Shown piece by piece: positions 1 to 64,000 of a DNA stretch of 64,000 nucleotides. The notes below the pieces were generated by a model, which ran no database searches, was not told the origin of the DNA, and was given only the letters and a program-made list of their open reading frames with translations. Numbering within the stretch: position 1 is the first letter of the stretch; every line of letters starts with the position of its first letter. A program made the translations under genes and the position numbers. The stretch is from Naegleria gruberi (lineage: Eukaryota), in assembly GCA_000004985.1 (NCBI GenBank), contig GG738915.1. The stretch is one strand, 5' to 3'.

Positions 1-1
1 A

Positions 2-3000
2 TTAAATATTTCATTTGCTACCTTGTTCGGAAGTGAAGTTGAGAGTGGAAAGACAATTGTCTTGTTGCAACAACCTTGCTTTTTTGGAGTGGTGAGATTA
101 ATTAAAAAGTATTGTTTGGGAAAGAGTTGGATTGATGTCATTACATTTGAGAATATTGATGAATTGTTGGAAAAGTTTAAAAATTTTCAAAGTGCTGCTT
201 CTGTAAATAGAATTGTAATTTATCTTTGCTCTAATTATCAACCAAATTCGGGAAATATTTTGAGTGAAGGGGAAAAATCTGACCTTTGTAATCTTGTTTC
301 GAAGAATATAATTGAAACGACCATCATTGAAGATAATCCATATGATTTTCTGTATGGCACCGAGAAGAGGCCTAGTACTCTTTTTGAAATACTTCCAGAG
401 AAAACAACTTTAATTGGCGGATTTTCCAAGATTCTTGCTCCAGGAATTCGTGTTGGTTATCTGATTACAAGAAATCAATCATTCAGTGGAAGATTGTACA
501 GAGAGAAGATTGATCAGGACTTGTTTACTTCTACACTGAGTCAGCAAGTTTGTGCCAATGCTTTGCAAGATGTATCGTACCTGTCAGAGTGGAGAGCGTT
601 CGTTCAAAAGAGGGTTCAATGTACTGTTAAATTATTAGAAGAAATATTTGGTGAGGAAAAGAGGAGTGGAAAGATTGAATGGACTAATATTGAAAGTGGA
701 ATTTTTGTCTATTTGAGGTTTTTCAATTCCAATCACGAAGGAGTTGCAAGTATCCAAAAATTACTTGAAATCTCCAAGAATGATTTTGAGCTAGAGTTAG
801 AACCAAGTGGATACTGCTACTTGGATGGATGCTCGAGATTGGAGACTCGCATTAATATTATGCTTTGCGAGAGTGAAGATATTTTAAGAGAGGGCCTGGA
901 AAGATTAAAGATTGCCTATCACAAGTGGACCATCTCTCCAAATGAAACAACCAGCATTCGTTCTATAAGCACTGAAGAAGAAAAACCTAATAAGCAAATA
1001 CTCAAGGTTGTTATCACCTCTGGAGGAACTGCTGTTCCAATCGATTCAGTCAGATATATCACTAACAGCTCTACAGGCACAACAGGAGCTTTAATTGCCG
1101 AGGAATTTGTAAAGAGGGGCCATTTAGTTTATTACATTCACAGCAAGAATGGAAAAGTTCCTTCGAAGAAATATCCAAACTTGATTTTACTTCCTTACTT
1201 TACCTTTGATGAGTATCTTGAAGTTCTAAAACAAACCACCATTGAATGTAATCCTGACGTCGTCATTTTGAGTGCAGCTGTTAGTGATTATGGTGTACAA
1301 CAAGCTCATGAGGGAAAGATTAGCTCTGATCTCGACACTCAAACCCTTACACTTGTCAAGTTGCCAAAGATTATTTCCTTGGTGAAACACTGGAATCCTA
1401 AAGTATTTCTTGTCGGATTCAAATTGCTTGCTGGAGCCACTACTGAAACACTTATTGATACAGCTTACAAATCTGGTATTAGAAATCATTGTAACCTCAC
1501 TGTTGCTAACACAACCACAAAGGATGACATGTCTAATTTCGGAAAGAGAATTATTACCATCATTACACCAGAGAAGAGCGTCATTTCCACATCAGTGAGA
1601 GATCTACCAAATGCATTGACTACTCATGTCGAAAAGAGAGTCTCCCACAAACACTACAAAACAATTGTTATTCCCTCTGATCACAAGGATTACATTAATT
1701 ATGAAAAAGTTATGGGCGAATCCATTCAGACCATGTTCTCCAACATCCAAAAAGGATATACTTTGGGATTATTTGATAGCTATTTTAAGGATGAAACAAT
1801 TTCAGATATGAATTCACATTTTGGATTTGTAGCAATGCGTGCCCCAGAACCATATAGTGGCTTCTTGATTACTTCCAGAGGAAGTGATAAAAGTCAACCA
1901 AGTATTAAGGATATTACCTACATTTCCAAAGTTGATTTCCAAGCAAGAACTTTGCATGTTCATTCAACTCATAGACAAAAGGCCTCTCTCAATGCTAATG
2001 TTGCTGGATGGTTATTTGAGAATAGACCGTTGGTTAATTTGATTTTACATGCTCACATCTTCCCAAGTTGTGATAACAAGACTGATTTTGACTATTCACC
2101 AGGTACTCAAGAGGATGTCGATGCTGTAGCTAGAAAAATGTCAAACAATGAAAAGATTGTGGAAATACCAGATCATGGTGTCATTTCAGTCTCTAACAGT
2201 TCAAGAATTGAAGAGGCTATTGATGCACTCGGAGAAGGACACGCCTATTTCAAGTTTGCTCACCTCTACGATATGATCTATGCAAGATTCCAAAAGTCTA
2301 CAGATTTAATCGATATCTTGGATAGAGAATTTGAAAATAAGGAAAAGGTCAAGGTCTTGGATTTGGCTTGTGGAACTGGTGAAGTTTCACGACTCATGTA
2401 CGAGAGAGGACTCAAGAATATTACATTCGCCGATCAGAGTGACAAAATGTTGAACTATGCCCACAAAAAATTCATTGATAATTTTGGAGAGGAGATTTCT
2501 AATGGAATTTCAAAACATGTTACTTCCATGCAAGATTTGAAAGTCAATAATGAAAAATTCGACCTGATTGTCATAAGACAGGCCATAAATTATGCAATGA
2601 ATTTGGAAGGATTGGAAATGATTGTTAAGAATTGCTATGAGCATTTAAATGATGGTGGAAAATTAATTTTCAACACTACAAACTTTAAATTGGATCAGGA
2701 AGGTAAATTTGCCAAGTTGAGGGAATTGAATTATGTTGCCACAGATGGACATGTTGGTATTGCTTCCACTTCAAGAAATGAGCAAGTTCCCTTCGATGTC
2801 TACATTAGGGAAGGTAACTTGTTGTATAGAGTGGATTCTGATAAGGGTGAGAGAAAGGAAATTCGAATGTTGGTTCACGCTCAACATTGCGTTGTCGAGA
2901 GAGTCATTGCAGAAAGTGGTGATAACTTTATATTTGATAGACATGTTCTCTTTGATCTCAACAAATTTGGCATGTTCACTCAACAGGAAATCACCACTGA

Positions 3001-3115
3001 ATTACTCAATGCTCAATTCAAACATGTGAAATGTCTTGGAAAGGGTCTAATTGAAATCAATGAGGAAAATTCTAACACCTCACCTTCCCTCTACTTTGTT
3101 GCCACTAAAAATTAA
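2..3115 (+). CDS. 5'-truncated multidomain fusion protein with four parts: fold-type I (ARO8/2-aminoadipate-like) aminotransferase C-part, CoaB/DFP-like (phosphopantothenoylcysteine synthetase fold) domain, class II aldolase/adducin-like domain, and SAM-dependent methyltransferase
   Basis: The frame is open to the window edge; there is no stop from nt 2, and the M at 23 in the ORF track is a TTG. Aminotransferase motifs at ~nt 2-930: QPNSG, EDNPYDF, GGFSKILAPGIRVGYL (PLP lysine context). CoaB/DFP signature at ~1000-1580: VVITSGGTAVPIDSVRYITNSSTGTTG ... ILSAAVSDY ... LVGFKL. Class II aldolase-like motifs at ~1820-2235: FLITSRGSDK ... LILHAHIFPS ... IPDHGVISV. Methyltransferase motif I and downstream at ~2350-2700: VLDLACGTGEVS ... 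LNDGGKLIF. Stop TAA at 3113-3115. No intron is needed. Confidence 0.75.
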   Translation, partial: LNISFATLFGSEVESGKTIVLLQQPCFFGVVRLIKKYCLGKSWIDVITFENIDELLEKFKNFQSAASVNRIVIYLCSNYQPNSGNILSEGEKSDLCNLVSKNIIETTIIEDNPYDFLYGTEKRPSTLFEILPEKTTLIGGFSKILAPGIRVGYLITRNQSFSGRLYREKIDQDLFTSTLSQQVCANALQDVSYLSEWRAFVQKRVQCTVKLLEEIFGEEKRSGKIEWTNIESGIFVYLRFFNSNHEGVASIQKLLEISKNDFELELEPSGYCYLDGCSRLETRINIMLCESEDILREGLERLKIAYHKWTISPNETTSIRSISTEEEKPNKQILKVVITSGGTAVPIDSVRYITNSSTGTTGALIAEEFVKRGHLVYYIHSKNGKVPSKKYPNLILLPYFTFDEYLEVLKQTTIECNPDVVILSAAVSDYGVQQAHEGKISSDLDTQTLTLVKLPKIISLVKHWNPKVFLVGFKLLAGATTETLIDTAYKSGIRNHCNLTVANTTTKDDMSNFGKRIITIITPEKSVISTSVRDLPNALTTHVEKRVSHKHYKTIVIPSDHKDYINYEKVMGESIQTMFSNIQKGYTLGLFDSYFKDETISDMNSHFGFVAMRAPEPYSGFLITSRGSDKSQPSIKDITYISKVDFQARTLHVHSTHRQKASLNANVAGWLFENRPLVNLILHAHIFPSCDNKTDFDYSPGTQEDVDAVARKMSNNEKIVEIPDHGVISVSNSSRIEEAIDALGEGHAYFKFAHLYDMIYARFQKSTDLIDILDREFENKEKVKVLDLACGTGEVSRLMYERGLKNITFADQSDKMLNYAHKKFIDNFGEEISNGISKHVTSMQDLKVNNEKFDLIVIRQAINYAMNLEGLEMIVKNCYEHLNDGGKLIFNTTNFKLDQEGKFAKLRELNYVATDGHVGIASTSRNEQVPFDVYIREGNLLYRVDSDKGERKEIRMLVHAQHCVVERVIAESGDNFIFDRHVLFDLNKFGMFTQQEITTELLNAQFKHVKCLGKGLIEINEENSNTSPSLYFVATKN

Positions 3116-3268
3116 GTAAACAAACTCTTCAAATTATTATTAAGGTTAATCTTTCCCGCCATTTCCTTGTTATCGTTTCTCAAATTTCTCAAATCAAAAA
3201 AAAAGAAAATTCTTCCATCGAAGCAATAAAACGTGAATTCACAATCGGTTTGTTAAGGTCAGAGCGAT

Positions 3269-4560
3269 ATGAGTGGAAAATCAATTTATTCGGGAGAAAT
3301 TGAGGATGGCTGTTTTCATGGCAAAGGAACCATGATCTATGCCAATCAAGAGAAATATGAAGTGAGTATATTGTTGTTCTACTCATTCATCATAACTATT
3401 ATAACTATTGATTATTAATATAATTTATCTTAATGCTTGTATTGCTTAGGGAGATTGGGTGAAAGGAAAAAAGCATGGTGTAGGAGCCTTTACCTATTCC
3501 GATGGTTCTTATTATGAAGGTAAGGAAATTTCTTCACCATCATCAATGCTTATTATTACATCAAATTATTATATTAAATAGGCGAATGGATAAATGATCA
3601 AATTAATGGAAAAGGAACATTCCTCTACGCCAATGGAAATCGATATGTTGGAGAGTGGGCCGATTCAGTAATTAGTGGACGAGGCGTTCTGTACTATTCC
3701 GATGGTGATCGATATGATGGAGAATTTAAGGAAGGAAGAATGAATGGTGAGGGAATTTATTGTTATGCTGAGGGAGATCGATATGAAGGATCGTTTGTGG
3801 ATGATCAAAGACATGGAAAGGGAATAATGAGTTATGCTGGAGAGAATGGATCAATCTTTGAACGATATGAAGGTAGAGTAGATGAATTCAATTCATGAAA
3901 CTAACCATGTTGATTTTCTAATAAGGCGATTGGGCATTTGGTAAAATGGAAGGCATTGGAAAGTACCTATATAGTGATGGAAGTATTTACGAGGGAGAGT
4001 GGAAAGATGGCAAAATGAATGGACAGGGTCTATATAAATTTCAAAATGGTAATAGATATGAAGGCGAGTTTGTTAATGATCAAAAGCATGGTAAGGGTAT
4101 TCTGAGGTATGCCAATGGAGAGGTCTATGAAGGAAGCTGGAAAACTGATAAGCCACATGGAATGGGTACACTGACCTACTCTCACGGTGACAAGTATGTT
4201 GGAGAATTTGTCAATGCCAAGAAACATGGAAAGGGATCACTGGTCTATAGAAATGGTGACATTTATGATGGAGAGTGGAAGAATGATCATGCCAATGGTT
4301 ATGGGGTTTTGGAGTATGCCAATGGATCGAGCTACGAGGGAAACTTTGTGGATGATAAGAAACATGGTCAGGCAATTGTTAGAAGTTCAGATGGAAGTAT
4401 TTTTGAGGGAACGTACGAGAATGGAAGAAAGGAAGGAGAAGGTGTTTTAACATTGCAAGATGGATCTGTATATAAGGGTGTTTGGAAAGATGGTCTAATT
4501 GTTGGTATGGGTTATTTTATACCTTCAGCTCAATCAATTTGGAGTAGTCCAGATGTGTAG
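3269..4560 (+). CDS. MORN-repeat protein, about 15 tandem MORN units (RSPH1/MORN-family-like)
   Basis: join(3269..3361,3450..3519,3582..3872,3926..4560). Donors and acceptors are GTGAGT..TAG, GTAAGG..TAG and GTAGAG..AAG. Phases 0/1/1 stay in frame. Total 1089 nt = 362 aa. The repeated unit Y-x-G-x-W/F-x-x-G/D-K-x-H/N-G-x-G runs throughout, e.g. YEGEWKDGKMNGQG and YEGEFVNDQKHGKG. Confidence 0.85.
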
Positions 4561-4566
4561 TTTGTG

Positions 4567-5082
4567 GAATTTCCGGGGGGAGATCTAGTGCTGACAAACC
4601 ACTGGAGGTCTGCCTGGCGGGAACACCATTTTTAGTCTCTACAGTGACGCTTTTGTAATTAAAAAAAATAATTTAAAAAATTGGATTGTTGTTGACTACT
4701 CCGCTCACAAACATAATTTCATTTAATTTGTTGATAGTTTTCTTGATACATCACATGAACAATATGTTTAACCACATTTTTACTTTTAAACAATTCTTTT
4801 CAGCTTCGGAAACTTATTTTAATTTCGTTGATAAGAATGACATTATAGTAAGAGAAAGTTTGTTTATTGGTTTAGTGCAGACAATTAGTATATCAGTATT
4901 TGATTCTACCAATTCCATCACATATGTGGGTTGACCATGTAATTAGGTTGTGACATTTTTTTTTAATAAATCTAATAATAATAGGGTTCATATTTAGGTG
5001 GTTAGAAAACTGTAGAGAACTAATATGTTAATAAGGAATAGAGTGGACCATAGACTGGAGATCTCCCCCCCCGGGAATTTCG
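4567..5082. repeat. GC-rich imperfect inverted repeat pair (~80-nt arms) around an AT-rich ~360-bp core; candidate non-autonomous MITE-like element or structured RNA locus
   Basis: The left arm starts GAATTTCC-G6-AGATCT (4567-4586). The reverse complement of the right end reads GAAATTCCC-G8-AGATCT (5061-5081). The inner ends also match: TTAGTCTCTACAG (4632-4644) versus the reverse complement of CTGTAGAGAACTAA (5010-5023), 13/14 with one indel. The middle of the arms is diverged. The element lies in the intergenic space after the MORN gene and has no credible internal ORF. Confidence 0.4.
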
Positions 5083-5443
5083 AATATTTTCTAACGAAAG
5101 ATAAAAGAATTGATGTTCACAATATGAGAAATGTTCTATTTTGAGAGATATAATCGCTGTTAGATCCTCAATACCACAAGAGTCAATTGTTTCTGGAGTT
5201 TTTTACTTCTTCAAGTCAGCAATCATCAAGAAAACAACAACACCTCATCGTAATATAATGCCATCTACAGCGAGAGATCCATCTCCCATTATGACACTTA
5301 ATGAACTCTCTGCCGTTGATGATAAAATGTACAACCCTCAACAAGACTACTCAATCTGTCATTTTCCCTCACTTTAAAAAAAAACTACGAAAACAACAAA
5401 ACCATTCAATAATTGGCCACTTAACCAAGAATTCTTTTTCAAA

Positions 5444-6946
5444 ATGGTCCTCAAGAATTTAATACCCTTCTTTAAGAGTGATAATAGCAACAATGATTCA
5501 CCTCCTCCCAACTCACCTACAACAACTATTCCACCAACAACTCAAATCTATCAGCCACCACCAACTCCAGAAAATAGACAACGAGATAATGATCAAATTG
5601 CAGCACTTGCATTGAGTCCAAGAAATCAACAAACTCAAAGACACTTTCGTTCTCCATCAATTTCCATTCCAACCACAAACAGCAACAATCAACAGCAACA
5701 ACCAACAAGTCCAACCAACACTTCTCCAACTACTAACAATACACGAAACAGAGCAATTAGTTCTCCTTTTTCATTCACCAGAAAGAGAGGAACCAGCAAT
5801 GTTTCGAATGGAAGTAATAACGGCAGTACAAGTCCTAGAGGCATTAATGGTGGTGCTTCATCTCCTCGTAATAGCCCTCAACAACCATCATCTCCAAGAA
5901 ACTTGGTGAGAGAACCAACAAGAGAAGAAAGAAGAAAGCAATTATTTAAAGAATTTGAAATGAAGAAAGTTGTCATTTATTCGAATTGTAAACGTTTGAG
6001 AGCTTTACTTGATGTTTTGATTGAAAGAGCTAAACCACATCAAGTTCAGAATGTTTCCTATGTTTTGGCACAAATGTCAGTTGTCGAAACGACTGGTTTA
6101 CCTCCAACCACTGAAAATGATCTTAAAGTTGTAAAGAGCGAATTGAATTCGATTAATCTGGAAATTTTCAGATTATCCTTGTTGATTTCTGAAAGCTACA
6201 AACAAGAAGTTTTACATCTGACAGGTGCCTCAACAATACATGACACGCGTTCACCAACAAGCATTGAAGATGAACAATTATTTGGAAATGTCAGCTGTGA
6301 ATCTGTCATTTTGAAAATAATTGGTAGAGAATTATCAGATCTTGAAAGAGATTTAGAAAGAATGCATCGTAGATGTAGAGGAAATAAGAAGAAACCTATT
6401 GAACAACCTATCCAACCTAAACGAAACAATTCCTTATTTGGAAGAAGAAGAGGAGCTTCTGCAATTGAAAGGCCAAGTAGTATGGTTCTTGGAAATCAAG
6501 ATTCAAAGAGAAGAAACTCTATGGAGTTTTATAGATCTTCAATAATTGATGAACTTGGTCAATCAGTGATGGAAAAAGTTATTGAGCGAGTTCAAAACAG
6601 TCAATTTAGAACTGTCACTAAAGAATTGCATATTGAACAGGGAATTTTAATGTTAATAGAGAAAAGATATGAAGAATTTGTGGATAAAATCAATAGATGT
6701 GACATTGACATTTATAATCCTGTCAGAATGTCAGATTTGAAATCTGAAACATTCTGGACAGATTTCCTCACGAAAAAGATGGCATTCACAGAGAATGAAT
6801 ATCAAAGTGCTCTTCAAAGTTTCTTAATTTCCAAGGAAACTGAAAATAAGAATCAAGAAGGTTCCTCGTCAATGGAAAATCAACTTTCGAATAGTAACTT
6901 TCAGATAGAGAATCGTTCTGAAGAAATTGACTTGTCTGTACAATAA
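5444..6946 (+). CDS. Hypothetical protein with an S/T/P/N/Q-rich N-terminal half and a helical C-terminal half
   Basis: Single 500-aa ORF with a true ATG at 5444 and a TAA stop. No family motif recognised. Its C-terminal half is collinear with the next gene (see findings). Confidence 0.6.
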   Translation: MVLKNLIPFFKSDNSNNDSPPPNSPTTTIPPTTQIYQPPPTPENRQRDNDQIAALALSPRNQQTQRHFRSPSISIPTTNSNNQQQQPTSPTNTSPTTNNTRNRAISSPFSFTRKRGTSNVSNGSNNGSTSPRGINGGASSPRNSPQQPSSPRNLVREPTREERRKQLFKEFEMKKVVIYSNCKRLRALLDVLIERAKPHQVQNVSYVLAQMSVVETTGLPPTTENDLKVVKSELNSINLEIFRLSLLISESYKQEVLHLTGASTIHDTRSPTSIEDEQLFGNVSCESVILKIIGRELSDLERDLERMHRRCRGNKKKPIEQPIQPKRNNSLFGRRRGASAIERPSSMVLGNQDSKRRNSMEFYRSSIIDELGQSVMEKVIERVQNSQFRTVTKELHIEQGILMLIEKRYEEFVDKINRCDIDIYNPVRMSDLKSETFWTDFLTKKMAFTENEYQSALQSFLISKETENKNQEGSSSMENQLSNSNFQIENRSEEIDLSVQ

Positions 6947-7680
6947 AAAATGTAAATTTTCTCTCTGTTTGAAATCAAAACTATTCGAAAAGCTAATATT
7001 TGAATATTTCAGTGCAATCTTTCGAATAGTATTGATCTGTCAATTTCTTACTCGAATATAACTGAAGTTGATTAATAGTAATTTAGTATTGAATCTAAAC
7101 TTATTATCTCTCAAATAACGGTGACATTAAACGCACATCATTATGATTAGTGACATACACCTTTAAAATTTACAAAAAATCACTTCACCCTAATCTCTCA
7201 CAATAAAAAAAATCCAAAAGCAAAACTCTGAAACGATCCTTAAATCAATGATGACACAAGTCAGCATCAATACAAGTCACTTGTCTCTCCCAAAAATTGA
7301 AACCTCCTTAATAAAATGAAATTCAAAATCTCCCGCCCTTTTCCCAAAGTATTCAACCTCACCTAACAATTGATATCTAAGGAATCTCTCTACTGAAAAA
7401 ATTAAAAAAAAAGGTCAACCGCGAAACCTGAAACTCTAGCCGTTCGTTGACGTTAGCTGCATCAAAAAAGAAGAGGCGACACCAAGAAGATTCATAACAT
7501 CGGATGATTGAATTGATTCAAAAACAGACAACCTTCAACAATTCATCCTTATCCGCTTGATCTTCCCAATTATCATCATTTGTAAATAATTTAATAAGAA
7601 AAAAGAATAAGAACAATACATTTAACTTCATCATCCAATTGAAGAAGAACATCAACAACAAGTATTCAATAACGAGTATT

Positions 7681-8661
7681 ATGATCATAATAAGTGGAAC
7701 GCGGGCAGATGATTTCGATCTGATACCCATGAGTCTCTCAGATAGTGGAGACACAACATCAATGAGGAGTTATGTTATTCAGAATCGAGCACTTCGTTCC
7801 AATTCTTTACAACCTTCATCACCCTCATCGTTTAGTCCTCAGTTTCCAAATAATCAAAGCAACTATTCAACTAATAGTACCACTTCGACAATGAGTGGTT
7901 CCAACTCAAATACATCTAAGAGAAATTCCTCACTTTCGCATCTGTGTTATTCGCAAGAGTTTGTGGAGAATCATTTGAAGAGTACAGCAGAGATGGCAAG
8001 TCAGTTTGAAATACGAAAAGTGCTCTTGATAGGTGCTTGTAGAATGTTTAAAGATTTTCTATTGAATTATAAGAAGGGCAAGTCAGATGATGTCACTGGT
8101 TTTATTCGAGTCAAGATTGAGTTTATTAGAACTGAATGTAAAAAGCTGTCCTTATTGGCAGAGACAATATATATAACTACTCCTTCTCATCACAGAAAAA
8201 TGGAGTGCTGTTGTAATGTCATTTCACAAATGGATATTATTAATGAGATTGTTGATAATCTCACTAAGATTGAACGAGATGCAGAGTGTCTTCACTCAAC
8301 CCTGAAACAGGGTGTTTCAAAGTCATTTCGGTCTAATTCTTTGGTATCGTTTTCGTATGATTTCCAAAGAGCTTCCACAGCACTGGAAGCTGTAGATGAA
8401 TTACCCTTAGAAAAAGGAATCACCCTGCTTCTCCTTAGAAGAAATCTCGAGAGGAGAACTAATCGAATGCTCACCAATACTCTCCTAGACCCAATCTCAA
8501 CCAAAGAAGACGAGCAAGCCGACAAGTTGTACCTGCAGGAAGAAATAGGACTCCTTCCCAAAGAATTTCAAACCACTCTTAATCGTTTCTACATGGCTCA
8601 ACGAGGTGGCTCTTTCTGTTCACTCACTGACTTGATTCCAGACGATTCCTTTGAAGATTAA
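7681..8661 (+). CDS. Hypothetical protein, divergent tandem paralogue of the 5444-6946 gene
   Basis: The ORF track starts at a TTG (7639); the first ATG in frame is 7681 (MIIISGTRADDF). Collinear similarity blocks to the upstream gene: EIRKVLLIGACRMFKDFLLNY vs EMKKVVIYSNCKRLRALLDVL, and TKIERDAECLH vs SDLERDLERMH. A further block is EKGITLLLLRRNLER vs EQGILMLIEKRYEEF. Confidence 0.55.
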   Translation: MIIISGTRADDFDLIPMSLSDSGDTTSMRSYVIQNRALRSNSLQPSSPSSFSPQFPNNQSNYSTNSTTSTMSGSNSNTSKRNSSLSHLCYSQEFVENHLKSTAEMASQFEIRKVLLIGACRMFKDFLLNYKKGKSDDVTGFIRVKIEFIRTECKKLSLLAETIYITTPSHHRKMECCCNVISQMDIINEIVDNLTKIERDAECLHSTLKQGVSKSFRSNSLVSFSYDFQRASTALEAVDELPLEKGITLLLLRRNLERRTNRMLTNTLLDPISTKEDEQADKLYLQEEIGLLPKEFQTTLNRFYMAQRGGSFCSLTDLIPDDSFED

Positions 8662-9391
8662 ATAAATTGCATTGCTCTTCAACTCTAATTAGAATCAAAA
8701 TTGTTAAATATCTAATCAACCCTGCATCATTTGAGGAGCAGCCCCCAAATATTACATGACCATTAGATTATAGTCCAATGAGCTTTGAGCCTTTCGCTCC
8801 ATAATATTGTTTTTACATATTTTTCTAAGGTTCCATTTCCAATTAGAAATCATATAGATACCATTTGGTAGCTTTGTTCTCCAAGCTAGAAATATTATTC
8901 AATTCCATGTGATAAAAAACATCGACAAGCAATACTGTTGGGCAGCAAAAAGAAGAAGAAACGAAGATTTTCTGTGAGAGCAAGTGTGTGCTTTGTGTGA
9001 CCATAATCTTCTCAACAATCTGAGAGAGAATTTTGGGAGTTCTCTTTGAATCATTCCTTTCCCAATTTAAACAAAAACAAAACCAAGAGTCGTGGACAAT
9101 CTTTTCAACAACAACAATACACAACTCCATCACCACAACAACAACAACCTGAGAAAGATTATTTCGGAATTAATTCGACCACAAACAAATAACAACAATT
9201 ACTCTAAGAAGTATAGTTTTATAACACATATACATCATCATTATCAATTTTTTGTACAGAACACAAAACTACATCATCATCACCAACATCATGATATTAT
9301 AAATAATAATAATAATTAAATCATCCGCATCAACCACTACCCAATATTATATACATCATCACATCATCACCAAGTAAATAAACACAACAAC

Positions 9392-12300
9392 ATGAATCAA
9401 CATTCACGTTCAACAAGATCATCATCCACTCCAACCCATAGCAATACCACCACAAGACAACCACAACAACAACAGCAACAACAATCAATTTTGCCACAAT
9501 ATAAAGATGTAATAGACAAGGTCAATGAGCCACTCTCACTCATCTACTTTGAATCGTCATCAGACGCAAAGGCTGCTAAAAGAACATTAAATTGGGGACT
9601 TTACTTTTACGAGCATGGTGAATATATTAAATCGAGAGAGGCTCTAATTAAATGTGGAGAAGTTATTTCGAAAATCAATTCTAAACTTTCTACCATTAAT
9701 AATAATAATGGCTCGACAATTTCATTATCATCAACAACATCTCAGGGAAATACAGAATTAGTACAAGGTAAGAGGAATTTTCAATGATTGCAAGTGTCAA
9801 TCAATTATAATGACAATTTAATTTACTTTAATAGTTGGAAAGGATTTACTTTATCGAATTATTCTACTTGTGGAATGTTTGGATAAGATTATGAAAGCAA
9901 AACATCAACAATCCATTGTAAAGAACCAAGCAACCAATTCACCACCTAAAACAACATCAAAACCAAATTCAACACCAACAAACAGTTCTTCTTCTAGTAG
10001 TAGCAGCACTCAGGGAACACTTTCTAGAATATCGAGTGGCATATTTTCAACAATCACGAGTAACTTTACATCTATCAAGAGTAATCTTCAGAAGGAGGGT
10101 TCCTCTTTGAATAATACTAATGGTAATAATGGTAGTAACTCGAAACTGATTCAATTATTCAACAATGTTGGAAATGTACTGAAAAAACCAAAGGAAGAGG
10201 TTGCAATACCCAATCTAGCAGACTCTTATGTACAGGATCAATATGTGTTTGTGGAATTTATAGATGAGAAGAAACCTAATGAGCAACAACAACATGTACA
10301 CAGCAATTTAACTAATTCTCCGAACGATGGAAACATCCCTCCTCTACAACAGGTCAGCTCCTCTAGGGATTCTCTCTCTAAATTACAAAAACGTTTGCAA
10401 ACTGTAATGAAAGGCTCCTCAACAACAACGAATACATCTTTACAACATCAACAACCACAACAGCAACAACAGGTAAATTTGACAGGTAGTGGTTCCTCCT
10501 TGTCAGCTTCCTCTCTTCCAGGTCCAATCAGATTATCCCTTGATGCCTTGCAAACATCAGCGTCTGCAACATCACCAAATGGAGAAGTGAAAAGAGGTCC
10601 ACAAACATCCAGACTCAAATCTTTTATTCAATACATGGAAGAGAGGAGTGGAACATGGAGTCCTGAAACAATTTCTGAGGAAGAGGTTAGGGAGATGGTG
10701 AGAGTACTCAATGAAAATTTAAAGATTTTGAGTACCTCATCAAATTACAAAACAATGGGAATTCTGGCACAAATGTACGATCAAATACGTCCCTATAAGA
10801 AGCAAGTTCTGAAAGAGCTCTCCAGTCAATCAACCAAAGACAAGAGCAAGAAGATTTTAATGTTAAAGAAAATTATTAGTATTGCATTTTCAACCAAAAT
10901 GGTAAATCACTATATTTCAAAAGAGGAAAATTATACAACACTTCAGGAAAATTTCCTTCAATATTTCGAGTTGGATCTCTTTACATTGCATTTGCTGAAT
11001 ATTTATGCAGCAGCTGAAAACTTTGATCACACAAACTTTTGCCTTTCACATCTAGTTGCTAACATTGAGCTATTTTCACAAGCAATTAATGATGTTAATC
11101 AATACCAAGTTGAGAAGAGACAAATTTACAAACAAGTGGATGAATTAATTTTTGGCCACCTCAGAAATAGAATAATCGAGTTGAAGTGGTGTTTTGGAGT
11201 TGACACGTTTGCATACGTGACTAATGATTTCGACAGTGACGCTCTCGAGTCACTAGAATTACTACTCAAGTGTCTTGATGGTTGGCTTAAAATCAAAACA
11301 CAAATGGGTGACTATAGTGTAAATAATAGACCAACAATAGCAGCCATTTTAACAGAATGTTTGGCTCATTTTGTAAGAAAATTGTACATTCTCAACAGAG
11401 AAATGATATCAAATAATTTGAAACAATCTCCTCATTTGAGAGGTTTCTTTTTGGAAGCATCTTTTGACATGAATCTCTCAACATTTGTTGTAGATGAGAC
11501 GAAACAATTGTGTTCTAGGTTTGCTTCCTACTTTGACAAGTATTTTGAAAATACTGCTCAATTTAAAGATATTGTAGCAGTCGAGTTTTCTAAACATTTA
11601 TCAGTGGAAGTTAAGGCATTCTGTCAGGAAGCTCTCAAATATCAACAGGCATGTATGGAACAAGCAAAGAAAAATAAGTTTTTGAGAGTTTACTTTAACG
11701 ACTTGAATTTGGGTGTTCTGAATAAGTTGGTGTCCCACTTTGTGACCAAGTACAGAATTCTTCAAGAACTGTCGCCATGTGTAAAAGATTTTGAAATTGA
11801 ATCTTTCTATGAAATTGTGAGTATGTGCATTACAGTTGCTACTCCAAACAGACTGAAAGATTTTTACTCAAAGGTCATGAGTATGGACACACTAGATAAA
11901 CCAATCGACAAGACAGTCCTTTATACATTCTCCTGTATAGATATGGCTAATGCAAGTCTCAAACCAATTCACATGATTTACAATTTGGACACTCTTATTA
12001 GAAATGGAAATGACAAGTATTTGAGTTTTTTAACTCTGCATTTTGAAGCTATTAGACCAACCATTTCCGAATATTTACAATTAATGCTCAATAGATGTAA
12101 ATATGAATTATCCAAAGTGCAGGGAAATGTCCATGACAGAATACGTTTAGCATGTATTGCCTTCAACAATGTCAATGGACTTTTCATGTATGCCAAAGAT
12201 ATCCTGCAACAATTTAACAGTTCAGTATGTGATCAACTGTTGGAAGACTATGACAGAAAGGTTAATCCAGAGGAAGAATCTGATCAGTTCAACATTAATA

Positions 12301-13226
12301 TACTCCAAGAAAAGTTGATTCAAGTTTATGATTTTCCAAGCGTAAAATCCATCACAAATGAGATAAGAATGGTCACTACAGATATGGCCTTCTTTATTGC
12401 TGACTGGTTGTATAATATGAATGAACAGAGATTTGAGGCAATTTTTAACATTGCATCCAATGGTTCACCTCAAGAAAAATTGTTCATTTTCCTGTCCTCT
12501 TTGGATAGGTTTTTTATGCATTTGTCAGACAATCTCTACTTGGAATTGTTACACGAGGTTCTACGACACTTATATGTAATCTATGTACAAAAATTAGTAA
12601 GAAACAAACTCTTAGGATACAAGCAAAAGAGTCCACTGAACGCCTCTGAATTACTTTCTCCTATTACTGGTATGGATGGTGCAACACCATTCTCTCCAAA
12701 TACATCACCAGTTCCATCACATTTTCCTACCTTTGAATCATCCCAGAAAGTAACTGTTCAATTATGTTTGGATGGACTCAAGGATTTATTCAATGCTTCA
12801 GGAGAAGGTTTGGATTCAAAATTCCTCGATCAACAATCACGAGAATTGGACATTTTAATATTGATCTATAATGACGAAACAGATATTTTGATTAATTTAT
12901 ATGAGAATCTTATTGGAGAAAGAGTTGATGATAAGTATTTAACAAGTCTCTATCAACGATTGGCACCTCAATCACCAAATTTGAACATGCCATCGTCTGT
13001 CTCAATGCCATCATTGGATGATAGTGATTCTATTTCCATAGCAAGTAGCAGCAGCTCTACAGATTCATTCATCCTGCTTTCACTCCAAGAGGCCATCAGT
13101 AGTAAGAGAAAGAATTCTGATTTCCTTTCTCCAGAACTTATTCTCCTCCTACTCAATCAGAGGAAGAAAGATAGAACAGCTAGATCATATGCAAGAAGGA
13201 GACTGAAAGAATTGAAAGAAAAATAA
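9392..13226 (+). CDS. Large hypothetical protein (1255 aa), mostly helical, with a possible N-terminal MIT-like helical segment
   Basis: join(9392..9767,9835..13226). The 67-nt intron is GTAAGA..AATAG in phase 1 and joins the two listed ORFs in frame (3768 nt). PolyQ (CAA/CAG, 9464-9484) and S/T/N-rich linkers are present. I did not recognise any catalytic motif. The MIT-like guess rests only on DAKAAKRTLNWGLYFYEHGEYIKSREALIKCGEVISKI. Confidence 0.6.
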
Positions 13227-13281
13227 ACCATTTCCAAGTCTTCCCAGAACTTTCTGATAATTCAATACTTGGAATGTTGGA

Positions 13282-15529
13282 TTATTTGGTGTTTGGAGTA
13301 TCAACAAAATCCCAACGTGAGCAGTCAACAACCAATGACTGTGCCAATAATAATCTCATTTTACAAATCCTATCGTCTGGATCAATGCTAGCAACTTGTT
13401 CTAGTAGTTGCTCTGCAGAAATAGGATCAAACCTATCTCGGCAAAATAAGTGGGAAATAGCTTTCTCAAACATTTCTTTAGTTGACCGTTTCTTACAATT
13501 TTCAAAAGGTATAATTTCCATAATTTCTACGTAATTTCTCTTACCCACTACACAGATTTTCCCAATCGATCGACAACTCCCTCCCTCTCCCAGAAAAATC
13601 GGTGAACAAGAATCAGTTACACTTTTCGATACTAGAATCTTGGCATCGTAATATTTCGTCAGAGATTCTAATCGAGCAGATAAATTGACTGCATCCCCAA
13701 CTATGGTTGGATCCATTCTCTTTGACTCTCCAATCAAGCCAACTGCACATCGTCCTCTGACAATTCCACATCCTATTGAAATAGGACCAACGATTGGTGA
13801 CACACTCTCATTAAAAACCAGAACACAATTTTGAATTTCAATCGATGCTTTCAGTGCATGGCCTGGCTCTGTAAATAGGGCAATAAATCCATCACCTTAA
13901 TAAAGTTCGTTCATAAATTTCTAAATTCTCGAATGAACATACCCATATATTTATCAATATATCCACAATTTCTCCTCACAATCGGACCAACCAAAGCCAA
14001 ATATCGATTCAATAATTTGAACATTTGATCAGTTGGTAGCCTCTCACTCATTGAAGTATAATTTCGAATATCAACAAACATAATATCCAACTCCTTCTCA
14101 AAGAAATCACCATGATGCAAATCTGTCACCTTCTGCTTATTGATAATGGACATGAATTCTCGTGGCACGAATTTGTAAACCATATCCTCTTGGAGACGCA
14201 ACATTTTCTTCCAAGGTCCTAGAATAGTTTTCGAAAATAGCAACGCCACCAATGCTGCCACAAGAACCACAATTACTATAACAATGGTAAATGCAATTAA
14301 TGAATCGGTAGCATTCAAACCAATTTGATTCGAATAGTCTAATAAGACCAATCTCATTCGATCTTCCACAATCCCTAAAAGAATTCATGCACAGAGTCAT
14401 GTTAAAAAACCATTCTTCAAGTGTATACTTTGTTAAATTTTGATAATTATCCAAGACATAATCTTCCATACTCTGACAGATATTTTGCTGAGTATCATTG
14501 AGAATATTTGTAAGGAATTCTGTGTAAATTTCATTGGATGCCTGAAGAGAGAATAAGTGTCGAACCAAGATTCCCTATAATACATTTAAAGATTTTGGTA
14601 AAAGTTGTTTTTCTTACACCACAATATTCAAAATTACTTACTTTAATGACTGCTTCTTTGAATGAATCAATCGAAGCTTGAGACAAACTTCCATTCATAA
14701 ATCCAAATGTTCCATAAATTCTTCTAATTCCTCGATATTCCCTAGCTGCGGAAAGTAAGTTGAATGAATTGTGAATTATTGCAAAAGTTGGATCCAAACT
14801 TTGACTTGTTACAACTCTAATCATATCATTGATCAAAGAATCCCAATCGTTGATGTATTGGATTGTTGGTAAAAAGGTTTCGTTCGTAACATTCTCCACT
14901 TTCATTCTCCACTCTCCAACACCTTTCGAATAACCAATGACCTTTCCCAAATAATCCTCAAACAAATACCACGTCCTTTTCCACTGTTCATTAATCAAAA
15001 TATCGTTTGGGCTTACCGAAAGTGCGAAGAACCTTTCGATAGCATTGTCAGTTCGATTTCTTGCTTCAGCTAATTCAATTGTATACTGCCTCTTATGAGA
15101 ACCTAGATAAAGAGATGTGATTCCTCTTTCATTTTGCAAACAATCACCAAGTTCTGAGAGATGCATTGTCACTCTTGATAGTTTTTTAATCTCATTCGCA
15201 TGGTTCAAGTTGACCGCAGCAGAATTAATCAGTAAGGCACCAAATACTGCCATAGGAATCAAGCAAAATGCAATAATGAGGGCCAATTTAATGATGAGAG
15301 GTATTTTCTCCAAGATTCTTATTGGAAAGAAACTATTAAACAAGGATTTGTTCATTATGGATTGAGAAGTTATTTTGGATTTGTGTCCTTTCTCAGTGAT
15401 TGGAACTGTGGTTGATGGTTCCTCGAAGGTATCTGGTACAGTACCAGATATACGTTTTGCATGCAATGTTCTTTCTGCATTGTGTTCTACTTGTTGTTGT
15501 TGGGGCGTTTCAATATTCGAAACCTCCAT
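13282..15529 (-). CDS. Receptor-type class III adenylate/guanylate cyclase: TM, NIT-like sensor domain, TM, then cyclase catalytic domain
   Basis: complement(join(13282..13895,13943..14374,14472..14574,14642..15529)), 2037 nt = 678 aa. Introns are 67 nt (GTAAGT..ATAG), 97 nt (GTATGG..TTTAG, the least certain junction) and 47 nt (GTATGT..TAAG). NIT-like motif: LQNERGITSLYLGS. The sensor region is flanked by hydrophobic helices (LIIKLALIIAFCLIPMAVFGALLI and IAFTIVIVIVVLVAALVALLF). Cyclase motifs: DIMFVDIRNYTSMSE, and YIDKYMG|DGFIALF restored across the third intron. A further cyclase motif is GLIGESKRMDPTIVGDAVNLSARLESL. Confidence 0.8.
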
Positions 15530-16440
15530 GTTTTTTTTTGTTGGAAGAGTAGTACAAGGTTGAACGAATCAAGAAGGTTTCCTCGTTTGTGTGAGTATTT
15601 TCCATGTTGTGCTTACAACATCCATGACTGTGAAGTTCCAAAATCGATGTCTGAATCTTGCAAAATGGGAAGAGATTACAACATTAATTTGTGTAGGTTT
15701 GATGAAAAGGAAAAAAACGCTCAATCTAAATGTTAATTTTCACACAAAAAGGGACAAGATGTTACCCAATATTTATCCCAGGGTTTCAAGTTAAATTCAA
15801 TTTATCTGAGAAATGTCAAATAATTCATATGTTTATATTCTCAACAAGGAGAAATGTAATCATCGATAATAGGTTCAATGCATCGAATAAATCACCACCA
15901 TGAATACATTTTAAAAGTTTTCATCAATCAGACACGCAAATCGAGAATAAATTTTGCAAGAGTGTTTTGTATTTTTGTAATGGCAAGCACCTTTTCAAGA
16001 ATATTACCCAATTGATGATCATAGTAATCAATGGTATCTTAATTGATGTGAGCAAACATTAGAGAATGAGTAATTTACCAACATAAAATCAATGCTATTT
16101 GTTCATTGTTTTCAACGTGTTGACTTATCTGACATGTCAAGCTGCTTAATCATCTTTGTATTGAATTTAAATTGATATGCTCATTGGATATAACCTCAAG
16201 AGGACCCGCCTTCTTCCGTTTGCTGGATTCTCCCTTCCATTCAATATTGGCTATTATTTCCATTCGGATTGTACTAAATCTGCCCTTAATATATTTACCC
16301 AAATTTCTTATTTTCAATGCTAATCCTAGCCCGAGGAAGAGGTCAATCTTTTTGTCAGCTGGAACCTCAATCAATAATAGGAGAGGTAGAATATTCATAT
16401 CCTCACAAAGAGGAGAAGGGCAATCTATAATTGTGCTCTC

Positions 16441-17790
16441 ATGAAAAAGAAAATGAATCCATTTGCCTTGCTTGATTTCCATTTGCCTCATAGATTTTCC
16501 TTACATGGTACGGAATCAAAGTATTTTGATCAGGTGCATGTTACCAAGGCCAATGATGAACATACTACTCTACAGGCAGTTGTTGGTGGTGATTCACCAA
16601 CTTGTTTAAAAGAAGAACAATCTTTATGTAATACTAATAATAATAATGGCGGAAATTGCTCCCCTTGTAATACTATGACCAATATTAGAAATAATACATT
16701 AAATAATCAAAGTGATGGATGTTGTCTCACTGAAGAAGACTCTGAAATATTGAATTGTTACTACAGTTCATCCATGTTTCTTCATGTGATCGCAAGGCAA
16801 GAGCTTGAACGTTTCTTACAAGATTCATCATCCAATTCCTCAAAGGCCAACACTCTGGAAATGATAGAAATGATGACCTTGTATTATTCCATCAAGGCAA
16901 CTTGTGAACTCCAGATGGGACGAATGGACAAATATGAAATCTCGGGAATGAAGGCAATGGAGAATCTTGTCAAACTTTCAAGTACAAACTTGGCGATTGC
17001 TGGAAGCTACCTTAATATGTGCTTGCTTGAATTGTGGAATGATAGATTTGATATTGCAAAATTGTATTTTGCAAAGGTTATGACCTTCAAACCATACTTT
17101 GAGAATGCATCGGAAGGACAGTATGAGTACAAATTATTGAAAGATGACCTCAATATCTCAGTCAAGTTATTGGAGTATACTCTATTCAATGCTGATGTTA
17201 ACAATCTTCATCATTTATTGTTTGAAAGGTTTCTTGTAAATTTACCAACTCTCTTTTCGTATTATAGAACTGGGCAAGCGCTCATTAATGAATGGAACCA
17301 CATTCTAAAGAATCCTCACCTTATCAATTCATCAAATTGTATGCAAGTTCATATGCTGATATTGACACTCTTGAGGGATTGTAAAAAGTATGAAGAAGAT
17401 ACAAAGGGACGATCAGAAAATCTCACTTTACTGTACGACTTTTTGGAAAGTGGGATAACATTGGCTCTGTTATCCAAATGCTCTGAAAAAACGCCCATGA
17501 TTGAGTATACCATTGAATCAAGTGCAAAGAGAATTGTCAAGTCAATTAAGAATCCAAATTTTGAATCTGCTCCATTTGAAGTGATCATTTATCTTTCATT
17601 TGCTGCAGAGCATCACTTGAAAAGGATTCTACAAGGTGTTTTATCAAGAGACTCGATGAATTATGTTGAAATGCTTCGAGATACACTCAATGCATACAAA
17701 TCTCTTCAATCCAGATTTAAAATAGCCAATTTTTACTATTATGGGGGAGTATTCCAACAAGTGGATTTATACTTCTGTAATAAAGCGTAA
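16441..17790 (+). CDS. Paralogue of the adjacent Zn2Cys6 factor that lacks an intact zinc cluster
   Basis: Single 449-aa ORF with a true ATG. It shares the N-terminal MNPF[AL][LV]LDFHL motif and ~330 aa of collinear C-terminal similarity with the 18007 gene. Examples: LYYSIKATCE[LC]QMG, LPTLFSY, KNPHLI[ND]S[ST]NC, ALLSK, YLSFAAEHHLK vs HISFAAEYHLK. Only scattered Cys (GGNCSPCN...DGCC) sit where the cluster would be. Confidence 0.7.
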   Translation: MKKKMNPFALLDFHLPHRFSLHGTESKYFDQVHVTKANDEHTTLQAVVGGDSPTCLKEEQSLCNTNNNNGGNCSPCNTMTNIRNNTLNNQSDGCCLTEEDSEILNCYYSSSMFLHVIARQELERFLQDSSSNSSKANTLEMIEMMTLYYSIKATCELQMGRMDKYEISGMKAMENLVKLSSTNLAIAGSYLNMCLLELWNDRFDIAKLYFAKVMTFKPYFENASEGQYEYKLLKDDLNISVKLLEYTLFNADVNNLHHLLFERFLVNLPTLFSYYRTGQALINEWNHILKNPHLINSSNCMQVHMLILTLLRDCKKYEEDTKGRSENLTLLYDFLESGITLALLSKCSEKTPMIEYTIESSAKRIVKSIKNPNFESAPFEVIIYLSFAAEHHLKRILQGVLSRDSMNYVEMLRDTLNAYKSLQSRFKIANFYYYGGVFQQVDLYFCNKA

Positions 17791-18006
17791 ATTATCCAAT
17801 TGACTACAGTTCCTTAATCTCTATAATAAAAATATAACCATACAACCAATTGAGTTAAGTGTTTTGTTTTGGGGCGAAGGACTTTCCTCCAATTAAAATT
17901 TCATCCTGAAACCTGTACAACCGATCCCTTATCACCATTGATCAATGATTATTTCCAAGATTGAAACTCTTTCATCTGCCTTAATCAAAAGTGTGGAGGC
18001 TTTTAA

Positions 18007-19719
18007 ATGGTTTGTTTACCTTCCTTATTAAATCAACCATTTGAAAAAAAATCAATGAATCCCTTCCTAGTGCTCGATTTCCACTTATCGGATGAGAATT
18101 TGTTCTTCAATCCTAACAATTTTCAGCCGGTAACCTTTGCAAATAACTGTACTTTTATTCCACAATTACAACCTCTTCAGACTCAGCCTCAATATATTAC
18201 TTCAACAACAGCATCAATAACTAATCACAATACTTCTATTAATCAACATCCTAATAATATCCAACAACAACAACTCCATCACAACAAGAATGGTTTCAAC
18301 CAACAACAAATACCTTCCTCATTCCAGAACGACTCTGTCAGTAGTTCCACTTCCTGCGATCCGGCCACTACACATGGAGGAAGCCGAAGCAACCACAACT
18401 CTGTTACAACAAATCAAACTGCTCTTGAGAATGTAGCAGAAAATGGCACATCTCAACCTTCAGAAGAGAACGCTAACTGTGATAATGCAGATGGAACCAT
18501 TGCTCCAATATCTTGTGATGCATGTCGTTCTAACCATCGTCGATGTGATCGTATCAGACCTTCATGTCAAGCTTGTAAAATAAGAGGAATCCCATGTAAC
18601 TATAGTATGAACTTTAAGAGAAGAGCCAAGTTTATTAACAATAACAGATTGAAGGATGAAGATGTTGCAATTTTGGATGTTTATTACACAGAGTCTGGAT
18701 ATCACATGGTTTCAAGGACAGAGTTGGAACAATTCTTGTTAGAATCTTATAAGTGTAACGGCTCTTACACAACACAAGATATGAAAGAGATGATAGCCCT
18801 GTATTATTCAATTAAAGCAACCTGTGAGTGTCAAATGGGTCAAATTGACAAGGCAGAGTTATCCGCAAAGCAGGCAAAGGAGTATCTTTCCAAAGTATTT
18901 GATTGCTATACCAGTATGAAGGTTGCTGGAACCTATCTCAACATGTGCTTTTATGAACTGTGGTTTGAGAGGTTACACACAGCCAAGTTTTACTTTCAAA
19001 CTCTACTCTTCTTTAAAGAAGCTCTTGAGAACTCAAAGGAAGAAACAAAGAATTCCATTAGAGAGCATCTAATAATTACAATCACCTACTTGGAGGAGAC
19101 CATATTTAACATTCAGGATAAGAAGAACCTTCATGAGAGAACCTTCGACAGGTTTTTGCTGACACTCCCAACACTCTTCTCCTATTTGAAAACTTCAGAT
19201 TGTATGTTTGGTAGTGACTGGGATTATTATTTGAAGAATCCACACCTAATTGACTCTACGAATTGTGTACAGGTTAATACACTCCTTCAAAATCTATTGA
19301 GAGAATGTAAGAGGTATGAACAGAATAATTTTGGAGGAAATCCAGTTCTGGATTTGTACTATGATGTCATGGAGAGTGGTTGTACATTGGCACTGTTGTC
19401 AAAAACTAAGGAAATGAATTCAATGATGGATTATGTCTTGGAGAGAAGTGCTACTACTATTGTAAATTCGATTAATAACCCTAAATTTGAATCAATGCCT
19501 TTTGAGATTCTTCTCCACATTTCATTTGCTGCAGAGTATCATTTGAAAAAGGTGAGAGAGGGCATATTTATGGGTAGTATGAATAATTGTGATTATATTG
19601 AAATGTTGAGAACTGAATTAAGAGCCTACCAAACCCTACAATCAAGATACAAGATTGCCAAGACTTACTTTTATGGTGGAATATTCAAGAAATTGGATGA
19701 CTATTTCAATAATCAATAA
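18007..19719 (+). CDS. Zn(II)2Cys6 (GAL4-type) binuclear-cluster DNA-binding protein
   Basis: Single 570-aa ORF with a true ATG at 18007. It carries a perfect C-x2-C-x6-C-x6-C-x2-C-x6-C pattern, CDACRSNHRRCDRIRPSCQACKIRGIPC, at nt 18514-18597. The N-terminus is Q/N/S-rich. The C-terminal domain is shared with the upstream paralogue. Confidence 0.8.
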   Translation: MVCLPSLLNQPFEKKSMNPFLVLDFHLSDENLFFNPNNFQPVTFANNCTFIPQLQPLQTQPQYITSTTASITNHNTSINQHPNNIQQQQLHHNKNGFNQQQIPSSFQNDSVSSSTSCDPATTHGGSRSNHNSVTTNQTALENVAENGTSQPSEENANCDNADGTIAPISCDACRSNHRRCDRIRPSCQACKIRGIPCNYSMNFKRRAKFINNNRLKDEDVAILDVYYTESGYHMVSRTELEQFLLESYKCNGSYTTQDMKEMIALYYSIKATCECQMGQIDKAELSAKQAKEYLSKVFDCYTSMKVAGTYLNMCFYELWFERLHTAKFYFQTLLFFKEALENSKEETKNSIREHLIITITYLEETIFNIQDKKNLHERTFDRFLLTLPTLFSYLKTSDCMFGSDWDYYLKNPHLIDSTNCVQVNTLLQNLLRECKRYEQNNFGGNPVLDLYYDVMESGCTLALLSKTKEMNSMMDYVLERSATTIVNSINNPKFESMPFEILLHISFAAEYHLKKVREGIFMGSMNNCDYIEMLRTELRAYQTLQSRYKIAKTYFYGGIFKKLDDYFNNQ

Positions 19720-19913
19720 ATAATCCTTACTATTATACTATTGTATCATGAGGATAAAGCACAAGTGTTCGAATATACAATCCAATTCAAGTTAGGCCGT
19801 ACGATTTGGTTTCCCTTCCTGTTCCGCCCAAAATCAGATGTGCACAATTATAAATTCCATTCCCTTATTACTCCTTCCAGCTCATCAAAAGGAATAAAAT
19901 CATCTTAAAGAAA

Positions 19914-22122
19914 ATGCACAAGGAAGAGGCAGTGTTTGATATTTGTGAAGATAATGTGAGCACACCAACCAGTCCTAAAGCTATTCAGCTTATTGAAACG
20001 TCACCCTCATCAACAGAAGAAGTAAAACAATCCATACCAGTAAAAACAGCCGCGCAATCAAATGAACCAGAGGAAGTTTTAAAAGATCCAAATGGACCTA
20101 CTTTACACTTTTATGATCATTTTCTGATCTTTAAGTGTTTTGGATTTTGGACATGGATATTCATTATTTTGGGAATCTTGGGCTCTATGGGTAATGGTGT
20201 TGTGGCGTTAATATTTCAATTCATATTCGGTGATTTGATCAATATTTTCCAACCTGTGAATGGAGTTATGCCATCAGCTACAATAATGAGAAATGCCATC
20301 TCAGATGTTTGTCTCAAATTTACAGGAGTTGCTATTGGAAGTATGGCTTCCAGTTTCGTATCTCAATTTTTCAATGGGTGGGCCAGTGAAAGAATTGGAA
20401 TCTCTCTCAGACAGGCTTATTTCAATGAATTAACAAGACAAGAGGTTGCATTCTTTGATATTAAGAAAACAGGTGCCCTGACAATTGCACTCAGTGAAGA
20501 TGTTGGAAAGATCCAAGAAGCTTGGACCAGAAAAATTTCTGGTGTCATGCAACACACTAGTACCATTCTCATTGGGTTGATTCTGGCCTTTGTCAGTAGT
20601 TGGCAAATGACTCTCGTTACCATTTCAACCACTCCACTCATGATTTTGATTGGTGTGGTTATGGGAAAATTGACAGAAAAGATTAGTTTTAAATCAGGTG
20701 AAACTATCGCAAAGAGTGCCTCAAAGGCAACCGAAGTTGTCTCCTCATTCAAAACAGGTAAGTTGAAATTCCAATATTTGTTCTAAAAAATTCAACCTAG
20801 TTAAAAGTATGGGGTGCGAAGAAAAGGAACAAGCTCAATTCGCTAACATTTTGAAAAAGCTTCATTTGTATGGCATATTAAAAGCTGGCGCACAAGGTGC
20901 TAGTTTGGGGTCTGAAAGCTTCATCATTTGGGGTACCTGTTCATTGGCCTTTTGGTATGCGTAAGTAGCAGTGTAATTTTAAACCTCAATTTAACAATCA
21001 ACAGAGGTAACCTGGTTGTAGATGGAACTATTGTCATTGGAGATTTGGTAAAAGTTTTTGGTTTGTTAATTTTCAGGTAAGTTAAATTTCCAATATTTGT
21101 ACCTTAGACCTATTCTATAAGTACAGTGTATTTTCAATGGCATTTGTTTTTGAAATGTTACCTGACATTTTCAAGGCCTTGAGCTGTCACAGAGCTCTAC
21201 TTATGGTTATGAAAAGAAAACCAGCCATTCCATTTAAGGGTGGAAAGAGTTTGAGCGATAATGTAGGATTGGTTGAATTTAAAAATGTCAAATTTTCATA
21301 TCCATCTCGTCCAAATGTTACTATTCTTCAAGATTTTACACTTAATGTAAAGACAGGTCAATCAATTGCTATGGTTGGTCCGTCAGGATCAGGAAAATCG
21401 ACCATTGTTGGCTTGTTAGAAAGATTCTATGATCCAGAAGAAGGAGTTGTTTCAATTGACGGTGTAGATATTAAGGAAATTGATCCAAAGTGGTTGCACA
21501 AAAATGGTAAGTATCTTAAAAAATTATTCCTTATCAAGTATTTAAAACTATAGTTGGTATTGTTACACAAGAACCAGTATTGTTCGCTTGTACCATTAAG
21601 GAAAATATTGCTTATGCAGTTGGTTTGGAAAATGTAACTGATAAAGATATTGAACAAGCTGCCAAAGCTGCCAATTGTCATAATTTCATTTTGGATCTTC
21701 CTAATGGATACAATACATTACTCGGTGAAAAAGGTGTTTCTCTTTCAGGTGGCCAAAAGCAACGTGTTGCCATTGCAAGAGCTCTCTTACAAAATCCTAA
21801 AATTTTGCTTTTGGACGAAGCAACTTCAGCTCTCGACACTGAATCTGAAGCTCTTGTTCAAGCTGCTTTGGAAATGTTAATGAAAGGAAGAACCTCCATC
21901 TCCATAGCTCACAGACTTTCAACAGTTCAAAATTGTGATGTCATTTACGTTCTCGTTAAAGGAGACATCAAAGAATCAGGCACTCACAAGGAATTGATTG
22001 GCATTGAGAATGGTATTTACAGAAAATTAGCAGAAAAACAAATGGGAATTGATCAATCTTACGAATCATCCAATGAAAATGTTGGTGATACTTCTTCTCC
22101 AAGTGATTTAAATCAACAATAA
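19914..22122 (+). CDS. ABC transporter, ABCB-type half transporter (TMD-NBD)
   Basis: join(19914..20757,20801..20960,21005..21076,21127..21506,21554..22122), 2025 nt = 674 aa. All four donors are GTAAGT. Motifs: Walker [11 protein letters not shown]-loop VTQEP restored across intron 4, signature [15 protein letters not shown]. Also Walker [13 protein letters not shown] and H-loop SIAHRLST. The TMD shows ABCB-like [23 protein letters not shown]. Confidence 0.85.
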
Positions 22123-22658
22123 ATTATTTCATCTTCTCCTATCATTAATTAATTAAATATTCAATAATGTCCTAATTATTTTCCAATATTTATGATTTTC
22201 CATCATGACTATTCGAACAAAAATCAGTTCCACACCCGAACAGCCACAATCATTACAGTACCATCTCATCATCATGGCTTGAAATCTTCATCACAATCAA
22301 TTGAGCCTGTCCAATAATTTGTAATACTACCTGTGGTGCTTGCTTTTTCTTGATCACAGTTTTAAAAGATTTTAGCGGGAAGAAATCTCAAGCCCTCAAC
22401 TCGCAAAAGGCAACTTGTTTTTTTTTTCAAGTTTAAAAAAAAAGCAGAGAAAAGGCGCAAAGTTTTTTTAGTATCGAATTTATTATTAGTCGCCCACGTA
22501 GTAATTATCATCAAATATATATTGATAGTATTAAACAACAACAACAGTAACAAGAGTAATAGTAACAAGAAAGTGTATTGTTGCGAACATTTAATTGTAT
22601 TTTAGAAAAGAGGAATTAAAAATCGGAATATTTGTAAATAAGAATTATAAAATTGAAA

Positions 22659-24215
22659 ATGGTTAATGTTCATACCTCACCCATTCCAACTGGTAATAAG
22701 AATATTCAACAACAAGAGCAAAAACTTTCTGCTTCAATGGAAAATAGGCAACAACAATATATTACGACCTTTAAACATGACAAGGAAATAATTCAAAAAC
22801 ATCAAGAAGCCTATTACGACTATGAAGACAACGGAGAGGAAGAAGAAGATGAATATTATACTGCTCCAGCTTCTGTTTCATCAAATCAAAGTCAGGCAGC
22901 AGCTAATGATACCAACAATATTTACTCACCTTCAACAGTCTTGGCCTCTATTGTACAACAAAAACCAGATGATTGTTCTCCAAACAACACCTTTTTCTAT
23001 GGACAACAACCAGTCAATCAACAACATGACGATTTAATGAATACTTCTGCTGTCAATAATAGTAGTATGAGAGATGAGGAAGAATTTTACGTTGACACTT
23101 TGGAAAATCATCCTTTGGCCAGTGACTCACCCCAAGTTGAACATTATATTGAAGGTGTTCAATTTTTATTGCCTGTGAGATACGAACCTATTGAATGTGT
23201 CGGTAAAGGTGCATATGGTATTGTTATTAGTGCTGTTGATAAGTTGATGAATAGAAAAGTGGCTATTAAGAAGATTGAAGCTGTTTTCAAGAAGGAAAAG
23301 TTCTTCCAAAAGAGAATTATGAGAGAAATTAAAATTTTAATTCACTGCAAAGGACACCCAAATATAGTAGAAATTTTAGACTTGGTTCCTCCAGAATCTT
23401 TTGATGAATTTGAAGATATTTACATTGTAACTGAATATATGGATTGTAACTTGCAAGAATTATTGAAATCTGGTCAAAAATTCAGTGAACAGAATATTCA
23501 ATACTTTTTATATCAAATGTTGAAGGCTTTAGATGTCTTGCACAATTGTGACATTGTGCATCGTGACATTAAGAGCAGTAATATTCTCGTAAATAATGAT
23601 TATGAAGTTAAATTCTGTGATTTTGGACTTTCTAGAGCCATGATGAATGAAAAAATGTCAACAGACAATGTGGCAACAAGATGGTATAGATCTCCAGAAC
23701 TCTTGTTAAAGTATCACAAGGCAGGTAAACCAATTGATGTTTGGAGTTTGGGATGTGTATTTGCTGAGCTTTTGTCCACTCCAAAACAACATGTTTTATT
23801 CCCAGGTGAAAGTCACCTCAACCAAATTGATAAGATTTTGGATATTTTGGGAACACCTCTCCCTGAAGATGTTTTTGGTTGTTTCAAGGCTCAAGTATAC
23901 ATGAGTAATCAACCATACAGAAAGAGAAAGGACTTTAAGAAGTTATTCCCTGATGCAAACCCAGAAGCTTTAGATCTTTTAGAAAAGATGCTTGAATTCT
24001 CTCCAGAAAAGAGAATTACAGTATCTGATTCTTTGAGACAGCCATATCTCGACAGTATGGCCAATCACATGGATGAAGATGAGGATGCAAACAATGGATT
24101 TGTAACTAGAGACTTTGAATACCGATTTGATGAAAGTTGGGAAGTTCCTGAAATTAAGAGAATGATGTATGAAGAAATTGTTAATTTTCACAACACCTTT
24201 TCGAAAAGATTTTGA
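22659..24215 (+). CDS. MAP kinase-family Ser/Thr kinase with an N-terminal low-complexity extension and an atypical T-D-N activation-loop motif
   Basis: The ORF track begins at TTG 22653; the first ATG is 22659. Motifs: GKGAYGIVISAVD, VAIKKI, HRDIKSSNILVN, DFGLSR, then STDNVATRWYRSPELLL. The VATRWYRxPE box is MAPK-diagnostic. The C-terminus is CD-domain-like and acidic. Stop TGA at 24213-24215. Confidence 0.85.
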   Translation: MVNVHTSPIPTGNKNIQQQEQKLSASMENRQQQYITTFKHDKEIIQKHQEAYYDYEDNGEEEEDEYYTAPASVSSNQSQAAANDTNNIYSPSTVLASIVQQKPDDCSPNNTFFYGQQPVNQQHDDLMNTSAVNNSSMRDEEEFYVDTLENHPLASDSPQVEHYIEGVQFLLPVRYEPIECVGKGAYGIVISAVDKLMNRKVAIKKIEAVFKKEKFFQKRIMREIKILIHCKGHPNIVEILDLVPPESFDEFEDIYIVTEYMDCNLQELLKSGQKFSEQNIQYFLYQMLKALDVLHNCDIVHRDIKSSNILVNNDYEVKFCDFGLSRAMMNEKMSTDNVATRWYRSPELLLKYHKAGKPIDVWSLGCVFAELLSTPKQHVLFPGESHLNQIDKILDILGTPLPEDVFGCFKAQVYMSNQPYRKRKDFKKLFPDANPEALDLLEKMLEFSPEKRITVSDSLRQPYLDSMANHMDEDEDANNGFVTRDFEYRFDESWEVPEIKRMMYEEIVNFHNTFSKRF

Positions 24216-24257
24216 GGTTCACATGTGAATATTTATAAACAACATGGAAATGTATTT

Positions 24258-25874
24258 TTATTCCTCTGTATCGTCATTCAAATAATCGAGATATCTTCTT
24301 GCTGGTTCATGATCTGGTTTAGTTTTCAAAACTCTTTCGAATTGTTTCTTGGCATCCTCAACCTTATCCAAATCGTATAAACACATTGCAACTTCCATCA
24401 TTCCATCTACATCAGTTTCGTCCAATTCACAAACCTTCTCAGCATCAGACAATGCCTTTTCAGGTTTCTTCAAAAATCTTCTGTAAACATTAGCTCTATT
24501 AAAATAGGCATCAACAAATTTGCCATCTTTCTTAATTGCTGAAGTGAAATCATCAATAGCTTCTTGATATTTTTCATCCTTAACAAGTTGAACACCACGT
24601 TCAAAGTAAATGGCACCAATTGATTGATCATTTGGTATGTCGTCCTTATTCACCTTTCCAGCCTCAATCAGTTCAATACTCTTTGTATAGAGAGGAATCA
24701 ATCGTTGTGGATCTTTTTCATCCAACTTGATCAAAACTCTGACAAGCTCACTATATGCCTTGAAGAATTCTGGATTGACTTTGGTTGTCTGATTGAAATC
24801 AATCACTGACTTGGCCAATTCTCCAACAAACTTGTAGCACATGCCTCTATTAAAGAGGGCAGTAAAATCCTTTGGGTCATGTTCAATAACTTTTGTAAAA
24901 CTCTCAATTGCTTGTTCGTATTCTTTCAAGTGATAGAGAACTGCTGCTCTGTGTTGATGGGCATGCAAGTGATTTGGATTATATCTCAATACAAAGTCAT
25001 AGTCAGCAATGCACTTCATGGATGATTCCTTCTTCTCACTCAACAATCCACGATAGTAATAAGTATCAAGTGAACCTGAATGAGCTTTCCATTGCTTTTC
25101 CTTATCCGAAACCTTCCCAAAATGAGAAATTGCCTCTGAATAGGCCTCAAAAGCTTCATCCTCCTTGTCCAACTTCTCCAATCCAATTCCCAAATTATGG
25201 TTGGCTATAAACAATTCCATGTTATTATTTCCCTCCTCTGGACACAACTTGATGAATTTTCTGAAATTCTTTGTGGACTTTTCATAATTCTTCTGATCGT
25301 TAAATATCAAACCACGAGTCATGTAATAGTTGTGAATTGGATGTTTTTGATTTGATTCAGTAACAAGTTTGTTATATTCCTTTCCCAATTTAATTGCCTT
25401 ATCCAAAGATTTGAGTGAATTTTCATGATTTTTCAAGCTTCTCTCACTCACTCCTTTCAAGTACCACGATTTGACTTGGGTGAGGAGGACTGGAAGCTTA
25501 TCAGAGAGATCTTCTAATTGGGAAATGTATTTTTCAGTGAGTGAATCAACTTGTTCGAAATCTTGAATAGCCTCTTGATGTTTTCTTTCATTGACAATTA
25601 GTGATCACAACAACAATAACAATAGCAATACCTACGACAAGTTGGAATAGGCTAATCCACGTGAAAGGTGTGCTTTAACTCCAATAACCATTATATAGTA
25701 CCACTCTTTAATGTGAGAGAGACAAGTGGTAAATGAAGCAATAGCTTGCTCATAATTTCCAGAGGAAAAATTCTTGGCTCCTTCGTTGTAAGTATCGTAT
25801 GCTAAATCTTCTACTTGAATGAAAAGGAGTATATTAGAATCGGATTGAAATTATCAATTACCTTCATCAGACAT
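24258..25874 (-). CDS. Tetratricopeptide (TPR) repeat protein
   Basis: complement(join(24258..25584,25636..25813,25862..25874)), 1518 nt = 505 aa. Exon 1 is a 13-nt microexon (ATGTCTGATGAAG). Introns are 48 nt (GTAATT..CAAG) and 51 nt (GTAGGT..AAAG). Many 34-aa units show the A/Y/F-x-x-A TPR pattern, e.g. AYFNRANVYRRFLKKPEKALSDAEKV. Confidence 0.7.
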
Positions 25875-25969
25875 TTTTTATTGTTATTTGATTGTCAATC
25901 ACTTTTCAATATTGATTTATGTTTATGAAGGTGAAGTTAGTGTTGGGAACTATTGAGGAAATGAAAAGA

Positions 25970-28159
25970 TTACTCTTTCATTGAAATGAAAGATATTCCT
26001 CCACAATTTTCAATCATGTTAATAATTTCCTTTGCTCTTTTCTGTTTGTCTTCCTTTTTGAATTCCCTTTCCAATCGAGAAATATTTCCATGTCCTGTGG
26101 TGACAATGAAGAGAGAATTGTTAGAAGCACTTTGGAAGAGCTCTTTGAAATGATTGTCGAGATTGCTTAGTATCGCTCTGATATTTTCATCGTGTTTTTT
26201 TCCTTCAGGATGATCCTTATCTTGAATTGGATCAAAATCATTCTTCTCGTAATAGGTTCCCAAATCTGAAAAGTGTGTAAACACCAAATCATATTCTGAA
26301 TTGGCAACAAACTTTTTAGACTTTTGGAAAACGTCCTCATCACTGTGGCAAGGTATAGCATCTGAGAGGGATCCTGAAACAATACCATTAAGGTTGTAAG
26401 GTCTATCAACCATGACCGACCTCTTTTCTCCATTACTCAAAAATTCAAAAACATTTTCCTGTTGTCCCTTAAAATCGGTTCCTCTCCTTTCTCTCTTATG
26501 TACATATTCGATACCCTCCTTGAGAACTACTTTTACCAAATCTAGAGCTGCTGTGGCATCTTCAGAGCTATCATGTCCAATCTTATCAATGCTATTGACT
26601 TGAATTTCTCGGGAGAGATATTTTCTTGTTAAATGCTTGAGGGATTGCTTATATTTTGTTCCAAGAGTTGAAGCATTAATGAAAATGACTGCTGTATCAA
26701 TAACTCGTTTGTGAGCGATTTTCAGGCAAATTAAATCATTTTCAAGAGAGTGCCCCACAAGAATAGTATCCTCAGATATGAATTCCTGAACCTCTTTGTG
26801 AACATCTTCAAGTCTAGTTTCCACATTTTCCAGCATTTCCTTGGTAATTCCACTGAACATAGTTCTATAGTCAATAATTTGTTCGTGAGGCTTTACCAAT
26901 TTATCGTATACTACAGTTCCTTGCTCATCCACAAATGTTACACGAGTGAGTTCATCTCCCTTCTTGGTCAGACACATTTCACAATCGAGAGCTAGAAGTG
27001 TATACTTTTTAGCAGGAGTCTTCCAATTGGAGGTGCAAACATAACCTGAACTTTCAAGCTCGGTAGGATCTTTAAATATTGGATAATTATTTTCTGATAA
27101 TTCCTCCTGGGAGAGTAATAAATCATTGAGGGTGGTTTCCTTACTCGAACCATTCTTTGGTTGATCATTTTCATTCTCGTTATTATCAACTTGTTCTTCC
27201 TTATCCTCCTGTACAATGTCATCTCTCAGAGTTACCTCTAATTTTTCGGTTATTTCTATTGTTTCCTCTTCAATGCGTATCTTAGTATTCTTTTTTGAAG
27301 AATTTTCCAAAACATTCAAAGTACCTGATACGGTAGCAAAACTGAATGGCTTGTTAGATGAGGTTTGATAAGAACTTGATGTCTTTTTGGTTGTTTTTTC
27401 CTTACAGAAAGAAATTCCTCTCTTAAACAACCTATGAAGGAAGGTCTTTTTCCAATAATTGGCTGTCCTGTGTTCTGTAATCATGAGCATGTTGGCCTGA
27501 TCCTTGGTCCATGGAGGATTGACCAAAAGAAATGGTGTCCTCTTTGAAGGTATTCCATCTGCTAAAATGTATCGTTCCATTGATTTTGCAAGATTTGGCA
27601 TTGATTTTTGATACTTTTCAAAAACTTCCTTACTCATTGAATCCAAATGAACAATTACAACCTTGTCAATTAATCCCATATTCATTATATGAATCCACCT
27701 TGGTGTAAATAATACAGCTTCATAAATTTCATTATCATTATTCTTTTTCTTTGCTGTTGTGCATGAGTGACCCATCAATGACCACAACATTAAAGCTTGT
27801 AAATCATTGAGAGTGAGGAATTTCTTTTTCAAATCCTTCAAATGGAAATTTAAAATAGCCTTTGTGTCACTTCCGAAAACTTTGGTTTGTTTTTCAATTC
27901 GAGAAACTTTCTTCTGAAAAGGAGTCAGTGGTGTAGTTGATTGAACTTTTTCATTGGTTTTTCTCTTTTTGCTTTCTTGAACAATTTCCAGTTGAGTATG
28001 TTCCTCCTCTTCCTTTGAACTATTATCAGAAATATTCTTTCTCTTTTTGTTCTCTTGCTGATTCTCCTTGCTGTTGTTGTTGTTTTGAGTTTCCGATGAT
28101 GAAGTGGAACCCTTCTTGACCAACTCTAGGAAATTTGAAACTCTATCACGTAGGGGCAT
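25970..28159 (-). CDS. REX1/REXO1-like DEDDh 3'-5' RNA exonuclease with long N- and C-terminal extensions
   Basis: Single 729-aa ORF with a true ATG at 28159. Exo motifs: LLALDCEMC (D-x-E), VGHSLENDLICL, GHDSSEDATAALDLV (H-x4-D). Confidence 0.75.
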   Translation of the reverse strand: MPLRDRVSNFLELVKKGSTSSSETQNNNNSKENQQENKKRKNISDNSSKEEEEHTQLEIVQESKKRKTNEKVQSTTPLTPFQKKVSRIEKQTKVFGSDTKAILNFHLKDLKKKFLTLNDLQALMLWSLMGHSCTTAKKKNNDNEIYEAVLFTPRWIHIMNMGLIDKVVIVHLDSMSKEVFEKYQKSMPNLAKSMERYILADGIPSKRTPFLLVNPPWTKDQANMLMITEHRTANYWKKTFLHRLFKRGISFCKEKTTKKTSSSYQTSSNKPFSFATVSGTLNVLENSSKKNTKIRIEEETIEITEKLEVTLRDDIVQEDKEEQVDNNENENDQPKNGSSKETTLNDLLLSQEELSENNYPIFKDPTELESSGYVCTSNWKTPAKKYTLLALDCEMCLTKKGDELTRVTFVDEQGTVVYDKLVKPHEQIIDYRTMFSGITKEMLENVETRLEDVHKEVQEFISEDTILVGHSLENDLICLKIAHKRVIDTAVIFINASTLGTKYKQSLKHLTRKYLSREIQVNSIDKIGHDSSEDATAALDLVKVVLKEGIEYVHKRERRGTDFKGQQENVFEFLSNGEKRSVMVDRPYNLNGIVSGSLSDAIPCHSDEDVFQKSKKFVANSEYDLVFTHFSDLGTYYEKNDFDPIQDKDHPEGKKHDENIRAILSNLDNHFKELFQSASNNSLFIVTTGHGNISRLEREFKKEDKQKRAKEIINMIENCGGISFISMKE

Positions 28160-28539
28160 TTTTTACTTTTCGCTCTTCTTGTTATTGTTTGAAGTAAGAA
28201 GCCTCTATTTTTATCAATCAGAAGAACGATTAAAAGAGTATTCCTTGGCTACATTCACTACCTCAACGTTAGCTTCATATCATCACAGATATGAAGAAGA
28301 ATTTCAAAGTTTGTATCATGCCCTAGAGACAAAACACAATAACAAAATACAATTTTAATTTTTAAAAAAATCTTATTCTGTCCACAGGTAACCTCTGCGC
28401 GAAGATTACCGCGAAGCCACTCCATCACAATCGTGATAATAATTAATTACTATTTAATAGCATCATCATATCATCAATATTATTGTGGTTGATTATCATC
28501 ATCATAATTTTACTCTTTTCCAACACATATTGATAAGAA

Positions 28540-29208
28540 ATGTTTAAAAAACTCACAGAAGGAAGTACAGATGTTAGCAAGAGTGTAGCATCCTTTGTTC
28601 AAGATAAAAGTAAGTAGATGTATGGGTTCATATCGAGTGCTGACACAAATATATTACTCATTCCTTCAACCATCACATCAATTGTTTGCAACATTTTCCA
28701 TTCTGTCTCTGTGGTATGACTATTTTGGATCGACTGAAATCCACTGAACTTGTGTCCGCTCCAATTCTTCTTCTTTCAACAACACTTGTTATTATTGCCC
28801 TTTCAAAAACAAATGTTTTCCACTGTTGCCTCTCAACAACCTCAAAAACATGCACCTGATCGACGATCGTCGTTATCTTCTGCTTCCTTACATTTTGGCC
28901 TTCGAAAATCAACAGGACAATTCTCTGAAAAGAACATTAGTGAATGGACAAAGGAAGATTTAGTTGAATGGGCTAAATCTTACAAGTATGAGGATGCTCC
29001 AGAAAAGTTTTTACAAAATGATTGGGATGGACAATGTTTAATCTATGTGACAATTCAAGATTTATTGGATATTGGTATTAAAAAAGGAGAAGCTAAATCT
29101 ATTGAAACAAGACTCAAACCACTTCTTCAAAAAGATAGAAATATCCACATCTCATCTACCGATATTTCTTTCACAAGAGACTTGTTGTTTGGACCAAACA
29201 TTCAATAA
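28540..29208 (+). CDS. Small SAM (sterile alpha motif) domain protein
   Basis: Preferred model is join(28540..28609,28916..29208), 363 nt = 120 aa. The donor is A|GTAAGT and the acceptor AACAG|GA, phase 1 on both sides. The alternative is an unspliced start at ATG 28813 in the same downstream frame. SAM-like core: WTKEDLVEWAKSYKYEDAPEKFLQNDWDGQCLIYVTIQDLLDIGIKKGEAKSI. Confidence 0.55.
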
Positions 29209-29712
29209 CCACCTAGGTATATTCAACCATTGTGACAAATAACTGTTTCTTGCAGCAGATGAAATTCAACTAATCTACAATATTATTGGCCCATGTGTTC
29301 TTGTGCTGCTCAACATGACATGGGTCAGAAATCAAGATAAAGAGCATCCATGTTCTTTGTTAGTAGTGAGCCCTCATAATAATCCATGGAAGTGACTTTG
29401 TAATTGAATGAGCTGTACAGTGCCTTCAACCTAACTGGAGGAAGCCTTATTCAACAAATTCTTATTCCATTCAAACTAAATAAAACTATGCGATTACAAT
29501 GCTTTATTAAATATTTAAAAAGGTTCAAAGTTGACTTAAAATCCAATAACAGCAACATAACATGACATAATGGTCTTTCATCTCTCTATCTCTTTCGTTT
29601 TTTCGTAATCAGGTGAGAATGCACTGACGCGCTAAAGGTCAACACCAATCACGGATTTCTCTCTAAACCTTAGAAACAACCGTAGTTATGTATTAAACAA
29701 AACAAGAAAAAA

Positions 29713-30961
29713 ATGGCTGATGAAAACCACTTTTTCACTGACGCAAAGACCCACGATATTAAGAAGGACCTTGAATTCGGCAAGGTTTTGGGAAGGTAGG
29801 TTAATTGCTTTTGTATAGGAAGTCTGTAATAAGAACATCTTTTTTCAATACAACAAAACCCTTATCTTCTAATTGATACTACAACAATTCAAAATACAAT
29901 GATCATCAATAATAACAAAATGTTAGTGGTACCTTCTCCATCGTCAGAGAAGCCGCCCAAAAGAATGATGGTAGAAAAGTTGCCGTCAAGATTATCGATA
30001 AAACAAACTTGGAAGTAAATAAGGATTCATTAAAAACAGAAGTTTCAATTTTAAAGAGCGTAAACGATCAAAATATTGTAGAATTAATTGATGTTTATGA
30101 AAACGGTATGAAGGTTTACCTTGTCATGGAATTGTATGTTATAGTTTTGAACCATTTACCTTATCATTTATCTTTAATTTTATACCCAAACAATAATAGG
30201 CTAACAGGAGGTGAGCTTTTCGACAGAATTGTGAATAAGTACCCAGAAGGTTACTCTGAAGATGTTGCTGCTGAATTAATTAGAAAGATAGTTTCCTCAA
30301 TCAAATACTTGCACTCTTGTGGTGTTGTCCACAGAGATTTGAAACCAGAAAATTTAATTTACTCTTCTGATGGAAATGACAGTGATATCAAAATCACTGA
30401 CTTTGGTTTGGCAAAAATTGCCGATGGTGACTTTTTGTTAAAGACTGCTTGTGGTACACCAAACTATGTTGCCCCCGAAGTCCTTCAAAATACTGGTTAT
30501 GATGCCTCTGTAGATATGTGGTCTATTGGTGTTATTTTGTATATACTGTAAGTTTAGTGGGACTTTCAATGAATTCACCCTAATAATAATTCTATCAAAA
30601 TAGTTTGTGTGGTTTCCCACCATTTTACAGTGAAAATACTCCAGAACTGTTCGAACAAATTATTAATGGAGACTATGATTTCCCATCCCCTTACTGGGAC
30701 AAGGTCAGTGACAGTGCTAAGGATTTGATCCGACACTTGTTGGTCGTAAATCCAAAGAAGAGATTTACTCCAGATCAAACATTGAGCCATCCATGGATTA
30801 AGAAATTGTCTACTAATAAGAATCACAGACCAGAAATTATTGATGAATTGAGGAAGTTTAATGCTAGACGTAAATTTAAGATTACTGTAGAAGCTGTTTT
30901 GGCTGCTCAAAAACTCTTAGGAAAGTTAAAGAACAGAAAATCATCTATCAAGAAGCATTAA
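29713..30961 (+). CDS. Calcium/calmodulin-dependent protein kinase (CaMKI-like)
   Basis: join(29713..29795,29927..30133,30200..30547,30604..30961), 996 nt = 331 aa. Donors are GTAGGT, GTATGT and GTAAGT. Motifs: GSGTFSIV restored across intron 1, VAVKII, LVMEL|LTGGELFDRI, HRDLKPENL. Also DFGLAK, GTPNYVAPE and a basic CaM-binding-like tail ARRKFKITVEAVLAAQKLL. Confidence 0.85.
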
Positions 30962-31084
30962 TTCGTGATCCAATGTAAAATACTACCATTACCATTATTT
31001 CAATAAAAGTTCTAGGTAAAGTGTAATTATCATAGATTATTTCTTATTACAATTTGACTGTCATAATTAAGAGCAGTCAAAATT

Positions 31085-31966
31085 TCAATCATCCTGACCA
31101 AAGAATGTATCCATCAAATCATCCAATTCGTCTTTACACTCCTTAAGATCATCATCTATTGTTTCTAGAGATGATGTTAATTCTGAGAGATCATTTGTAG
31201 ATTCGTTTTCATTATCTTGATTGAGAAATTTCCTCAAATGTTTTGTAAATTCGAGGCGTACACTCCTTTTTAGAGAGTACAACTCTTCTTCATCAACAAG
31301 GTCGGCCACTTCATCTTCATCGAGCTCATATTTCTTTCTGTTGTGTTCTCTTTTTTGTTTGATTGATTCCTTTGTAGGATTTGCACCATGTGCATTAACA
31401 ATTAATCCATTCTTTATACTCAACCCACCATTGTCACCTGATTTACTGTTCACTTTTTCTGCCAATTTCTCAAAATCAGTTCTCACTCTATCGGTATCCA
31501 ATCTAATTCCATTGAATTGAGCAAGACTTTGCACACCCAACATTCTTTGAGTTTGAATGTACAGTTGAGCAAAGTTTTTACCAGGTAAAATTCCAGCTCT
31601 ACCAATTGTACTCCAACTTCCAACTCCAAATTTCATTATACCAAGACGAAGTATTCTATTTTCCTGTTCATTCCAACCAGGAGCTTGTGAAAAATTGAAT
31701 AAACTTTTACTTTGTACGACACCTTTTTTCCTTCCTTCTCCTCGGGATGATGTTGACTTCTTTTTAGATGTTGATGTCGTCGATGTTACAAGAGAATCAG
31801 ATGATGACGCTTTTGAAGTAGTGTGAATATTCTTGTCATGATCTGTTAGTGTTGATGAAGATTGTGTTTTTCGATTTGATTTTTCATCGTCTGTAGATTT
31901 TACTTGACGTTTTCTCTTCATTTTTTTAAAATTAGATTTGGCGCTCGAATTAACTACATTTTTCAT
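31085..31966 (-). CDS. Myb/SANT-like domain protein with a basic S/T-rich N-terminus and an acidic C-terminus
   Basis: The ORF track start (32065) is a TTG lying antisense to dynein exon 1. The first in-frame ATG is 31966 (MKNVVNSS) and the next is 31921 (MKRKRQ). SANT/Myb-like core: WNEQENRILRLGIMKFGVGSWSTIGRAGILPGKNFAQLYIQTQRMLG. The start choice is uncertain. Confidence 0.6.
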   Translation of the reverse strand: MKNVVNSSAKSNFKKMKRKRQVKSTDDEKSNRKTQSSSTLTDHDKNIHTTSKASSSDSLVTSTTSTSKKKSTSSRGEGRKKGVVQSKSLFNFSQAPGWNEQENRILRLGIMKFGVGSWSTIGRAGILPGKNFAQLYIQTQRMLGVQSLAQFNGIRLDTDRVRTDFEKLAEKVNSKSGDNGGLSIKNGLIVNAHGANPTKESIKQKREHNRKKYELDEDEVADLVDEEELYSLKRSVRLEFTKHLRKFLNQDNENESTNDLSELTSSLETIDDDLKECKDELDDLMDTFFGQDD

Positions 31967-31985
31967 AAAAACAACAACAAGAAAA

Positions 31986-34900
31986 ATGAGAGAAACAAAG
32001 AGATCCCCATCCGCTGCTTCTGCCCTTGATGAGAGTGCAACGGTGCAGGGACTTAGTAGATTCAAACACTTTCATAGTGCAAGTGCTCCCGAATCTTTAG
32101 GAGTAGATAAACTTGAGGTAAGTGAATTCAAAACGAGGAAGTAACCAACAAGCTCTCTTATAGTACAAACCTAAGAATACATACAACGTTAGACCAAAAA
32201 CTACAATACAACCTCAAAAATTAAAGATACCTAAGGAATTACAACAATTTAATCATTTAGACCCATCTAGAAACACAAGTACAAAGAAGAGGTAAGAATA
32301 TCATAACTGAAATCAATTATTAAAAAATGATTTAATTAAACAGAGAAACTAGTACTACAACAACAAAAAGAGCATCAGCACAAGAAAAATCAAGAAAAAC
32401 ATTGGAAGAAAGACCACCAAAACAAGCCAAATATACTACCAGTGTCAGTAGATTGTCTGAATTGAACTCTTTGAATGTTAGTGCTAGAATCGGAGCCCTC
32501 AAACAAATGGATGTTGAAGAAGGAACAATTGATGTAGCTAGTTACCCAAGACTTTTAATTATTAACAAGGAATTTTCGGAAGAGGAAAAGGATATCATCA
32601 TGAGTGGGTATGTATTAATAAGAGGAATTTAATTAATAATTATGAATTGAACAGACAAGAGATTGAAAGCAAGAGCAAATTTCTACCATTAGAATTGTTT
32701 GATGACGAAGAAATATTTGAAAAATTCACTATTGAAGATCTTCTTTCGAATAGCTACATTGTACAGTCTAAGTTTTATACTGGCGCCAAATCAGCTTATG
32801 AAAAATCTTATAAGGTTTGTTTCATATTATTACTAGTGATCTAATCAAAAAACAGTGGGCTCGTTGCAGAGTTCTTGAATATAATCCTGATGAAAGAAGT
32901 TTCCTTATTGAATGGTTAGATTCTCCAAACACAACTGGATATGAAATTACAACAACTGATGAAAACAATGACTCTCCAACCACTACTAATGGCAGAAAAC
33001 AAAAATGGGTAAAAAGATTGAATTTATTAGTTCATGGAGATGAAACTTTTGAATTGAGAATAAGATTTGCACAAATGAGAAGAAAAAAGTTTGAAGAGAA
33101 AATGTTTTATTATCTTCAAATTGACAAGACTATTACTGATGACTTGATAGATATTACCCCTTTTGAAAAACAAATTTATGAAAAAATTTTGAAGCTTGTT
33201 GCAAATGAATCCCAATTCCTTTCTAGGCATGTTCCAGTCATTGAAAAATATGTTGATGAAGCAAAAGAGCATTACAAAATTTCAATGAAAGAGGCTATAT
33301 TTTTGTATTATCTGAACAGTAGAGAAGAATATGAAAAGTATGAAAAATATTTATGGTGCAAAGAAGAGCTAAGGAAAAATAATATGACAGCACCATGTTC
33401 TGGTGTTATTGAGGTACCAGCCTATAACTATCAAGCCATTCACGATATTATTGAACAAAATATCTTTTATACTCACCTTGATTTGATAACAGCAATGCAT
33501 AATATTCACTCTCAATTATTTATTTTGCTTAAAAGCTTAAAGGAAGATGGAAAGAGTATGGACTTGATTACAACACAAAAATGTGATACTCCTTGTGAGT
33601 TAGGATCATTTTTGGAGCTCCAAAGAGATACATTACAATTATCCATGAAAAGAATTAAGGAAGATTGGTGCCAAAAAGTTATTTCGATAGTGCAAAATGA
33701 TCTTGATAGATTTTTCAACTTTTTCGAAGATGATATTGAAAGATTCGAAAGCTCTAGAATGAAGAAGTTCTTGAGATTGACCAATTTCGTTCTTTCAGCT
33801 CAGTTAAGAGATTATGTTTTTGATGAACTTCACAAGTTGAGAGACTTTATAATACCTTATAGATACAGAGGATCGGATCATTTTGATGCCAATGAAGTTT
33901 CTGGATTTGAACCTTTATTTATTATCAAGATTGTGGAGAAAATTGAAAATGGAGAATCTAAGATTGCATTCGATCCTCCACTCGAATCTGTATTAGATGG
34001 CTTACGACAAATATTTTATGGAGTGCTGGAGGAAACCAATTTTATTCCAGGTATAGGAGAGACTCTCTTCCCATTATTGACTCTTAAGCCAGAACAATAT
34101 TGTATAAATAACTTAGAACTAAGATTAGAAAAAGACACAAAAGGTTTATGGAAAGATATTCAAGAAGTAATTACTTCCAACTTTAGAGAACCAGAAATGT
34201 TGCTCTCCTTATATAAGGGATATGAACATTGCTTAAAGTTGGATCCAGTCGCGTTTGCTACAGAATTTTATAATGAACATGTTGGCAAAACAGAAATGTC
34301 AAAACTTCTTTCAATCTTTAGAGAAGAATTGGCAAGACTTAAAAGTGATTCAGAAGAAGTGTATAACATTTCAACTGATAATGTCAATTTCAACTTATTG
34401 CGAGTAGATTGCAGTGGTATCAAAAACTCACTATATTTGAGAACCGATGGTACTGCAAAAGAGTTGATGAAATTAATATCAAAATGGAGTACTGAAGAGA
34501 GTAGTAAAATTACTCAATCTTTCCGAGATGTATATAGCAAAGTTCAAATCATACCTCAAACTGCTGAAGAACTGGACTCTTTAAAGAAGTACTTAACAGA
34601 TTGCACAAAGGAAATTGAAAGATTACAATCTCAATTCGCAACAGTCAAATCAAGTGTCCATTTACTCTCAGATTTTTCATTCAACCTCGACATGGATGAT
34701 TTTACAGTATTTGTAGATACTCATTCATGGCCAAAGAAGGTTTATGGACTTCTTGAGGATAGTACTATTAGACTTGAAGAAGACAAGAGAAAATTCATGG
34801 ATGAATTACAAAGAGATATCAATAATCTTCTCAGCAACTTGGATTTATATGAAAAGATTATTGAACGATTTGCTGTTTTCGATGATTTAGAAAAGACAGA

Positions 34901-37900
34901 CCAATACTATGAAAAGGTAAAGGATATGGAATCTAAATTGGAGGAAGCAAAGAAAAATTCCGAATTGTATAATAATCGTGAAAGAATGTTTAATATGAAC
35001 ACAACAGAATTTTCCAAACTGAAGGACTTGGAGAAGAACTTTAAACCTTACTTTGACTTATGGAGAATTGCTTATGAAAAGGCACAAAACTTTCCAAAAT
35101 GGAATGAAGGCACATTCATGAATTTGGATGCCAAGTTTATTGATGAATCATTAAGTATGTGGCAATCTACATTGAAAAATTTAGAAAAGAACTTGCAACC
35201 AAAGGACGAAACTGCAAGAATTATTACAAGACAAGTGAAGAAGGAGGTTGTAGCATTCTTACTTCACATGCCACTTATCAATGCCTTGAGAAAGGATGGT
35301 CTTAGACAAAGACATTGGCAGAAAATTGCAAAACTTCCACTTGAATTTGGAAAATCCACAGCCCAATTGGATATTGAAAGTATTAATATCATGAACTTGG
35401 GAGACTTTACAAAGATTGGTTTCGAAGAAAAACCAATTTTAGAAAAGATTATTGATATTTCTACATTGGCCGAGAAAGAAGCAGAAATTTCAAAGAACCT
35501 CGAAAAAATGTACTCTGCTTGGAAGAATGTCAATTTCCATCTTGAGAAATACGGTATTACATACAAACTTGTTGAATTGGATGAATTACAAGTCCTTCTC
35601 GATGAACAAATTGTTTTAACTCAAGGTATGAGAGCTTCTCCTTACGTAAAGGAACTTGAGACTGAAGTTATTGCTTGGGAAAACAAATTATTAGAAAGAC
35701 AAGATATAATGACCGAATGGATTAAGTGTCAAGTTGCTTACTTGTATTTGGAACCAATCTTCAGTTCTCAAGATATATCAGCACAGCTTCCTGATGAAGC
35801 AACCAAATTCGGTATGGTTGACAAAATGTGGAAGAATGTTATGGAAGTTACCAATAAGGTCAAAGTTGTCGCTCAAGTTGTTTCTGATGAAAATATGAGA
35901 GATAACTTTGAAACAGCCAACAAGAGATTGGAGCAAATCCATTTTGGTTTGAAACAATATTTGGAAACCAAAAGAAGAGCCTTCCCAAGATTTTACTTTT
36001 TATCAGATGATGAATTGTTGGAAATCCTTTCTGAAACTAAGGATCCACTCAGAGTTCAACCCCACTTGAAAAAGTGTTTCGAAGGTATTGAAAGGTTAGA
36101 GTTTGACAAGGAAGGAAAAATCGTTGCCATGCTCAGTAAACAAGGTGAGCGTATTCCATTCCAAAAGCATGTAATACCAGCAGAAAAGAATGGCAGAGTT
36201 GAGTTGTGGTTGTTAGAAATTGAAAATGAAATGAAGGGTAGTTTGAGACACTCTATTGAACAATCCATCAATGCATATGCTGCTATTGCTGGTAATATTG
36301 ACAAGAGAGGTCAATGGATTCTTGCATGGCCTGGTCAAGTGGTATTGACTGTAAGTCAACTTTTCTGGACAAGAGAAGTAGAAGAATCTATCAAAGCACA
36401 AGGTGTTAAAGGAGTTCAAAGATATTACTCCAAGATGACCAAACAACAAAAATCTCTTATTGAACTTGTAAGAGGAGAAAATTTAACTGCTTTGCAAAGT
36501 ATCACACTTGGTGCAATGGTCGTTATTGATGTTCACGCAAGAGATGTTGTTGCTGGTTTGGTGAAAGAGGCAGTCGGAGATATTTCAGACTTTGAATGGC
36601 AAAGTCAGCTCAGATATTATTGGGAAGATGTTAAAGATATCAAGGATGGAAAGAATCAAAACCAAATTGTTGTTAGACAAGTTACTGCTGAAATTAACTA
36701 TGGATACGAATATTTGGGTAATCAAGAAAGACTTGTCATTACACCTCTTACTGACAGATGCTACAGAACACTTACAGGTGCTCTCCAATTATTTAAGGGC
36801 GGTGCTCCTGAGGGTCCTGCTGGTACAGGTAAAACTGAAACTACAAAAGATTTGGCTAAGGCTATCGCTAAACATTGTGTAGTTTACAACTGTTCAGATG
36901 ATCTTACCTATGAGTCTATGGCTCAATTCTTTAGAGGTTTGGCATCAAGTGGTGCTTGGTCATGTTTTGACGAATTTAACAGAATTGAATTGGATGTCCT
37001 TTCTGTTGTTGCCCAACAAATTCAAACTATCCAACTTGCTGTAGCTAGTAGAGCCACCAGATTCTTCTTTGAAAATATGGAAATTAACATGAATCCAACT
37101 TGTGCTATTTTCATTACAATGAATCCTGGTTATGCTGGAAGATCTGAACTTCCTGATAACTTGAAAGCTCTCTTCCGTCCAGTCGCTATGATGGTTCCTG
37201 ATTATGCCTTGATTGCAGAAATTTCATTGTTTTCTTATGGATTTTTGGAAGGTCGTAAACTGGCTAGAAAGATTGTTTCTACTTATAGATTATGTAGTGA
37301 ACAATTGTCATCCCAAGATCACTACGATTATGGTATGAGAGCTGTTAAAGCAGTATTGGTAAGAGCAGGTTCATTAAAGAGACAATTTCCAGATCTTAAC
37401 GAAGAACAACTCATGTTAAGAGCATTGAATGACGTAAATCTTCCAAAATTCGTTTCTGCTGATATCCCATTGTTCAACGGTATCATCAAGGATTTGTTCC
37501 CAACTACAGAACATCAAAAGGTTGACTACTCTGCTCTTGAAAACGCCCTTATTCAAACATGTGCTGAAATGAATCTTCAACCTGTTCCTTACTTTATTCA
37601 AAAGATTATCCAACTTTATGAAATGATTATTGTAAGACACGGTTTGATGCTTGTAGGTTTCCCAATGTCAGGTAAAACAGCTTCCTATATTGTTTTAAAG
37701 TCTGCTTTGGAGAAATTAGGAGAAAAGATCAATCTAAGAGTCTTATCACCAAAGGCAGTTTACGGTGGAAATCTATACGGTTATAGAGATACAAAGACCA
37801 AAGACTGGAAAGATGGTGTTCTTGCTCTTCACTTCCAAAAGTTGAGTACACTTGCAGAAAAGGAAAGAAAATGGCTCATGTGTGACGGTCCTGTTGATGC

Positions 37901-40900
37901 TATTTGGATCGAATCTATGAACACAGTTTTGGATGACAACAAGAAGCTTTGTTTAACATCTGGTCAAATTATCAAAATGGGTGAAAACATGAACATGATG
38001 TTTGAAGTCCAAGATTTAGCTGCTGCTTCGCCTGCAACAGTTTCCAGATGTGGTATGGTTTATTTGGAAGCCGAAAAGCTTGGTTCTTGGGAGCCTTACC
38101 TAGCAAGTTGGCTGAGCAGTAAGGAATTCCCTCAAGCTCTTAGAGAATCAAAAGATTTTGAAGAAGTGACAGAATTATTTAAAACATTATTCTCCACTTT
38201 CATTCCTCCTGCTATCAAAATTTTCAAGTCTCACTTTATGGCCAAAGCATATGTTAGAGTTAAAAGTGATGCCATGTTGGTGAATTCATTGATTAACATT
38301 TTGCAAAGCTTGATGGATGAATTTGCAGATCCAAAAGTGATCCAAAATTACATTAAGGACAAGTCAATTATTCTTGAATGCCTTTTCCAATTTGCTTTAA
38401 TTTGGTCAGTTGGTATTGTTTCTGTTGATAGAGTTAAATTTGATCAACTTTACAGAAACATGCTGGAAGAAAGGGCAAGAAATAAGGTCTACAAATTCCA
38501 AATACCAATGCCAGAAAAGCCAAACACACTCGTTTTCGACTTTGTGTTTGACAAGAAGAGTAGAAAATGGGTTGAATGGACTGCCTCAGAATATGCTCCT
38601 AAATTTGCTGTTTCACCAACAGAAGAATTTAGAAATATTATTGTCCCAACAATGGACACTATTAGATTCCAATTCATTCTTAAAACACTTCTCGACCACG
38701 GTAAGCAACCATTATTTGTTGGCCCAACAGGTACTGGTAAAAGTGAATATGTAAAACAATTTTTACTTAAACTTGGAGCTGGTTCAAGTGAAGAAAAGGA
38801 ACAAAATAACGAACCAAAGTCAAACTTCCTTCCTGCCTTTATCAATTTTTCAGCCACCACTACACCAAGTCTTATTCAAGATATTTTGGAATCCAAGCTC
38901 ACAAGAAGAAAGCAAGGATATATTGGTCCACCAATAGGAAAGAAGACAATTATTTTTGTCGATGACCTTAACTTGCCAACATTGGATGATTATGGTGCAC
39001 AACCAACCATTGAATTATTGAGAGAATGGCAAGACAGAGGAGGCTGGCATGAAAAATTCAGCAAGCAAGCAGCCTTTACACACGTAGTTGATGTATTGTT
39101 TGTTTGTGCTATGGGTCCTCCTGGAGGTGGTAGAAACGAAGTAACTCCAAGATTTATTCGTCACTTCAATGTTATTGGTCTTACCTCATTTGACAACCAA
39201 ACATTGACCACCATTTTCTCAGATATTATGGATTGGTTCCTCTCATCCAATAGCATTAATACTATCAGTAAGATTTTGGCTAGACAAATCGTTGTTGGAT
39301 CCATCAATTTATTTAATAATGTAATTGAGCAATTCAGACCAACACCAGAAAAATCTCACTATACTTTTAACTTGAGAGATTTATCAAAGATTTTCCAAGG
39401 TGTTTGCAGTGTTGGTCCAAGACTTGATGGATCAGAATTGGAGAAGGTATCTCTAGTCAAGATTTGGGCCCATGAGGCCACAAGAGTTTTCCACGATAGA
39501 TTGATTAATGAGCAAGACAGAGAGAGTTTCTACCAATTACTTGATAAGGAACTTCAAATTGGTGAAATCAAATATATCATTGAAGAAACACCTTTTGACT
39601 ATAGAAATACTCTCTTCACTTCTTTAACTCATGATTCTTGCGAAAGATTCAAGGAAGTTGTCTTGAACAAGACCTCCAATAATCCAAAGGTTGCTGATAT
39701 TTCCAAACTACATAATATCTTGTCATCTAAATTGGAAATTTACAATGATTCACACTCAAAGATGGATCTTGTATTATTCAACTTTGCTATTGAACATATT
39801 GTTAGAATTGTAAGAATTATAACTCAACCTGGTGGTAATGCTCTCCTTATTGGTGTGGGTGGCAGTGGTAGACAAAGTTTAACCAAACTAGCTGCTTTTG
39901 CTGCTGAATACAAATTGTTTGGTATTCAATTAACAAGATCTTTCACTGTTTCTGAATGGAAAGATAAGATGAAAGAATTGTTGATTAGTGTTGGTGGTGC
40001 CAAGAAAACTCAAACTGTCTTTTTATTCAATGATAACCAAATCAAGTATCAAGAATTTTTAGAAGATATTAGCAGTATTCTTAACACTGGTGAAATTCCT
40101 AACCTTTTCGATAGAGATGAATATAAGGATATTTGTGAAAGTCTGAGAGCACATGCAAGAAATGAAAACAAAGGACAAACACCAGAAGAATTATACAACT
40201 TCTTTGTTGATAGATGTAAAGAATGTTTGCACATTGTTCTTTGCATGAGTCCAGTTGGTGAAAATTTGAGAAATTATTTGAGAATGTTCCCTTCATTGGT
40301 AAATTGTTGTAACATTGATTGGTTCAGCTCTTGGCCAGACCAAGCCCTTCATGCTGTAGCTCAAAAGTTTATCAAGAGCATTAACGAAGTAACAGATGAA
40401 GAATTGGATAATAATGTAGAAATACCAAAGGATGATGCATTCGAAAAAGATTTTGACAAGTATGTCGATATATGTGCCTACTTCCACAATAGTTCCACCG
40501 AGCTTTCTAAGCAATTCTTATTCAAGATGAAGAGACATAACTATGTTACACCAACAACTTATCTTGGTCTATTGAAGAACTTCTCCTCACTTGTAAAAGA
40601 AAAGAGAACCGAGTTGCAAACTTTGAGAGGAAAATTCGAGTTGGGTCTTCAAAGAATTGCTGAAACCGATAAGGATGTTAATGAAATGCAAAAAGAATTG
40701 GAAATTTTGCAACCAAACTTGATTGAACTTTCCAAACAAAATGAAGAATTATCCAAGAAGATTGAAATTGAATCTCAAAATGCAAACGAGAAGGCTAAAA
40801 AGATTGAAATTGAACAAGAAGAAATCAACGCACAAGTTGCTAAGAATGAACAAGACAAGGTATATTGTATGGAAGAATTAGCTCAGGCTGAACCAATTTG

Positions 40901-43900
40901 GATTGAAGCCCAACAAAAGGTCAAAGATATCAGTACTGCCCAAATTGCGGAAGTCAGAGGTATGCAAGCTCCTCCAGAAGGTGTTAAAATGGTCCTTAAA
41001 GCTATCTGTATTATGAAGGGTGAAAAAGTTAAAACCATTGATGATGGTCTTGGTAACAAGTCTAAAGATTGGTGGGGTGCATCCAAGGAAATGATGTCAA
41101 GAAAGGATTTCTTAAAATATATTAAGAATTTTGATATGGGAGCATTGAATCAAGAAATTGTTGGTACTCTTACACCTATTTTGGCAGAAATGGATGTTGA
41201 AAAAATCAAACGTTCCAGTGCTGCTGCCTTTGCCCTTAACGAATGGTTGAATGCCCTAGTTAAATACTTTAGGGTTAACAGTGTTGTAGAACCAAAGAGA
41301 CTTGCATTGCAAGAAGCTGAACAAAAGTGTGCTGAAGCCGCCAGATATCTTGCTGAAAAGAAGAGGGAATTGGCTGAAATTCAAGGAATGATTGCACTCA
41401 AAGAAACTGAAAGAAAAGAATGTGAAGCAAAGAAGAATCAACTTGAACATGAATACCAACTTGTCAGTGTAAAGTTAGAAAGAGCTACAAAACTCATTGG
41501 TTTATTGGAAGGAGAAAAATTGAGATGGCAAGAAACATTAGCTAAAATTATGGAACAACAAACATGTATTAATGGAGACGTTATTTTAGCCTCAGGTATT
41601 ATTTCCTACCTTGGAGCCTTTACTTCTGAGTACAGAAGAAAGATTCTCAAGAAGTGGTCCAACAAATTGACCCAACATGGTATCAAATTCTCAGAAAATT
41701 TCACACTTTCAACAACTTTGGCTGAATCTATGGAAGTTAGAAATTGGATTATCAAGGAAGGTTTACCATCAGATGACTTTTCAGTTGAAAATGCTACTAT
41801 TGTCAAGAGAACTACCAATATTTGGCCACTGTTCATTGATCCACAAGGTCAAGCCATGGCCTGGATTAAGGAGAAGGAAAAACAACAAAAGAAAGATGCT
41901 GATTCCTTGTTAATCATTCAAATGTCCAACCCCAGTCTTATTAAGAGTTTGGAAAAGGCCATTACTCAAGGAACTACAACTATTGTTGAAGGTGTTGGAG
42001 AAGAATTAGATCCAGCATTGGAACCACTCTTAACTCAAAGAACTTATTACATTGGAGGTGTAAAGTATATCAATCTTAGTGATACTCCAACAATTTATAA
42101 TGATAACTTTAAACTCTATTTGGTTACTAGTCTTTCAAACCCTCACTATCTCCCTGAAGTTTCAACTAAAGTTCAAATTATTAACTTTATGATTACACCA
42201 AATGGTTTGGAAGAGCAATTGCTTGCTATTGTTGTCAAGATTGAAGAAAAGAAATTGGAAAGTGAAAAGAACAATTTGGCTGTACAGAATGCTAAATATC
42301 AAGAACAATTGAAGCATTACCAAGATAAGATTTTGCAATTGCTTGTTGAAACAACAAAGGAAAAATGTTGGATGATGACACTGTCATTAATACCCTCTCA
42401 TCATCAAAGCAAACCTCAAGAAAAATTGAACAAAAACAAATTGAAACAAAGAAGACTGAAAAGGATATTGATACCAAGAGAAACCTTTACCGACCAGTTG
42501 CTGAAAATGCAAGTACCTTATTCTTTGCTATTTGTGAATTGCCAAACGTTGATCCAATGTATCAATATAGTTTGAACTGGTACCAAGATTTGTTTACCCA
42601 ATGTGTAGTTGAATTGCCTCACGAAGAAAATAGATCCACCATTCAAAAGATTGAACAACTTAGAGACTTCTTTACTCATCAAATGTATACCAGAGTATGT
42701 AGATCATTGTTCCAGAAGGACAAGCTACTCTTCTCGTTATTATTGTGTATTCAATTGATGAGAAAGAAGAGCTTGATTGATCATGAAGAGTTGAAATTCT
42801 TACTTACAGGTACTAGCTCTGTCGTCAACTCTGATGAAACCACAAGAAAATTGCCAGAATGGATCACTCAGAACATGTACAATGAGTTATGTCAAATTGA
42901 TGGAATGTCAAGTGTCTTTAAGAACTTCAAACAAGAATTTTTCAATCACCTTGAAGCTTGGAAGAAGGTTTATGATTCATCCAAGCCTAATGAAGAACCA
43001 TATCCAGATAAATGGAACAACCTCTCAATATTACAAAAGATGATGGTTCTTAGAATTATCAGACCAGACAAACTTCTTCCAGCAGTTGAAACCTTTGTGG
43101 AAAAGAATATGGATAAGAGATTTATTGAGCCAAGTCAATTCAATTTGAAGGTTTCTTACATGGAATCTACTCCTGTAAAGCCACTCATATTTATTTTGTC
43201 ACCTGGTGTGGATCCTATGGAAAATCTTCGTAAATTTGCTGACCAAGAAGGTGTAGCCTTGAAGAGTTTGTCACTTGGTCAAGGTCAAGAAGAATTTGCT
43301 ATTGAAATGATTAACCAAGGAAGCTTCCAAGGAAATTGGGTTGTTTTACAAAACTGTCACGTTTTGCTTTCTTTCTTACCAAAGTTAGAAAAGATCATTG
43401 ATGATTTCGCCAGAAATGAAAATAAGCTAGCTGCAAATTATAGATTGTGGCTCACAAGTATGCCTAGTGAAAAATTCCCAGTCAGCGTACTTCAAAGAGG
43501 TGTAAAAATTACTAATGAGCCTCCTAAAGGTTTGAGAGCAAACCTCTTACAATCTTGGAATAGCGATCCTATCAATGATGCAAAATACTTTACTGGTTGT
43601 AAGAAGAGTAGGGAATTTAAGAAGTTATTGTTCGGTTTGACATTCTTCCATTCCTTGGTTCAGGAGAGAAGAACATTTGGTCCACTTGGTTGGAATATTA
43701 GATATGAATTTAACGATTCTGATTTGAACATCTCCTTGAAGCAACTTCAAATGTTTTTGAATGGAAAGGATTCAAATGTTCCTTTCAAGGCCCTTACCTA
43801 TTTAACTGGTGAATGTAATTATGGTGGTAGAGTTACAGATGACCATGATAGAAGAACTCTTATGGCAATTTTATCTGACTTCTATAATGAGGAAATTATT

Positions 43901-45049
43901 GAGGATGGTTACCAACTTTCACCTTCCGGTATTTACACTGTTCCAAATGGAGATAAGAAACATAGTGAATATATTCAAACAATCGAAAAATTCCCATCAA
44001 GCGAAACTCCAGAAGTATTTGGTTTGCACGAAAACGCTACCATTAGTAAGGATCAAACTGAGTCTAAACTAATGTTTGATGCATTACTTACCACTCAACA
44101 AAATAGTGCTCCTGAAACCAATGATGAAGATGACATTAATGAAAATTCTCATGAAACTGAAGTACTTTACGAATTAGCAGCAGATATCTTGACTAAACTC
44201 CCTGACAACTTTATTATTGAAGGAGATGGTGGCGCAGAGGCCAAGTTCAAGGTTGACTATCACGAAAGTATGAACACTGTATTTGTACAAGAGTTAATTA
44301 GATTTAACAAACTTTTGAATGCTATTAGAAACAGTCTTCAACAATTACAACTTGCATTGAAAGGTCTCACAGTCATGAGTAGTGATTTGGAACAATTGAG
44401 CAAGTCTCTTTCAAATGGTAAGGTACCTCTTGTATGGAGCAAGGCCAGTTATCCTTCTAGAAAACCTCTCAGAACATATATCCAAGATTTGATTAAGAGA
44501 ATTGAATTCTTTAATAATTGGTTTATTCATGGTAAACCATCAGTGTATTGGTTGAGTGGTTTCTACTTTACCCAATCATTCTTGACAGGTGTAAAGCAAA
44601 ACTTTGCCAGAAAGAATAAGATTGCTATTGACCAAATTGATTTTGAATTTGAAATTTTGGACAAGTACTATGAAGAAAACATTTCCTTGCCAGAACCAGA
44701 ATGTGGTTGCTATGTTTATGGATTGTTCTTGGAAGGTGCTGCTTGGGATAGAAAGAAGAAGTGTTTGACAGATCCAAGACCAAAACAATTGTTTGATGAA
44801 ATGCCAATAATTTGGTTCAAACCTGTAGATCGTAGTGTTGAACAAACAGAACCAACAAGTTCAGAGGTTAAAACCAAATCTAATACCTATGTTTCACCAC
44901 TCTACAGAACTAGTGAAAGAAGAGGTACCCTCACCACAACTGGTCACTCGACTAACTTTGTGATGAGTATCAAGTTGCCAATGGCCTCAGATAATAATGA
45001 AAAGTATTGGATTAAGAGAGGATGTGCCTTACTTTGCCAACTTGATTAA
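31986..45049 (+). CDS. Axonemal dynein heavy chain, inner-arm (single-headed) type, ~4292 aa, with one frame discontinuity
   Basis: join(31986..32117,32164..32291,32344..32607,32655..32814,32856..42365,42365..45049). Four 5' introns (46, 52, 47 and 41 nt; donors GTAAGT, GTAAGA, GTATGT, GTTTGT) keep the frame. After that there are ~12.2 kb without introns. AAA1 P-loop [20 protein letters not shown] (36813-36836); GAPEG is the inner-arm flavour. AAA2 GFPMSGKT (37656), AAA3 GPTGTGKS (38721), AAA4 GVGGSGRQS (39852). A coiled-coil stalk and a conserved C-terminal domain follow. The two long ORFs (frames 0 and 2) join only by a -1 shift at the A5 run 42361-42365, giving ...TTKEK|MLDDDTVINTL... Confidence 0.9.
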
Positions 45050-45129
45050 TTTGTATTAAAATAAAACATTAGAAAGATAAATAAATTAATGTTATTTATG
45101 TACATTAGAGTTAGAAAGTTAGAGAAAAA

Positions 45130-46503
45130 TTAGGCCCAAATAGCAATAATTGCCATAGATGCAAAACCGAGTGCCATAAGAATGAATCTAGACAACTTTA
45201 AAAACTTATTCTTAGGTTGATGGATTGCAATTTCCATCAAAGCAACATATAAGAATGCTCCAGCTGCAATAGATAAAAGTGTACCTTGAGCAACTTTCCA
45301 GCTGTTATTTTCTAGTGCTTGTTCATTTTGGACTGAATGAATAATAATCAAACCAATTGCAATACCAACAGGAACAGAAGCAGCATATAAGAATAAAAGA
45401 GCCAGAGCAACGAAAATATTCTTACAGCCCTTTTCAACAATAGCTCCCAAAGAGAATGCTTCAATAAATTGGTGCGCCACAATGGCAGCAAAGATACTCC
45501 ACATATTTCCCAAATCAGTTTCAGCACCAAAACCCAATCCAATGAAAATACTGTGAGTTGATAAAGCCAACCATAAAACTATAGCTGTAAGTACGAGAGG
45601 AACACCAGATTTGTGATTAGTTTCAAATAACATTTGAGTAGCTTCATGGTGAGCACATCCTGTATGGTCTCCATGACCGTGACCATGTTCATGATGCACA
45701 TGATGTTGATCACATACGGTTGGTTCATTGGTGGTTGTCTTTTCAATTTGTGGTGTTTCTGGGTTTTCCAAATCACCCTCCTCTTCATTTTTAACTTCAA
45801 TGTCATCACTATCAACAGGTGAGCTTGGTGTTTCTTCCTTATGAGGTTTAACCATTTCAATTTCATCCACACAACCAATTGTTGATATTGAAGGTGGTGG
45901 GGATTTAGCTCCATTGGATGTAAGTGTTTGATGCTCCTTATGGTCATGACCATGTGAATGATCACAATTACTGTGTGAATGAGAGTGTCCGTGGGAATGA
46001 CCATGAGAGTGGCCATGGTCATGTTCGCCTGCCTTAAACCATTTCGATAAGAATGCCAACAAGACAAATTCCAATCCGTACAACACCAAAAATGCAAGAC
46101 ACATTGTAAGAGGCCCTATTGGATAGGCAGAACTTCTACTATCTCCCAAACTTTCCAATCCCTCTGAGATTAACTCTCCACCTTCAGCCATCATGTGTAA
46201 AATACCAACACTCAATAAAACTCCTCCTGCAAACCCATTACATTGATCAATGGCAATGCTTATATATCCTGAATTAATTCTCTTTTTAAAATATTTCACT
46301 CTCGAAAATAGTATAGGAACCAATGAAATGAGAAAGCTGCCAATTAGCAAGCCAAATAAGGTTCCCAATTTGGCTCCCAACAATGTTGCCTCCACTGATG
46401 GATCTATTGATGTAGAATTATTCATTGTTTCGTTATCAGTACTCTCCTGAAGTACATTTAAGAGTGGAAATGTGCCACTTTCTATTGGAATCTGTTCATA
46501 CAT
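45130..46503 (-). CDS. ZIP (SLC39/ZRT-IRT-like) divalent metal transporter with two His-rich loops
   Basis: Single 457-aa ORF with a true ATG at 46503. His-rich tracts: HDHGHSHGHSHGHSHSHSNCDHSHGHDH and HHVHHEHGHGHGDH. ZIP signature helices: HSIFIGLGFG and AHQFIEAFSLG. About 8 hydrophobic segments. Confidence 0.85.
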   Translation of the reverse strand: MYEQIPIESGTFPLLNVLQESTDNETMNNSTSIDPSVEATLLGAKLGTLFGLLIGSFLISLVPILFSRVKYFKKRINSGYISIAIDQCNGFAGGVLLSVGILHMMAEGGELISEGLESLGDSRSSAYPIGPLTMCLAFLVLYGLEFVLLAFLSKWFKAGEHDHGHSHGHSHGHSHSHSNCDHSHGHDHKEHQTLTSNGAKSPPPSISTIGCVDEIEMVKPHKEETPSSPVDSDDIEVKNEEEGDLENPETPQIEKTTTNEPTVCDQHHVHHEHGHGHGDHTGCAHHEATQMLFETNHKSGVPLVLTAIVLWLALSTHSIFIGLGFGAETDLGNMWSIFAAIVAHQFIEAFSLGAIVEKGCKNIFVALALLFLYAASVPVGIAIGLIIIHSVQNEQALENNSWKVAQGTLLSIAAGAFLYVALMEIAIHQPKNKFLKLSRFILMALGFASMAIIAIWA

Positions 46504-47004
46504 ATCTGAAACTGTTTTGCAATTTACGGTAAAAAATTTGCGCTGTTAAATATTCGTGCCGAGAATCCTTTGAAAAAAAACGCGATAAAAAAAAGCTGAA
46601 AATCGAGGCTGTTTCTCGTTGTCTTATTTTTTTTTGAACCAATTTTTCACCACTCTTATTGGGGCGCAATATTTTACAATGAATTGTTCCGAAGTGTAGG
46701 AACATTACGTGCCACCTTCAATATTTTGATTTAATACTAGTAGTGAAGAGATCAACCGGTTCAATGAGTCACAAACGTTTTGATCCGTGTTCAGCTTATG
46801 TTCATTAATCTACAACAACTTTGTATCGACCTTATTCTTTTTTTTAATGAAGGTTTCTTAATATTGTAAGGATTATTGATGTTGGTAAATTACAGATGCT
46901 TTATGATTAAAAAAAGATCAATCCACAAAATCTTGGAAATAACATAGATAGATCTCCTTTTATGCTAATTTCCACCAATGAATGGAATAATCAAATAAAA
47001 AAAA

Positions 47005-47973
47005 ATGTGTGCCTTCCACATCAAGAATCTCTTCTCCTACTCGACATTGGATACTGACAATAATCCAATCTTGGGCAAACGATTGGATGAATCTCCCATT
47101 CACTACTCACACTTTGTTCCAGAACAACAACAATTTGGTATCTCTCTGTTGGGAGTGAGAGGTTCCGGTCGAACCACTCTCATGTTTCAATATGCTATGG
47201 GAGTGTTGAAGAATGATCCCGATACTTCTAGTACTGTGATGATTCTGTTGCATCGAAATTCATCACCACCTCTTCCGATATTTGATGAGGAGGATCCACA
47301 AGTTCTCAATATGCTGAAGCGCATCGAAGTTAAATATATTGATACGTATAATTTATTGGTAGCCTTCTTAGCCAATATTCAATTGTTGGATGACATTTCT
47401 CTGCCTCGATATTTATTTGTTGATAATTTATCAGCCTTCTTTGCTTCTCATCAGAAGGATAATCCACATCTTTCCATTATTAATGTGTTGAATGATGAAG
47501 AGGATGGAGGAGAGGAATTTAATTTTGCTCTCCTACCAGAGAATAATCAACAACAATCCACCACGAATCAACTCTTTGGTAGACAATCAACAACAACAAC
47601 AGCCCAATCATCTAATAACAATCCAGGCTTGGAGGCTCTTCATATTAGAGCTTTTGCTCTCCTTCAGAATGTCTGTGTCTTTCTTTCAAAGAAGTTTCCA
47701 TCATGTTATCCAAACTTTATGGTCACAGACTCGGACGAGACTTTTCCATTCTACTCGAGATGGTGTCCTATTGTTGTTACTATTGATCATTACAGGGAGG
47801 AAAATCAACAACAACCAATAACAAATCAACAAAAGAACAAATCTTCTTCCTTCATTGTTAAAGTTTCATCAATTAATGAAGTGAATGATCCGTATCGTAT
47901 GAAGGCTGTTTTTCAGCTTTCTGATAGTGAATGTTTGTTGAACAAGTTAGATTTTGCTCTGCCAGCACTTTAG
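47005..47973 (+). CDS. RecA-fold-like protein with degenerate Walker A/B motifs, possibly a SWSAP1/Shu-complex-type RAD51 paralogue
   Basis: Single 322-aa ORF with a true ATG. ISLLGVRGSGRTTLMFQYAM is Walker A-like (GSGRT). PRYLFVDNLSAFF is Walker B-like. The order of blocks resembles my recollection of SWSAP1 (LLLLGTPGSGKTALLF ... IRFQY ... LLLLDGLEEY). The family assignment is from memory only. Confidence 0.4.
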   Translation: MCAFHIKNLFSYSTLDTDNNPILGKRLDESPIHYSHFVPEQQQFGISLLGVRGSGRTTLMFQYAMGVLKNDPDTSSTVMILLHRNSSPPLPIFDEEDPQVLNMLKRIEVKYIDTYNLLVAFLANIQLLDDISLPRYLFVDNLSAFFASHQKDNPHLSIINVLNDEEDGGEEFNFALLPENNQQQSTTNQLFGRQSTTTTAQSSNNNPGLEALHIRAFALLQNVCVFLSKKFPSCYPNFMVTDSDETFPFYSRWCPIVVTIDHYREENQQQPITNQQKNKSSSFIVKVSSINEVNDPYRMKAVFQLSDSECLLNKLDFALPAL

Positions 47974-48537
47974 GAATTATTTTCACATGAGAATTAGTTT
48001 GATGATTGGATTCAGGACTAACAATAACATATTATAGGAGAAGATTGCTACCAAACAATCTAATTTTGATATTATGGAAGGATGACAGGTATCTGTAGTT
48101 TCGCTCAATTGTATTAAACAGTTGTTGAAATTTCAATATCGTGCTTGAATCAACTTAAAGTTTGGGATTGAAGACGAAAGAGCTCCAAGCTTCAACAGCA
48201 GCTGGTTAACATTTTCAAATTGAATTGTCTCTCATAGAAATGATAATAAACCAGCGTGACGTGCTTCTTCTTTCCAACCTCTGATTTATATTTAGAAATC
48301 CATTAAAAAAATTAATAATTTTTGTTGTGGTGTTTTTAGAGTTGGAGGAATCATCAATAACACACAACACTACAATAAGTGCAATTTTATCATCATCATA
48401 CGTGTAGTTTGTGCTAGTCAATTTGTGTCCTGATCATAATATAACAACAACAACAATATTATCATCAGCATTAACAACATAATCTAGGAAACTAATAATA
48501 GTATTTTAATAGCATCATCACCAACAATAATAACAAG

Positions 48538-51500
48538 ATGAAGAATCGTATGTCTGTTGTGGATATCCGTTGCATTGTCGCGGAGTTGAGAGAACAATTG
48601 ATTGGTATGCGTTTGGCCAATCTTTATGACATTAACAAAAAGACTTATCTACTTAAATTTGCAAAAACTGATGAAAAGATTGTTGTTCTCATCGAATCAG
48701 GTATTAGAATTCATAGTACTGCTTTCGAAAGAGATAAATCAAAGATGCCAAGTCCATTTGTTTTAAAGGTAGGTTGTGATTTTCAAAGAAAATTCTTACA
48801 CAAATTATTTTCATCATGAAATAGATGAGAAAACATATTAGAACAAGGAGATTGGAAAAGTTGGAACAATTGGGAGTTGATCGTGTTGTTGATTTCACTT
48901 TCGGAGCTGAAGAAAAGGCATACCATCTTATAGTTGAATTCTTTGCAAAGGGTAACGTCGTTCTGACAGATTACCAATATAAAATCATTAGTATTTTACG
49001 TACACATAGTAAGGAAGCTGAGGCTGGTTTGTTTGCTGTGGGAGAAACATATCCAATTACAACTCGTTTACAATCTGATGGAATTTCAAAGCCAACTCTT
49101 GCACAAACAATCAAGACAGCTATAGAAAAGGAAAGAAATGCAGCCCTTGCACCAACAGAGGAAAATCCAGAAAATCCACAACCAACTCAAAAGAAGAAAC
49201 AACAAAAGAAAGCTCCAGCAGTTCCAACATTGACAGTGAAAAATTTATTGAATAATTATTTGGATTATGGTACAGGTTTTGTTGAACATTGTCTTTTGAC
49301 TGCAGATGTACTTGCATCTAATTTGAATTTACTTGATAATGCACATCCTGATACACTCAAATTAATTTCCGAGGTTGACAATGTCATTGCTTCATCCAAC
49401 GTTGAAACTCCAATTTTGGATAAGCTTGTATCTGCATTTAAACAAGTGGACGATTTCATTATGAGGATTAAGACTGAAAAACAAAGAGGTTATATTCTAC
49501 TGAAAGAAATTGTTCAACAACAAGTTTTGGATGAAGTTACTGTGGAAAATCCATTCCTTCCACCAAAGAAAGAACCAACCGAAAACGGTGAACCATCCTC
49601 AGAGGAACCTGTTGTTGAGCCTGAGATTGTATTGAACGATTTGCAACTCAAACAGATTGAGCTCATGAAGCAAGAAAAGAGGTTGTCAATTAAGAGAGAT
49701 CAATACGATGACTTTACACCATTTCTTTTTGAACAAGTCAGAAGAAAGATTCCTGCCGATAAGAATCAAATCAAAGTCATTGAATTTGACTCATTCGACC
49801 GATCTGCCGATGAGTTTTTCTCTGCCATTGAAGCTAAAAAGATTGAATCTCAAAAGTCAAGTATTGAAAATACAGTTGAAAAGAAGATGAGCAAGGTTAA
49901 AAGAGAACAAGAACTCAAATTGCAAGAATTGCAAGCCTCTTTCGATAAGTATGAAACAATTGCCACCTTGATTGAAACCCACTATGAGATTGTTGATCAA
50001 GCTATCCAAGTTATTTGTTCTGCTCTTGCCCAATCTCAATCATGGGAAACCATCAAGCAAATTATTAAGGAACACAGAGATGTGGATCCAATTGCTGCCA
50101 TGATTCACAAACTTAAATTGGAATCCAGTCAAATTACCGTTACCCTTCCTCCTCCATCTATCGATGACGATGATGAAGACGAATTTGAATATGAAGAATC
50201 AGATGAAGAAAATGATGATGAAGACGAAGAGAGTGATGATGAAGAAAAGAAGGAAAAGAAATCAGACAAGAAAAAGAAGGAAGAACCAATGAGAATTGAT
50301 ATTGACATTTCCTTGACAGCCCACGCCAATGCTGCCAAATACTACTCTCTCAGAAAGAAATCTGGAGAAAATAAGGAAAAGGCAGCTTTTGCTTCCAAGA
50401 AGGCCATTAAAAAGACCGAACAAAAGACTCTCGAATCTGCTAAAAAGTCTCAAATCAAATCAGAAATTACAATTAGAAGAAAGAGATTCTGGTTTGAAAA
50501 GTTCTATTGGTTTATCACCTCTGAGAATTATCTTGTTCTTGGTGGTCGTGATGCTCAACAAAACGAATTGGTTGTCAAGAGATATATGAGAAAGGGTGAT
50601 ATTTACATTCACGCTGATGTACATGGTGCTTCATCTTGTATCATTAAGAATCCAACGGGTGAACCAATTCCACCGCTCTCACTTCAAGAGGCTGGTATGT
50701 TTTGTGTTTGCAGAAGTGTTGCTTGGGACAATAAGGTAATGTCAAGTGCTTATTGGGTTTATGACCATCAAGTATCCAAGACAGCTCCAACTGGTGAATA
50801 TTTGACTGTTGGTAGTTTCATGATTCGTGGTAAGAAGAATTTCTTGCCTCCATCTCCTTTGGTTATGGGCTTTGCAGTAATGTTCAAAGTTGATGAATCA
50901 TGTATTCCAAATCACATTCAAGAGAGAAAACCAAGAATGTCTATAGAGGAAGCCTCTGAATATCTGACAAAGGTATCAGACTCTTTTGCTAATGATTATT
51001 ATGATAATGAATCGACCACTACTGGTACATTGGAGGAGGAAACTTCTACTGAAAAGAAGGAAGAAACCACCGTAACTACCACTACCTCTGCCAATGAAAC
51101 CACTGAAGAAGAGACAGATCCAGAAGTTAATCACAGCTCCAAAGTAACTAATGAAGAAATTCTTGAAATTGAAGAGGAAGATAATCAAAATGAGGAAGAA
51201 GAAAAAACTGAAGGAAATGATAAGAAGAGAGCTCTCTCTGCCAAGGAAAAGAAAATTTTACAACGTTTAAAGAAGAAGGGTATGACCGAACAAGCAGCCA
51301 GAGAGCTCATCATTTCTGGTCAAGCGACTGAAGATTCCAAATCTCAAAAAGAAGATGCCAAGAAACAAGACGAAGAAACCGAGGATAGTGAAAATACTGA
51401 GAATGACAAGTCAACTCTTCCAACCCACAAACCAAAGGGTATGAAGAGAGGTAAATGGAAGAAGTTAAAGACCAAGTATGCTGACCAAGACGAAGAAGAA

Positions 51501-52034
51501 AGACAAGTAATGATTGAATTAATTGGTAACAAGCCAAAGGAAAGACCAAAAGAAGATGAAATGAAGCAAGTACAAAAGAAGAAGGAAGAAGAACAACGTA
51601 AGAAGAAACAAGAACAAGCAGAAATTAAGAAATTCCTTGCCGATGAAAATATTCCTTTCATGGATGATGAAGATAAGGAAAAGCTTACTGAAATCGACAG
51701 TTTGACAGGTCAACCAAGAGATGACGATATTTTCTTATTTGCCATTCCAGTTTGTGCTCCATATACTTGCCTCAAGAATTATACCTATAAGGTCAAACTC
51801 GTTCCAGCAGGTACAAACACAAAGAAAGGTAAGGTTGGTAAGGAAGCTATTGCAATCATGAGATCAGAATCCAAGAACTTGCCAATGGTTGAGGCTTGCA
51901 TCAAATCAATTGATGAAGCTGATATTGGTGGTTGTTTGGTTGGTAATTGTAGAATTGCCTCATCAAGGAAGAGTAACTTCAATCCTCAAAAGAAGAAGAA
52001 GAAACCAACCTCTTCCTCTTCAAAGGACGAATAG
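48538..52034 (+). CDS. NEMF: NEMF/Rqc2/Tae2 (ribosome quality control complex subunit, NFACT family)
   Basis: join(48538..48768,48825..52034), 3441 nt = 1146 aa, with a 56-nt intron GTAGGT..ATAG in phase 0. The N-terminus MKNRMSVVDIRCIVAELREQLIGMRLANLYDINKKTYLLKF...ESGIRIHST...RKHIRTRRLEKLEQLGVDRVVDFTFG closely parallels the conserved NFACT-N region. NFACT-R motif: FWFEKFYWFITSENYLVLGGRDAQQNELVVKRYMRKGDIYIHADVHGASSCIIKN. Acidic/basic coiled regions and a conserved C-terminal block (IPVCAPYTCLKNYTYKVKLVPG) are also present. Confidence 0.9.
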
Positions 52035-52228
52035 CCCTGTATTGTAATAAAATAATATATTTTGTGTAAATGATTCTTCATGAGTAGTAACTACTTTCAG
52101 TTATTTCCAGCAAAGCATGCCAACTATCCCTTATTATCTATTCGAAAGAAGGAACTTTGAATACAAAATCTCTCTTATTTTTTAAGGAACTAATTTTGGC
52201 GCCATCCTTAAAAACTTTTTCAAATAAA

Positions 52229-53134
52229 ATGATGCAACGAAGAACTCCCTCATCCAATACAACAACGACTACAACTGCTTCTAAACCCCTCTCACAGAGA
52301 TCATCTTCTACAACCCGAATCACATCTGGAGGAGGCCTTTCTTCAAGACAACCCTCATCAACGCCGAGTAGTCAGAACACTCCGCTCAATACAAGAGGAA
52401 CAAGGCTAACTTCAGCCTCATCATCAACGAGTAGTGGCAGCACAACAGCAAGGAGAGCTAATTCAACCAATGCAAGAGGAACTACGACAACGAAATCATC
52501 AGGAAGCAATGCAACGAATGGTATTCCAATGGAGTCAAAACCTAAAAAACTCTCCCAAGAACGATATGATAAACATAAAACAGCAAATCCATTCACTGCC
52601 AAGAATAAATTCAAAACAACTTTCGGAGGAGTTTACGAAGCTGGTGGAATACCTTGTAGAATACATCACACTGCTGCACATATGCATTTGAGCTGGGAAA
52701 AACCACTTCCTGACATACCTTATGATCCTCTCATTCTCACTGTGTCTGATGGTTTGAGAGAAACTGATCACCCTTATATTTTCATTGTACAAAAGGCATT
52801 TGAAGAGATGTGTAAAGCTGAGGAAGCTGCAGAAAAGATTATTCCACTATTGAGACAAATAACATCCTTCATCAGAATGGCACTGCAGAGTAAGGAGAAT
52901 GTGATATTTGAAAATGCATTGTCTGCTGTTCAACATTTGACTGCCTGTGTTGGAGATGCCATCATTCCACACTTACCTCTTGTGCTTGTACAGATCAGTA
53001 AGAAGACATTTGATAAGAAATATGCAAATAAGATCATGGATATACTGCAAAATATTGAGCAATCATGCGAAAACTCTGCAGAAGTTGTCAAATTAATTAA
53101 GGCAAAAGTGCCAACCTATGTAAATATTCGCTAG
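52229..53134 (+). CDS. PACRG: PACRG (parkin co-regulated gene protein; axonemal doublet inner-junction protein) with an S/T-rich N-terminal extension
   Basis: The ORF track begins at TTG 52157; the first ATG is 52229 (MMQRRT). The conserved core is collinear with PACRG as I recall it. It runs FGGVYEAGGIPCRIHH...LSWEKPLPDIPYDPLILTVSDGLRETDHPYIFIVQKAFEEM...IIPLLRQITSFIRMALQSKENVIFENALSAVQHL...VKLIKAKVPTYVNI. The C-terminal VPTY motif is retained. Confidence 0.8.
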   Translation: MMQRRTPSSNTTTTTTASKPLSQRSSSTTRITSGGGLSSRQPSSTPSSQNTPLNTRGTRLTSASSSTSSGSTTARRANSTNARGTTTTKSSGSNATNGIPMESKPKKLSQERYDKHKTANPFTAKNKFKTTFGGVYEAGGIPCRIHHTAAHMHLSWEKPLPDIPYDPLILTVSDGLRETDHPYIFIVQKAFEEMCKAEEAAEKIIPLLRQITSFIRMALQSKENVIFENALSAVQHLTACVGDAIIPHLPLVLVQISKKTFDKKYANKIMDILQNIEQSCENSAEVVKLIKAKVPTYVNIR

Positions 53135-53340
53135 TAGTAAATCAGTTTTTAAGAATTAGAATTGCCAAAGTTAATTTATTTAAAAACCAATTTTAGCTTT
53201 TGTAGAAACGAAATTATTATGAAGAGCTTTTACAAAAATTCAATGAGAACTGTTGTAAATGTTCAAATAAACAAAGCCTATAAAACATTACTAGTATTCT
53301 TAATAATATTAAGAATACTATTAATACTAAGTAAACTTGC

Positions 53341-54921
53341 TTAACAATCCGTTAGTTGCAATTGTGGGAAAATGTCCTTAAGTGAACTTGATGAAGAACA
53401 AGTAGAAAACCTATTGCCCATCAAAAGTAGTACTTTTAGTTTAGAAAATACTGGCTTTTTAAATAGGGGGATAGCAATCGTAGGCAGGAAATTGGAGGTT
53501 AAATTCAACACTTCTAAATTCTCAAATTTTCCTTCTGATAAGAAGTTGATACCTCTTGTCTTGATTCTATTAAACGAAAGATTCAATTCCTGTAATGATT
53601 TCAAAGTATCACAAGCTAAATTCTCACATCCAAAACATGTGATACAATTTCTATTCAGCTTGAGCTTTTTCAGATTTGAAAACATTGGTGATTGAAATAC
53701 TACACAACCTTCATCTCCAAAGAAATTACCTTCCAACGATAATTCACTAAGATTATTCATTATTCCTTCAGAGAGGTAAATCATTGCAGAACTATTGATT
53801 TTGGCATCAGCTATTTTCAGAGTTCGGATTTCTTTCAAACCTTTTGAAATAAAACTTGCTCCTTCGTATCCAAGTGGATTTCCTGTCATGTCCAAATGAG
53901 TTATACTCTCAAAATTCCCAATATTCTTGCATGCTGATCCAGGTATATTGTTTCCAACAATAATTAATTTCCTCATACTTGTATTTTTCTGACTGCACAA
54001 TGATTCAAAACCTTCTTCAATATTGTTAAATGATAGATCGAGATATTCCATATTCTGGAGACAACTAGATAAGTATTTAGCACCCTCTGAGCTGATACAA
54101 TTATGAGAAAGATCCAGTATTTTCAAGTTAGTCAGATTTGATAATTCTTTGCACGAGTCAAGTTCAATTGCACTGGCAGTTACTGAGAGAGAATAAACAT
54201 TGGAAAGGGTATTATTTCTGGCAAGATTGGAAAATCCATAATCACTGATCATGCAATGATCCAGTTTAAGTTCCTGCAAAAATGGTTTTGGAGTTCGTGA
54301 AAATTCCCTACATGCAAAATCTGTAATCCTCAATCCATGAATTTCTAATTTTCTGATATTATTTAAATTACCCATTACTGTTTCAATGTATGCATTTTCT
54401 TGTTCATTGAAAATATTAATAAATCCACAGTCATGCAAACTCAGCTCTTGAATGTTTGTGAAATGTCTACAAACACTTGCTACCAGTACACAATAGTAAT
54501 TTGTATTCTTAACCATACCAGTAATGGTATCATGGTAAAGGCTAGTTGCTGTTTGTGCTGAAGCATTAAACCACTTTTTACAAACCATTGCACACTTGGC
54601 CAATGATTCAAACTCTAAATACGAAAAAATCTCCATATAAAACAATTCATCTGGCACTTCATTCAAATGAGATAATATCAAACTTTGTTTTTTTCGTTTA
54701 GAATCTTGCACCACAACAGACCTATCTTTCAATTCTTCTTTCATTTCTCTATGCTCTCTCTTTCTTTTCAATTGCTTTGTGTTCATTTTTCTTTCGGACG
54801 AAGAAGCATTACAACGTGAGGCTTGTTTTAAATTTGGAATCTCGTCAATATTTTTTGGATCAAAGGTAAAAACGTTGTTGGCTATTTGCGGAGTTCGGTG
54901 TACTAGCTTCATTCTGATCAT
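53341..54921 (-). CDS. F-box protein with RNI-type leucine-rich repeats
   Basis: The ORF track starts at GTG 54924; the ATG is at 54921. F-box: LNEVPDELFYMEIFSYLEFESLAKCAMVCKKWFN. About 14 repeats of ~28 aa follow with the L-x-x-L-x-L-x-x-N-x-I/L-x-x-x-G pattern, e.g. LKILDLSHNCISSEGAKYLSSCLQN. Confidence 0.8.
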   Translation of the reverse strand: MIRMKLVHRTPQIANNVFTFDPKNIDEIPNLKQASRCNASSSERKMNTKQLKRKREHREMKEELKDRSVVVQDSKRKKQSLILSHLNEVPDELFYMEIFSYLEFESLAKCAMVCKKWFNASAQTATSLYHDTITGMVKNTNYYCVLVASVCRHFTNIQELSLHDCGFINIFNEQENAYIETVMGNLNNIRKLEIHGLRITDFACREFSRTPKPFLQELKLDHCMISDYGFSNLARNNTLSNVYSLSVTASAIELDSCKELSNLTNLKILDLSHNCISSEGAKYLSSCLQNMEYLDLSFNNIEEGFESLCSQKNTSMRKLIIVGNNIPGSACKNIGNFESITHLDMTGNPLGYEGASFISKGLKEIRTLKIADAKINSSAMIYLSEGIMNNLSELSLEGNFFGDEGCVVFQSPMFSNLKKLKLNRNCITCFGCENLACDTLKSLQELNLSFNRIKTRGINFLSEGKFENLEVLNLTSNFLPTIAIPLFKKPVFSKLKVLLLMGNRFSTCSSSSSLKDIFPQLQLTDC

Positions 54922-55114
54922 CACGCGAAACCTTTTGTTGTTTTTTTATTTTTTAAAAATTTAAAAATTGTTTGTTCCTTTTTTTGTGCTATTTTGAGAG
55001 ATGGGAATTGCGATTCTTTTCCTTGATTGAACTCGCAGAAGTTTTATGGAACACTTTGTAAAAAAGACAAATGAATATGTTCTGAATTCTTAAATGGAGA
55101 GTTGGGAAATCAAG

Positions 55115-56605
55115 TTATTTGTTGTAGAAGAGGGAATAACCGTAGATTAGTCTAAGGATAATGTTTGAGCTAGTTTCTTCCACCAATCCAGTATCAGTGT
55201 TGTTAAGGGGTTGAGTATTGGAGAGGAAGATTTGTCTAATGACTGGCTGTAGGGAGTTAGAAATGACCTGAGAGAGAGGAATCTTACTACTGTGAATATG
55301 GAGATAGTTGTATCCATTCTTGAGGGTTGTGAATTTAATTCCCTCATTTCTGCAGCCATTTAGATTAAGTAATTGATTAATGGGAAAGTTGTGAATGAGT
55401 ACCATGATGGAGGTGATGATTTTTCTTATGGAAACAATGCTAAAGAAGAGGAAAGAGAAACTCAAGTAATAAACTGCAACAGTTGGATAGAGGAATATGC
55501 AAATGGTAAAGAGAATGATGCCTAGAATGAGTTGATCATTAGAATAGTCCTCACAATTGTCCAATCTCTTCTTGAGCGGATTAGCCTTCTTTCCTCTAAA
55601 TAATCTCCACAATGAAAATATCAAATGAATGAGTTGGTTGTAGAGTCTTGAAATTATTCTGTAAAAGAGTAAAATATTGATCGATACAACAAGTAGCAAA
55701 TCACAAACAAGTGCCAACATGGTCGATGCTCCCATCAGGCAAGAGGAGGATATAGACCATATTAAAACTCTAAACAAATCTACTGTGAAAAAATCTGAGA
55801 GATAGTAAAAACCAAAACTCAATAGAGTTTGCCACCATCTCAATCCTCCGAGTGCCATTTGTCCCAATATGATATTCAACTGTTTGTTCAATTTAATACC
55901 TCCTGGATTACTGTCCTTTATCAACCATTCAAAGTGTTGAAACATGTTAATTAAAATGTACTTGTAGAGAGAAATAAATCGTTTTTTCAAATCAATTAAT
56001 GTTGATTCATCCAATTTCCAAACATGATAGATTATCAAAAATCCTAATATCAAATCTAAAATCATATTAAAAGACATTCCAATCCTACTAATATTCTCCA
56101 AATGTTTCTTCAATATACTCGAATTGATAGGAGTGTTAAATAGTGAATATTCTATTGCTTCTCTTCTCGCTTTGGAATTTCCATTATTTAAATGTTCTAG
56201 TGATGACAAAGTTTTCTCCTCATCACGATCCAAAGAATATTTGTACTTTGTATTCCTATCATAATAAATATAATAAATATTATTAATTGAATAATCATCG
56301 GAATGATCAGTGAGAATTATTCTCGAATTTTCAAGAGTAAAATTGAATTTTGAATGATATAATTTAGGAGTGGTAGTACTGCTCTGATGTAAATATCCAA
56401 TACTAGTTGATGGATCACTATTTGCAATCAAATCTTCTTCTGATGAAGCAAGTAATGGTTTTGCATCTTGAATGATAACATCCAAAATTGATTCACTCGG
56501 TTGTCTGATAATTCCTTCCACAATGTGTAGTTTTGAATTTTGTGTTATGCATTCCTTTTCAAATCCGAACGGTATGTAAATATTCAGAGAAAGCAATCGT
56601 GCCAT
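55115..56605 (-). CDS. PIGQ: PIG-Q/GPI1, a subunit of GPI-GlcNAc transferase
   Basis: Single 496-aa ORF with a true ATG at 56605. Family blocks: NPGGIKLNKQLNIILGQMALGGLRWW and LFRGKKANPLKKRLDNCEDYSNDQLILGIILFTICIFLYPTVAVYY. Several TM helices are present. Confidence 0.75.
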   Translation of the reverse strand: MARLLSLNIYIPFGFEKECITQNSKLHIVEGIIRQPSESILDVIIQDAKPLLASSEEDLIANSDPSTSIGYLHQSSTTTPKLYHSKFNFTLENSRIILTDHSDDYSINNIYYIYYDRNTKYKYSLDRDEEKTLSSLEHLNNGNSKARREAIEYSLFNTPINSSILKKHLENISRIGMSFNMILDLILGFLIIYHVWKLDESTLIDLKKRFISLYKYILINMFQHFEWLIKDSNPGGIKLNKQLNIILGQMALGGLRWWQTLLSFGFYYLSDFFTVDLFRVLIWSISSSCLMGASTMLALVCDLLLVVSINILLFYRIISRLYNQLIHLIFSLWRLFRGKKANPLKKRLDNCEDYSNDQLILGIILFTICIFLYPTVAVYYLSFSFLFFSIVSIRKIITSIMVLIHNFPINQLLNLNGCRNEGIKFTTLKNGYNYLHIHSSKIPLSQVISNSLQPVIRQIFLSNTQPLNNTDTGLVEETSSNIILRLIYGYSLFYNK

Positions 56606-56629
56606 TTTTTTACAATAACATTTAATTAT

Positions 56630-58391
56630 TTAATTATTAACTATTTGATAATCGGAGGAGGAATTATTATGATCTGATAAGAGAGATTCCTTATTTGAAT
56701 TAGAAACGGAGTGTGTCTCTTTCTTTTTACAACAACAATAGAAATTAGAGAATTCTTCTGAATCAAACTCAACATAACTCAAACAGAACAAGAAAGAATG
56801 AATGAAAAACATGTGAATGACAGAGTAGAAGAATCCAATTTCACCCAGGGATACATTTAGAAGGTTGATGATCATAATTCCAACGTTATAAAGGAATAAA
56901 CAACTCATGCCAAGAATTGACAATTTCAAACTCTTCAGATTGTGTTAACATATTTAAATATTGAACACATTAACAACTTACACTAGAGTGGAAGAGGCTC
57001 ACTTCTGTCAGCCTTCTCAACATTAAGAAAATGAAAATTATAAAGACTCCAAATATTGTTGGCAGGGCTATTCCAACAGCAAATAAGAAGGCTGACAGAT
57101 TCCTGTACCTATCGAGTAGATCAGTACTTGAAGTTATAATAATTACAAAAAGTGTAACTTCCAACACGAGTGCAAGAATTAAAACACAATATGTGATGAA
57201 AGGAGAGAGTATCCTTTTGTACTTGAACGAGTAAATTGTTCTCAGCCATTGTAAAACAACTGAAAGTAAGGTTTGTGTGATAAAAATCAGAGCCATACTC
57301 GTAAAAACAAGGACATAAATTTCCTCTGAAAATATGAGAAGCATACTGGCCATTAAATATGAAAATTCTGTCAGGCATATGAAGAGTGAAGTAAGTATTT
57401 TCATGTGTTGTCTCCTTAAATCTTTGAGTTTAGGTAGGAAAATCAAAACAATTGTTATAATAAAAAATAGAGCCATGAAGAATAAGTAAGCAAACTTTAC
57501 ACCAAGTCTGAAATTAGAAGTCATATAGTTATTGTTACATTTGAAAGAGAAGTACTCATTGTTTAAATTTCCAACACAATTACAAATATAGCAATATTGG
57601 CTTGAATATTGATTTGGAAGAATAGATGTTGTGTCCACAATTATTGGTAGTCCCAGCTCTTCAAATCCACAATAACTGATACTCGATGGAAAATATCTAA
57701 TCATTTTTTGAACTATTGGATCCACAATTGAACGAGTGTCCAAATTCCTTATGGGGGTGTCACTGCAATAATTGCAGAAATTAATCCACTCATAAATAGT
57801 TGTTTGGTTTTTAGTAATTCTATTAATTCTGGAAATGATATCATTTTCTGTTGAATTGAACAGCAAATCTCCACAAGTTATATTCAGTTTCGTCTCCCAA
57901 AATTTAATCTTTTCACATAAATTATATTTTCCATAAGGCGTAAAGTAAAACTCTCCATATAGATTAGAAAGCACACCAATATGAGAGATTGGAACGTGAT
58001 AACTTCTCGATATTTTAACTTCGTTACATTTGAAATCTCCATACTCTGAATTTCTAATAACCTCATTAGCAAATTTACTTTTATCCATCAAGATTTCATC
58101 CACATTCACACAATCAACAAAGTTACTTCCAATCGATCTCAAAGAATGATTTCCTTTTTCAAAGAACTTATTCTCGCTCCACATATTAACAGTTGAATGA
58201 TCACGTCCATTCCTATTGATCGTCCTAATTTCATTCCGATACAGTTGATAAAATAACATAGAGGGTGAATAGCATTCTGCCTTAAATAACATGACGATAA
58301 TTGCCATCATCAAGACGAATATTAAAACAAAATAACTTTTCAAAGATAATTGAATGTTCTCTCCACCTCCTCGGACGAGATATCTCATCAT
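56630..58391 (-). CDS. Seven-transmembrane receptor-like protein with a Cys-rich, N-glycosylation-rich ectodomain (GPCR-like topology)
   Basis: complement(join(56630..56932,56982..58391)), 1713 nt = 570 aa. The 49-nt intron is GTAAGT..GAAG in phase 0. It joins the 473-aa ORF (signal-anchor, ~270-aa ectodomain with >20 Cys, TM1-5) to the 99-aa ORF. That second ORF supplies TM6, TM7 and a post-TM7 CCC-KKK cluster. No family motif recognised. Confidence 0.6.
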
Positions 58392-58439
58392 TTTTTTTAA
58401 AAGGAAATACGCAAGCGTGATAAAGTATTATGTGTTAGT

Positions 58440-59249
58440 TTAATAAATGTACATTCTGTTGGTGGTTATGAAAACGGCATTGTAATAGTCCAATAATTCA
58501 GATCCGAAAATTCCCTCAACACCCTTAAAACAAGTCACCATGTAGGAGAGCTCACTAGGTAAGATGCCAAATTTCATTGTAAGATTGGCTGTTCCTTGGA
58601 ATAATTCACTCGAGTTTGAATCGCTATTTACAGTTACTGGAAGAGAGTAGAAATGTCCAACAAATTTACCAATTGATGGATGGAAATCGTCTTCCTCACC
58701 CAAATATCTCACTCCATTCACAGTGGAGCCATCAGTTGGAATTGAATCAAACCACTTCTCTGATCCATATGATAATTTAGCTCCAGTATCAAAGTACATT
58801 TTCACCTTTTTGAATGGAGTTGTTACTTGCATGATTGGCAGTGTCATTATTCTCTCCAGTGGAAAGCTAACCATTTCACAATCTATCGAATTAGCAGTGT
58901 TATGATTTTCCAACAACTCTGGTTCTGTTACTTGAGAACTGTAAAATGTCATTTTGGTTTTTCTAATCTCATAGCTGAAATTGCACAGGACATCATTACC
59001 AATAAGATAATCAAGTCCATGACCAATAAGCTCTCCAATTTTATGTGTTGATGCACCAAAAACAGGACTCTGCGAACTGAGGAAGGTGCACCCACCAAGC
59101 TCTAGATTCTTATGAGACGAAGAAAGAGTAACAGGAGAACCTGTATCAATCAATGCATACAAGACTGGGTCGTCTTGATGTTGTGGTATTTCAATAATGA
59201 CATGTCCATCTACAAAGAGCACTTTATAGCTTGTAATTGATCTGATCAT
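58440..59249 (-). CDS. Single-chain tandem retropepsin-like (two D-T-G lobes) aspartic-protease-like protein
   Basis: Single 269-aa ORF with a true ATG at 59249. Lobe 1: LYALIDTGSPVTL ... YLIGNDVLCNFSYEI. Lobe 2: KMYFDTGAKLSYG ... GIFGSELLDYYNAVFI. No signal peptide is evident. Confidence 0.6.
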   Translation of the reverse strand: MIRSITSYKVLFVDGHVIIEIPQHQDDPVLYALIDTGSPVTLSSSHKNLELGGCTFLSSQSPVFGASTHKIGELIGHGLDYLIGNDVLCNFSYEIRKTKMTFYSSQVTEPELLENHNTANSIDCEMVSFPLERIMTLPIMQVTTPFKKVKMYFDTGAKLSYGSEKWFDSIPTDGSTVNGVRYLGEEDDFHPSIGKFVGHFYSLPVTVNSDSNSSELFQGTANLTMKFGILPSELSYMVTCFKGVEGIFGSELLDYYNAVFITTNRMYIY

Positions 59250-59720
59250 TTTTTTTGCTTGTTATTGTCTGTTTTCATTCCAATGAATTGTTCTATTTTT
59301 AATGGAAAACTGATAACGTGCTGGAAAATGGTTCCGAGGTGTTGGCACGTCATTTCTATTAATGTAAGGTTCACTGCTGAAGATGGAACTAGCGTTTTTA
59401 AATTTGTTAAATCTTTACAAAATATTAAATAGTGTTGACAAATGCATACCCAAAGTGAACACCAGTATTGTTACATTTCATTCAAAAGGGTCATTGTGTT
59501 AACGTTGGTGGCGCTGATTCTCCAACACAACGACAAGAGATTCATAAATAGAAGTGTGAAACTGCAATAATGTATTACTCGATAGATTTATATGTACAAT
59601 TGTTACAAAGTAAAATAGTTTCCAGTTTAATACTTCTCCACACTAATTTACTCCAATAAAGTTCCATCATATCATTACTTTTGTTTTCCTTAGTGAAGCA
59701 CAAAAAGAATGATAGTCCAG

Positions 59721-61481
59721 TTAATGGGTTTGGTTCTTCTGTTTGGCAACATCAGCCATATATCTGGCAATTTGTTCACAAATTTCTTGGTCTGGGGTAT
59801 TGAGATACTTGAACACAAATGCGTGACTTAATAAATCTCTACATGAGTATCTATCTTCAGGCGATACTTTGAGGCAATTCTTGATAAAGTCTTCAAATAC
59901 TTCTGAATATCCCTTTCCTTCGAGTGGGTTCTTCGTTTCTACATTGTTAATTTCGTCCATTACATCGAAATAGGAACCAGATTTGAATGGGAATTCGCCC
60001 AATGCTAACTCCACCAATGTCACACCCAGAGACCAAATATCACTATTGTAGGAGTGAGGTTTTTCATTAATTCTCTCAGGTGACATGTACATGATTGTTC
60101 CTTGACATGTATTCCATACGTGTTGATTTCTTAGTCCGTATTTTCCTCCTTCGGTTACTTGGTTATTCTTTTTAAAAATACCTGTCAAACCCATATCACT
60201 AATTTTCACTTCACCATTCAGCTTGATGAGGATATTTGCTGGTTTCTATTTCAATATAAATTAAATAACAATTTCAATAAAATTATTACATACCAAATCT
60301 CTATGTACAATCTTTTTTCTAAAATGTAAGAAATACAAGCCTTTCAGCACTTGGAATGTAATCATTTCCAAAATTCTTTCTGGAATTTTAATTCCAGCAA
60401 GGGACTCTAAGGAGTTTCCATCCATATACTCTAATAAAATATTAATCTTATTATCTGCAAAGTTGGCATTGTAGAGCCTCAAAATGTTCGAACATTCAAC
60501 ACAATTATATAAAGTTGTAATTTCAGATAAAATTAATTTAGGTTGAATATCCTTTGCTAATTTGACAATCTTTTTGGCATATAATTTTCCAGTGTTATCT
60601 TTGACCAATTCAACTGTGGAACTTGCACCTTCTCCGAGTTTCTTAATAGTTTCCAAATCAGAAAATGACACAGAAGTAATCTTCTTTTGGCCATGTTTCT
60701 TCCTTTCAAAATGTAACAGATTGGCACCATTGGTTTGGTTCATGAAACGACTGGATTTTGTTGGTGAGGTGATAGATTCCAAATGATGTGTAGCTTTAAA
60801 TGGTGATTGGGATTGTGTTTGGGTACAAATTGTTGATGGCATATTTGTGATACCCTCCTCTGTAATTTTAACATCATCAATCCAAAAAGCACCAGAGGCA
60901 GTTATTTCATAATCTACTTGGGAGTAAGTGCCTTCATCATTTTTAGGTGGTGGTTTCAGTGGTTCTTCTGCTTTCGTCTCAACAACTTCTGCCTTGGTAG
61001 CGTTCAATAGTAAATTTGTTGGTTTGAATTTCTTTTGTTTCTTCTTCTTTTCAATTTTACCTTTTGGTTTATCCACGTTGTTTTGAATTTCTTCTGCCTT
61101 TGCTTCAATAATTTGTTTCTTGCCCATGCTCTCTCTCATGTGAGAGGAAAAGGATGGTGTGGAATTGTTATTGGCATTACTACTATTAACATCCACCGAG
61201 TGATTGGAATTATTAGCATTCAAGTCATCACTAGCAATCATTGCTGAGAAGAAAGTACTGGATGATCCCGATGAAGTTGGGGTAGGTGTTGAAACAAGCA
61301 TCGGATCATTGAATAAATCTAATTCTCCACCATCATTAACTGTTGTTGATGTTGCAGGTGTTTTCATATCAGTGAAGGATGCAAACAAATCCTTGGCAAA
61401 TTTGTCATCAAAAAACGTGTTGGATTTGTTGAGAGGTTGTTTCTGATTCTTGTCAGGACTATTGAAAAATTGGTTTATCAT
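59721..61481 (-). CDS. STE7/MAP2K-like protein kinase with a long low-complexity N-terminus and an expanded activation segment
   Basis: complement(join(59721..60245,60294..61481)), 1713 nt = 570 aa. The 48-nt intron is GTATGT..ATAG in phase 0 and splits HRDL|KPANILI. The ORF track start is a TTG; the ATG is at 61481. Motifs: LGEGASSTVELV, YAKKIV, HRDLKPANIL, DMG (in place of DFG) and GTIMYMSPE. There are ~30 residues between DMG and SPE. Confidence 0.7.
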
Positions 61482-61883
61482 TTTGATCAATGTGTTATTA
61501 CAAGAAATTCTTTCAAATATTATAATTATTACTATTGCACTATGAATATGTTCTTTTGTTACAGATTTAGAAGAACATGTGTTGCCGAGCTATTTTTATA
61601 TAAATGTAAAAAATTGAAAGCCTCCTCGATTTTCAATATTTTTTTCTTTAGACATATACAAGTTCCAAACGCCACTCGAACAGGATGTTCAAAGCTTTTT
61701 CTTCAGAAACACATGATCATTGATAATAGTTAGATTTGGAATAGATATTTTGATCTAAGAAGCAGTGTACACCAATAAATATGAAAATAATGAGCTTTAT
61801 TCTACTACACATGTACGTAATAGATGAATTTCAACAATTTTGACTTTATACCCATTACACTCTGTTATTTAGTTGTGACAACT

Positions 61884-63861
61884 TTATTTTATTTTGAGTT
61901 TCTCTTCCAACTCCTTGACTCTTTTCTTTAATTCCACAATTTCGTGTTTGAGTTGTTCATTCTCTTCAATAATTTGAGGAATATCCTTTAACTCACTTAT
62001 ATCCTTGTAATTATCCATTTCCTTAAGAATTTGATGAATTGGAATACTGTCACCTTTCAAAAAACCAATTACTTTGGATAGAATAGTCATGTGTGTGAAA
62101 CAGTTCAATCTTTTGGATGCATCTTTTTGAATCATGGTAATTAAACATTTCACTAAAACAACATTCACTCCCAACTCAGGATCAACATGTTGATCAATTT
62201 CTTTTTGAATTGCATGATGCAACTTCTTTTCCCTCAATAAATCTGTCAATACCAAATAGAAATAACTTCCATTATCTTTGAAATATTGATACTCTCCACC
62301 ATATTTTTGAAAATTAGAATCTTCCAAGAATTCTCTGTCCAACCTCAAACTGCAATCTGTCAAAAGTTTCAATAACATACATCCCAGTGAGAATACATCA
62401 CATGAAGTGGTAATATTTCCAATATTGTGAGCAAGTTTTTCACCATCCAGTAACATTTCTTCGTAATTATCATGTGAAACTTCAGGTGACATGTATGCAA
62501 ATTTTCCAACTGTTAACGTGATTGAGTTACCAGTCTTGATCACTTTGGCAATATCGAAGTCAATAATTTTGTAATATTCTTTCATTTTCACAACATTTTT
62601 AGGATCCAAATCTCTGTGTGAAATGTTATGGTCATGAATTGATTTCACTGCTTGTAAAACTTTAGTAAATATAGTCAACCTTTCAATCAGAATTCCTTTT
62701 GAAATGGATGCTTGTTTTTGATGTACTGTCCTTTTTCTATCGATATAGTCTGCAAGTGTTTCTTCTCCCAACTCCATAATCGAATACATGTAATTGTCAA
62801 TTAAATTACATTCATAACACTTAATTTTTCCTTCAATGTCATTTCTTCTGATAAATTGAATTCGTTCGCGAGATGACACTTCATCATATTCCTTCTCAAA
62901 CTTGATTTTAATGGCAATCATTTCATTAATCTTCTTACTAAATGCTTTTAATGCAACTCCTTCTCCTCCATGACCTAATACTGATATCATATCATATTCC
63001 TTGTTGGAGTAGTAATCGAATTGAGTAATTACTCTAATAATTTTTGAGAAATCTCCTCCAAGTTGTTTGTACTTTGTTAATACTTGTTTGTGATCTTCAA
63101 ATGTTTTGGCATTGCTTGTCCATTCATTGAAAAAGCAAAGTATTGTTCCAATCTCTTTAGTGAAATAATTTAATGTTTCAAACTTGGATGAAATATCCTG
63201 AATTATTGTTCTAATCTTGGAATAATTGGTTTGTTTCATTAAGGTTGATTGATTTTCCTCTAAAAATCTATCCAGTTTAAAACAAAACAAATAGTAATCA
63301 ATTGTCTTGATCGCACTACTTGAATGATTAACAGTTGGCTCTATAGAACACAGATTTTTCAGAATTTGTAAAATAATCATCTTTTCCATAAATTGGATTG
63401 AGTACGATCTTTGATTTAGGTTGAATATTGAAGTAATAGATTTGGGAAATGTATCTCGTAATTGTAAACAATAGTACAAATAGGATTCATCACCAAAATT
63501 ATTAGAGTACATTCCTATTAAATCTCTTGATAATTTGGTCAAGGTTGAATCGTTCTTAGATCTTTCAAATACAGCAAACCATTTTGAATTACTATTTTTT
63601 GCCTTTTCTTCATCAACTTGTGAGAGTGAGTACTGAAATGACAAATCGGACAATAAACTATCATCTGCAAACTCAATGGTAGACCGTGGGAGGTGAGAAG
63701 GATTGACAAATATTTTTATAAAAAATTTAGAAGTCACTCAAAAAACAAAAATTTGTTAAAGTCGAGCCGAAGGTTTATTGGACCAAGAGTGAGACAGTGT
63801 GTTCAAAGTATCAATTACCACTTGTTCTTCTAGAAACAAGTACTTCTGGGTTCTTGTACAT
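61884..63861 (-). CDS. Atypical protein kinase with an N-terminal unknown domain and a C-terminal coiled coil
   Basis: complement(join(61884..63736,63819..63861)), 1896 nt = 631 aa. The ORF track M is a GTG directly preceded by an in-frame TGA. A 43-nt upstream exon (ATGTACAAGAACCCAGAAGTACTTGTTTCTAGAAGAACAAGTG) with donor GTAATT, an 82-nt intron and acceptor TTGAG matches phase 1. Kinase motifs: LGHGGEGVAL, IAIKIK, HRDLDPKNVV, DFD (in place of DFG), AYMSPE. C-terminal coiled coil: EENEQLKHEIVELKKRVKELEEKLK. The exon 1 model is moderately supported. Confidence 0.65.
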
Positions 63862-64000
63862 GAACCTTCGCTTTAATGTACCAACAATTTCAAGTAAATG
63901 GGCAGGCACTTATCTAGATGATGTTTTGGTGAGGTGAATGTAGTAATGGCTGGTGAGGAAGGAAGCAAAGGGAGAACTCTCCTCATGGTGGCTTCTCAAG

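Follow-up and report, generated by a model that had tools for sequence, protein, structure and literature searches.

An open frame at the left edge of the 64-kb stretch of Naegleria gruberi DNA analysed here (in the following, the window) encodes four enzyme-like modules, namely a class I aminotransferase, a CoaB-type phosphopantothenate-cysteine ligase (PPCS), a class II aldolase fold (ALD) and a SAM-dependent methyltransferase (MT). The questions raised by this locus are whether the four modules indeed belong to one protein and, if so, which metabolic task would require them together. That four such modules share one frame had already been recognised in the initial annotation, and this assignment holds for all of them. 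All features described below lie on the + strand.

Integrity of the gene

The frame extends over positions 2..3115, comprising 1037 codons without interruption, and ends with a TAA stop codon at 3113-3115, which terminates a gene of 1118 codons. At the local base composition, the chance of a stop-free frame of this length is about 1e-34. The frame is identical (100 %) to residues 82-1118 of the N. gruberi protein XP_002670424.1 (NAEGRDRAFT_81838), which is annotated as one gene and labelled only as a hypothetical protein; the fusion is hence found inside a single gene model. As stated in the initial annotation, the gene is cut by the left window edge, which removes 81 residues only. The suggestion that further domains may lie upstream is not borne out, as the N-terminus is closed: in a colinear contig (L041) the start Met is present and preceded by in-frame stops 6-7 codons 5' of it.

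Of the Pfam families expected for the four modules, PF04127 (DFP/CoaB; E = 1.5e-35, aa 334-510 of the fragment) as well as PF13649 (E = 4e-14) and PF08241 (7e-12; both aa 785-890) are detected on the window fragment, while PF00596 stays sub-threshold there (15.0 and 20.8 bits compared to 22.2 bits) and PF00155 yields no match. Considered more widely, PF00155 matches the full-length protein, and PF00596 matches 18 of the 19 family members (best 3.8e-14).

An artefactual fusion, be it due to mis-assembly, read-through, separate products or bacterial contamination of the Naegleria assembly, is hardly credible. Although the model for the N. lovaniensis gene covers only 626 aa, the same order of four modules recurs in N. 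fowleri, at 54 % identity, in a metagenome contig of independent origin, at 99 %, and in contigs from bacteria. Apart from the length of the stop-free frame, an artefact is also at odds with the GC and GC3 values of the gene, which resemble those of the flanking eukaryotic genes (MORN, protein kinase, Zn2Cys6), with a sequence conservation that runs unbroken over the module junctions, and with the compact AF2 model of the CoaB-ALD-MT part (pLDDT 89.9, pTM 0.88). NAEGRDRAFT_81838 is a resident N. gruberi gene of prokaryotic ancestry.

The CoaB module and its coenzyme A context

The CoaB module (974..1678) is classified as a monofunctional, type III-like PPCS based on PF04127, PRK06732, the structure 2gk4 and fold comparison, which yields TM values of 0.77-0.80 against E. 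coli, M. smegmatis and S. pneumoniae CoaB. In both sequence and structure it matches best the type III CoaB of Streptococcus and Enterococcus (2gk4; TIGR02114/PRK06732; E = 2.4e-31, TM 0.80, 33 % identity), which is likewise monofunctional with CoaC being encoded apart. Compared to this type, the window module does not reach the NCBIfam equivalog cut-offs for PPCS (148 vs 265 bits for PRK06732; 138 vs 217 bits), is embedded in an 1118-aa protein and possesses, in its C-terminal part, an extra conserved linker (RVSxxHYKT; here RVSHKHYKT, 1637-1663) that leads to the ALD fold. When the module is aligned with residues 181-406 of E. coli Dfp, the nucleotide-binding signature ITSGGTAVPIDSVRYITNSSTG falls at 1013..1078, including the equivalents of R206 (1052-1054) and N210 (1064-1066). 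The region from the AAVSDY motif (E. coli A275/A276, D279) to the K289-equivalent Lys (1316-1318) spans 1274..1318 and is invariant or nearly so family-wide, and the counterparts of R206, N210, A276, D279 and K289 are all kept.

The same modules recur in DPANN archaea and CPR bacteria, either as neighbouring and often overlapping genes or as fusions of different order; where split, the genes are translationally coupled. The architectures CoaB-ALD-MT, CoaB-ALD and aminotransferase-CoaB-ALD-MT occur 48, 32 and 10 times, respectively, which strongly supports CoaB-ALD as the evolutionary core, with MT and aminotransferase as recurrent add-ons. The four-module combination itself is rare (about 8 clusters among 1.84 billion representatives) and carries no functional annotation, its members being described as 'hypothetical' or 'methyltransferase domain-containing' only. 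In agreement with the initial annotation, no characterised pathway with this architecture, nor any paper on this CoaB-linked enzyme set, was found in the literature. Since the prokaryotic counterparts of the modules are encoded side by side, with or without overlap, or in alternative fusions, the Rosetta-stone coupling proposed initially is strongly supported. The same holds for the physical coupling of a PPCS to a conserved accessory trio of transaminase, ALD fold with metal site and SAM methyltransferase.

The partners of this set point to coenzyme A. CoaC is located directly upstream, at times overlapping, in L002, L006, L008, L049 and L050, and downstream in L007. Fusions comprise CoaC-CoaB-ALD-MT (P0044), CoaC-CoaB-ALD (P0094) and NUDIX-CoaB-ALD-MT (P0046), the operon NUDIX being closest to CoA diphosphatases, and in L001 a PPAT/CoaE-type gene lies 1 kb off. 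The L022 operon has a canonical CoaBC at its head together with an ALD protein that retains a CoaB remnant only, so that there is no dedicated second ligase at this locus. In line with this context, stand-alone, CoaC-adjacent DPANN CoaBs nest within the clade of fused CoaB modules. The occurrence of the same enzyme set beside CoA genes in ultra-small archaea and bacteria thus suggests that CoA metabolism has a side branch not yet described.

The initial annotation had instead raised the possibility that this module differs from a canonical PPCS, which would make it a repurposed amide ligase in a separate small-molecule pathway, where transamination, aldol/dehydratase-type chemistry, ligation and methylation lead to one product. 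We regard this as improbable. The scores below the equivalog cut-offs, the many loci (types A, E and F) without nearby CoaC, one locus with p450, NRPS-like and radical-SAM neighbours and the kinship of the MT with natural-product tailoring N-methyltransferases that often follow an aminotransferase (TylM1, DesVI, CalS10, daptide MTase) would be compatible with such a pathway. However, the intact catalytic residues, the grouping with ordinary CoaC-linked CoaBs, the fusion of the ALD-MT unit to a complete CoaC-CoaB, the CoA-diphosphatase-like NUDIX and the lack of a dedicated second ligase in L022 argue against it, as do the hosts, genome-reduced DPANN and CPR organisms in which secondary metabolism is rarely kept. 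The CoaB module is very probably a normal CoA-pathway ligase, i.e. a CTP-type phosphopantothenate-cysteine ligase. No separate canonical PPCS or PPCDC gene is present within the window.

Among the closest precedents for such an arrangement is CoaBC (Dfp), the bifunctional fusion of PPC decarboxylase and PPCS known from bacteria and archaea, which shares the CoaB fold and catalytic residues with the window protein and likewise fuses consecutive or cooperating CoA-pathway activities. In contrast to CoaBC, the window protein lacks a CoaC module, although relatives are found beside or fused to CoaC, and its fusion partners are not assigned to any step of CoA biosynthesis.

The accessory modules

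The aminotransferase module (2..973; residues 82-405 of the full-length protein) belongs to the KAT-II/LysN/PH0207 subgroup of class I (fold type I) enzymes, as indicated by a tblastn module map, by PF00155 on the full-length protein and by phmmer searches of the PDB (1vp4, 2.8e-18; PH0207, ~3e-15; LysN, 1e-12). The alignment with PH0207, TM1131 and LysN covers about 355 residues, and every PLP motif is present. The alignment to PH0207 (TFSKILAPGFRIGW) and TM1131 identifies the PLP-lysine motif GGFSKILAPGIRVGY at 416..460, with Lys 428-430 presumably forming the Schiff base; companion motifs are SNYQPNSG (230-253) and EDNPYD (329-346), and the Arg of ETRINI (848-850) is presumably, as in class I aminotransferases in general, the carboxylate-binding residue. 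An aminotransferase is adjacent or fused at about 21 of the 27 evaluable loci and absent nearby at 6. Archaeal-type loci employ the class I enzyme, CPR and gammaproteobacterial loci a non-homologous class IV enzyme that scores at the IlvE equivalog cut-off. The fusion is N-terminal in the window protein, P0003, P0005 and others, and C-terminal in P0070. Because the transaminase recurs at these 21 of 27 loci with either of two unrelated folds, its being an integral part of the CoaB-linked unit is strongly supported.

The ALD module (1679..2248) is a divergent member of the class II aldolase/adducin fold, as judged by PF00596 in relatives, by profile searches of the PDB (FucA, 6.8e-6; the MtnB-like aq_1979 structure 2irp, 1e-4) and by a fold search with the predicted model (pLDDT 91.6), whose top 50 PDB matches all belong to this superfamily (TM 0.55-0.61). 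With FucA, AraD, MtnB, OtnC/YgbL, HMPDdc and the non-haem-iron enzymes TqaM, NovR and POD it shares, besides the fold, a G-[ST]-x-E loop and the His-x-His...His metal triad (His-Ala-His, 2048-2056; third His, 2174-2176). Some members bind 2-oxo/2-hydroxy acids, as do TqaM, NovR and POD, or 4-carbon phospho-acids at the metal. Compared to these enzymes, with which identity is only 12-18 %, the catalytic Glu/Asp is replaced by Asn (1991-1993, within KASLNAN, 1979-1999), the phosphate-loop Asn is also replaced, and the subfamily, which is always tied to CoaB, has acquired new invariant Arg/Lys residues. Further motifs are FGFVAMR (1820-1840) and FLITSRGSDK (1862-1891). Metal triad and basic residues are invariant, the equally invariant Asn is confined to the MT-associated subfamily, and CoaB-ALD proteins without MT retain the canonical aldolase residues. 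Due to the loss of the catalytic Glu/Asp, the aldol/dehydratase-type chemistry initially proposed is unlikely, at least in its standard form. No characterised member of the ALD subfamily was found.

The MT module (2249..3112) is a class I SAM-dependent methyltransferase of the 1wzn/TylM1/DesVI/CalS10/GSMT-like clade, with motif I (VLDLACGTG, 2354-2380), the motif II Asp (2432-2434) and an invariant RQAINY (2576-2593). In addition to the Pfam matches, this assignment is based on profile searches of the PDB (1wzn, 1.9e-23; also TylM1, DesVI, CypM and GSMT) and on end-to-end matches to 1wzn/1y8c/3d2l/TylM1-type enzymes (TM 0.75-0.79), and the NCBIfam daptide MTase is matched by 19 of 19 family members. 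The closest characterised relatives are mostly N-methyltransferases and not 2-oxo-acid C-methyltransferases. The window MT is most similar to those paired with aminotransferases (TylB/TylM1, DesV/DesVI, daptide AT/MT), which likewise act right after a transaminase. However, the transaminases of these pairs are of the DegT type or other families and act on nucleotide-sugars or peptide termini, whereas alpha-amino-acid transaminases (KAT-II/LysN-like or IlvE) in a CoA-metabolism context are found here.

Taken by themselves, ALD and MT could also tailor a thiol. The His3 metal would then bind the thiol of phosphopantothenoylcysteine, phosphopantetheine, CoA or cysteine, S-methylation by the MT, on the model of zinc-dependent methylation of thiols, would yield a modified or inactivated pantetheine species, and the transaminase would handle a by-product. 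This scenario would account for the near-constant ALD-CoaB fusion, which places ALD where the thiol product forms, for a metal triad kept without the aldolase acid/base residue, for invariant Arg/Lys suited to a phosphate- or carboxylate-bearing ligand and for the tight ALD-MT pairing in a compact predicted assembly. Yet S-methylated pantetheine species are without known role, the regular presence of a transaminase of either fold is left unexplained, and the canonical residues of the MT-less CoaB-ALD proteins suggest an ancestry in carbon chemistry. We thus consider thiol tailoring distinctly improbable.

Possible chemistry upstream of PPCS

The reading we favour, at about even confidence, is an enzyme of four modules linked to the biosynthesis of coenzyme A, in which metal-assisted 2-oxo-acid chemistry would feed PPCS. 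In a first step, the transaminase would convert an aliphatic amino acid to the corresponding 2-oxo acid or back; Val, Leu and Met make up the shared substrate range of IlvE and KAT-II/LysN/AvtA-like enzymes. The His3 metal site of ALD might then chelate and enolise the 2-oxo (or 2-hydroxy) acid, and the resulting carbanion could be captured either by a C1 aldehyde or by the methyl group of SAM on the MT module packed against ALD. The product would supply one of the two PPCS substrates, and the CoaB module would convert the 4'-phosphopantothenate carboxylate to an acyl-cytidylate for subsequent attack by the amine of cysteine.

Similar logic is known from beta-methyl amino acid cassettes (MrsA/MrsB, SgvM, GlmT/IlvE), in which a class I or IlvE-type transaminase is co-encoded with a SAM methyltransferase; none of them is known to be linked to CoaB. 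2-Oxo-acid C-methyltransferases require a Lewis-acid metal for substrate enolisation (PMC10502145), and methylation of a metal-bound 2-oxo-acid enolate would need exactly the parts found here. Unlike in these cassettes, the window MT, being of the 1wzn/TylM1-like clade, lacks the SgvM-type helical domain and its His2 zinc site, and the metal site would come from the separate aldolase-fold module.

In a more specific version, favoured but only tentative, the set would provide the pantoate (gem-dimethyl) half of 4'-phosphopantothenate independently of folate, with valine as the source and 2-oxoisovalerate or a similar 2-oxo acid as the intermediate. This route would be incomplete within the cluster, as no reductase, kinase, PanC/PPS or PanB/PanE recurs among the neighbourhood genes.

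Alternatively, with CoaB again as a genuine PPCS, the accessory trio could work on the amino-acid substrate, which we deem unlikely. Here, the transaminase would make the amino acid to be ligated, either cysteine from 3-mercaptopyruvate or a beta-methylated cysteine following the MrsA/MrsB logic of oxo-acid methylation; or the trio would form a methionine-salvage-like unit of MtnB-like module, KMTB transaminase and SAM user, serving sulfur economy. Methionine regeneration is known for class I and class IV aminotransferases alike. The position of the aminotransferase immediately beside CoaB in fusions and operons, the ALD profile match to 2irp, matches to the MrsB-type aminotransferase TIGR04544 (1e-16 to 1e-18), which recall the beta-methyl amino acids produced by such cassettes, and the presence in the same operons of CoaC, which requires a beta-thiol amino acid, are consistent with this idea. 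On the other hand, cysteine is not a typical substrate of IlvE-type or LysN/KAT-II-type transaminases, and cysteine synthesis would give the methyltransferase no obvious role. Moreover, MtnA, MtnK, MtnC and MtnD are not recurrent in the neighbourhoods, a lone APH-family kinase (L016) showing no MtnK signal, and ALD, with its acid/base residue lost, is no nearer to MtnB-like proteins than to FucA, AraD and decarboxylases.

Against the favoured reading stand, besides the PPCS scores below the cut-offs, the N-methyltransferase kinship of the MT and the 6 loci without adjacent aminotransferase, two further observations. In P0004 the CoaB module is degenerate while aminotransferase, ALD and MT are intact, and in L022-type proteins a mere CoaB remnant is left; the accessory chemistry therefore does not depend on CoaB catalysis in cis.

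The fused gene and its relatives

On the plus strand of the window, the frame starting at position 2 runs for 1037 codons without a stop and terminates with TAA at 3113-3115, which, given the base composition of the window, has a probability of ~1e-34. The translation is identical (100 %) to residues 82-1118 of XP_002670424.1 / NAEGRDRAFT_81838, a single protein known to the databases only as 'hypothetical protein' or 'methyltransferase domain-containing protein'. The four enzyme-like modules proposed in the initial annotation, i.e. an aminotransferase (AT), a module related to CoaB, the phosphopantothenate-cysteine ligase (PPCS), a class II aldolase-fold module (ALD) and a SAM methyltransferase (MT), thus indeed reside in one uninterrupted frame. 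Of the Pfam families expected for them, PF04127 (123 bits, cut-off 22; E = 1.5e-35) and PF13649/PF08241 (E = 4e-14 and 7e-12) were recovered from the window translation. PF00596 stayed below its cut-off of 22.2 bits (15.0 bits for the whole protein, 20.8 for the module alone), and PF00155 was not matched by the window-truncated AT fragment searched alone; it does match the full-length protein (P0001).

The window cuts the gene at its left edge, for which reason further domains had been suspected upstream. In the metagenomic contig L041, which is colinear with the window and 99 % identical to it, the start Met lies 81 codons left of the window edge and is preceded, 6-7 codons further upstream, by in-frame stops, so that no additional domain is present. 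The possibility that the fused gene is an artefact was also considered. Contamination or mis-assembly is ruled out by the eukaryotic surroundings (downstream ORFs with MORN repeats, a Zn2Cys6 domain, a protein kinase and an ABC transporter), by a composition in line with that of neighbouring genes (GC 0.364, GC3 0.33) and by the presence of the gene in three Naegleria species. Protein searches retrieved the orthologues of N. fowleri (54 %) and N. lovaniensis, a few other four-module proteins and many CoaB-ALD-MT proteins of ~660 residues. The N. fowleri orthologue FDP41_001389 (P0002) carries several long low-complexity insertions in its AT and aldolase-like modules. The N. lovaniensis model C9374_004708 (P0015) stops at residue 626, within the CoaB module, and is therefore probably a truncated annotation.

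When named genomes and metagenomes were scanned and the modules then mapped, about 27 non-redundant evaluable loci with relatives (L numbers) were obtained, those from named genomes belonging to DPANN archaea, CPR bacteria (Falkowbacteria, Sungbacteria, Microgenomates, Parcubacteria) and one gammaproteobacterial MAG. Type A loci (L001, L005, L010, L012, L044, L047) have the order [NUDIX] / class I AT / CoaB-ALD-MT. In type B (L002, L006, L008, L049; permuted in L007) the order is Amidohydro_2 / CoaC / CoaB-ALD-MT, CoaC being the PPC decarboxylase. Type C (L050) reads Amidohydro_2 / ? / CoaC / AT / unknown / CoaB-ALD-MT and type D (L022) Amidohydro_2 / canonical CoaC-CoaB / AT / (CoaB remnant)-ALD / MT. 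Type E (L013-L016, L020, L054-L056, L059) is CoaB-ALD / MT / class IV aminotransferase, and the fully fused AT-CoaB-ALD-MT (type F) occurs in the window, L004, L042 (bacterial context) and L043. The gene neighbourhoods of separate homologues, to which the initial annotation had pointed as a check, thus contain the modules of the unit side by side in prokaryotic loci, with split genes overlapping by a few to about 30 nt.

A search of 1.84 billion representative proteins with an ALD profile gave 58 matches at E <= 1e-30 and 276 at E <= 1e-10. Among the typed proteins of the retrieved set, we counted 48 CoaB-ALD-MT, 32 CoaB-ALD, 19 (remnant)-ALD-MT and 10 AT-CoaB-ALD-MT proteins (8 distinct clusters), as well as single cases of CoaC-CoaB-ALD-MT (P0044), CoaC-CoaB-ALD (P0094), NUDIX-CoaB-ALD-MT (P0046), ALD-MT-CoaC (P0073) and ALD-MT-AT with the AT at the opposite end (P0070). 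These counts identify CoaB-ALD as the conserved core, to which MT and AT have been added, and show repeated fusion of the unit with genuine CoA enzymes. The four-module form, for which the first reading knew of no characterised pathway, is accordingly rare, and the family is annotated by single domains, under names such as 'phosphopantothenate-cysteine ligase', 'methyltransferase domain-containing', '2-aminoadipate transaminase' or 'hypothetical'. In a first neighbour-joining (NJ) tree there was a hint that the AT had been joined to the N-terminus twice. Since the CoaB-module tree places the four-domain proteins together, we claim independent AT fusion only for the C-terminal AT of P0070.

In NJ trees with modest support, the Naegleria proteins group with the bacterial four-module proteins of L004 and L042 within an otherwise prokaryotic family. 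Together with the ameliorated composition and the occurrence in three species, this grouping indicates that the gene was probably acquired by horizontal transfer long ago, when its modules were already fused. Literature searches retrieved no paper on the architecture, its locus tags or Naegleria CoA genes; the ligase itself is of a known kind, and its obligatory coupling to the AT-ALD-MT trio appears to be undescribed.

Identity of the ligase module

The nearest solved relative of the CoaB module is the monofunctional CoaB of S. pneumoniae (2gk4, E = 2.4e-31). An AF2 model of the three C-terminal modules (pLDDT 89.9, pTM 0.88) predicts a compact assembly, the CoaB part of which superimposes in Foldseek on the pneumococcal, E. 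coli and mycobacterial enzymes (2gk4, 1u7z, 6th2) with TM scores of 0.77-0.80. Alignment with residues 181-406 of E. coli Dfp shows that the equivalents of R206, N210, A275/A276, D279 and K289 are all kept; the roles of N210 and K289 are known from published mutagenesis. Catalytic and nucleotide-binding residues of PPCS are missing only from P0004/L043 in the alignment. In P0004 the CoaB module is dead and AT, ALD and MT are intact, the accessory chemistry therefore being independent of CoaB catalysis in cis. The module scores below the curated NCBIfam equivalog cut-offs (PRK06732, 148 vs 265 bits; TIGR02114, 138 vs 217; TIGR00521, 112 vs 220), as expected for a divergent lineage, and is hence not an automatic equivalog.

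In the NJ tree of CoaB modules, stand-alone DPANN CoaBs encoded downstream of CoaC (L017-L021) nest within the fused clade. CoaC adjoins the CoaB relatives in 7 of 27 loci and is fused to members of the family in P0044, P0094 and P0073; within the 64 kb of the window itself no CoaC was found. A PPAT/CoaE-type gene lies near the cluster in L001, and in L022 the sole complete ligase is a canonical CoaBC.

NUDIX hydrolase genes recur in the cluster (L005:770-1360, L012:834-1394, L044:1320-1901, L047:1735-2292, L019:5421-5996, L022:2024-2503 on the minus strand, L016:9350-9889); the order in L019 is CoaC / NUDIX / CoaB, and in P0046 the NUDIX domain is part of the fusion. The copy of L022 has CoA diphosphatases as its nearest relatives (AtNUDT11, NUDT7 and the D. 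radiodurans enzyme) and nearly matches the NuCoA signature LTxRx4Rx3Gx3FPGG. This recurrence and the CoA-diphosphatase-like character of the L022 copy suggest that CoA turnover or recycling is encoded alongside CoaBC.

On the strength of the intact residues, the fold, the nesting in the tree, the CoaC neighbours and fusions, the CoA-diphosphatase-like NUDIX, the PPAT/CoaE-type gene of L001 and the ligase of L022, we consider it probable that the CoaB module is a working PPCS. The rival reading, in which the module serves a ligase pathway outside CoA biosynthesis, would agree with the initial suspicion of a non-canonical CoaB. The sub-equivalog scores remain as a caveat; the preserved catalytic residues, the matching fold, the nesting with CoaC-linked CoaBs and the CoaC fusions speak against this suspicion.

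Accessory modules and their possible role

The AT belongs to the KAT-II/LysN/PH0207 subgroup and aligns nearly end to end with PH0207, TM1131, MsAT and LysN; PDB matches (1vp4, 2.8e-18; PH0207; LysN) cover residues 22-383 approximately. The PLP motifs GFSKILAPGIRVGY, EDNPYD, SNYQPNSG and TRINI line up with those of PH0207 and TM1131 and are conserved in homologues, the Schiff-base Lys, Asp/Tyr, Asn and the carboxylate-binding Arg all being kept. A transaminase, fused to the other modules or encoded next to them in 21 of 27 loci, is an integral part of the unit. Its fold is either of two unrelated ones, IlvE (class IV) or KAT-II/LysN/AvtA-like, which is strong evidence for coupling at the level of a pathway rather than chance adjacency. 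Scores of the class IV partners lie at the IlvE equivalog cut-off, and the substrates that the two groups have in common are aliphatic amino acids. In L014 (Microgenomates) the class IV aminotransferase is split into two ORFs (8005-8442 and 8583-8921; 145 and 112 aa), a sign of a frameshift, of pseudogenisation or of a faulty assembly.

Among relatives of the ALD module, 18 of 19 match PF00596 (best 3.8e-14), and the top 50 PDB matches of its model (pLDDT 91.6) all have the class II aldolase/adducin fold (E down to 3e-8, TM 0.55-0.61). The His-x-His...His metal triad (H143, H145 and H185 of the module) is invariant. In CoaB-ALD proteins lacking an MT, the canonical aldolase signature (GNxSxR, KPSSE/D) is preserved, as seen in the motif table and confirmed for P0094 by alignment with FucA; in the MT-associated subfamily, including the window protein, both signature positions are changed. 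The position of FucA Glu73 / AraD Asp76 ('PSSE'), i.e. the acid/base and fourth metal ligand, is here an invariant Asn ('KASLNA'), accompanied by new invariant Arg/Lys residues. This Asn-type ALD, always paired with an MT, appears to be an undescribed subfamily.

Two known functions were rejected for the ALD module. It is no replacement for CoaC, as CoaC co-occurs in 7 loci and is fused with CoaB and ALD in P0044 and P0094. An identity as MtnB of methionine salvage is rejected since its affinity to MtnB does not exceed that to FucA, AraD or decarboxylases and it lacks the acid/base residue; none of the genes MtnA/K/C/D recurs in the cluster neighbourhoods.

The MT module shows an invariant glycine-rich motif I (G48, T49, G50) and acidic motif II (D68), and its fold gives TM scores of 0.75-0.79. 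A profile of the family matches 1wzn, 1y8c, 3d2l, ToxA/XrdM, DesVI, TylM1, CalS10, GSMT and CypM over its whole length, and all 19 of 19 family members match the daptide N-methyltransferase model. The nearest relatives are mostly N-methyltransferases (TylM1, DesVI, CalS10, GSMT, CypM, daptide MT), next to C-methyltransferases (PsmD, SeMT) and uncharacterised enzymes. The combination of transaminase and SAM methyltransferase (21 of 27 loci) resembles the MrsA/MrsB and SgvM-type 2-oxo-acid beta-C-methylation cassettes, in which both are likewise co-encoded. Methyltransferases of the SgvM type carry a Lewis-acid metal on His ligands of their own, together with a helical dimerisation domain. No N-terminal domain of this kind is present in the MT module; its best matches fall in another clade, and the only metal site is on the adjoining aldolase-fold module.

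All three modules that accompany PPCS look catalytically intact. In the mechanism we envisage, the transaminase would supply or finish a 2-oxo acid/amino acid pair, the ALD metal site would bind and then enolise the 2-oxo acid, and the resulting carbanion would be captured by methyl transfer from the MT or by a C1 aldehyde. The enolisation step is proposed by analogy to the zinc site of SgvM, which binds and enolises a 2-oxo acid (PMC10502145), and to the class II aldolase-fold members TqaM, NovR and POD, where 2-oxo or 2-hydroxy acids are bound at the metal.

We tentatively propose that AT, ALD and MT form an unrecognised CoA branch, either a PanB- and folate-independent pantoate route using SAM/C1 or a route to methylated phosphopantetheine/CoA, with DPANN archaea and CPR bacteria as carriers alongside some other bacteria and Naegleria, which would have received it by gene transfer. 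The version we favour, doubtful as it is, has the accessory unit supply PPCS from the pantoate side, since the only established connection of a branched-chain 2-oxo acid with PPCS that we are aware of leads from 2-oxoisovalerate via ketopantoate and pantoate to 4'-phosphopantothenate. Such a supply would be attractive for folate-poor, PanB-less DPANN and CPR organisms. It is weakened by the neighbourhoods, as PanB, PanE, PanC/PPS, PoK and PanK do not recur among the flanking ORFs typed and no reductase or kinase gene recurs in the cluster, and by the MT relatives being chiefly N-methyltransferases. Rival assignments within CoA metabolism are a cysteine- or sulfur-side role of the trio and a Zn-thiolate S-methylation of the pantetheine thiol by ALD and MT.

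The five-step route to CoA, with PPCS as its second step, is considered universal and solved. Here, this second-step enzyme is permanently tied, through fusions or shared operons, to a trio of uncharacterised catalytic modules, across ultra-small symbiotic archaea and bacteria as well as Naegleria, including the brain-eating N. fowleri (FDP41_001389). If the unit supplies or modifies a PPCS substrate, it would bring to light a missing part of CoA precursor supply where the classical pantoate/folate enzymes are absent, define the chemistry of the new aldolase-fold subfamily and offer a prokaryote-type candidate target in a eukaryotic pathogen lineage. A new CoA branch, if real, would give that subfamily a function and partly explain the source of CoA in minimal genomes.

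Further genes around the cluster and in the window

Neighbours typed around the cluster comprise a regulator, IleRS, a transposase, an integrase, FBPase and radical SAM enzymes. In DPANN, the CoaC/CoaB operon consistently includes an Amidohydro_2 (PF04909) gene, with or without ALD-MT, and this gene also occurs in one Falkowbacteria locus (L002:6599-7417, L006:4591-5439, L007:8322-9185, L022:2609-3448, L050:3729-4562; also in the ALD-free CoaC/CoaB loci L017-L021); no solved relative was found at E < 0.01. Three archaeal-type loci encode a conserved protein of 184-209 aa between AT or CoaC and CoaB-ALD-MT (L008:5376-6005, L010:5424-6005, L050:6745-7299), with the motifs RQAQSCxYLE, HRRQYxDL, IQAVSYLRGxDRYxLLK and WRH and without a match in Pfam and NCBIfam searches, which may be an additional pathway component. 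A divergently transcribed protein of 270-300 aa beside the CoaC/CoaB genes of 13 archaeal loci (L002:5582-6493 and L006:3398-4267, both minus strand; 11 more, including Thaumarchaeota L027-L029) shows weak AbrB/MazE-like N-terminal and PhoU-like matches and may act as regulator of the CoA operon.

A DDE transposase and a phage-type integrase flank CoaB-ALD-MT in two archaeal-type loci (L009:24-1223, minus strand; L010:8233-9468, plus strand), which is consistent with a mobile unit and with its patchy distribution across domains. An isoleucyl-tRNA synthetase (class I aaRS with DUF5915) adjoins the cluster in several loci, one CPR genome among them (L008:8392-11541 and L009:3130-6303, both minus strand; within 5 kb in L006 and L013), and could reflect mere synteny or hint at a tie to branched-chain amino acids. 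On the 134-kb contig of P0022 (JGI 3300047160), AT / CoaB-ALD-MT lies near a cytochrome P450 and an AMP-binding/PP-binding/acyltransferase protein, further flanked by two radical-SAM proteins and a eukaryote-like protein kinase, a context unlike that of the DPANN/CPR loci.

Elsewhere in the window, a 3252-aa ORF (32817-42575, plus strand) overlaps the start of an 894-aa ORF (42365-45049, plus strand), the two possibly representing one gene with a frameshift or intron. Further ORFs lie at 5444-6946, 7639-8661, 9870-13226 and 16441-17790 on the plus strand and at 14531-15529 on the minus strand. Four long ORFs of the window have no Pfam match, and a NIT (nitrate/nitrite-sensing) domain, unusual for a eukaryote, is present in one ORF.

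What the first reader, a model, noticed from the sequence alone, without database searches (positions are those of the whole stretch)
20758..21100. Two introns of the ABC transporter share a 22/24-nt identical 5' segment, with a third partial copy in the 3' UTR
Intron 1 starts GTAAGTTGAAATTCCAATATTTGT (20758-20781). Intron 3 starts GTAAGTTAAATTTCCAATATTTGT (21077-21100). That is 22 of 24 positions identical without gaps, far beyond the GTAAGT donor consensus. The flanking exons and the 3' halves of the introns are unrelated. The 12-mer TTTCCAATATTT recurs at 22180-22191, just after the stop codon of the same gene.

Three readings are possible:
- intron gain by copying of an existing intron (reverse splicing or an introner-like process)
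- gene conversion between introns
- a conserved cis element such as a splicing or RNA-binding-protein site
Basis: seen in the sequence. Interest (0 to 1): 0.55.

Follow-up and report, generated by a model that had tools for sequence, protein, structure and literature searches.

The report
Copied intron start in Naegleria gene
Two tiny introns of one Naegleria gruberi ABC-transporter gene begin with almost the same 24 bases, most likely because the species-specific intron 1 was made by copying part of the older intron 3, which would be a rare visible trace of how new introns arise.

Summary
The window is Naegleria gruberi NEG-M. The gene is the annotated ABCB half-transporter NAEGRDRAFT_74542 (674 aa, four introns of 43-50 nt).

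- **Observation.** The 22/24 match between the starts of introns 1 and 3 is real. It is the only outlier among 6,216 pairs of donor-like sites in the window (16/18 beyond GTAAGT; next best 12/18; about 2.5e-6 per pair by chance).
- **Not a species-wide donor consensus.** No other intron or donor-like site in the window carries the motif. There is no Rfam match and no stable fold.
- **Not conserved in N. lovaniensis.** Its two closest copies have no intron at site 1. They keep introns at sites 2-4, and their intron 3 sequences are unrelated. Five more distant paralogues also lack site 1.
- **Best reading (confidence about 0.55).** Intron 1 is a lineage-specific gain, and its 5' half was copied from intron 3, 319 nt downstream. 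The route could be reverse splicing plus cDNA recombination, or templated break repair. It is unresolved because the 3' halves do not match.
- **Third copy.** The 3'-UTR 12-mer is at chance level (5 such 12-mer hits seen, about 3 expected).
- **Related case.** A Willaertia magna ABCB paralogue has two full-length paralogous introns 17 nt apart.

This is a new member of a known kind, of moderate interest.

The parts
19914..20757 (+). Exon 1 of the ABCB half-transporter NAEGRDRAFT_74542 (ATG to aa 281, ends ...AAAACAG)
   Evidence: Spliced translation is identical to P0127/EFC37687.1; Pfam ABC_membrane on the ORF.
20758..20800 (+). Intron 1 (43 nt, phase 1, GTAAGT...CTAG). Lineage-specific position and the proposed recipient of the copy.
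   Evidence: Frame-restoring removal. No intron at this site in N. lovaniensis L001/L002, N. fowleri L003/L089, Willaertia L090, N. lovaniensis L091 or ENA L004. Present and identical in a second N. gruberi-type assembly, L005.
20758..20781 (+). Shared 24-nt segment, copy in intron 1: GTAAGTTGAAATTCCAATATTTGT
   Evidence: 22/24 identical to 21077-21100; sole outlier among 6,216 donor-site pairs.
20801..20960 (+). Exon 2
20961..21004 (+). Intron 2 (44 nt, phase 2); position shared with N. lovaniensis P0001/P0004; sequence unrelated to introns 1 and 3
21005..21076 (+). Exon 3 (72 nt)
21077..21126 (+). Intron 3 (50 nt, phase 2). Older position shared with both N. lovaniensis copies, and the proposed donor of the copied segment.
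   Evidence: Same codon position and phase in L001 (4162-4229) and L002. The N. lovaniensis intron sequences there are unrelated to it and to each other.
21077..21100 (+). Shared 24-nt segment, copy in intron 3: GTAAGTTAAATTTCCAATATTTGT
21127..21506 (+). Exon 4
21507..21553 (+). Intron 4 (47 nt, phase 1); position shared with N. lovaniensis
21554..22125 (+). Exon 5 with the TAA stop (22123-22125)
22180..22191 (+). 12-mer TTTCCAATATTT downstream of the stop codon. Listed because the finding names it, but judged a chance recurrence.
   Evidence: Five such 12-mer hits in the window against about 3 expected. Chance mean is 0.54 for the 13-mer with one mismatch or fewer. No counterpart in the N. 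lovaniensis 3' flank.

Best explanation
**Claim.** Intron 1 (20758-20800) is a young intron specific to the N. gruberi lineage. Its first 24 nt were copied from intron 3 of the same gene, which occupies an older position 319 nt downstream.

**How it works.** The copied piece supplied a ready-made strong donor (CAG|GTAAGTT...). The unrelated 19-nt 3' part supplies the TTCTAA-type branch region and the CTAG acceptor. The 43-nt insertion can therefore be spliced out exactly, leaving the conserved peptide ...SSFKT|VKSMG... intact.

**What is shown and what is inferred.**
- Shown: the two segments are homologous by copying, site 1 lacks an intron in every relative examined, and site 3 is older.
- Inferred: the direction (3 to 1) and the molecular route.

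**Two routes fit.**
- (a) Intron transposition. The excised intron 3 reverse-splices into its own transcript, followed by reverse transcription and recombination, with later indels in the 3' half.
- (b) DNA-level templated repair of a break at site 1. This would use the nearby intron-3 donor region as a short template (microhomology CAG) plus other filler, which naturally gives a partial 24-nt copy.
For: **Similarity.**
- 22/24 identity (16/18 beyond GTAAGT) has a chance probability of about 2.5e-6 per pair.
- It is the only outlier among 6,216 donor-like pairs in the window and one of two outliers among 435 pairs of 30 real or predicted heterolobosean introns.

**Gene model.**
- The model is exact: identical to EFC37687.1.
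- A second independent assembly, 99.1% identical, has the same introns.

**Comparative data.**
- Site 281 is uninterrupted in N. lovaniensis P0001 (L001 3796-3821...GCATTTAAAACTGTGAAAAGTATGGG...) and in P0004 (L002).
- No intron maps to that site in N. fowleri P0025 and P0009, N. lovaniensis P0059, Willaertia P0087 or the intronless ENA P0021.
- Site 358 (intron 3) is shared in position and phase with both N. lovaniensis copies.
- Upstream synteny (the Zn_clus gene) links the window gene to L001.
- There is no residue gap at site 1 in the protein alignment, so the intron is an insertion and not intronised coding sequence.

**Background rate of intron change.** Intron sequences evolve fast here: intron 3 of the two 90%-identical N. 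lovaniensis paralogues is unalignable. About 92% identity between the focal segments therefore implies a recent copy or strong constraint.

**Independent analogue.** Willaertia magna P0087 has two introns 17 nt apart that are homologous over their full length (26/28 at the 5' end plus a shared 3' end). They are the sole outlier in 22 kb.

**Literature.** Intron transposition into the intron's own mRNA is the classic proposed mechanism, with only about 14 unambiguous cases reported, from Mycosphaerella and Oikopleura (PMC3443670).
Against: - Only the 5' 24 nt match. The 3' halves (19 and 26 nt) are not significantly similar. A whole-intron reverse-splicing copy young enough to keep 92% identity should match throughout unless indels intervened.
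- Gain versus loss rests on one sister lineage (the two N. lovaniensis copies are recent duplicates, 90% identical) plus distant paralogues whose intron sets differ almost completely. Parsimony is therefore weak.
- The closest N. gruberi paralogue, P0002 (76% identical by BLASTP, 74% in the alignment), could not be examined because its DNA is not on record.
- The NJ tree places the window gene outside (P0002,(P0001,P0004)). One loss in that clade would therefore also explain the absence.
- No downstream synteny with L001.
- The rest of the N. gruberi genome could not be searched, so a third-party source for both segments is not excluded.
- No cDNA was available.
Confidence: 0.55

Rival explanations
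1. Gene conversion or ectopic repair between two pre-existing introns. Intron 1 would be old and lost in the N. lovaniensis lineage, and a short conversion tract homogenised the first 24 nt of introns 1 and 3.
For: - The similarity is sharply bounded to a 24-nt tract, as expected for a short conversion patch.
- Under the NJ topology a single loss explains the absence of site 1 in N. lovaniensis.
- This gene family shows high intron turnover. The window gene has itself lost the ancestral W-codon intron found in N. lovaniensis and N. fowleri.
Against: - Conversion needs flanking homology. Before the event the two sites would have shared only CAG|GTAAGT(T), about 10 nt, and the flanking exons are unrelated.
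- Site 281 has no intron in any of the 7 other genes mapped.
Confidence: 0.13
2. A functional cis element, for example an intronic splicing enhancer, an RNA-binding-protein site, or a DNA site of the CC(A/T)7G (CArG-like) type. It would be kept by selection in two introns of this gene, possibly also in the 3' UTR, and would regulate this transporter.
For: - The exact 13-mer TTCCAATATTTGT occurs only in these two introns within 64 kb.
- It lies at the same offset (+12) from the donor in both.
- It is unchanged in a second strain, although only about 0.8 substitutions were expected there.
- CCAATATTTG fits CC(A/T)7G, which is sparse in the window at 0.27 per kb.
Against: - Absent from intron 3, the other introns and the 3' flank of both N. 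lovaniensis copies.
- A binding site would explain 8-13 nt, not the 16/18 match that includes the positions between the donor and the motif.
- The 3'-UTR copy is at chance level.
- No Rfam family. The segment is predicted unpaired, with fold z-scores of -0.5 and -1.3.
- The loose metagenome scan found only unrelated contexts.
Confidence: 0.1
3. Both segments derive independently from a third source: a dispersed repeat or a degenerating introner-like element of the N. gruberi genome whose 5' end is GTAAGTTRAAWTTCCAATATTTGT.
For: - Introner families that decay into ordinary introns are known in algae and fungi (PMC3443670; PMC9860276 listed).
- The N. gruberi genome outside this window could not be searched.
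Against: - No further copy in the 64-kb window on either strand.
- The strict pattern gave 0 hits in metagenome contigs.
- The introns are 43-50 nt with no stable structure, no terminal inverted repeats and no clear target-site duplication.
- Site 3 is an old intron position.
- No paper in the searched library links introners to Naegleria genomes. The three papers that contain both words are on other subjects.
Confidence: 0.1
4. Chance resemblance between two A/T-rich intron starts that share the species' donor context.
For: - Positions +7 to +12 of Naegleria introns are A/T-biased.
- GTAAGTTAAATT also starts an N. lovaniensis P0059 intron.
- From memory of the genome paper, N. gruberi has about 11,000 introns. 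That gives tens of millions of pairs, so some 16/18 pairs are expected somewhere in the genome.
Against: - About 2.5e-6 per pair.
- For pairs within one gene (of the order of 10^4 genome-wide, my estimate) the expectation is about 0.03.
- The empirical maximum for unrelated pairs is 12/18 in 6,216 and in 435 pairs.
Confidence: 0.05

Closest known systems
Intron transposition: paralogous introns created by reverse splicing, as inferred in Mycosphaerella/Zymoseptoria (Torriani et al. 2011) and Oikopleura (Denoeud et al. 2010), both as summarised in PMC3443670
   Same: - Two spliceosomal introns share sequence well beyond the splice signals.
- One sits at a position absent from relatives.
[quoted passage not shown]
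   Different: - Only the 5' 24 nt are shared, not the whole intron.
- The introns are very short (43 and 50 nt).
- The organism is a heterolobosean amoeboflagellate. The library searches found no report of such events in this group.
- This is a single pair, not a genome-wide pattern.
[quoted passage not shown]
   Same: - A short insertion of mixed origin at a previously uninterrupted coding site.
- Partial copying of a nearby sequence is what templated end-joining produces.
- A weak direct repeat (ATTCAA...AG) occurs at the end of exon 1 and at the end of the intron.
   Different: - Daphnia cases show clear short direct repeats and usually no identifiable donor.
- Here the donor is identifiable, but the repeat is only 6 nt plus AG and is not significant.
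Introners and introner-like elements (Micromonas, fungi, many protists; PMC9860276, PMC3609843)
   Same: Introns that are copies of one another and create new intron positions.
   Different: - Introners occur in tens to thousands of copies.
- As described in PMC3609843 (abstract), the fungal introner-like elements are longer than regular introns and have stable predicted structures. From memory, some introners elsewhere are DNA transposons with target-site duplications.
- Here there are two copies, both in one gene, of 43-50 nt and unstructured.
Willaertia magna ABCB paralogue P0087, introns L090 1588-1676 and 1694-1742
   Same: - Same protein family and same taxonomic order.
- Two introns of one gene begin with a near-identical stretch of about 26 nt (26/28).
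- They are the sole outlier in their neighbourhood.
   Different: - Homology covers the whole intron, with an internal indel.
- The two introns are only 17 nt apart, which creates a micro-exon.
- Which of the two is new is not known.

Membership tests
Intron transposition (paralogous spliceosomal introns) | Sequence similarity between two introns significantly beyond the splice-site consensus | tested here: met
   16/18 beyond GTAAGT; about 2.5e-6 per pair; sole outlier among 6,216 pairs.
Intron transposition (paralogous spliceosomal introns) | Similarity spans the whole intron, as expected for a reverse-spliced full-length copy | tested here: not met
   Identity stops after nt 24. The 3' halves are not significantly similar and have no source in the window.
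Intron transposition (paralogous spliceosomal introns) | Recipient intron occupies a position that lacks an intron in orthologues and outgroups | tested here: met
   Site 281 has no intron in 7 related genes from 4 taxa. The closest N. gruberi paralogue, P0002, was not testable.
Intron transposition (paralogous spliceosomal introns) | Donor intron occupies an older, shared position | tested here: met
   Site 358, phase 2, is shared with N. lovaniensis P0001 and P0004.
Intron transposition (paralogous spliceosomal introns) | RNA intermediate (reverse splicing plus reverse transcription) | not testable with these tools
   Sequence alone cannot separate the RNA route from templated DNA repair.
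Introner / introner-like element family | Many dispersed copies in different genes | tested here: inconclusive
   No further copy in the 64-kb window. The strict pattern is absent from metagenome contigs. The rest of the N. gruberi genome was not available.
Introner / introner-like element family | Element-like anatomy: longer than regular introns, stable structure or terminal inverted repeats, target-site duplication | tested here: not met
   43 and 50 nt; minimum free energy -2.4 and -5.6 kcal/mol with z-scores -0.5 and -1.3; no terminal inverted repeats or clear target-site duplication.
Species-wide extended donor consensus | Motif present in a large share of the species' introns | tested here: not met
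   0 of 9 other window introns and 0 of 110 other donor-like sites carry it. Positions +7 to +16 show only an A/T bias.
Conserved cis-regulatory or splicing element | Conservation at the orthologous place in related species | tested here: not met
   Absent from the introns and 3' flank of both N. lovaniensis copies. The 99%-identical strain is uninformative.
Known structured RNA family | Match to an Rfam covariance model | tested here: not met
   0 matches at E of 1 or less over 19500-22700.
Intron gain by tandem duplication of an AGGT-containing exon segment | Intron sequence is a duplicate of the adjacent exon | tested here: not met
   The uninterrupted site is ACAG|TT with no AGGT. The intron is not similar to the flanking exon except for ATTCAA.
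Intronisation of coding sequence | Relatives carry coding residues where the intron lies | tested here: not met
   No alignment gap at SSFKT|VKSMG in any relative.

The most novel reading that the evidence does not exclude
Heterolobosean amoebae (Naegleria, Willaertia) may have an ongoing short-range process that seeds new introns with copies of a neighbouring intron of the same gene, sometimes leaving micro-exons of 6-17 nt. Two of the seven intron-containing ABCB genes examined here carry such a pair. A genome-wide survey might therefore reveal many young paralogous introns. That would give a culturable, deep-branching system in which intron transposition, or templated-repair intron gain, could be caught and dissected.
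Probability: 0.25. Interest if true: 0.7.

Novelty: new member of a known kind. Interest (0 to 1): 0.45.

Why it matters
- How new spliceosomal introns arise is still largely unresolved. Cases where the source of a new intron can be identified are rare: about 14 unambiguous transposition events in the 2012 review PMC3443670.
- This is a datable pair with an identifiable donor, a recipient, an intron-free site in the N. lovaniensis relatives, and an independent analogue in Willaertia. It gives a concrete, checkable case outside fungi, tunicates and algae.
- Because the copy is partial, it also bears on whether such gains go through RNA (reverse splicing) or through templated DNA repair.
- For annotation, it confirms the existing gene model.
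- The '3'-UTR copy' should not be read as a regulatory element.

Tried and rejected
1. **General donor consensus: rejected.** All 21 GTAAGT sites, 112 GTA[AT]G[TA] sites and 11 predicted window introns were compared.
2. **Third copy as part of the feature: rejected as chance.** 12-mer census and Markov expectation.
3. **Structured RNA or known family: none found.** Rfam at E of 1 or less gave nothing, and the folds are not better than shuffles.
4. **Source of intron 1's 3' half: not found.** No match in the window with up to 4 mismatches.
5. **Environmental relatives: dead end.** The strict metagenome pattern gave 0 hits. The loose pattern gave 83 hits, all in unrelated and mostly repeated contexts, with no similarity to the window.
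6. **DNA of N. gruberi paralogues P0002, P0045 and P0046: not on record**. A protein search for environmental ORFs of the P0002 gene found none. The spliced window protein could not be looked up.
7. **Downstream synteny with the N. lovaniensis locus: none**. Only the upstream Zn_clus neighbour is shared.
8. **Tandem duplication, intronisation and transposon-with-target-duplication models for intron 1:** the anatomy does not fit.
9. **A 'TCAAT' intron motif:** about 3-fold enriched in 11 window introns, but post hoc and weak.
10. **Literature:** no paper found on intron transposition or introners in Naegleria or Willaertia.
11. **One simulation script timed out** and was replaced by an analytic expectation.
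Full report
**What the window is.** Four intron-free ORFs of the window are exact matches to annotated Naegleria gruberi proteins (EFC37682, EFC37692, EFC37729, EFC37730) on a 260,018-bp scaffold. The window is therefore N. gruberi NEG-M. It has about 35% G+C, is gene-dense and has few introns.

**The gene.**
- Removing 20758-20800, 20961-21004, 21077-21126 and 21507-21553 joins five exons into one 674-aa ABCB half-transporter.
- The product is identical to the annotated protein EFC37687.1 / XP_002670431.1, NAEGRDRAFT_74542.
- All four introns start with GTAAGT and end with AG. They are 43, 44, 50 and 47 nt long, in phases 1, 2, 2 and 1.
- The protein aligns without gaps across every junction to its Naegleria relatives, so the splice sites are well supported even without cDNA.
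- An independent metagenome contig (L005, ENA ERZ929261) is 99.1% identical over 4.4 kb. It carries the same introns, with three intron substitutions, none in the shared segments.

**Checking the observation.**
- The coordinates and sequences are exact. The two segments match at 22/24, and the 12-mer TTTCCAATATTT lies 55 nt after the stop codon.
- Beyond the GTAAGT consensus the intron match is 16/18.
- I compiled 30 introns: 4 from this gene, 7 predicted elsewhere in the window, and 19 mapped exactly from related Naegleria and Willaertia genes. Identity at positions 7-24 centres on 5-6/18 and reaches at most 12/18, apart from two outliers.
- Those outliers are this pair (16/18) and a Willaertia pair (17/18). 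A position-specific model gives about 2.5e-6 per pair.
- Among all 112 GTA[AT]G[TA] sites on both strands of the window (6,216 pairs), this is the only pair above 12/18. The intron-intron similarity is real and not chance.
- The 3'-UTR 'third copy' is different. 12-mers taken from the two 24-mers also occur at 34386, 39731, 57563 and 62415. That is 5 hits against about 3 expected, with about 0.13 expected near the gene.
- The 13-mer with one mismatch or fewer has a shuffle expectation of 0.54 per window. I treat the third copy as coincidence.

**What it is not.**
- It is not a general donor extension. None of the other GTAAGT sites or predicted introns has the motif, and positions +7 to +16 show only an A/T bias.
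- It is not a known RNA: Rfam gave nothing at E of 1 or less.
- It is not a structure. The shared segment is predicted unpaired, and the fold energies are within the shuffle range.
- It is not a dispersed repeat within reach. There is no other copy in the window. The strict pattern is absent from metagenome contigs, and a looser pattern found only unrelated contexts.

**Comparative evidence.** The best protein matches are N. lovaniensis P0001 (77%), N. gruberi paralogue P0002 (76%) and N. lovaniensis P0004 (71%). I mapped introns by exact protein-to-DNA matching. The table gives intron positions in window-protein coordinates.

| Gene | Intron positions |
|---|---|
| Window gene (N. gruberi) | 281, 335, 358, 485 |
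| N. lovaniensis P0001 and P0004 | 333, 335, 358, 485 |
| N. fowleri P0025 | 179, 333 |
| N. fowleri P0009 | 102, 195, 333, 535 |
| N. lovaniensis P0059 | 90, 107 |
| Willaertia P0087 | 95, 115, 337, 342, 369 |
| Environmental paralogue P0021 | none |

- Site 281 (intron 1) is therefore unique to the window gene. In N. lovaniensis the codons run straight through (L001 3796-3821).
- There is no residue gap there in any relative, so the intron is an insertion.
- Site 358 (intron 3) is shared with N. lovaniensis in position and phase. The sequences there are unrelated to the N. gruberi intron. They are also unrelated to each other, although the two N. lovaniensis proteins are 90% identical. Intron sequence turns over quickly in this group.
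- About 92% identity between two non-orthologous introns therefore points to a recent copy.
- The upstream neighbour (a Zn_clus gene) is shared between the window and L001. The downstream neighbours are not.
- A neighbour-joining tree puts the window gene outside (P0002,(P0001,P0004)). Orthology is therefore not fully settled, and gain versus loss is favoured but not proven.
- The DNA of P0002 could not be obtained.

**Mechanism.**
- The most economical reading is that intron 1 is new and took its first 24 nt from intron 3, 319 nt downstream.
- The copy brings a strong donor in its native context. The remaining 19 nt provide a TTCTAA-type branch region, similar to the TTCTAT or TTTAAY seen 8-15 nt upstream of other acceptors in the window, plus a CTAG acceptor.
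- Reverse splicing of the excised intron 3 into its own transcript, followed by reverse transcription and recombination, is the classic model (PMC3443670). The same gene has also lost the ancestral W-codon intron (site 333), which lies between sites 281 and 358. That is at least compatible with a cDNA-mediated event.
- Reverse splicing predicts a full-length copy, and the 3' halves do not match. Either indels remodelled the 3' half, or the copy was partial from the start.
- A partial copy is what templated break repair would give. It would use the nearby donor region, with CAG microhomology, plus filler. The end of the intron (ATTCAACCTAG) weakly echoes the end of exon 1 (ATTCAAAACAG).
- I cannot separate these routes from sequence.
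- The rivals are gene conversion between two old introns, a selected cis element, a third-party repeat, and chance. They are listed with their tests in the Rival explanations section.

**An independent analogue.**
- While mapping relatives I found that the Willaertia magna paralogue P0087 has two introns, L090 1588-1676 (89 nt) and 1694-1742 (49 nt). They are separated by a 17-nt micro-exon that encodes the conserved (G)LVADM.
- The two introns share 26/28 nt at the 5' end and the 3' end TTTTTAATTTAATAAT..AAG, differing by an internal indel.
- In 22 kb around that gene they are the only similar donor pair.
- Within-gene intron duplication has thus happened at least twice in heterolobosean ABCB genes, once with a full-length copy. 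This raises my prior that the N. gruberi pair is a copy rather than a constrained element.

**Comparison with known cases and novelty.**
- The closest known kind is intron transposition producing paralogous introns, inferred in Mycosphaerella/Zymoseptoria and Oikopleura (PMC3443670).
- The pair meets three criteria: similarity, a novel recipient position and an older donor position. It fails the full-length criterion.
- It does not fit introners, tandem AGGT duplication or intronisation.
- Library searches found nothing on such events in Naegleria or Willaertia.
- I class it as a new member of a known kind, of moderate interest.
- The interest would rise if a genome-wide scan shows that short-range intron copying is common in these amoebae.

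Noticed in passing
L090 1588-1742 (= L092 11088-11242), Willaertia magna ABCB paralogue P0087: Two introns of 89 and 49 nt flank a 17-nt micro-exon. They are homologous over their whole length (26/28 at the 5' end, shared 3' end, internal indel). They are the only similar donor pair in 22 kb.
   Followed up: partly
L001 3963-4089 and L002 about 2442-2573 (N. lovaniensis P0001/P0004): A 6-nt micro-exon (GTATGC) lies between a W-codon intron and intron 2. The W-codon intron is shared with N. fowleri P0009 and P0025, so it is ancestral. The N. gruberi window gene has lost it.
   Followed up: partly
L002 about 2575-2646: The annotated N. lovaniensis protein P0004 lacks 24 residues (GNLVVDG...LIF), although the DNA encodes an intact exon 3 with good splice sites. 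This is probably an annotation skip.
   Followed up: no
window 9768-9834 and 30548-30603: The predicted intron at 9768 matches both focal introns at 12/18, the top of the background range. The introns at 9768 and 30548 share the 9-mer TTTCAATGA. TCAAT is about 3-fold denser in 11 window introns than in the whole window. This is weak and post hoc.
   Followed up: partly
window 34386, 39731, 57563, 62415: Other exact 12-mer matches to parts of the shared 24-mers, in either orientation, for example ATTTCCAATATT at 62415. They show that the 3'-UTR 12-mer is within chance.
   Followed up: yes
window 16441-17790 and 18007-19719: Two adjacent ORFs are both similar to the single Zn_clus-type gene upstream of the N. 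lovaniensis ABC gene. This looks like a tandem duplication in N. gruberi.
   Followed up: no
L005 (ENA ERZ929261, run ERR1078381, PRJEB11402): An environmental metagenome contig is 99.1% identical to N. gruberi NEG-M over 4.4 kb (35 substitutions, 2 indels). This indicates a close N. gruberi-type strain in that sample.
   Followed up: partly
window 32817-45049: Very long ORFs (3,252 aa, then 894 aa) on the + strand. From the size alone I guessed a dynein heavy chain. I did not analyse them or run any family search.
   Followed up: no
window 21077-21107: Intron 3 contains an internal AG (ACCTTAG) directly after the shared segment. It resembles the end of intron 1 (ACCTAG). Using it would shift the reading frame. 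Whether it is ever used is unknown.
   Followed up: no

Follow-up and report, generated by a model that had tools for sequence, protein, structure and literature searches.

Programmed −1 frameshifting in eukaryotic and viral genes depends on a cassette composed of a slippery heptamer of the form X_XXY_YYZ, a spacer of 5–9 nt, and a pseudoknot or stable stem-loop. A dynein heavy chain gene of Naegleria gruberi, interrupted by a single −1 change of frame, resembles such cassettes in having a Lys AAA codon that is able to re-pair, a spacer of 5 nt, and a hairpin beyond it, but it differs from them in its non-canonical heptamer and weak stem, and in that the structure and the need for a shift both lack conservation. 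Homopolymer indels of draft assemblies offer another comparison. As in those cases, a single base has been lost at an A run, the flanking open reading frames (ORFs) are conserved, and repair restores the orthologous peptide; the N. gruberi case departs from them in that the assembly is Sanger-based and the lost base may be a G lying outside the homopolymer. Homopolymer miscounts are less typical of Sanger data than of 454 or nanopore data. A dynein split between genes is also known, namely the cytoplasmic dynein of Ustilago maydis, which two genes encode, and offers a parallel. With respect to the encoded protein, the closest described relatives are the single-headed inner-arm dyneins DNAH12, DNAH7, and DNAH3, together with the minor inner-arm dyneins of Chlamydomonas, which the gene resembles in domain order and best matches; the copy described here differs from them in that, as written in the window, it has a one-base break inside AAA5, while its Naegleria orthologues are unbroken. 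Positions below refer to the window, i.e., the whole 64,000-nt stretch of contig GG738915.1 that was analysed.

Architecture of the dynein gene and position of the break

By domain content and sequence similarity, the broken gene is predicted to encode a DNAH7/DNAH12-type heavy chain of single-headed inner-arm axonemal dynein. The intact protein comprises ~4300 aa, and its coding sequence, with the 5′ exons included, ~12.9 kb. When the N-terminal sequences of the N. fowleri and N. lovaniensis orthologues were compared with the window by tblastn, four short 5′ exons on the + strand (together 31986–32829) were located, at ~31986–32117, 32158–32292, 32342–32608, and 32647–32829; these boundaries are approximate, and the introns among the exons measure ~40–50 nt. 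The giant exon that follows is read in two frames. Its part A (32817–42365, +; frame 0), delimited from the ORF list, its translation, Pfam, and the N. fowleri orthologue, covers the tail, AAA1–AAA4, the stalk, and most of AAA5, with Pfam matches to AAA_8, MT, and positions 1–200 of the 222 of AAA_9. Part B (42365–45049, +; frame −1; 894 aa), assigned from Pfam, solved relatives, and the orthologue, contains the end of AAA5, AAA6, the AAA lid, and the dynein C-terminal domain, with matches to Dynein_heavy, AAA_lid_11, and Dynein_C. Each part is 81% identical to the N. fowleri orthologue. The Pfam domains of the window gene run in the order AAA_8, MT stalk, AAA_9, Dynein_heavy (D6), AAA_lid_11, Dynein_C, and, together with colinearity to syntenic orthologues for which DHC_N2, AAA_6, AAA_7, AAA_8, MT, and more are listed, they make up a full dynein motor architecture. 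The break cuts AAA_9, which corresponds to the AAA5 module, at profile position 200 of 222; with one base added, the match is complete (1–222).

Among solved structures, human DNAH12 and DNAH7 are the best matches of the 894-aa part (E about 1e-273 over the whole part). By bit score, DNAH12 and DNAH7 (913) are followed by DNAH3 (885), DNAH1 (762), DNAH6 (615), DNAH2 (605), DNAH10 (477), and the outer-arm dyneins (~400–460), a ranking that places the gene with single-headed inner-arm dyneins rather than with outer-arm, I1/f, or cytoplasmic ones. The junction region is 42–46% identical to homologues named DNAH7, DNAH3, DNAH12, or DNAH1. A cytoplasmic dynein, including the Candida-type DYN1 suggested by codon usage, was considered and rejected, as the C-terminus is axonemal and the Gpi1 protein encoded nearby is that of a Naegleria.

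Frame 0 is open for 3252 aa (32817–42575, +), and the 894-aa ORF (42365–45049, +), which lies one base back from frame 0, overlaps it. Dynein homology changes frame at GGAAAAATG, where the A5 run occupies 42361–42365 and the ATG of the downstream ORF 42365–42367; the junction reads ACA ACA AAG GAA AAA, followed by TG TTG GAT GAT GAC. In alignments with 16 distant homologues and three Naegleria orthologues, homology passes from ...LLVETTKEK in frame 0 to MLDDDTVINTLSSSK in frame −1, and the crossing at A5 that had been noticed in the initial annotation is seen against both sets. A TGA in the downstream frame (42347–42349, +), 15 nt 5′ of the ATG, confines the switch to the 18 nt between 42350 and 42367. 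The break itself, GAAAAATG (42360–42367, +), lacks one base relative to its counterpart GAGAAAATG in the orthologues, both by DNA alignment and by raw comparison. Past the A run, frame 0 reads through a tail of 69 non-homologous codons (CWMMTLSL...INIV) to a stop at 42573–42575 (tail and stop, 42366–42575, +); if the break were real, this tail would terminate a truncated product. On recheck, the positions first reported for the ORFs, the A5 run, the TGA stop, the spacer, and the hairpin arms all matched.

An intron at the junction was excluded. No residue is missing there, and the switch is confined to 18 nt, as against introns of ~40–50 nt elsewhere in the gene. GT..AG pairs that would restore the frame do exist nearby (e.g., 42345..42409), but every one of them would delete conserved residues; the original contention that no intron fits is thereby borne out. 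Transcriptional slippage was likewise rejected, on the general knowledge that A5 is far below the run lengths known to cause it.

The orthologous site in other Naegleria

The repaired junction region, used as the query of an exhaustive profile search, retrieved C9374_004696 of N. lovaniensis, an uninterrupted protein of 4158 aa with 78% identity. It clusters with FDP41_001379 of N. fowleri (4287 aa, also uninterrupted) and with a 4055-aa single ORF from an independent Logan assembly of run SRR29240419, which matches N. fowleri exactly at the site. C9374_004696 and FDP41_001379 are ~81–82% identical to the window gene and colinear with it, and they share its neighbourhood and junction peptide, but their ORFs are continuous where that of the window is broken. 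The gene order unknown (−), dynein (+), ZIP transporter (−), unknown (+) is common to the window and three orthologous loci (L054, L055, and L056). The N. lovaniensis accession is a PacBio assembly, and that of N. fowleri ATCC 30894 a Nanopore assembly (PMC9928731). In a metagenome scan with the junction peptide, 53 dynein loci were found, all with at most 57% identity over the best segment and, where the whole junction query was spanned, at most 50%; no conspecific or near relative was among them. A word-indexed protein search with the junction region gave only fragments of at most 918 aa and at most 46% identity, none of them near-identical; the Naegleria orthologues at full length came up only in the exhaustive search. 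Exact look-ups of the 894-aa ORF, the ZIP ORF, a 322-aa neighbour, and the Gpi1 protein gave no entry, and the collections searched yielded no second N. gruberi sequence.

All three orthologous sequences encode the junction peptide LLVETTKEKMLDDDTVIN without interruption, and it equals the repaired window peptide; the longer peptide that spans the site in all three is ...HYQDKILQLLVETTKEKMLDDDTVINALSSSK..., and TTKEKMLDDD is common to N. lovaniensis, N. fowleri, and the Logan sequence. At the DNA level, the orthologues have AAAGAGAAAATG (12 nt, with an A4 run) where the window has AAGGAAAAATG (11 nt, with an A5 run), or, over a wider junction, ACAACAAAAGAGAAAATGCT where the window has ACAACAAAGGAAAAATGTT. 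A DNA alignment of 142 columns contains a single 1-nt gap, with the flanking frames otherwise intact; beyond this gap the sequences differ by substitutions alone, most of which affect the third base of a codon. Comparison of the orthologous site had been proposed in the initial annotation as a check, and its outcome is that the related Naegleria are in frame and exactly one nucleotide longer (GAG-AAA-ATG). The break is best explained as a non-programmed loss of one nucleotide in the giant exon. The reading ranked first at the outset, a one-base loss at the A run, is upheld by the continuous orthologous ORFs, the same peptide, and the one extra nucleotide.

The identity of the lost base is less clear-cut. 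MAFFT places the alignment gap opposite the G of GAG, and loss of this G from GAG-AAA-ATG or of one A from GAA-AAA-ATG gives an identical window sequence. Conserved Glu sites with GAG in N. fowleri number 69, and N. gruberi has GAA at 56 of them, a preference that makes an A6 precursor likelier by ~4 to 1 before weighting for the homopolymer indel rate. The loss was probably A6 to A5, with the G of GAG as the alternative. The earlier claim of A6 instead of A5 holds with regard to the loss of one base, since the orthologues are continuous and one nucleotide longer, but the base need not be an A, since the orthologues read GAG-AAA-ATG.

Apart from this position, ~4050 residues of the repaired protein align colinearly with the N. 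fowleri orthologue and reveal no second defect, and the 894 codons that follow the break contain no stop. Amino-acid identity to N. fowleri is 0.808 before the break and 0.810 after it, and the fraction of identical residues encoded by the same codon is 0.546 and 0.573, respectively. Constraint downstream of the break, judged from these values, shows no sign of relaxation or decay, and the equal conservation on both sides implies that any real lesion must be very young.

Recoding and separate translation of the two parts

Were the A5 template genuine, full-length dynein might be produced from it by programmed −1 frameshifting, i.e., by a slip on G_GAA_AAA with a hairpin 5 nt further on. After slipping back one base, tRNA-Lys can again pair with AAA, and translation would then give the conserved TTKEKMLDDD; the spacer TGTTG (42366–42370), at 5 nt, falls in the usual range of about 5–9 nt. 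It is followed by a hairpin predicted by folding (42371–42405, +), in which the arms GATGATGA (42371–42378) and TCATCATC (42398–42405) form a perfect 8-bp stem around a 19-nt loop; by a strict count, perfect 8-bp stems that begin 5–10 nt further on are rare in the window (0.6% of positions). The heptamer, however, departs from X_XXY_YYZ: re-pairing is restricted to the Lys codon in the A site, and the P-site tRNA-Glu would be required to decode GGA. The same ORF contains eight canonical heptamers in frame, all of them away from the break, in agreement with the description of G_GAA_AAA as non-canonical in the initial annotation.

The hairpin is weak, energetically unremarkable, and not conserved, and this also argues against a frameshift signal. 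Alone, it has a folding energy of −6.8 kcal/mol. An 84-nt fold reaches −12.1 kcal/mol (z = −1.63), but 11 of 200 shuffles fold as well, so that by energy the structure is not significantly more stable than chance, and the folding energy of the downstream 60 nt ranks 6th of 35 among the runs of five or more A in the same gene. Two thirds of the stem consist of GA/TC pairs forced by three Asp codons (GAY) that face three Ser codons (TCN), which confirms its attribution to Asp/Ser codon repeats. In the orthologues, the stem is broken: GATGACGA and TCGTCTTC pair at 7/8 positions, GACGATGA and TCTTCTTC at 6/8, and the minimum-energy folds differ.

Conservation of the need for a shift is lacking as well, as N. 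lovaniensis, N. fowleri, and the Logan sequence are in frame with an A4 run and require none. No family matched in an Rfam scan of the site, where a sub-threshold snoR128 on the opposite strand (E = 0.35) was taken as chance. The literature library that was searched contained nothing on a frameshift in this gene, nor on programmed frameshifting in Naegleria. Inefficient recoding would, moreover, seem to bring no obvious gain for a motor that is required in stoichiometric amounts in the axoneme. Programmed frameshifting is accordingly considered very improbable here, and its lower placing in the initial annotation is sustained by the non-canonical heptamer, the weak and unconserved stem, and the in-frame orthologues. 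In a more specific form of the idea, A5 would be real and homozygous in strain NEG-M, and full-length dynein would still result from a −1 slip by a single tRNA, tRNA-Lys, on GGA_AAA_A, aided by a species-specific GAUGAUGA/UCAUCAUC hairpin. Such recoding would be confined to the lineage and would have followed a deletion within an A6 run that synonymous change had created; the chances of this are equally slim.

The two parts could also be conceived as a functional split dynein, with the 894-aa part translated alone from the ATG at 42365 and assembling with the N-terminal fragment. The ATG of the downstream ORF is located exactly at the junction, and the ORF is fully conserved, but this ATG is an ancestral internal Met codon that is present in the unbroken orthologues too. 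The cut, furthermore, falls within the AAA5 fold (at position 200 of 222 of Pfam AAA_9) rather than between modules. Initiation at an internal site ~10 kb from the start would be unexpected for a eukaryotic mRNA, and the site has no sign of an intervening promoter or of a separate gene. A split dynein is thus the least probable of the readings considered, with a likelihood close to nil.

Draft error or real lesion

In the mechanism proposed here for the non-programmed loss, one base would have been dropped from the Sanger shotgun consensus of strain NEG-M, most probably in an A6 run. The organism itself would possess an intact gene of ~4300 codons and would make the protein by ordinary translation, with GAA-AAA-ATG (or GAG-AAA-ATG) as the functional reading, encoding ...TTKEKMLDDD.... 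A 6-base run is seldom miscounted by a Sanger consensus at good coverage, and this counts against a draft error; the ~12.9 kb of coding sequence, conversely, would offer a large target for a rare error of the draft consensus. The only N. gruberi genome in a 2023 pangenome paper is that of NEG-M, a Sanger shotgun draft of 1,977 scaffolds and 35% GC (PMC9928731). The GC content of the window agrees with that of the draft. We infer a consensus miscall in the Sanger draft as the origin of the break with about even confidence, and it is the step from a lost base to an error rather than a lesion that limits this confidence.

Somewhat below even is the likelihood that the base is really missing, either through a very recent frameshift mutation in NEG-M or through one of two alleles that was caught by the assembly. 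The break is, after all, present in the sequence as given, and A6 runs are natural hotspots of replication slippage. N. gruberi has been reported to be diploid and heterozygous (PMC9928731). NEG-M is an axenic laboratory strain from an isolate dated 1969, and, given that the amoebae divide without flagella, an inner-arm dynein that is one of several may be under relaxed selection. A heterozygous allele or a fixed lesion would leave the window sequence just as an error would. Such a lesion would, however, have to be extremely young, as ~4050 aligned codons lack a second defect and conservation is equal on either side, and the site, the peptide, and the synteny are kept in other Naegleria species. 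Rough reasoning gives the two origins a similar order of probability for a coding sequence of this length, with the draft error slightly ahead because the gene is otherwise flawless and such an artefact is simple.

If the lesion were real, the gene would yield a truncated motor, with ~3180 aa from the giant exon preceded by the part that the 5′ exons encode and followed by 69 aa of nonsense sequence. This product would be devoid of the AAA5 end, AAA6, and the C-terminal domain, and the gene would amount to a null allele or nascent pseudogene. It would then be a small case of flagellar gene decay, or of a segregating null allele, in a long-cultured amoeboflagellate strain. The biological significance of the break is otherwise small. 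It is an ordinary one-base defect with no recoding signal; wider interest would arise only under the very unlikely recoding scenario. Its importance lies in annotation, where a one-base defect in the N. gruberi reference causes the gene model for an inner-arm dynein heavy chain of ~4300 aa to be split or distorted, and the correct protein can be restored by one base added at 42360–42365. Elsewhere in the window, near the dynein, a Gpi1 ORF (55115–56605, −) identifies the species, as its product matches a Naegleria gruberi protein with 100% identity; the cluster to which this protein belongs contains no other member.

Exon structure at the 5′ end of the dynein gene

The inner-arm axonemal dynein heavy chain gene begins with four short exons at about 31986-32117, 32158-32292, 32342-32608, and 32647-32829, which are joined by mini-introns of ~40-50 nt (window 31986-32850) and followed by a giant exon of 12.2 kb. 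Exon 1 overlaps a mechanical ORF on the minus strand (31085..32065), the true start of which must lie further in.

The N. lovaniensis gene model

Four stretches of the N. gruberi protein, 14, 6, 64, and 15 residues long, are absent from the protein annotated for the N. lovaniensis dynein locus (L054, gene 3001-16148). Over the same range the N. fowleri alignment is nearly gap-free, with 10 gap positions, and a single continuous ORF spans the region in the Logan assembly made from an N. fowleri-like run. The absent stretches look like introns falsely predicted within the giant exon of the gene model.

Stem and snoRNA-like match at the frame break

Just 3′ of the one-base frame break, one pair of the 8-bp stem at 42371-42405 is doubly changed, being U-A in N. 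gruberi vs. C-G in N. lovaniensis (window compared with L054 and the N. fowleri locus L055). Pairing fails at another position of this stem in N. lovaniensis and at two positions in N. fowleri. Both changes are synonymous, falling at the third positions of Asp and Ser codons, and the double change therefore looks coincidental.

Antisense to the frame break, the Rfam C/D-box snoRNA family snoR128 matched 42339-42412 (-) with 23.8 bits (E = 0.35), below the gathering score of 40; since this sub-threshold match lies within conserved coding sequence, it was taken as a chance match.

Other ORFs in the window

Same-strand stop-to-stop ORFs that abut or overlap in different frames occur at 13282-15568 (-), 16133-17790 (+), and 21086-22122 (+), and two ORFs in the same frame (59721..60245 and 60261..61589) are separated by 15 nt at 59721-61589 (-). 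The adjoining ORFs at these four places are probably exons with short introns between them. A further ORF of 570 aa, at 18007-19719 (+), encodes a Zn(2)-Cys(6) binuclear cluster domain of fungal type (E = 2e-7 to Pfam Zn_clus), here situated in a heterolobosean genome.

What the first reader, a model, noticed from the sequence alone, without database searches (positions are those of the whole stretch)
58440..59249. Single-chain protein made of two retropepsin-like halves
Each half carries a catalytic-type D-T-G (LIDTGSP at the N-terminal side, YFDTGAK about 130 residues later). Each half ends with a retropepsin-style G-x-[DE]-[VL]-L block (LIGNDVLCNF, IFGSELLDYY). At 269 aa the protein is much smaller than pepsins (A1) and has no signal peptide or propeptide. 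It is about twice the size of a retropepsin monomer. A covalently fused pseudo-dimer is the postulated intermediate between homodimeric retropepsins and bilobed pepsins. Cellular examples are uncommon.
Basis: partly seen in the sequence, partly recalled or inferred. Interest (0 to 1): 0.5.

Follow-up and report, generated by a model that had tools for sequence, protein, structure and literature searches.

The report
Single-chain two-lobed mini aspartic protease
This Naegleria gruberi gene encodes a compact protein made of two fused retroviral-protease-like halves, each with its own catalytic aspartate; it belongs to a large, unstudied bacterial family and most likely reached the amoeba by gene transfer from a Leptospira-like bacterium.

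Summary
ORF 58440-59249 on the minus strand encodes 269 aa with D35-T-G and D154-T-G. Each motif is followed by a hydrophobic-hydrophobic-Gly block (LIGNDVL, IFGSELL).

The architecture is not rare. The family has at least 1,600 clusters at 50% identity and is found across many bacterial phyla. Both catalytic Asp are nearly invariant, as are the family-specific residues D188, Y161, P231 and H16. No Pfam, NCBIfam or PADLOC model covers it, and I found no paper on it.

The window is Naegleria gruberi (XP_002670474.1). The only close relatives are two Leptospira proteins (64% and 58% identity, 100% bootstrap clade). The gene lies among intron-containing eukaryotic genes and has host-like GC3. Horizontal transfer is therefore the best reading.

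In bacteria the module recurs next to or fused with SAM methyltransferases and ADP-ribosylglycohydrolases. It also occurs fused to Macro, SIR2, phosphatase, vWA and ankyrin domains.

Protease activity is inferred, not shown. An ancestral link to pepsins is not demonstrated.

The parts
58440..59249 (-). Complete intron-less ORF of 269 aa plus stop (58440-58442). It is N. gruberi XP_002670474.1 / NAEGRDRAFT_81847 / UniRef D2VZP0.
58941..59249 (-). N-terminal retropepsin-like lobe, residues 1-103.
   Evidence: The AF2 secondary structure shows strands 5-13, 16-21, 30-34, 48-51, 54-57, 81-83, 92-95 and 99-103, and helices 68-75 and 85-88. The N-half profile matches Ddi1 and FIV protease.
59139..59147 (-). 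First catalytic-type triplet, D35-T36-G37, within LIDTGSP.
   Evidence: Read from the sequence. D35 is kept in 150/152 representatives.
58986..59006 (-). L82-I-G84-N-D86-V-L88: the hydrophobic-hydrophobic-Gly of the first psi loop plus the start of a short helix. It is the equivalent of IIGRNLL in HIV protease (recalled from memory).
   Evidence: G84 is invariant and D86 is kept in 144/154. This block aligns with the DVLIGLDML block of Ddi1.
58872..58940 (-). Inter-lobe linker, residues 104-126. Predicted to be flexible, and longer than in typical family members.
   Evidence: pLDDT is 57-81 in these blocks, with residues 120-122 below 50. Most homologues have gaps here.
58443..58871 (-). C-terminal retropepsin-like lobe, residues 127-269. 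It carries two insertions (about 163-180 and about 208-220) shared only with the Leptospira proteins.
   Evidence: The C-half profile matches the whole Ddi1 RVP domain at E 6e-6. The insertions are visible in the alignment.
58782..58790 (-). Second catalytic-type triplet, D154-T155-G156, within YFDTGAKLSY.
   Evidence: Read from the sequence. D154 is kept in 152/153; A157, S160 and Y161 are nearly invariant.
58626..58712 (-). Long beta-hairpin of the C lobe, residues 180-208. It carries the family-invariant D188-F-H-P...G194-x-F196 (58677-58688 encodes DFHP). It is a candidate flap over the active site.
   Evidence: Strands 180-190 and 194-208 appear in the model. D188 is kept in 152/154, F189 in 151 and G194 in 151. 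The segment aligns with the flap-bearing part of Ddi1. The flap role is inferred.
58491..58511 (-). I247-F-G249-S-E-L-L253: the hydrophobic-hydrophobic-Gly of the second psi loop plus a helix.
   Evidence: G249 is kept in 151/154. hhalign places this block on the LIGNDVL block of the N half.

Best explanation
The ORF encodes a cytosolic, single-chain, two-lobed aspartic peptidase of clan AA.

Architecture. It arose by tandem duplication and fusion of a retropepsin-like (Ddi1 / Asp_protease_2-type) domain. Lobe 1 is about residues 4-103 and lobe 2 about 127-269. A flexible linker of about 23 residues joins them, much like an engineered tethered HIV protease dimer.

Inferred mechanism. Each lobe supplies one Asp in a D-T-G psi loop (D35 and D154). 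Each loop is braced by a hydrophobic-hydrophobic-Gly block (LIG84 and IFG249). By analogy with pepsin and HIV protease, the two carboxylates would face each other across a pseudo-twofold axis and activate a water molecule for peptide-bond hydrolysis. The long C-lobe hairpin carrying the invariant DF[HY]P..G.F motif probably acts as the flap.

Family and origin. The protein belongs to a large, uncharacterised, essentially bacterial family. Typical members are about 223-230 aa, and no curated model exists. The N. gruberi copy is most simply explained by horizontal acquisition from a Leptospira-like bacterium, followed by adaptation to host codon composition.

Biological role (inferred). In bacteria the module is linked by operon or fusion to a SAM methyltransferase and to ADP-ribosylglycohydrolases. 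It also occurs fused to Macro, SIR2, dual-specificity phosphatase, vWA or ankyrin domains. This points to regulated intracellular protein processing coupled to protein-modification or ADP-ribosylation circuits, possibly conflict systems, rather than bulk digestion. The substrate in Naegleria is unknown.

Shown: the duplication, clan AA homology of both halves, the bilobed predicted fold, residue conservation, the taxonomic distribution and the gene context.
Inferred: catalysis, the flap role, the direction of transfer and the biological role.
For: Internal duplication:
- hhalign of the N-half profile against the C-half profile gives 97.1%, E 5.6e-11 and 95%, E 3.9e-8.
- Each half alone matches retropepsin-like structures in the PDB.
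- The full profile matches 9iy9 at E 3.7e-9 and Ddi1 at about 1e-8.

Relatives: they reach Pfam thresholds for PF13975 and PF00077 on one half or the other.

Fold:
- AF2 gives pLDDT 92.0 and pTM 0.90.
- Foldseek TM-scores normalised to the query are 0.45-0.55.

Conservation: D35, D154, G84, G249, D188, P231, Y161 and H16 are kept in 140-154 of 154 representatives.

Family size and spread: 1,607 clusters, 934 of them at E <= 1e-10, in many bacterial phyla. All are named hypothetical protein or generic aspartyl protease.

Horizontal transfer:
- Identity is 64% and 58% to Leptospira sp. 'Mane' and L. idonii, and at most about 41% to anything else.
- The Naegleria plus Leptospira clade has 100% NJ bootstrap and shares insertions.
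- The Leptospira genes sit in ordinary bacterial chromosomes.
- The Naegleria gene sits on a 260-kb scaffold between a protein kinase gene split into two ORFs and a Gpi1 homologue.
- Its GC3 is 0.33, like its neighbours (0.28-0.36) and below the Leptospira homologues (0.39-0.40).

Bacterial context:
- A SAM methyltransferase is adjacent or overlapping in 8/40 genome loci and 5/44 metagenome loci, and is fused in P0079 and P0131.
- An ADP-ribosylglycohydrolase is adjacent in 4 genome loci from three phyla and in 7 metagenome loci.
- Fusions exist with Macro, SIR2, PTP-SAK phosphatase, ankyrin and vWA domains.
Against: - The query itself hits no Pfam or NCBIfam model even at E 10.
- Enzymatic activity is untested.
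- I could not read model coordinates, so the Asp35-Asp154 distance and the flap position are not measured.
- Additional invariant residues (D188, H16, Y161, P231) are not part of the canonical aspartic-protease machinery. The chemistry or substrate may be unusual.
- A few family members have lost one or both Asp (P0046, P0154, P0077), so catalysis is not obligatory everywhere.
- In the NJ tree Naegleria is sister to the two Leptospira sequences, not nested among them (85% bootstrap), and only two Leptospira species carry the gene. A third, unsampled donor to both lineages cannot be excluded.
- Expression in Naegleria was not examined.
Confidence: 0.72

Rival explanations
1. The protein has the aspartic-protease fold but is not a protease. 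It would be a binding or inhibitor protein, like the plant xylanase inhibitors TAXI, basic 7S globulin or the allergen Bla g 2.
Against: Both Asp, the Thr/Ser and the Gly of both triplets, and both psi-loop Gly are kept in about 95-99% of 154 divergent representatives, including this protein. From my own knowledge, not tested here, known non-catalytic homologues have lost or distorted these residues.
Confidence: 0.1
2. The protein is an Asp-dependent hydrolase acting on something other than an ordinary peptide bond, for example an isopeptide or ADP-ribosyl-protein linkage, or a specific modified N-terminus. It would work together with the adjacent methyltransferase, ARH or Macro enzymes.
For: The module recurs next to or fused with ADP-ribosylglycohydrolase, Macro, SIR2 and SAM methyltransferase. 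It has family-specific invariant residues beyond the canonical set: D188, H16, Y161 and P231.
Against: No clan AA enzyme known to me catalyses anything but peptide-bond hydrolysis. Gene context alone cannot define chemistry. The Naegleria and Leptospira copies stand alone, without these partners.
Confidence: 0.12
3. The protein is a true, if small, member of pepsin family A1, as the UniProt label 'Peptidase A1 domain-containing protein' suggests. It would be a direct relic of the ancestor of pepsins.
For: UniRef gives that name. Pepsins rank just below 9iy9 among whole-chain structural matches. The second DTG region aligns with the second catalytic region of candidapepsins.
Against: PF00026 does not hit at E <= 10. 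The A1 matches cover only 20-30 residues around DTG at E >= 1.8e-4 (2e-4 with the full profile, 3.5e-3 with the C half), whereas Ddi1 matches whole lobes at 1e-5 to 1e-8. Typical family members are about 100 residues shorter than any A1 enzyme and have no signal peptide or propeptide. Fusion of retropepsin-like domains may have happened more than once; 9iy9 is another tandem lineage.
Confidence: 0.06
4. The ORF is bacterial contamination or a dead insert in the Naegleria assembly, not a functional amoeba gene.
For: The closest relatives are bacterial. The gene has no introns. No orthologue was found in other eukaryotes.
Against: It is embedded in a 260-kb scaffold between a protein kinase gene split into two ORFs, a Gpi1 homologue and another kinase. 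Nucleotide identity to Leptospira is only 66%, and GC3 matches the host. A 269-codon ORF stays intact in a 35% GC genome, and every family-invariant residue is retained.
Confidence: 0.03

Closest known systems
PDB 9iy9, 'putative endopeptidase' (exported protein) from Bacteroides fragilis
   Different: It is 420 aa and annotated as exported, with about 150 extra N-terminal residues. Identity is only 12%, so it is a different family. I found no paper on it, so its activity is also unknown.
Ddi1 / DDI2 retroviral-protease-like domain (MEROPS A28) and ASPRV1 (A33 by my recollection; the family numbers were not checked here)
   Same: These are the closest sequence relatives of each lobe. Matches cover whole domains at E 6e-6 (C lobe) and 7e-5 (N lobe). 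They share the DTGA-type motif and the GxDxL block, and they are cytosolic with no propeptide.
   Different: Ddi1 has one lobe per chain, works as a homodimer, and carries UBL/UBA domains. Here the two lobes are fused, have diverged (about 17% identity), and carry family-specific invariant residues.
Pepsin family A1, including the bacterial shewasins
   Different: A1 enzymes are 320 aa or longer, and their lobes are no longer recognisably similar in sequence. PF00026 does not match. Typical members of this family are only about 225 aa.
Retropepsins (A2) and engineered tethered HIV-1 protease dimers; the bacterial retropepsin-like APRc (Rickettsia)
   Different: This is a natural fusion with asymmetric lobes. 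The N lobe has a shortened stretch between DTG and the hydrophobic-hydrophobic-Gly block (49 residues, against 61 in HIV protease by my count). The C lobe has a long hairpin and insertions. It is not part of a polyprotein.

Membership tests
Clan AA aspartic peptidases (retropepsin/pepsin fold) | Asp-Thr/Ser-Gly catalytic triplet preceded by hydrophobic residues | tested here: met
   It is present twice (D35-T-G and D154-T-G) and is conserved in about 98% of 154 homologues.
Clan AA aspartic peptidases (retropepsin/pepsin fold) | Downstream hydrophobic-hydrophobic-Gly that completes the psi loop | tested here: met
   L82-I-G84 and I247-F-G249 are present. G84 is kept in 153/154 and G249 in 151/154. 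The definition of the motif is taken from PMC4814920.
Clan AA aspartic peptidases (retropepsin/pepsin fold) | Statistically supported sequence homology to known members | tested here: met
   Profile against PDB: Ddi1 at 1e-8, 9iy9 at 3.7e-9, plus ASPRV1, FIV protease and candidapepsins. Relatives pass the Pfam cut-offs for PF13975 and PF00077.
Clan AA aspartic peptidases (retropepsin/pepsin fold) | Fold | tested here: met
Clan AA aspartic peptidases (retropepsin/pepsin fold) | Asp-dependent peptidase activity, inhibited by pepstatin or retroviral protease inhibitors | not testable with these tools
   This needs recombinant enzyme.
Pepsin family A1 (PF00026) | Match to the family model | tested here: not met
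   The query has no Pfam hit at E <= 10. Among 33 relatives scanned, one had a sub-threshold TAXi_C hit (14 bits). The UniRef name 'Peptidase A1 domain-containing' is a label from the source database.
Pepsin family A1 (PF00026) | Single chain with two lobes and one catalytic Asp in each | tested here: met
Pepsin family A1 (PF00026) | About 320 or more residues; usually a signal peptide and propeptide | tested here: not met
   The protein is 269 aa, and typical family members are about 225 aa. The N-terminus is part of the first beta-strand.
Retropepsin family A2 (PF00077) and Ddi1-like A28 | One lobe per chain; the active site forms by homodimerisation | tested here: not met
   There are two homologous lobes in one chain.
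Retropepsin family A2 (PF00077) and Ddi1-like A28 | Match to the family model | tested here: inconclusive
   The query does not hit. Relatives hit PF00077 above its cut-off (P0005 24.7, P0008 26.2, P0069 24.6 and P0014 22.6 bits against 20.7), and P0005 also hits PF13975 (30.2 bits against 28.2). All these hits fall on the C half; most other hits are sub-threshold.
Known anti-phage defence proteins (PADLOC-DB 2.0) | Match to a model of a known or candidate defence system | tested here: not met
   Only weak matches of single halves to the 127-aa retropepsin-like PDC-M08B were found, and none for the query.

The most novel reading that the evidence does not exclude
This about 225-aa tandem module would be a previously unrecognised, widespread bacterial 'mini-pepsin'. 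It would be either a surviving representative of the fused pseudo-dimer stage that Tang and colleagues postulated between homodimeric and bilobed aspartic proteases, or an independent replay of that event. It would act as a processing or effector protease wired to ADP-ribosylation and methylation circuits (ARH, Macro, SIR2, methyltransferase) in bacterial signalling or conflict systems. Naegleria would have captured one stand-alone copy from a Leptospira-like prey bacterium.
Probability: 0.2. Interest if true: 0.75.

Novelty: new variant of a known kind. Interest (0 to 1): 0.55.

Why it matters
Aspartic proteases are the textbook case of an enzyme thought to have evolved from a homodimer by gene duplication and fusion. 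The known single-chain forms, the pepsins, are so diverged that their halves no longer look alike in sequence.

Here is a natural, very compact single-chain form whose halves are still recognisably homologous. It has hundreds of bacterial relatives and an easily expressed size of 25-30 kDa. That makes the fusion step directly testable by structure, by lobe-swap and split-lobe experiments, and by inhibitor profiling.

The family has no curated model or name, so it is currently invisible in genome annotation. Its repeated linkage to ADP-ribosyl hydrolases and methyltransferases suggests an unexplored proteolytic step in those pathways.

The Naegleria copy is also a clean example of bacterium-to-amoeba gene transfer.

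Tried and rejected
- Pfam and NCBIfam on the query found nothing even at E 10. phmmer against the PDB gave only noise: a porin and Pks13, with E > 0.6.
- BLASTP of the N half against the C half showed no meaningful similarity (E 0.22). Only profiles reveal the repeat.
- The afdb50 fold library was unavailable, so I have no structure-based survey of AlphaFold DB relatives.
- The 100-sequence alignment was too diverse to seed search for related loci, so I used the 5-sequence alignment instead. This biases the loci towards members with FDTGAK and DF[HY]P motifs.
- It is NJ only; no ML tree was made.
- PADLOC gave no defence-system assignment.
- No family member was found in the phage, plasmid or IMG/VR collections. 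A mobile-element or viral origin of the family is therefore unsupported.
- Literature searches found nothing on this family. I searched for tandem or single-chain retropepsins, 9iy9, NAEGRDRAFT_81847, vWA or Macro/SIR2/ARH with aspartyl peptidases, and Naegleria-Leptospira gene transfer.
- A conserved upstream ORF of about 200 aa in five metagenome loci, and its downstream partner, have no PDB homologue.
- The FGE-sulfatase gene upstream in Leptospira sp. 'Mane' recurs in only 3 loci. There it follows a sulfatase gene, so I treat the adjacency as probably incidental.

Full report
**1. What is at the coordinates**

One search lists one ORF at 58440..59249 on the minus strand, with an ATG start and 269 aa. 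The quoted motifs are all present:
- LIDTGSP at residues 33-39 (D35)
- YFDTGAK at 152-158 (D154)
- LIGNDVLCNF at 82-91
- IFGSELLDYY at 247-256

I checked the two DTG codon triplets by hand on the sequence: 59139-59147 and 58782-58790. The two triplets are 119 residues apart, not about 130. The N-terminus has no hydrophobic signal-like stretch, and it aligns from residue 4 with the very start of all homologues. There is therefore no signal peptide or propeptide.

**2. Where the window comes from**

The protein is identical to Naegleria gruberi XP_002670474.1 (NAEGRDRAFT_81847, UniRef D2VZP0, which UniRef names 'Peptidase A1 domain-containing protein'). It lies on a 260-kb scaffold. The flanking ORFs are eukaryotic:
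- A protein kinase is split between two ORFs (59721-60209 and 60261-61490). These match Pkinase model positions 137-263 and 2-129, which is consistent with a short intron.
- A Gpi1 homologue lies at 55115-56605.
- Another kinase lies at 61884-63737.

**3. Is it two retropepsin-like halves?**

Direct database scans of the query were silent. Pfam and NCBIfam gave nothing at E <= 10, and phmmer against the PDB gave nothing meaningful. BLASTP of one half against the other also found nothing.

Homologues changed the picture. A word-indexed search found only four relatives. An exhaustive HMM search with their alignment found 1,607 clusters at 50% identity with E <= 1e-3, of which 934 had E <= 1e-10. 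Most are 222-235 aa and cover both halves.

Evidence from these homologues:
- In 154 representatives almost all carry two D[TS]G motifs about 104 residues apart.
- D35 is kept in 150/152, D154 in 152/153, G84 in 153/154 and G249 in 151/154.
- Profiles of the N halves and the C halves align with each other at hhalign probability 97.1%, E 5.6e-11, over 90 columns. DTG falls on DTG and GxD(I/L)L on GxxLL. With 30 sequences per half the values are 95% and E 3.9e-8.
- The C-half profile alone matches the complete retroviral-protease-like domain of yeast Ddi1 (E 6e-6), ASPRV1 (3e-4) and FIV protease (4e-4).
- The N-half profile alone matches Ddi1 (7e-5) and FIV protease (5e-3).
- Individual relatives reach Pfam cut-offs for PF13975 and PF00077.

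**4. Fold**

- With five sequences AlphaFold2 gave pLDDT 77.9. With 100 homologues it gave pLDDT 92.0 and pTM 0.90.
- The only weak part is residues about 104-126, the inter-lobe linker.
- Foldseek agrees, with TM-scores normalised to the query of 0.45-0.55.

The predicted protein is thus a bilobed aspartic-protease fold. I could not read the coordinates, so the Asp-Asp distance itself is not measured. That the two DTG loops meet is inferred from the whole-chain superposition on pepsins.

**5. Features beyond the canonical motifs**

The family also conserves:
- H16 (140 of 150 non-gap positions)
- A157, S160 and Y161 (the DTGAKLSY motif)
- D188-F-[HY]-P...G194-x-F196, lying on a long hairpin of the C lobe (strands 180-190 and 194-208)
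- P231 (154/154)

In the alignment with Ddi1 the DF[HY]P..G.F segment falls in the flap-bearing part of the domain, so I propose it is the flap. This is an inference. A third invariant Asp suggests some family-specific twist in substrate binding or chemistry.

**6. Is the family known?**

- No Pfam-A (2025), NCBIfam (2026) or PADLOC (2023) model covers it.
- Database names are 'hypothetical protein', 'Aspartyl protease' or 'Retroviral aspartyl pr...'. Precomputed Pfam accessions, where any are recorded, are retropepsin-type families only (PF13975, PF13650, PF00077); none is a model of the two-lobed family.
- Ten literature searches found no description of the family, of 9iy9 or of the Naegleria gene.
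- PMC4814920 states the current view. Bacterial pepsin homologues (shewasins) may be ancestral versions that arose by duplication and fusion of a primordial homodimeric enzyme, with the single-lobed APRc of Rickettsia as supporting evidence.

The present family fits that narrative as a compact fused form. However, each lobe is closer in sequence to Ddi1-type retropepsins (whole-domain matches at 1e-5 to 1e-8) than to A1 enzymes (20-30 residues around DTG, E >= 1.8e-4). I cannot tell whether it shares the pepsin fusion event or is an independent one.

**7. Distribution and origin of the Naegleria copy**

Genome scans place the family in Leptospira, Bacteroidota, Ignavibacteria, Acidobacteriota, Planctomycetota, Verrucomicrobiota, Elusimicrobia, Omnitrophota, Gemmatimonadota, several Proteobacteria and others. 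None was found in the phage, plasmid or IMG/VR collections.

The Naegleria protein is 64% identical to a protein of Leptospira sp. 'Mane' (complete chromosome CP177134.1). It is 58% identical to that of L. idonii. Identity to everything else is at most about 41%.

The three proteins share a longer linker and two C-lobe insertions. They form a clade with 100% NJ bootstrap, and the two Leptospira sequences pair with each other at 85%.

No other eukaryotic homologue appeared. Nucleotide identity to the Leptospira gene is 66% over 582 nt. GC3 of the Naegleria gene (0.33) matches its neighbours (0.28-0.36) rather than the Leptospira genes (0.39-0.40).

The simplest reading is an old transfer from a Leptospira-like bacterium into the N. 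gruberi lineage, followed by amelioration under purifying selection. All family-invariant residues are retained. Because only two Leptospira species carry the gene, and Naegleria is sister rather than nested, a third unsampled donor remains possible.

**8. Hints to function from bacteria**

*SAM methyltransferase*
- A class I SAM methyltransferase lies immediately upstream, with overlapping stop and start, in 8 of 40 genome loci and in an Ignavibacteriaceae locus.
- It lies downstream in 5 of 44 metagenome loci; in two of these (L077, L079) its ORF overlaps the end of the match.
- It is fused to the module in P0079 and P0131.

*ADP-ribosylglycohydrolase (PF03747)*
- It lies directly downstream on the same strand in four genome loci from three phyla.
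- It is adjacent in seven metagenome loci, some of them redundant.

*Other fusions and neighbours*
- Fusions occur with Macro (P0128), SIR2 (P0147), a PTP-SAK dual-specificity phosphatase (P0086), ankyrin repeats (P0122) and N-terminal vWA domains (P0047, P0048, P0050, P0065).
- Three neighbours carry AAA_5 (MoxR-type) domains.
- In the Ignavibacteriaceae locus the methyltransferase-protease pair sits beside PLD, Mrr and MmeI-type restriction genes.

These partners are enzymes that write or erase protein or nucleotide modifications, and they are common in conflict systems. This suggests a regulated intracellular processing role rather than digestion. The evidence is circumstantial. The Leptospira and Naegleria copies have none of these partners.

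**9. Verdict**

The protein is a natural single-chain pseudo-dimer of retropepsin-like lobes with both catalytic triplets intact.

It is not a rare curiosity. It is one eukaryotic offshoot of a large, unannotated bacterial family, most likely acquired horizontally. Catalytic activity, substrate, biological role and any ancestral relationship to pepsins remain to be shown.

I rate it as a new variant of a known kind (clan AA aspartic peptidases), with moderate interest.

Noticed in passing
window 59721-61490 (minus strand): A protein kinase gene is split into two ORFs (60261-61490 and 59721-60209). They match Pkinase model positions 2-129 and 137-263. This is consistent with a short spliceosomal intron near 60210-60260.
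   Followed up: partly
window 56970-58391 (minus strand): A 473-aa ORF starts only 48 nt downstream of the protease gene's stop. It is Cys-rich at the N-terminus, has several hydrophobic segments at the C-terminus, and has no Pfam match at E <= 1e-3.
   Followed up: no
L007:4311-5396 (Leptospira idonii, two genes upstream of the homologue): A 362-aa bacterial ORF matches the eukaryote-typical VHL beta domain above the Pfam cut-off (24.7 bits against 21, E 2.4e-5). The precomputed annotation in L004 also lists a faint VHL hit. This is a eukaryote-like domain next to a gene shared with an amoeba.
   Followed up: no
P0047, P0050, P0065, P0048 (about 490-690 aa); P0128, P0147, P0086, P0122, P0079, P0131: The two-lobed module occurs as a domain fused to vWA, Macro, SIR2, PTP-SAK phosphatase, ankyrin repeats or a SAM methyltransferase. 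The linker regions of about 200-250 residues in the vWA fusions match no Pfam family.
   Followed up: partly
L012, L014, L026, L031; L058, L059, L071, L072, L081, L085, L090: ADP-ribosylglycohydrolase genes lie next to the family gene in loci from Gammaproteobacteria, Acidobacteria and Bacteroidota, and in several metagenome contigs.
   Followed up: partly
L046-L049 (Ignavibacteriaceae), about 1-10 kb around 5001-5672: The overlapping methyltransferase-protease gene pair sits among PLDc_2, Mrr, MmeI/Eco57I-type restriction-modification and DUF2130 genes. This looks like a defence island.
   Followed up: no
L063:2-655, L065:180-782, L073:521-1123, L074:2443-3045, L080:1667-2269: A conserved ORF of about 200 aa lies directly upstream of the family gene in five metagenome loci. 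It has no homologue in the PDB by sequence.
   Followed up: partly
P0046, P0154, P0077, P0048, P0111, P0133: A minority of family members have degenerate catalytic triplets, for example NTG/DTS, GTG/DIS and DTG/VTG. They still keep D188 and P231. Several of these are multidomain proteins and may be inactive derivatives.
   Followed up: no
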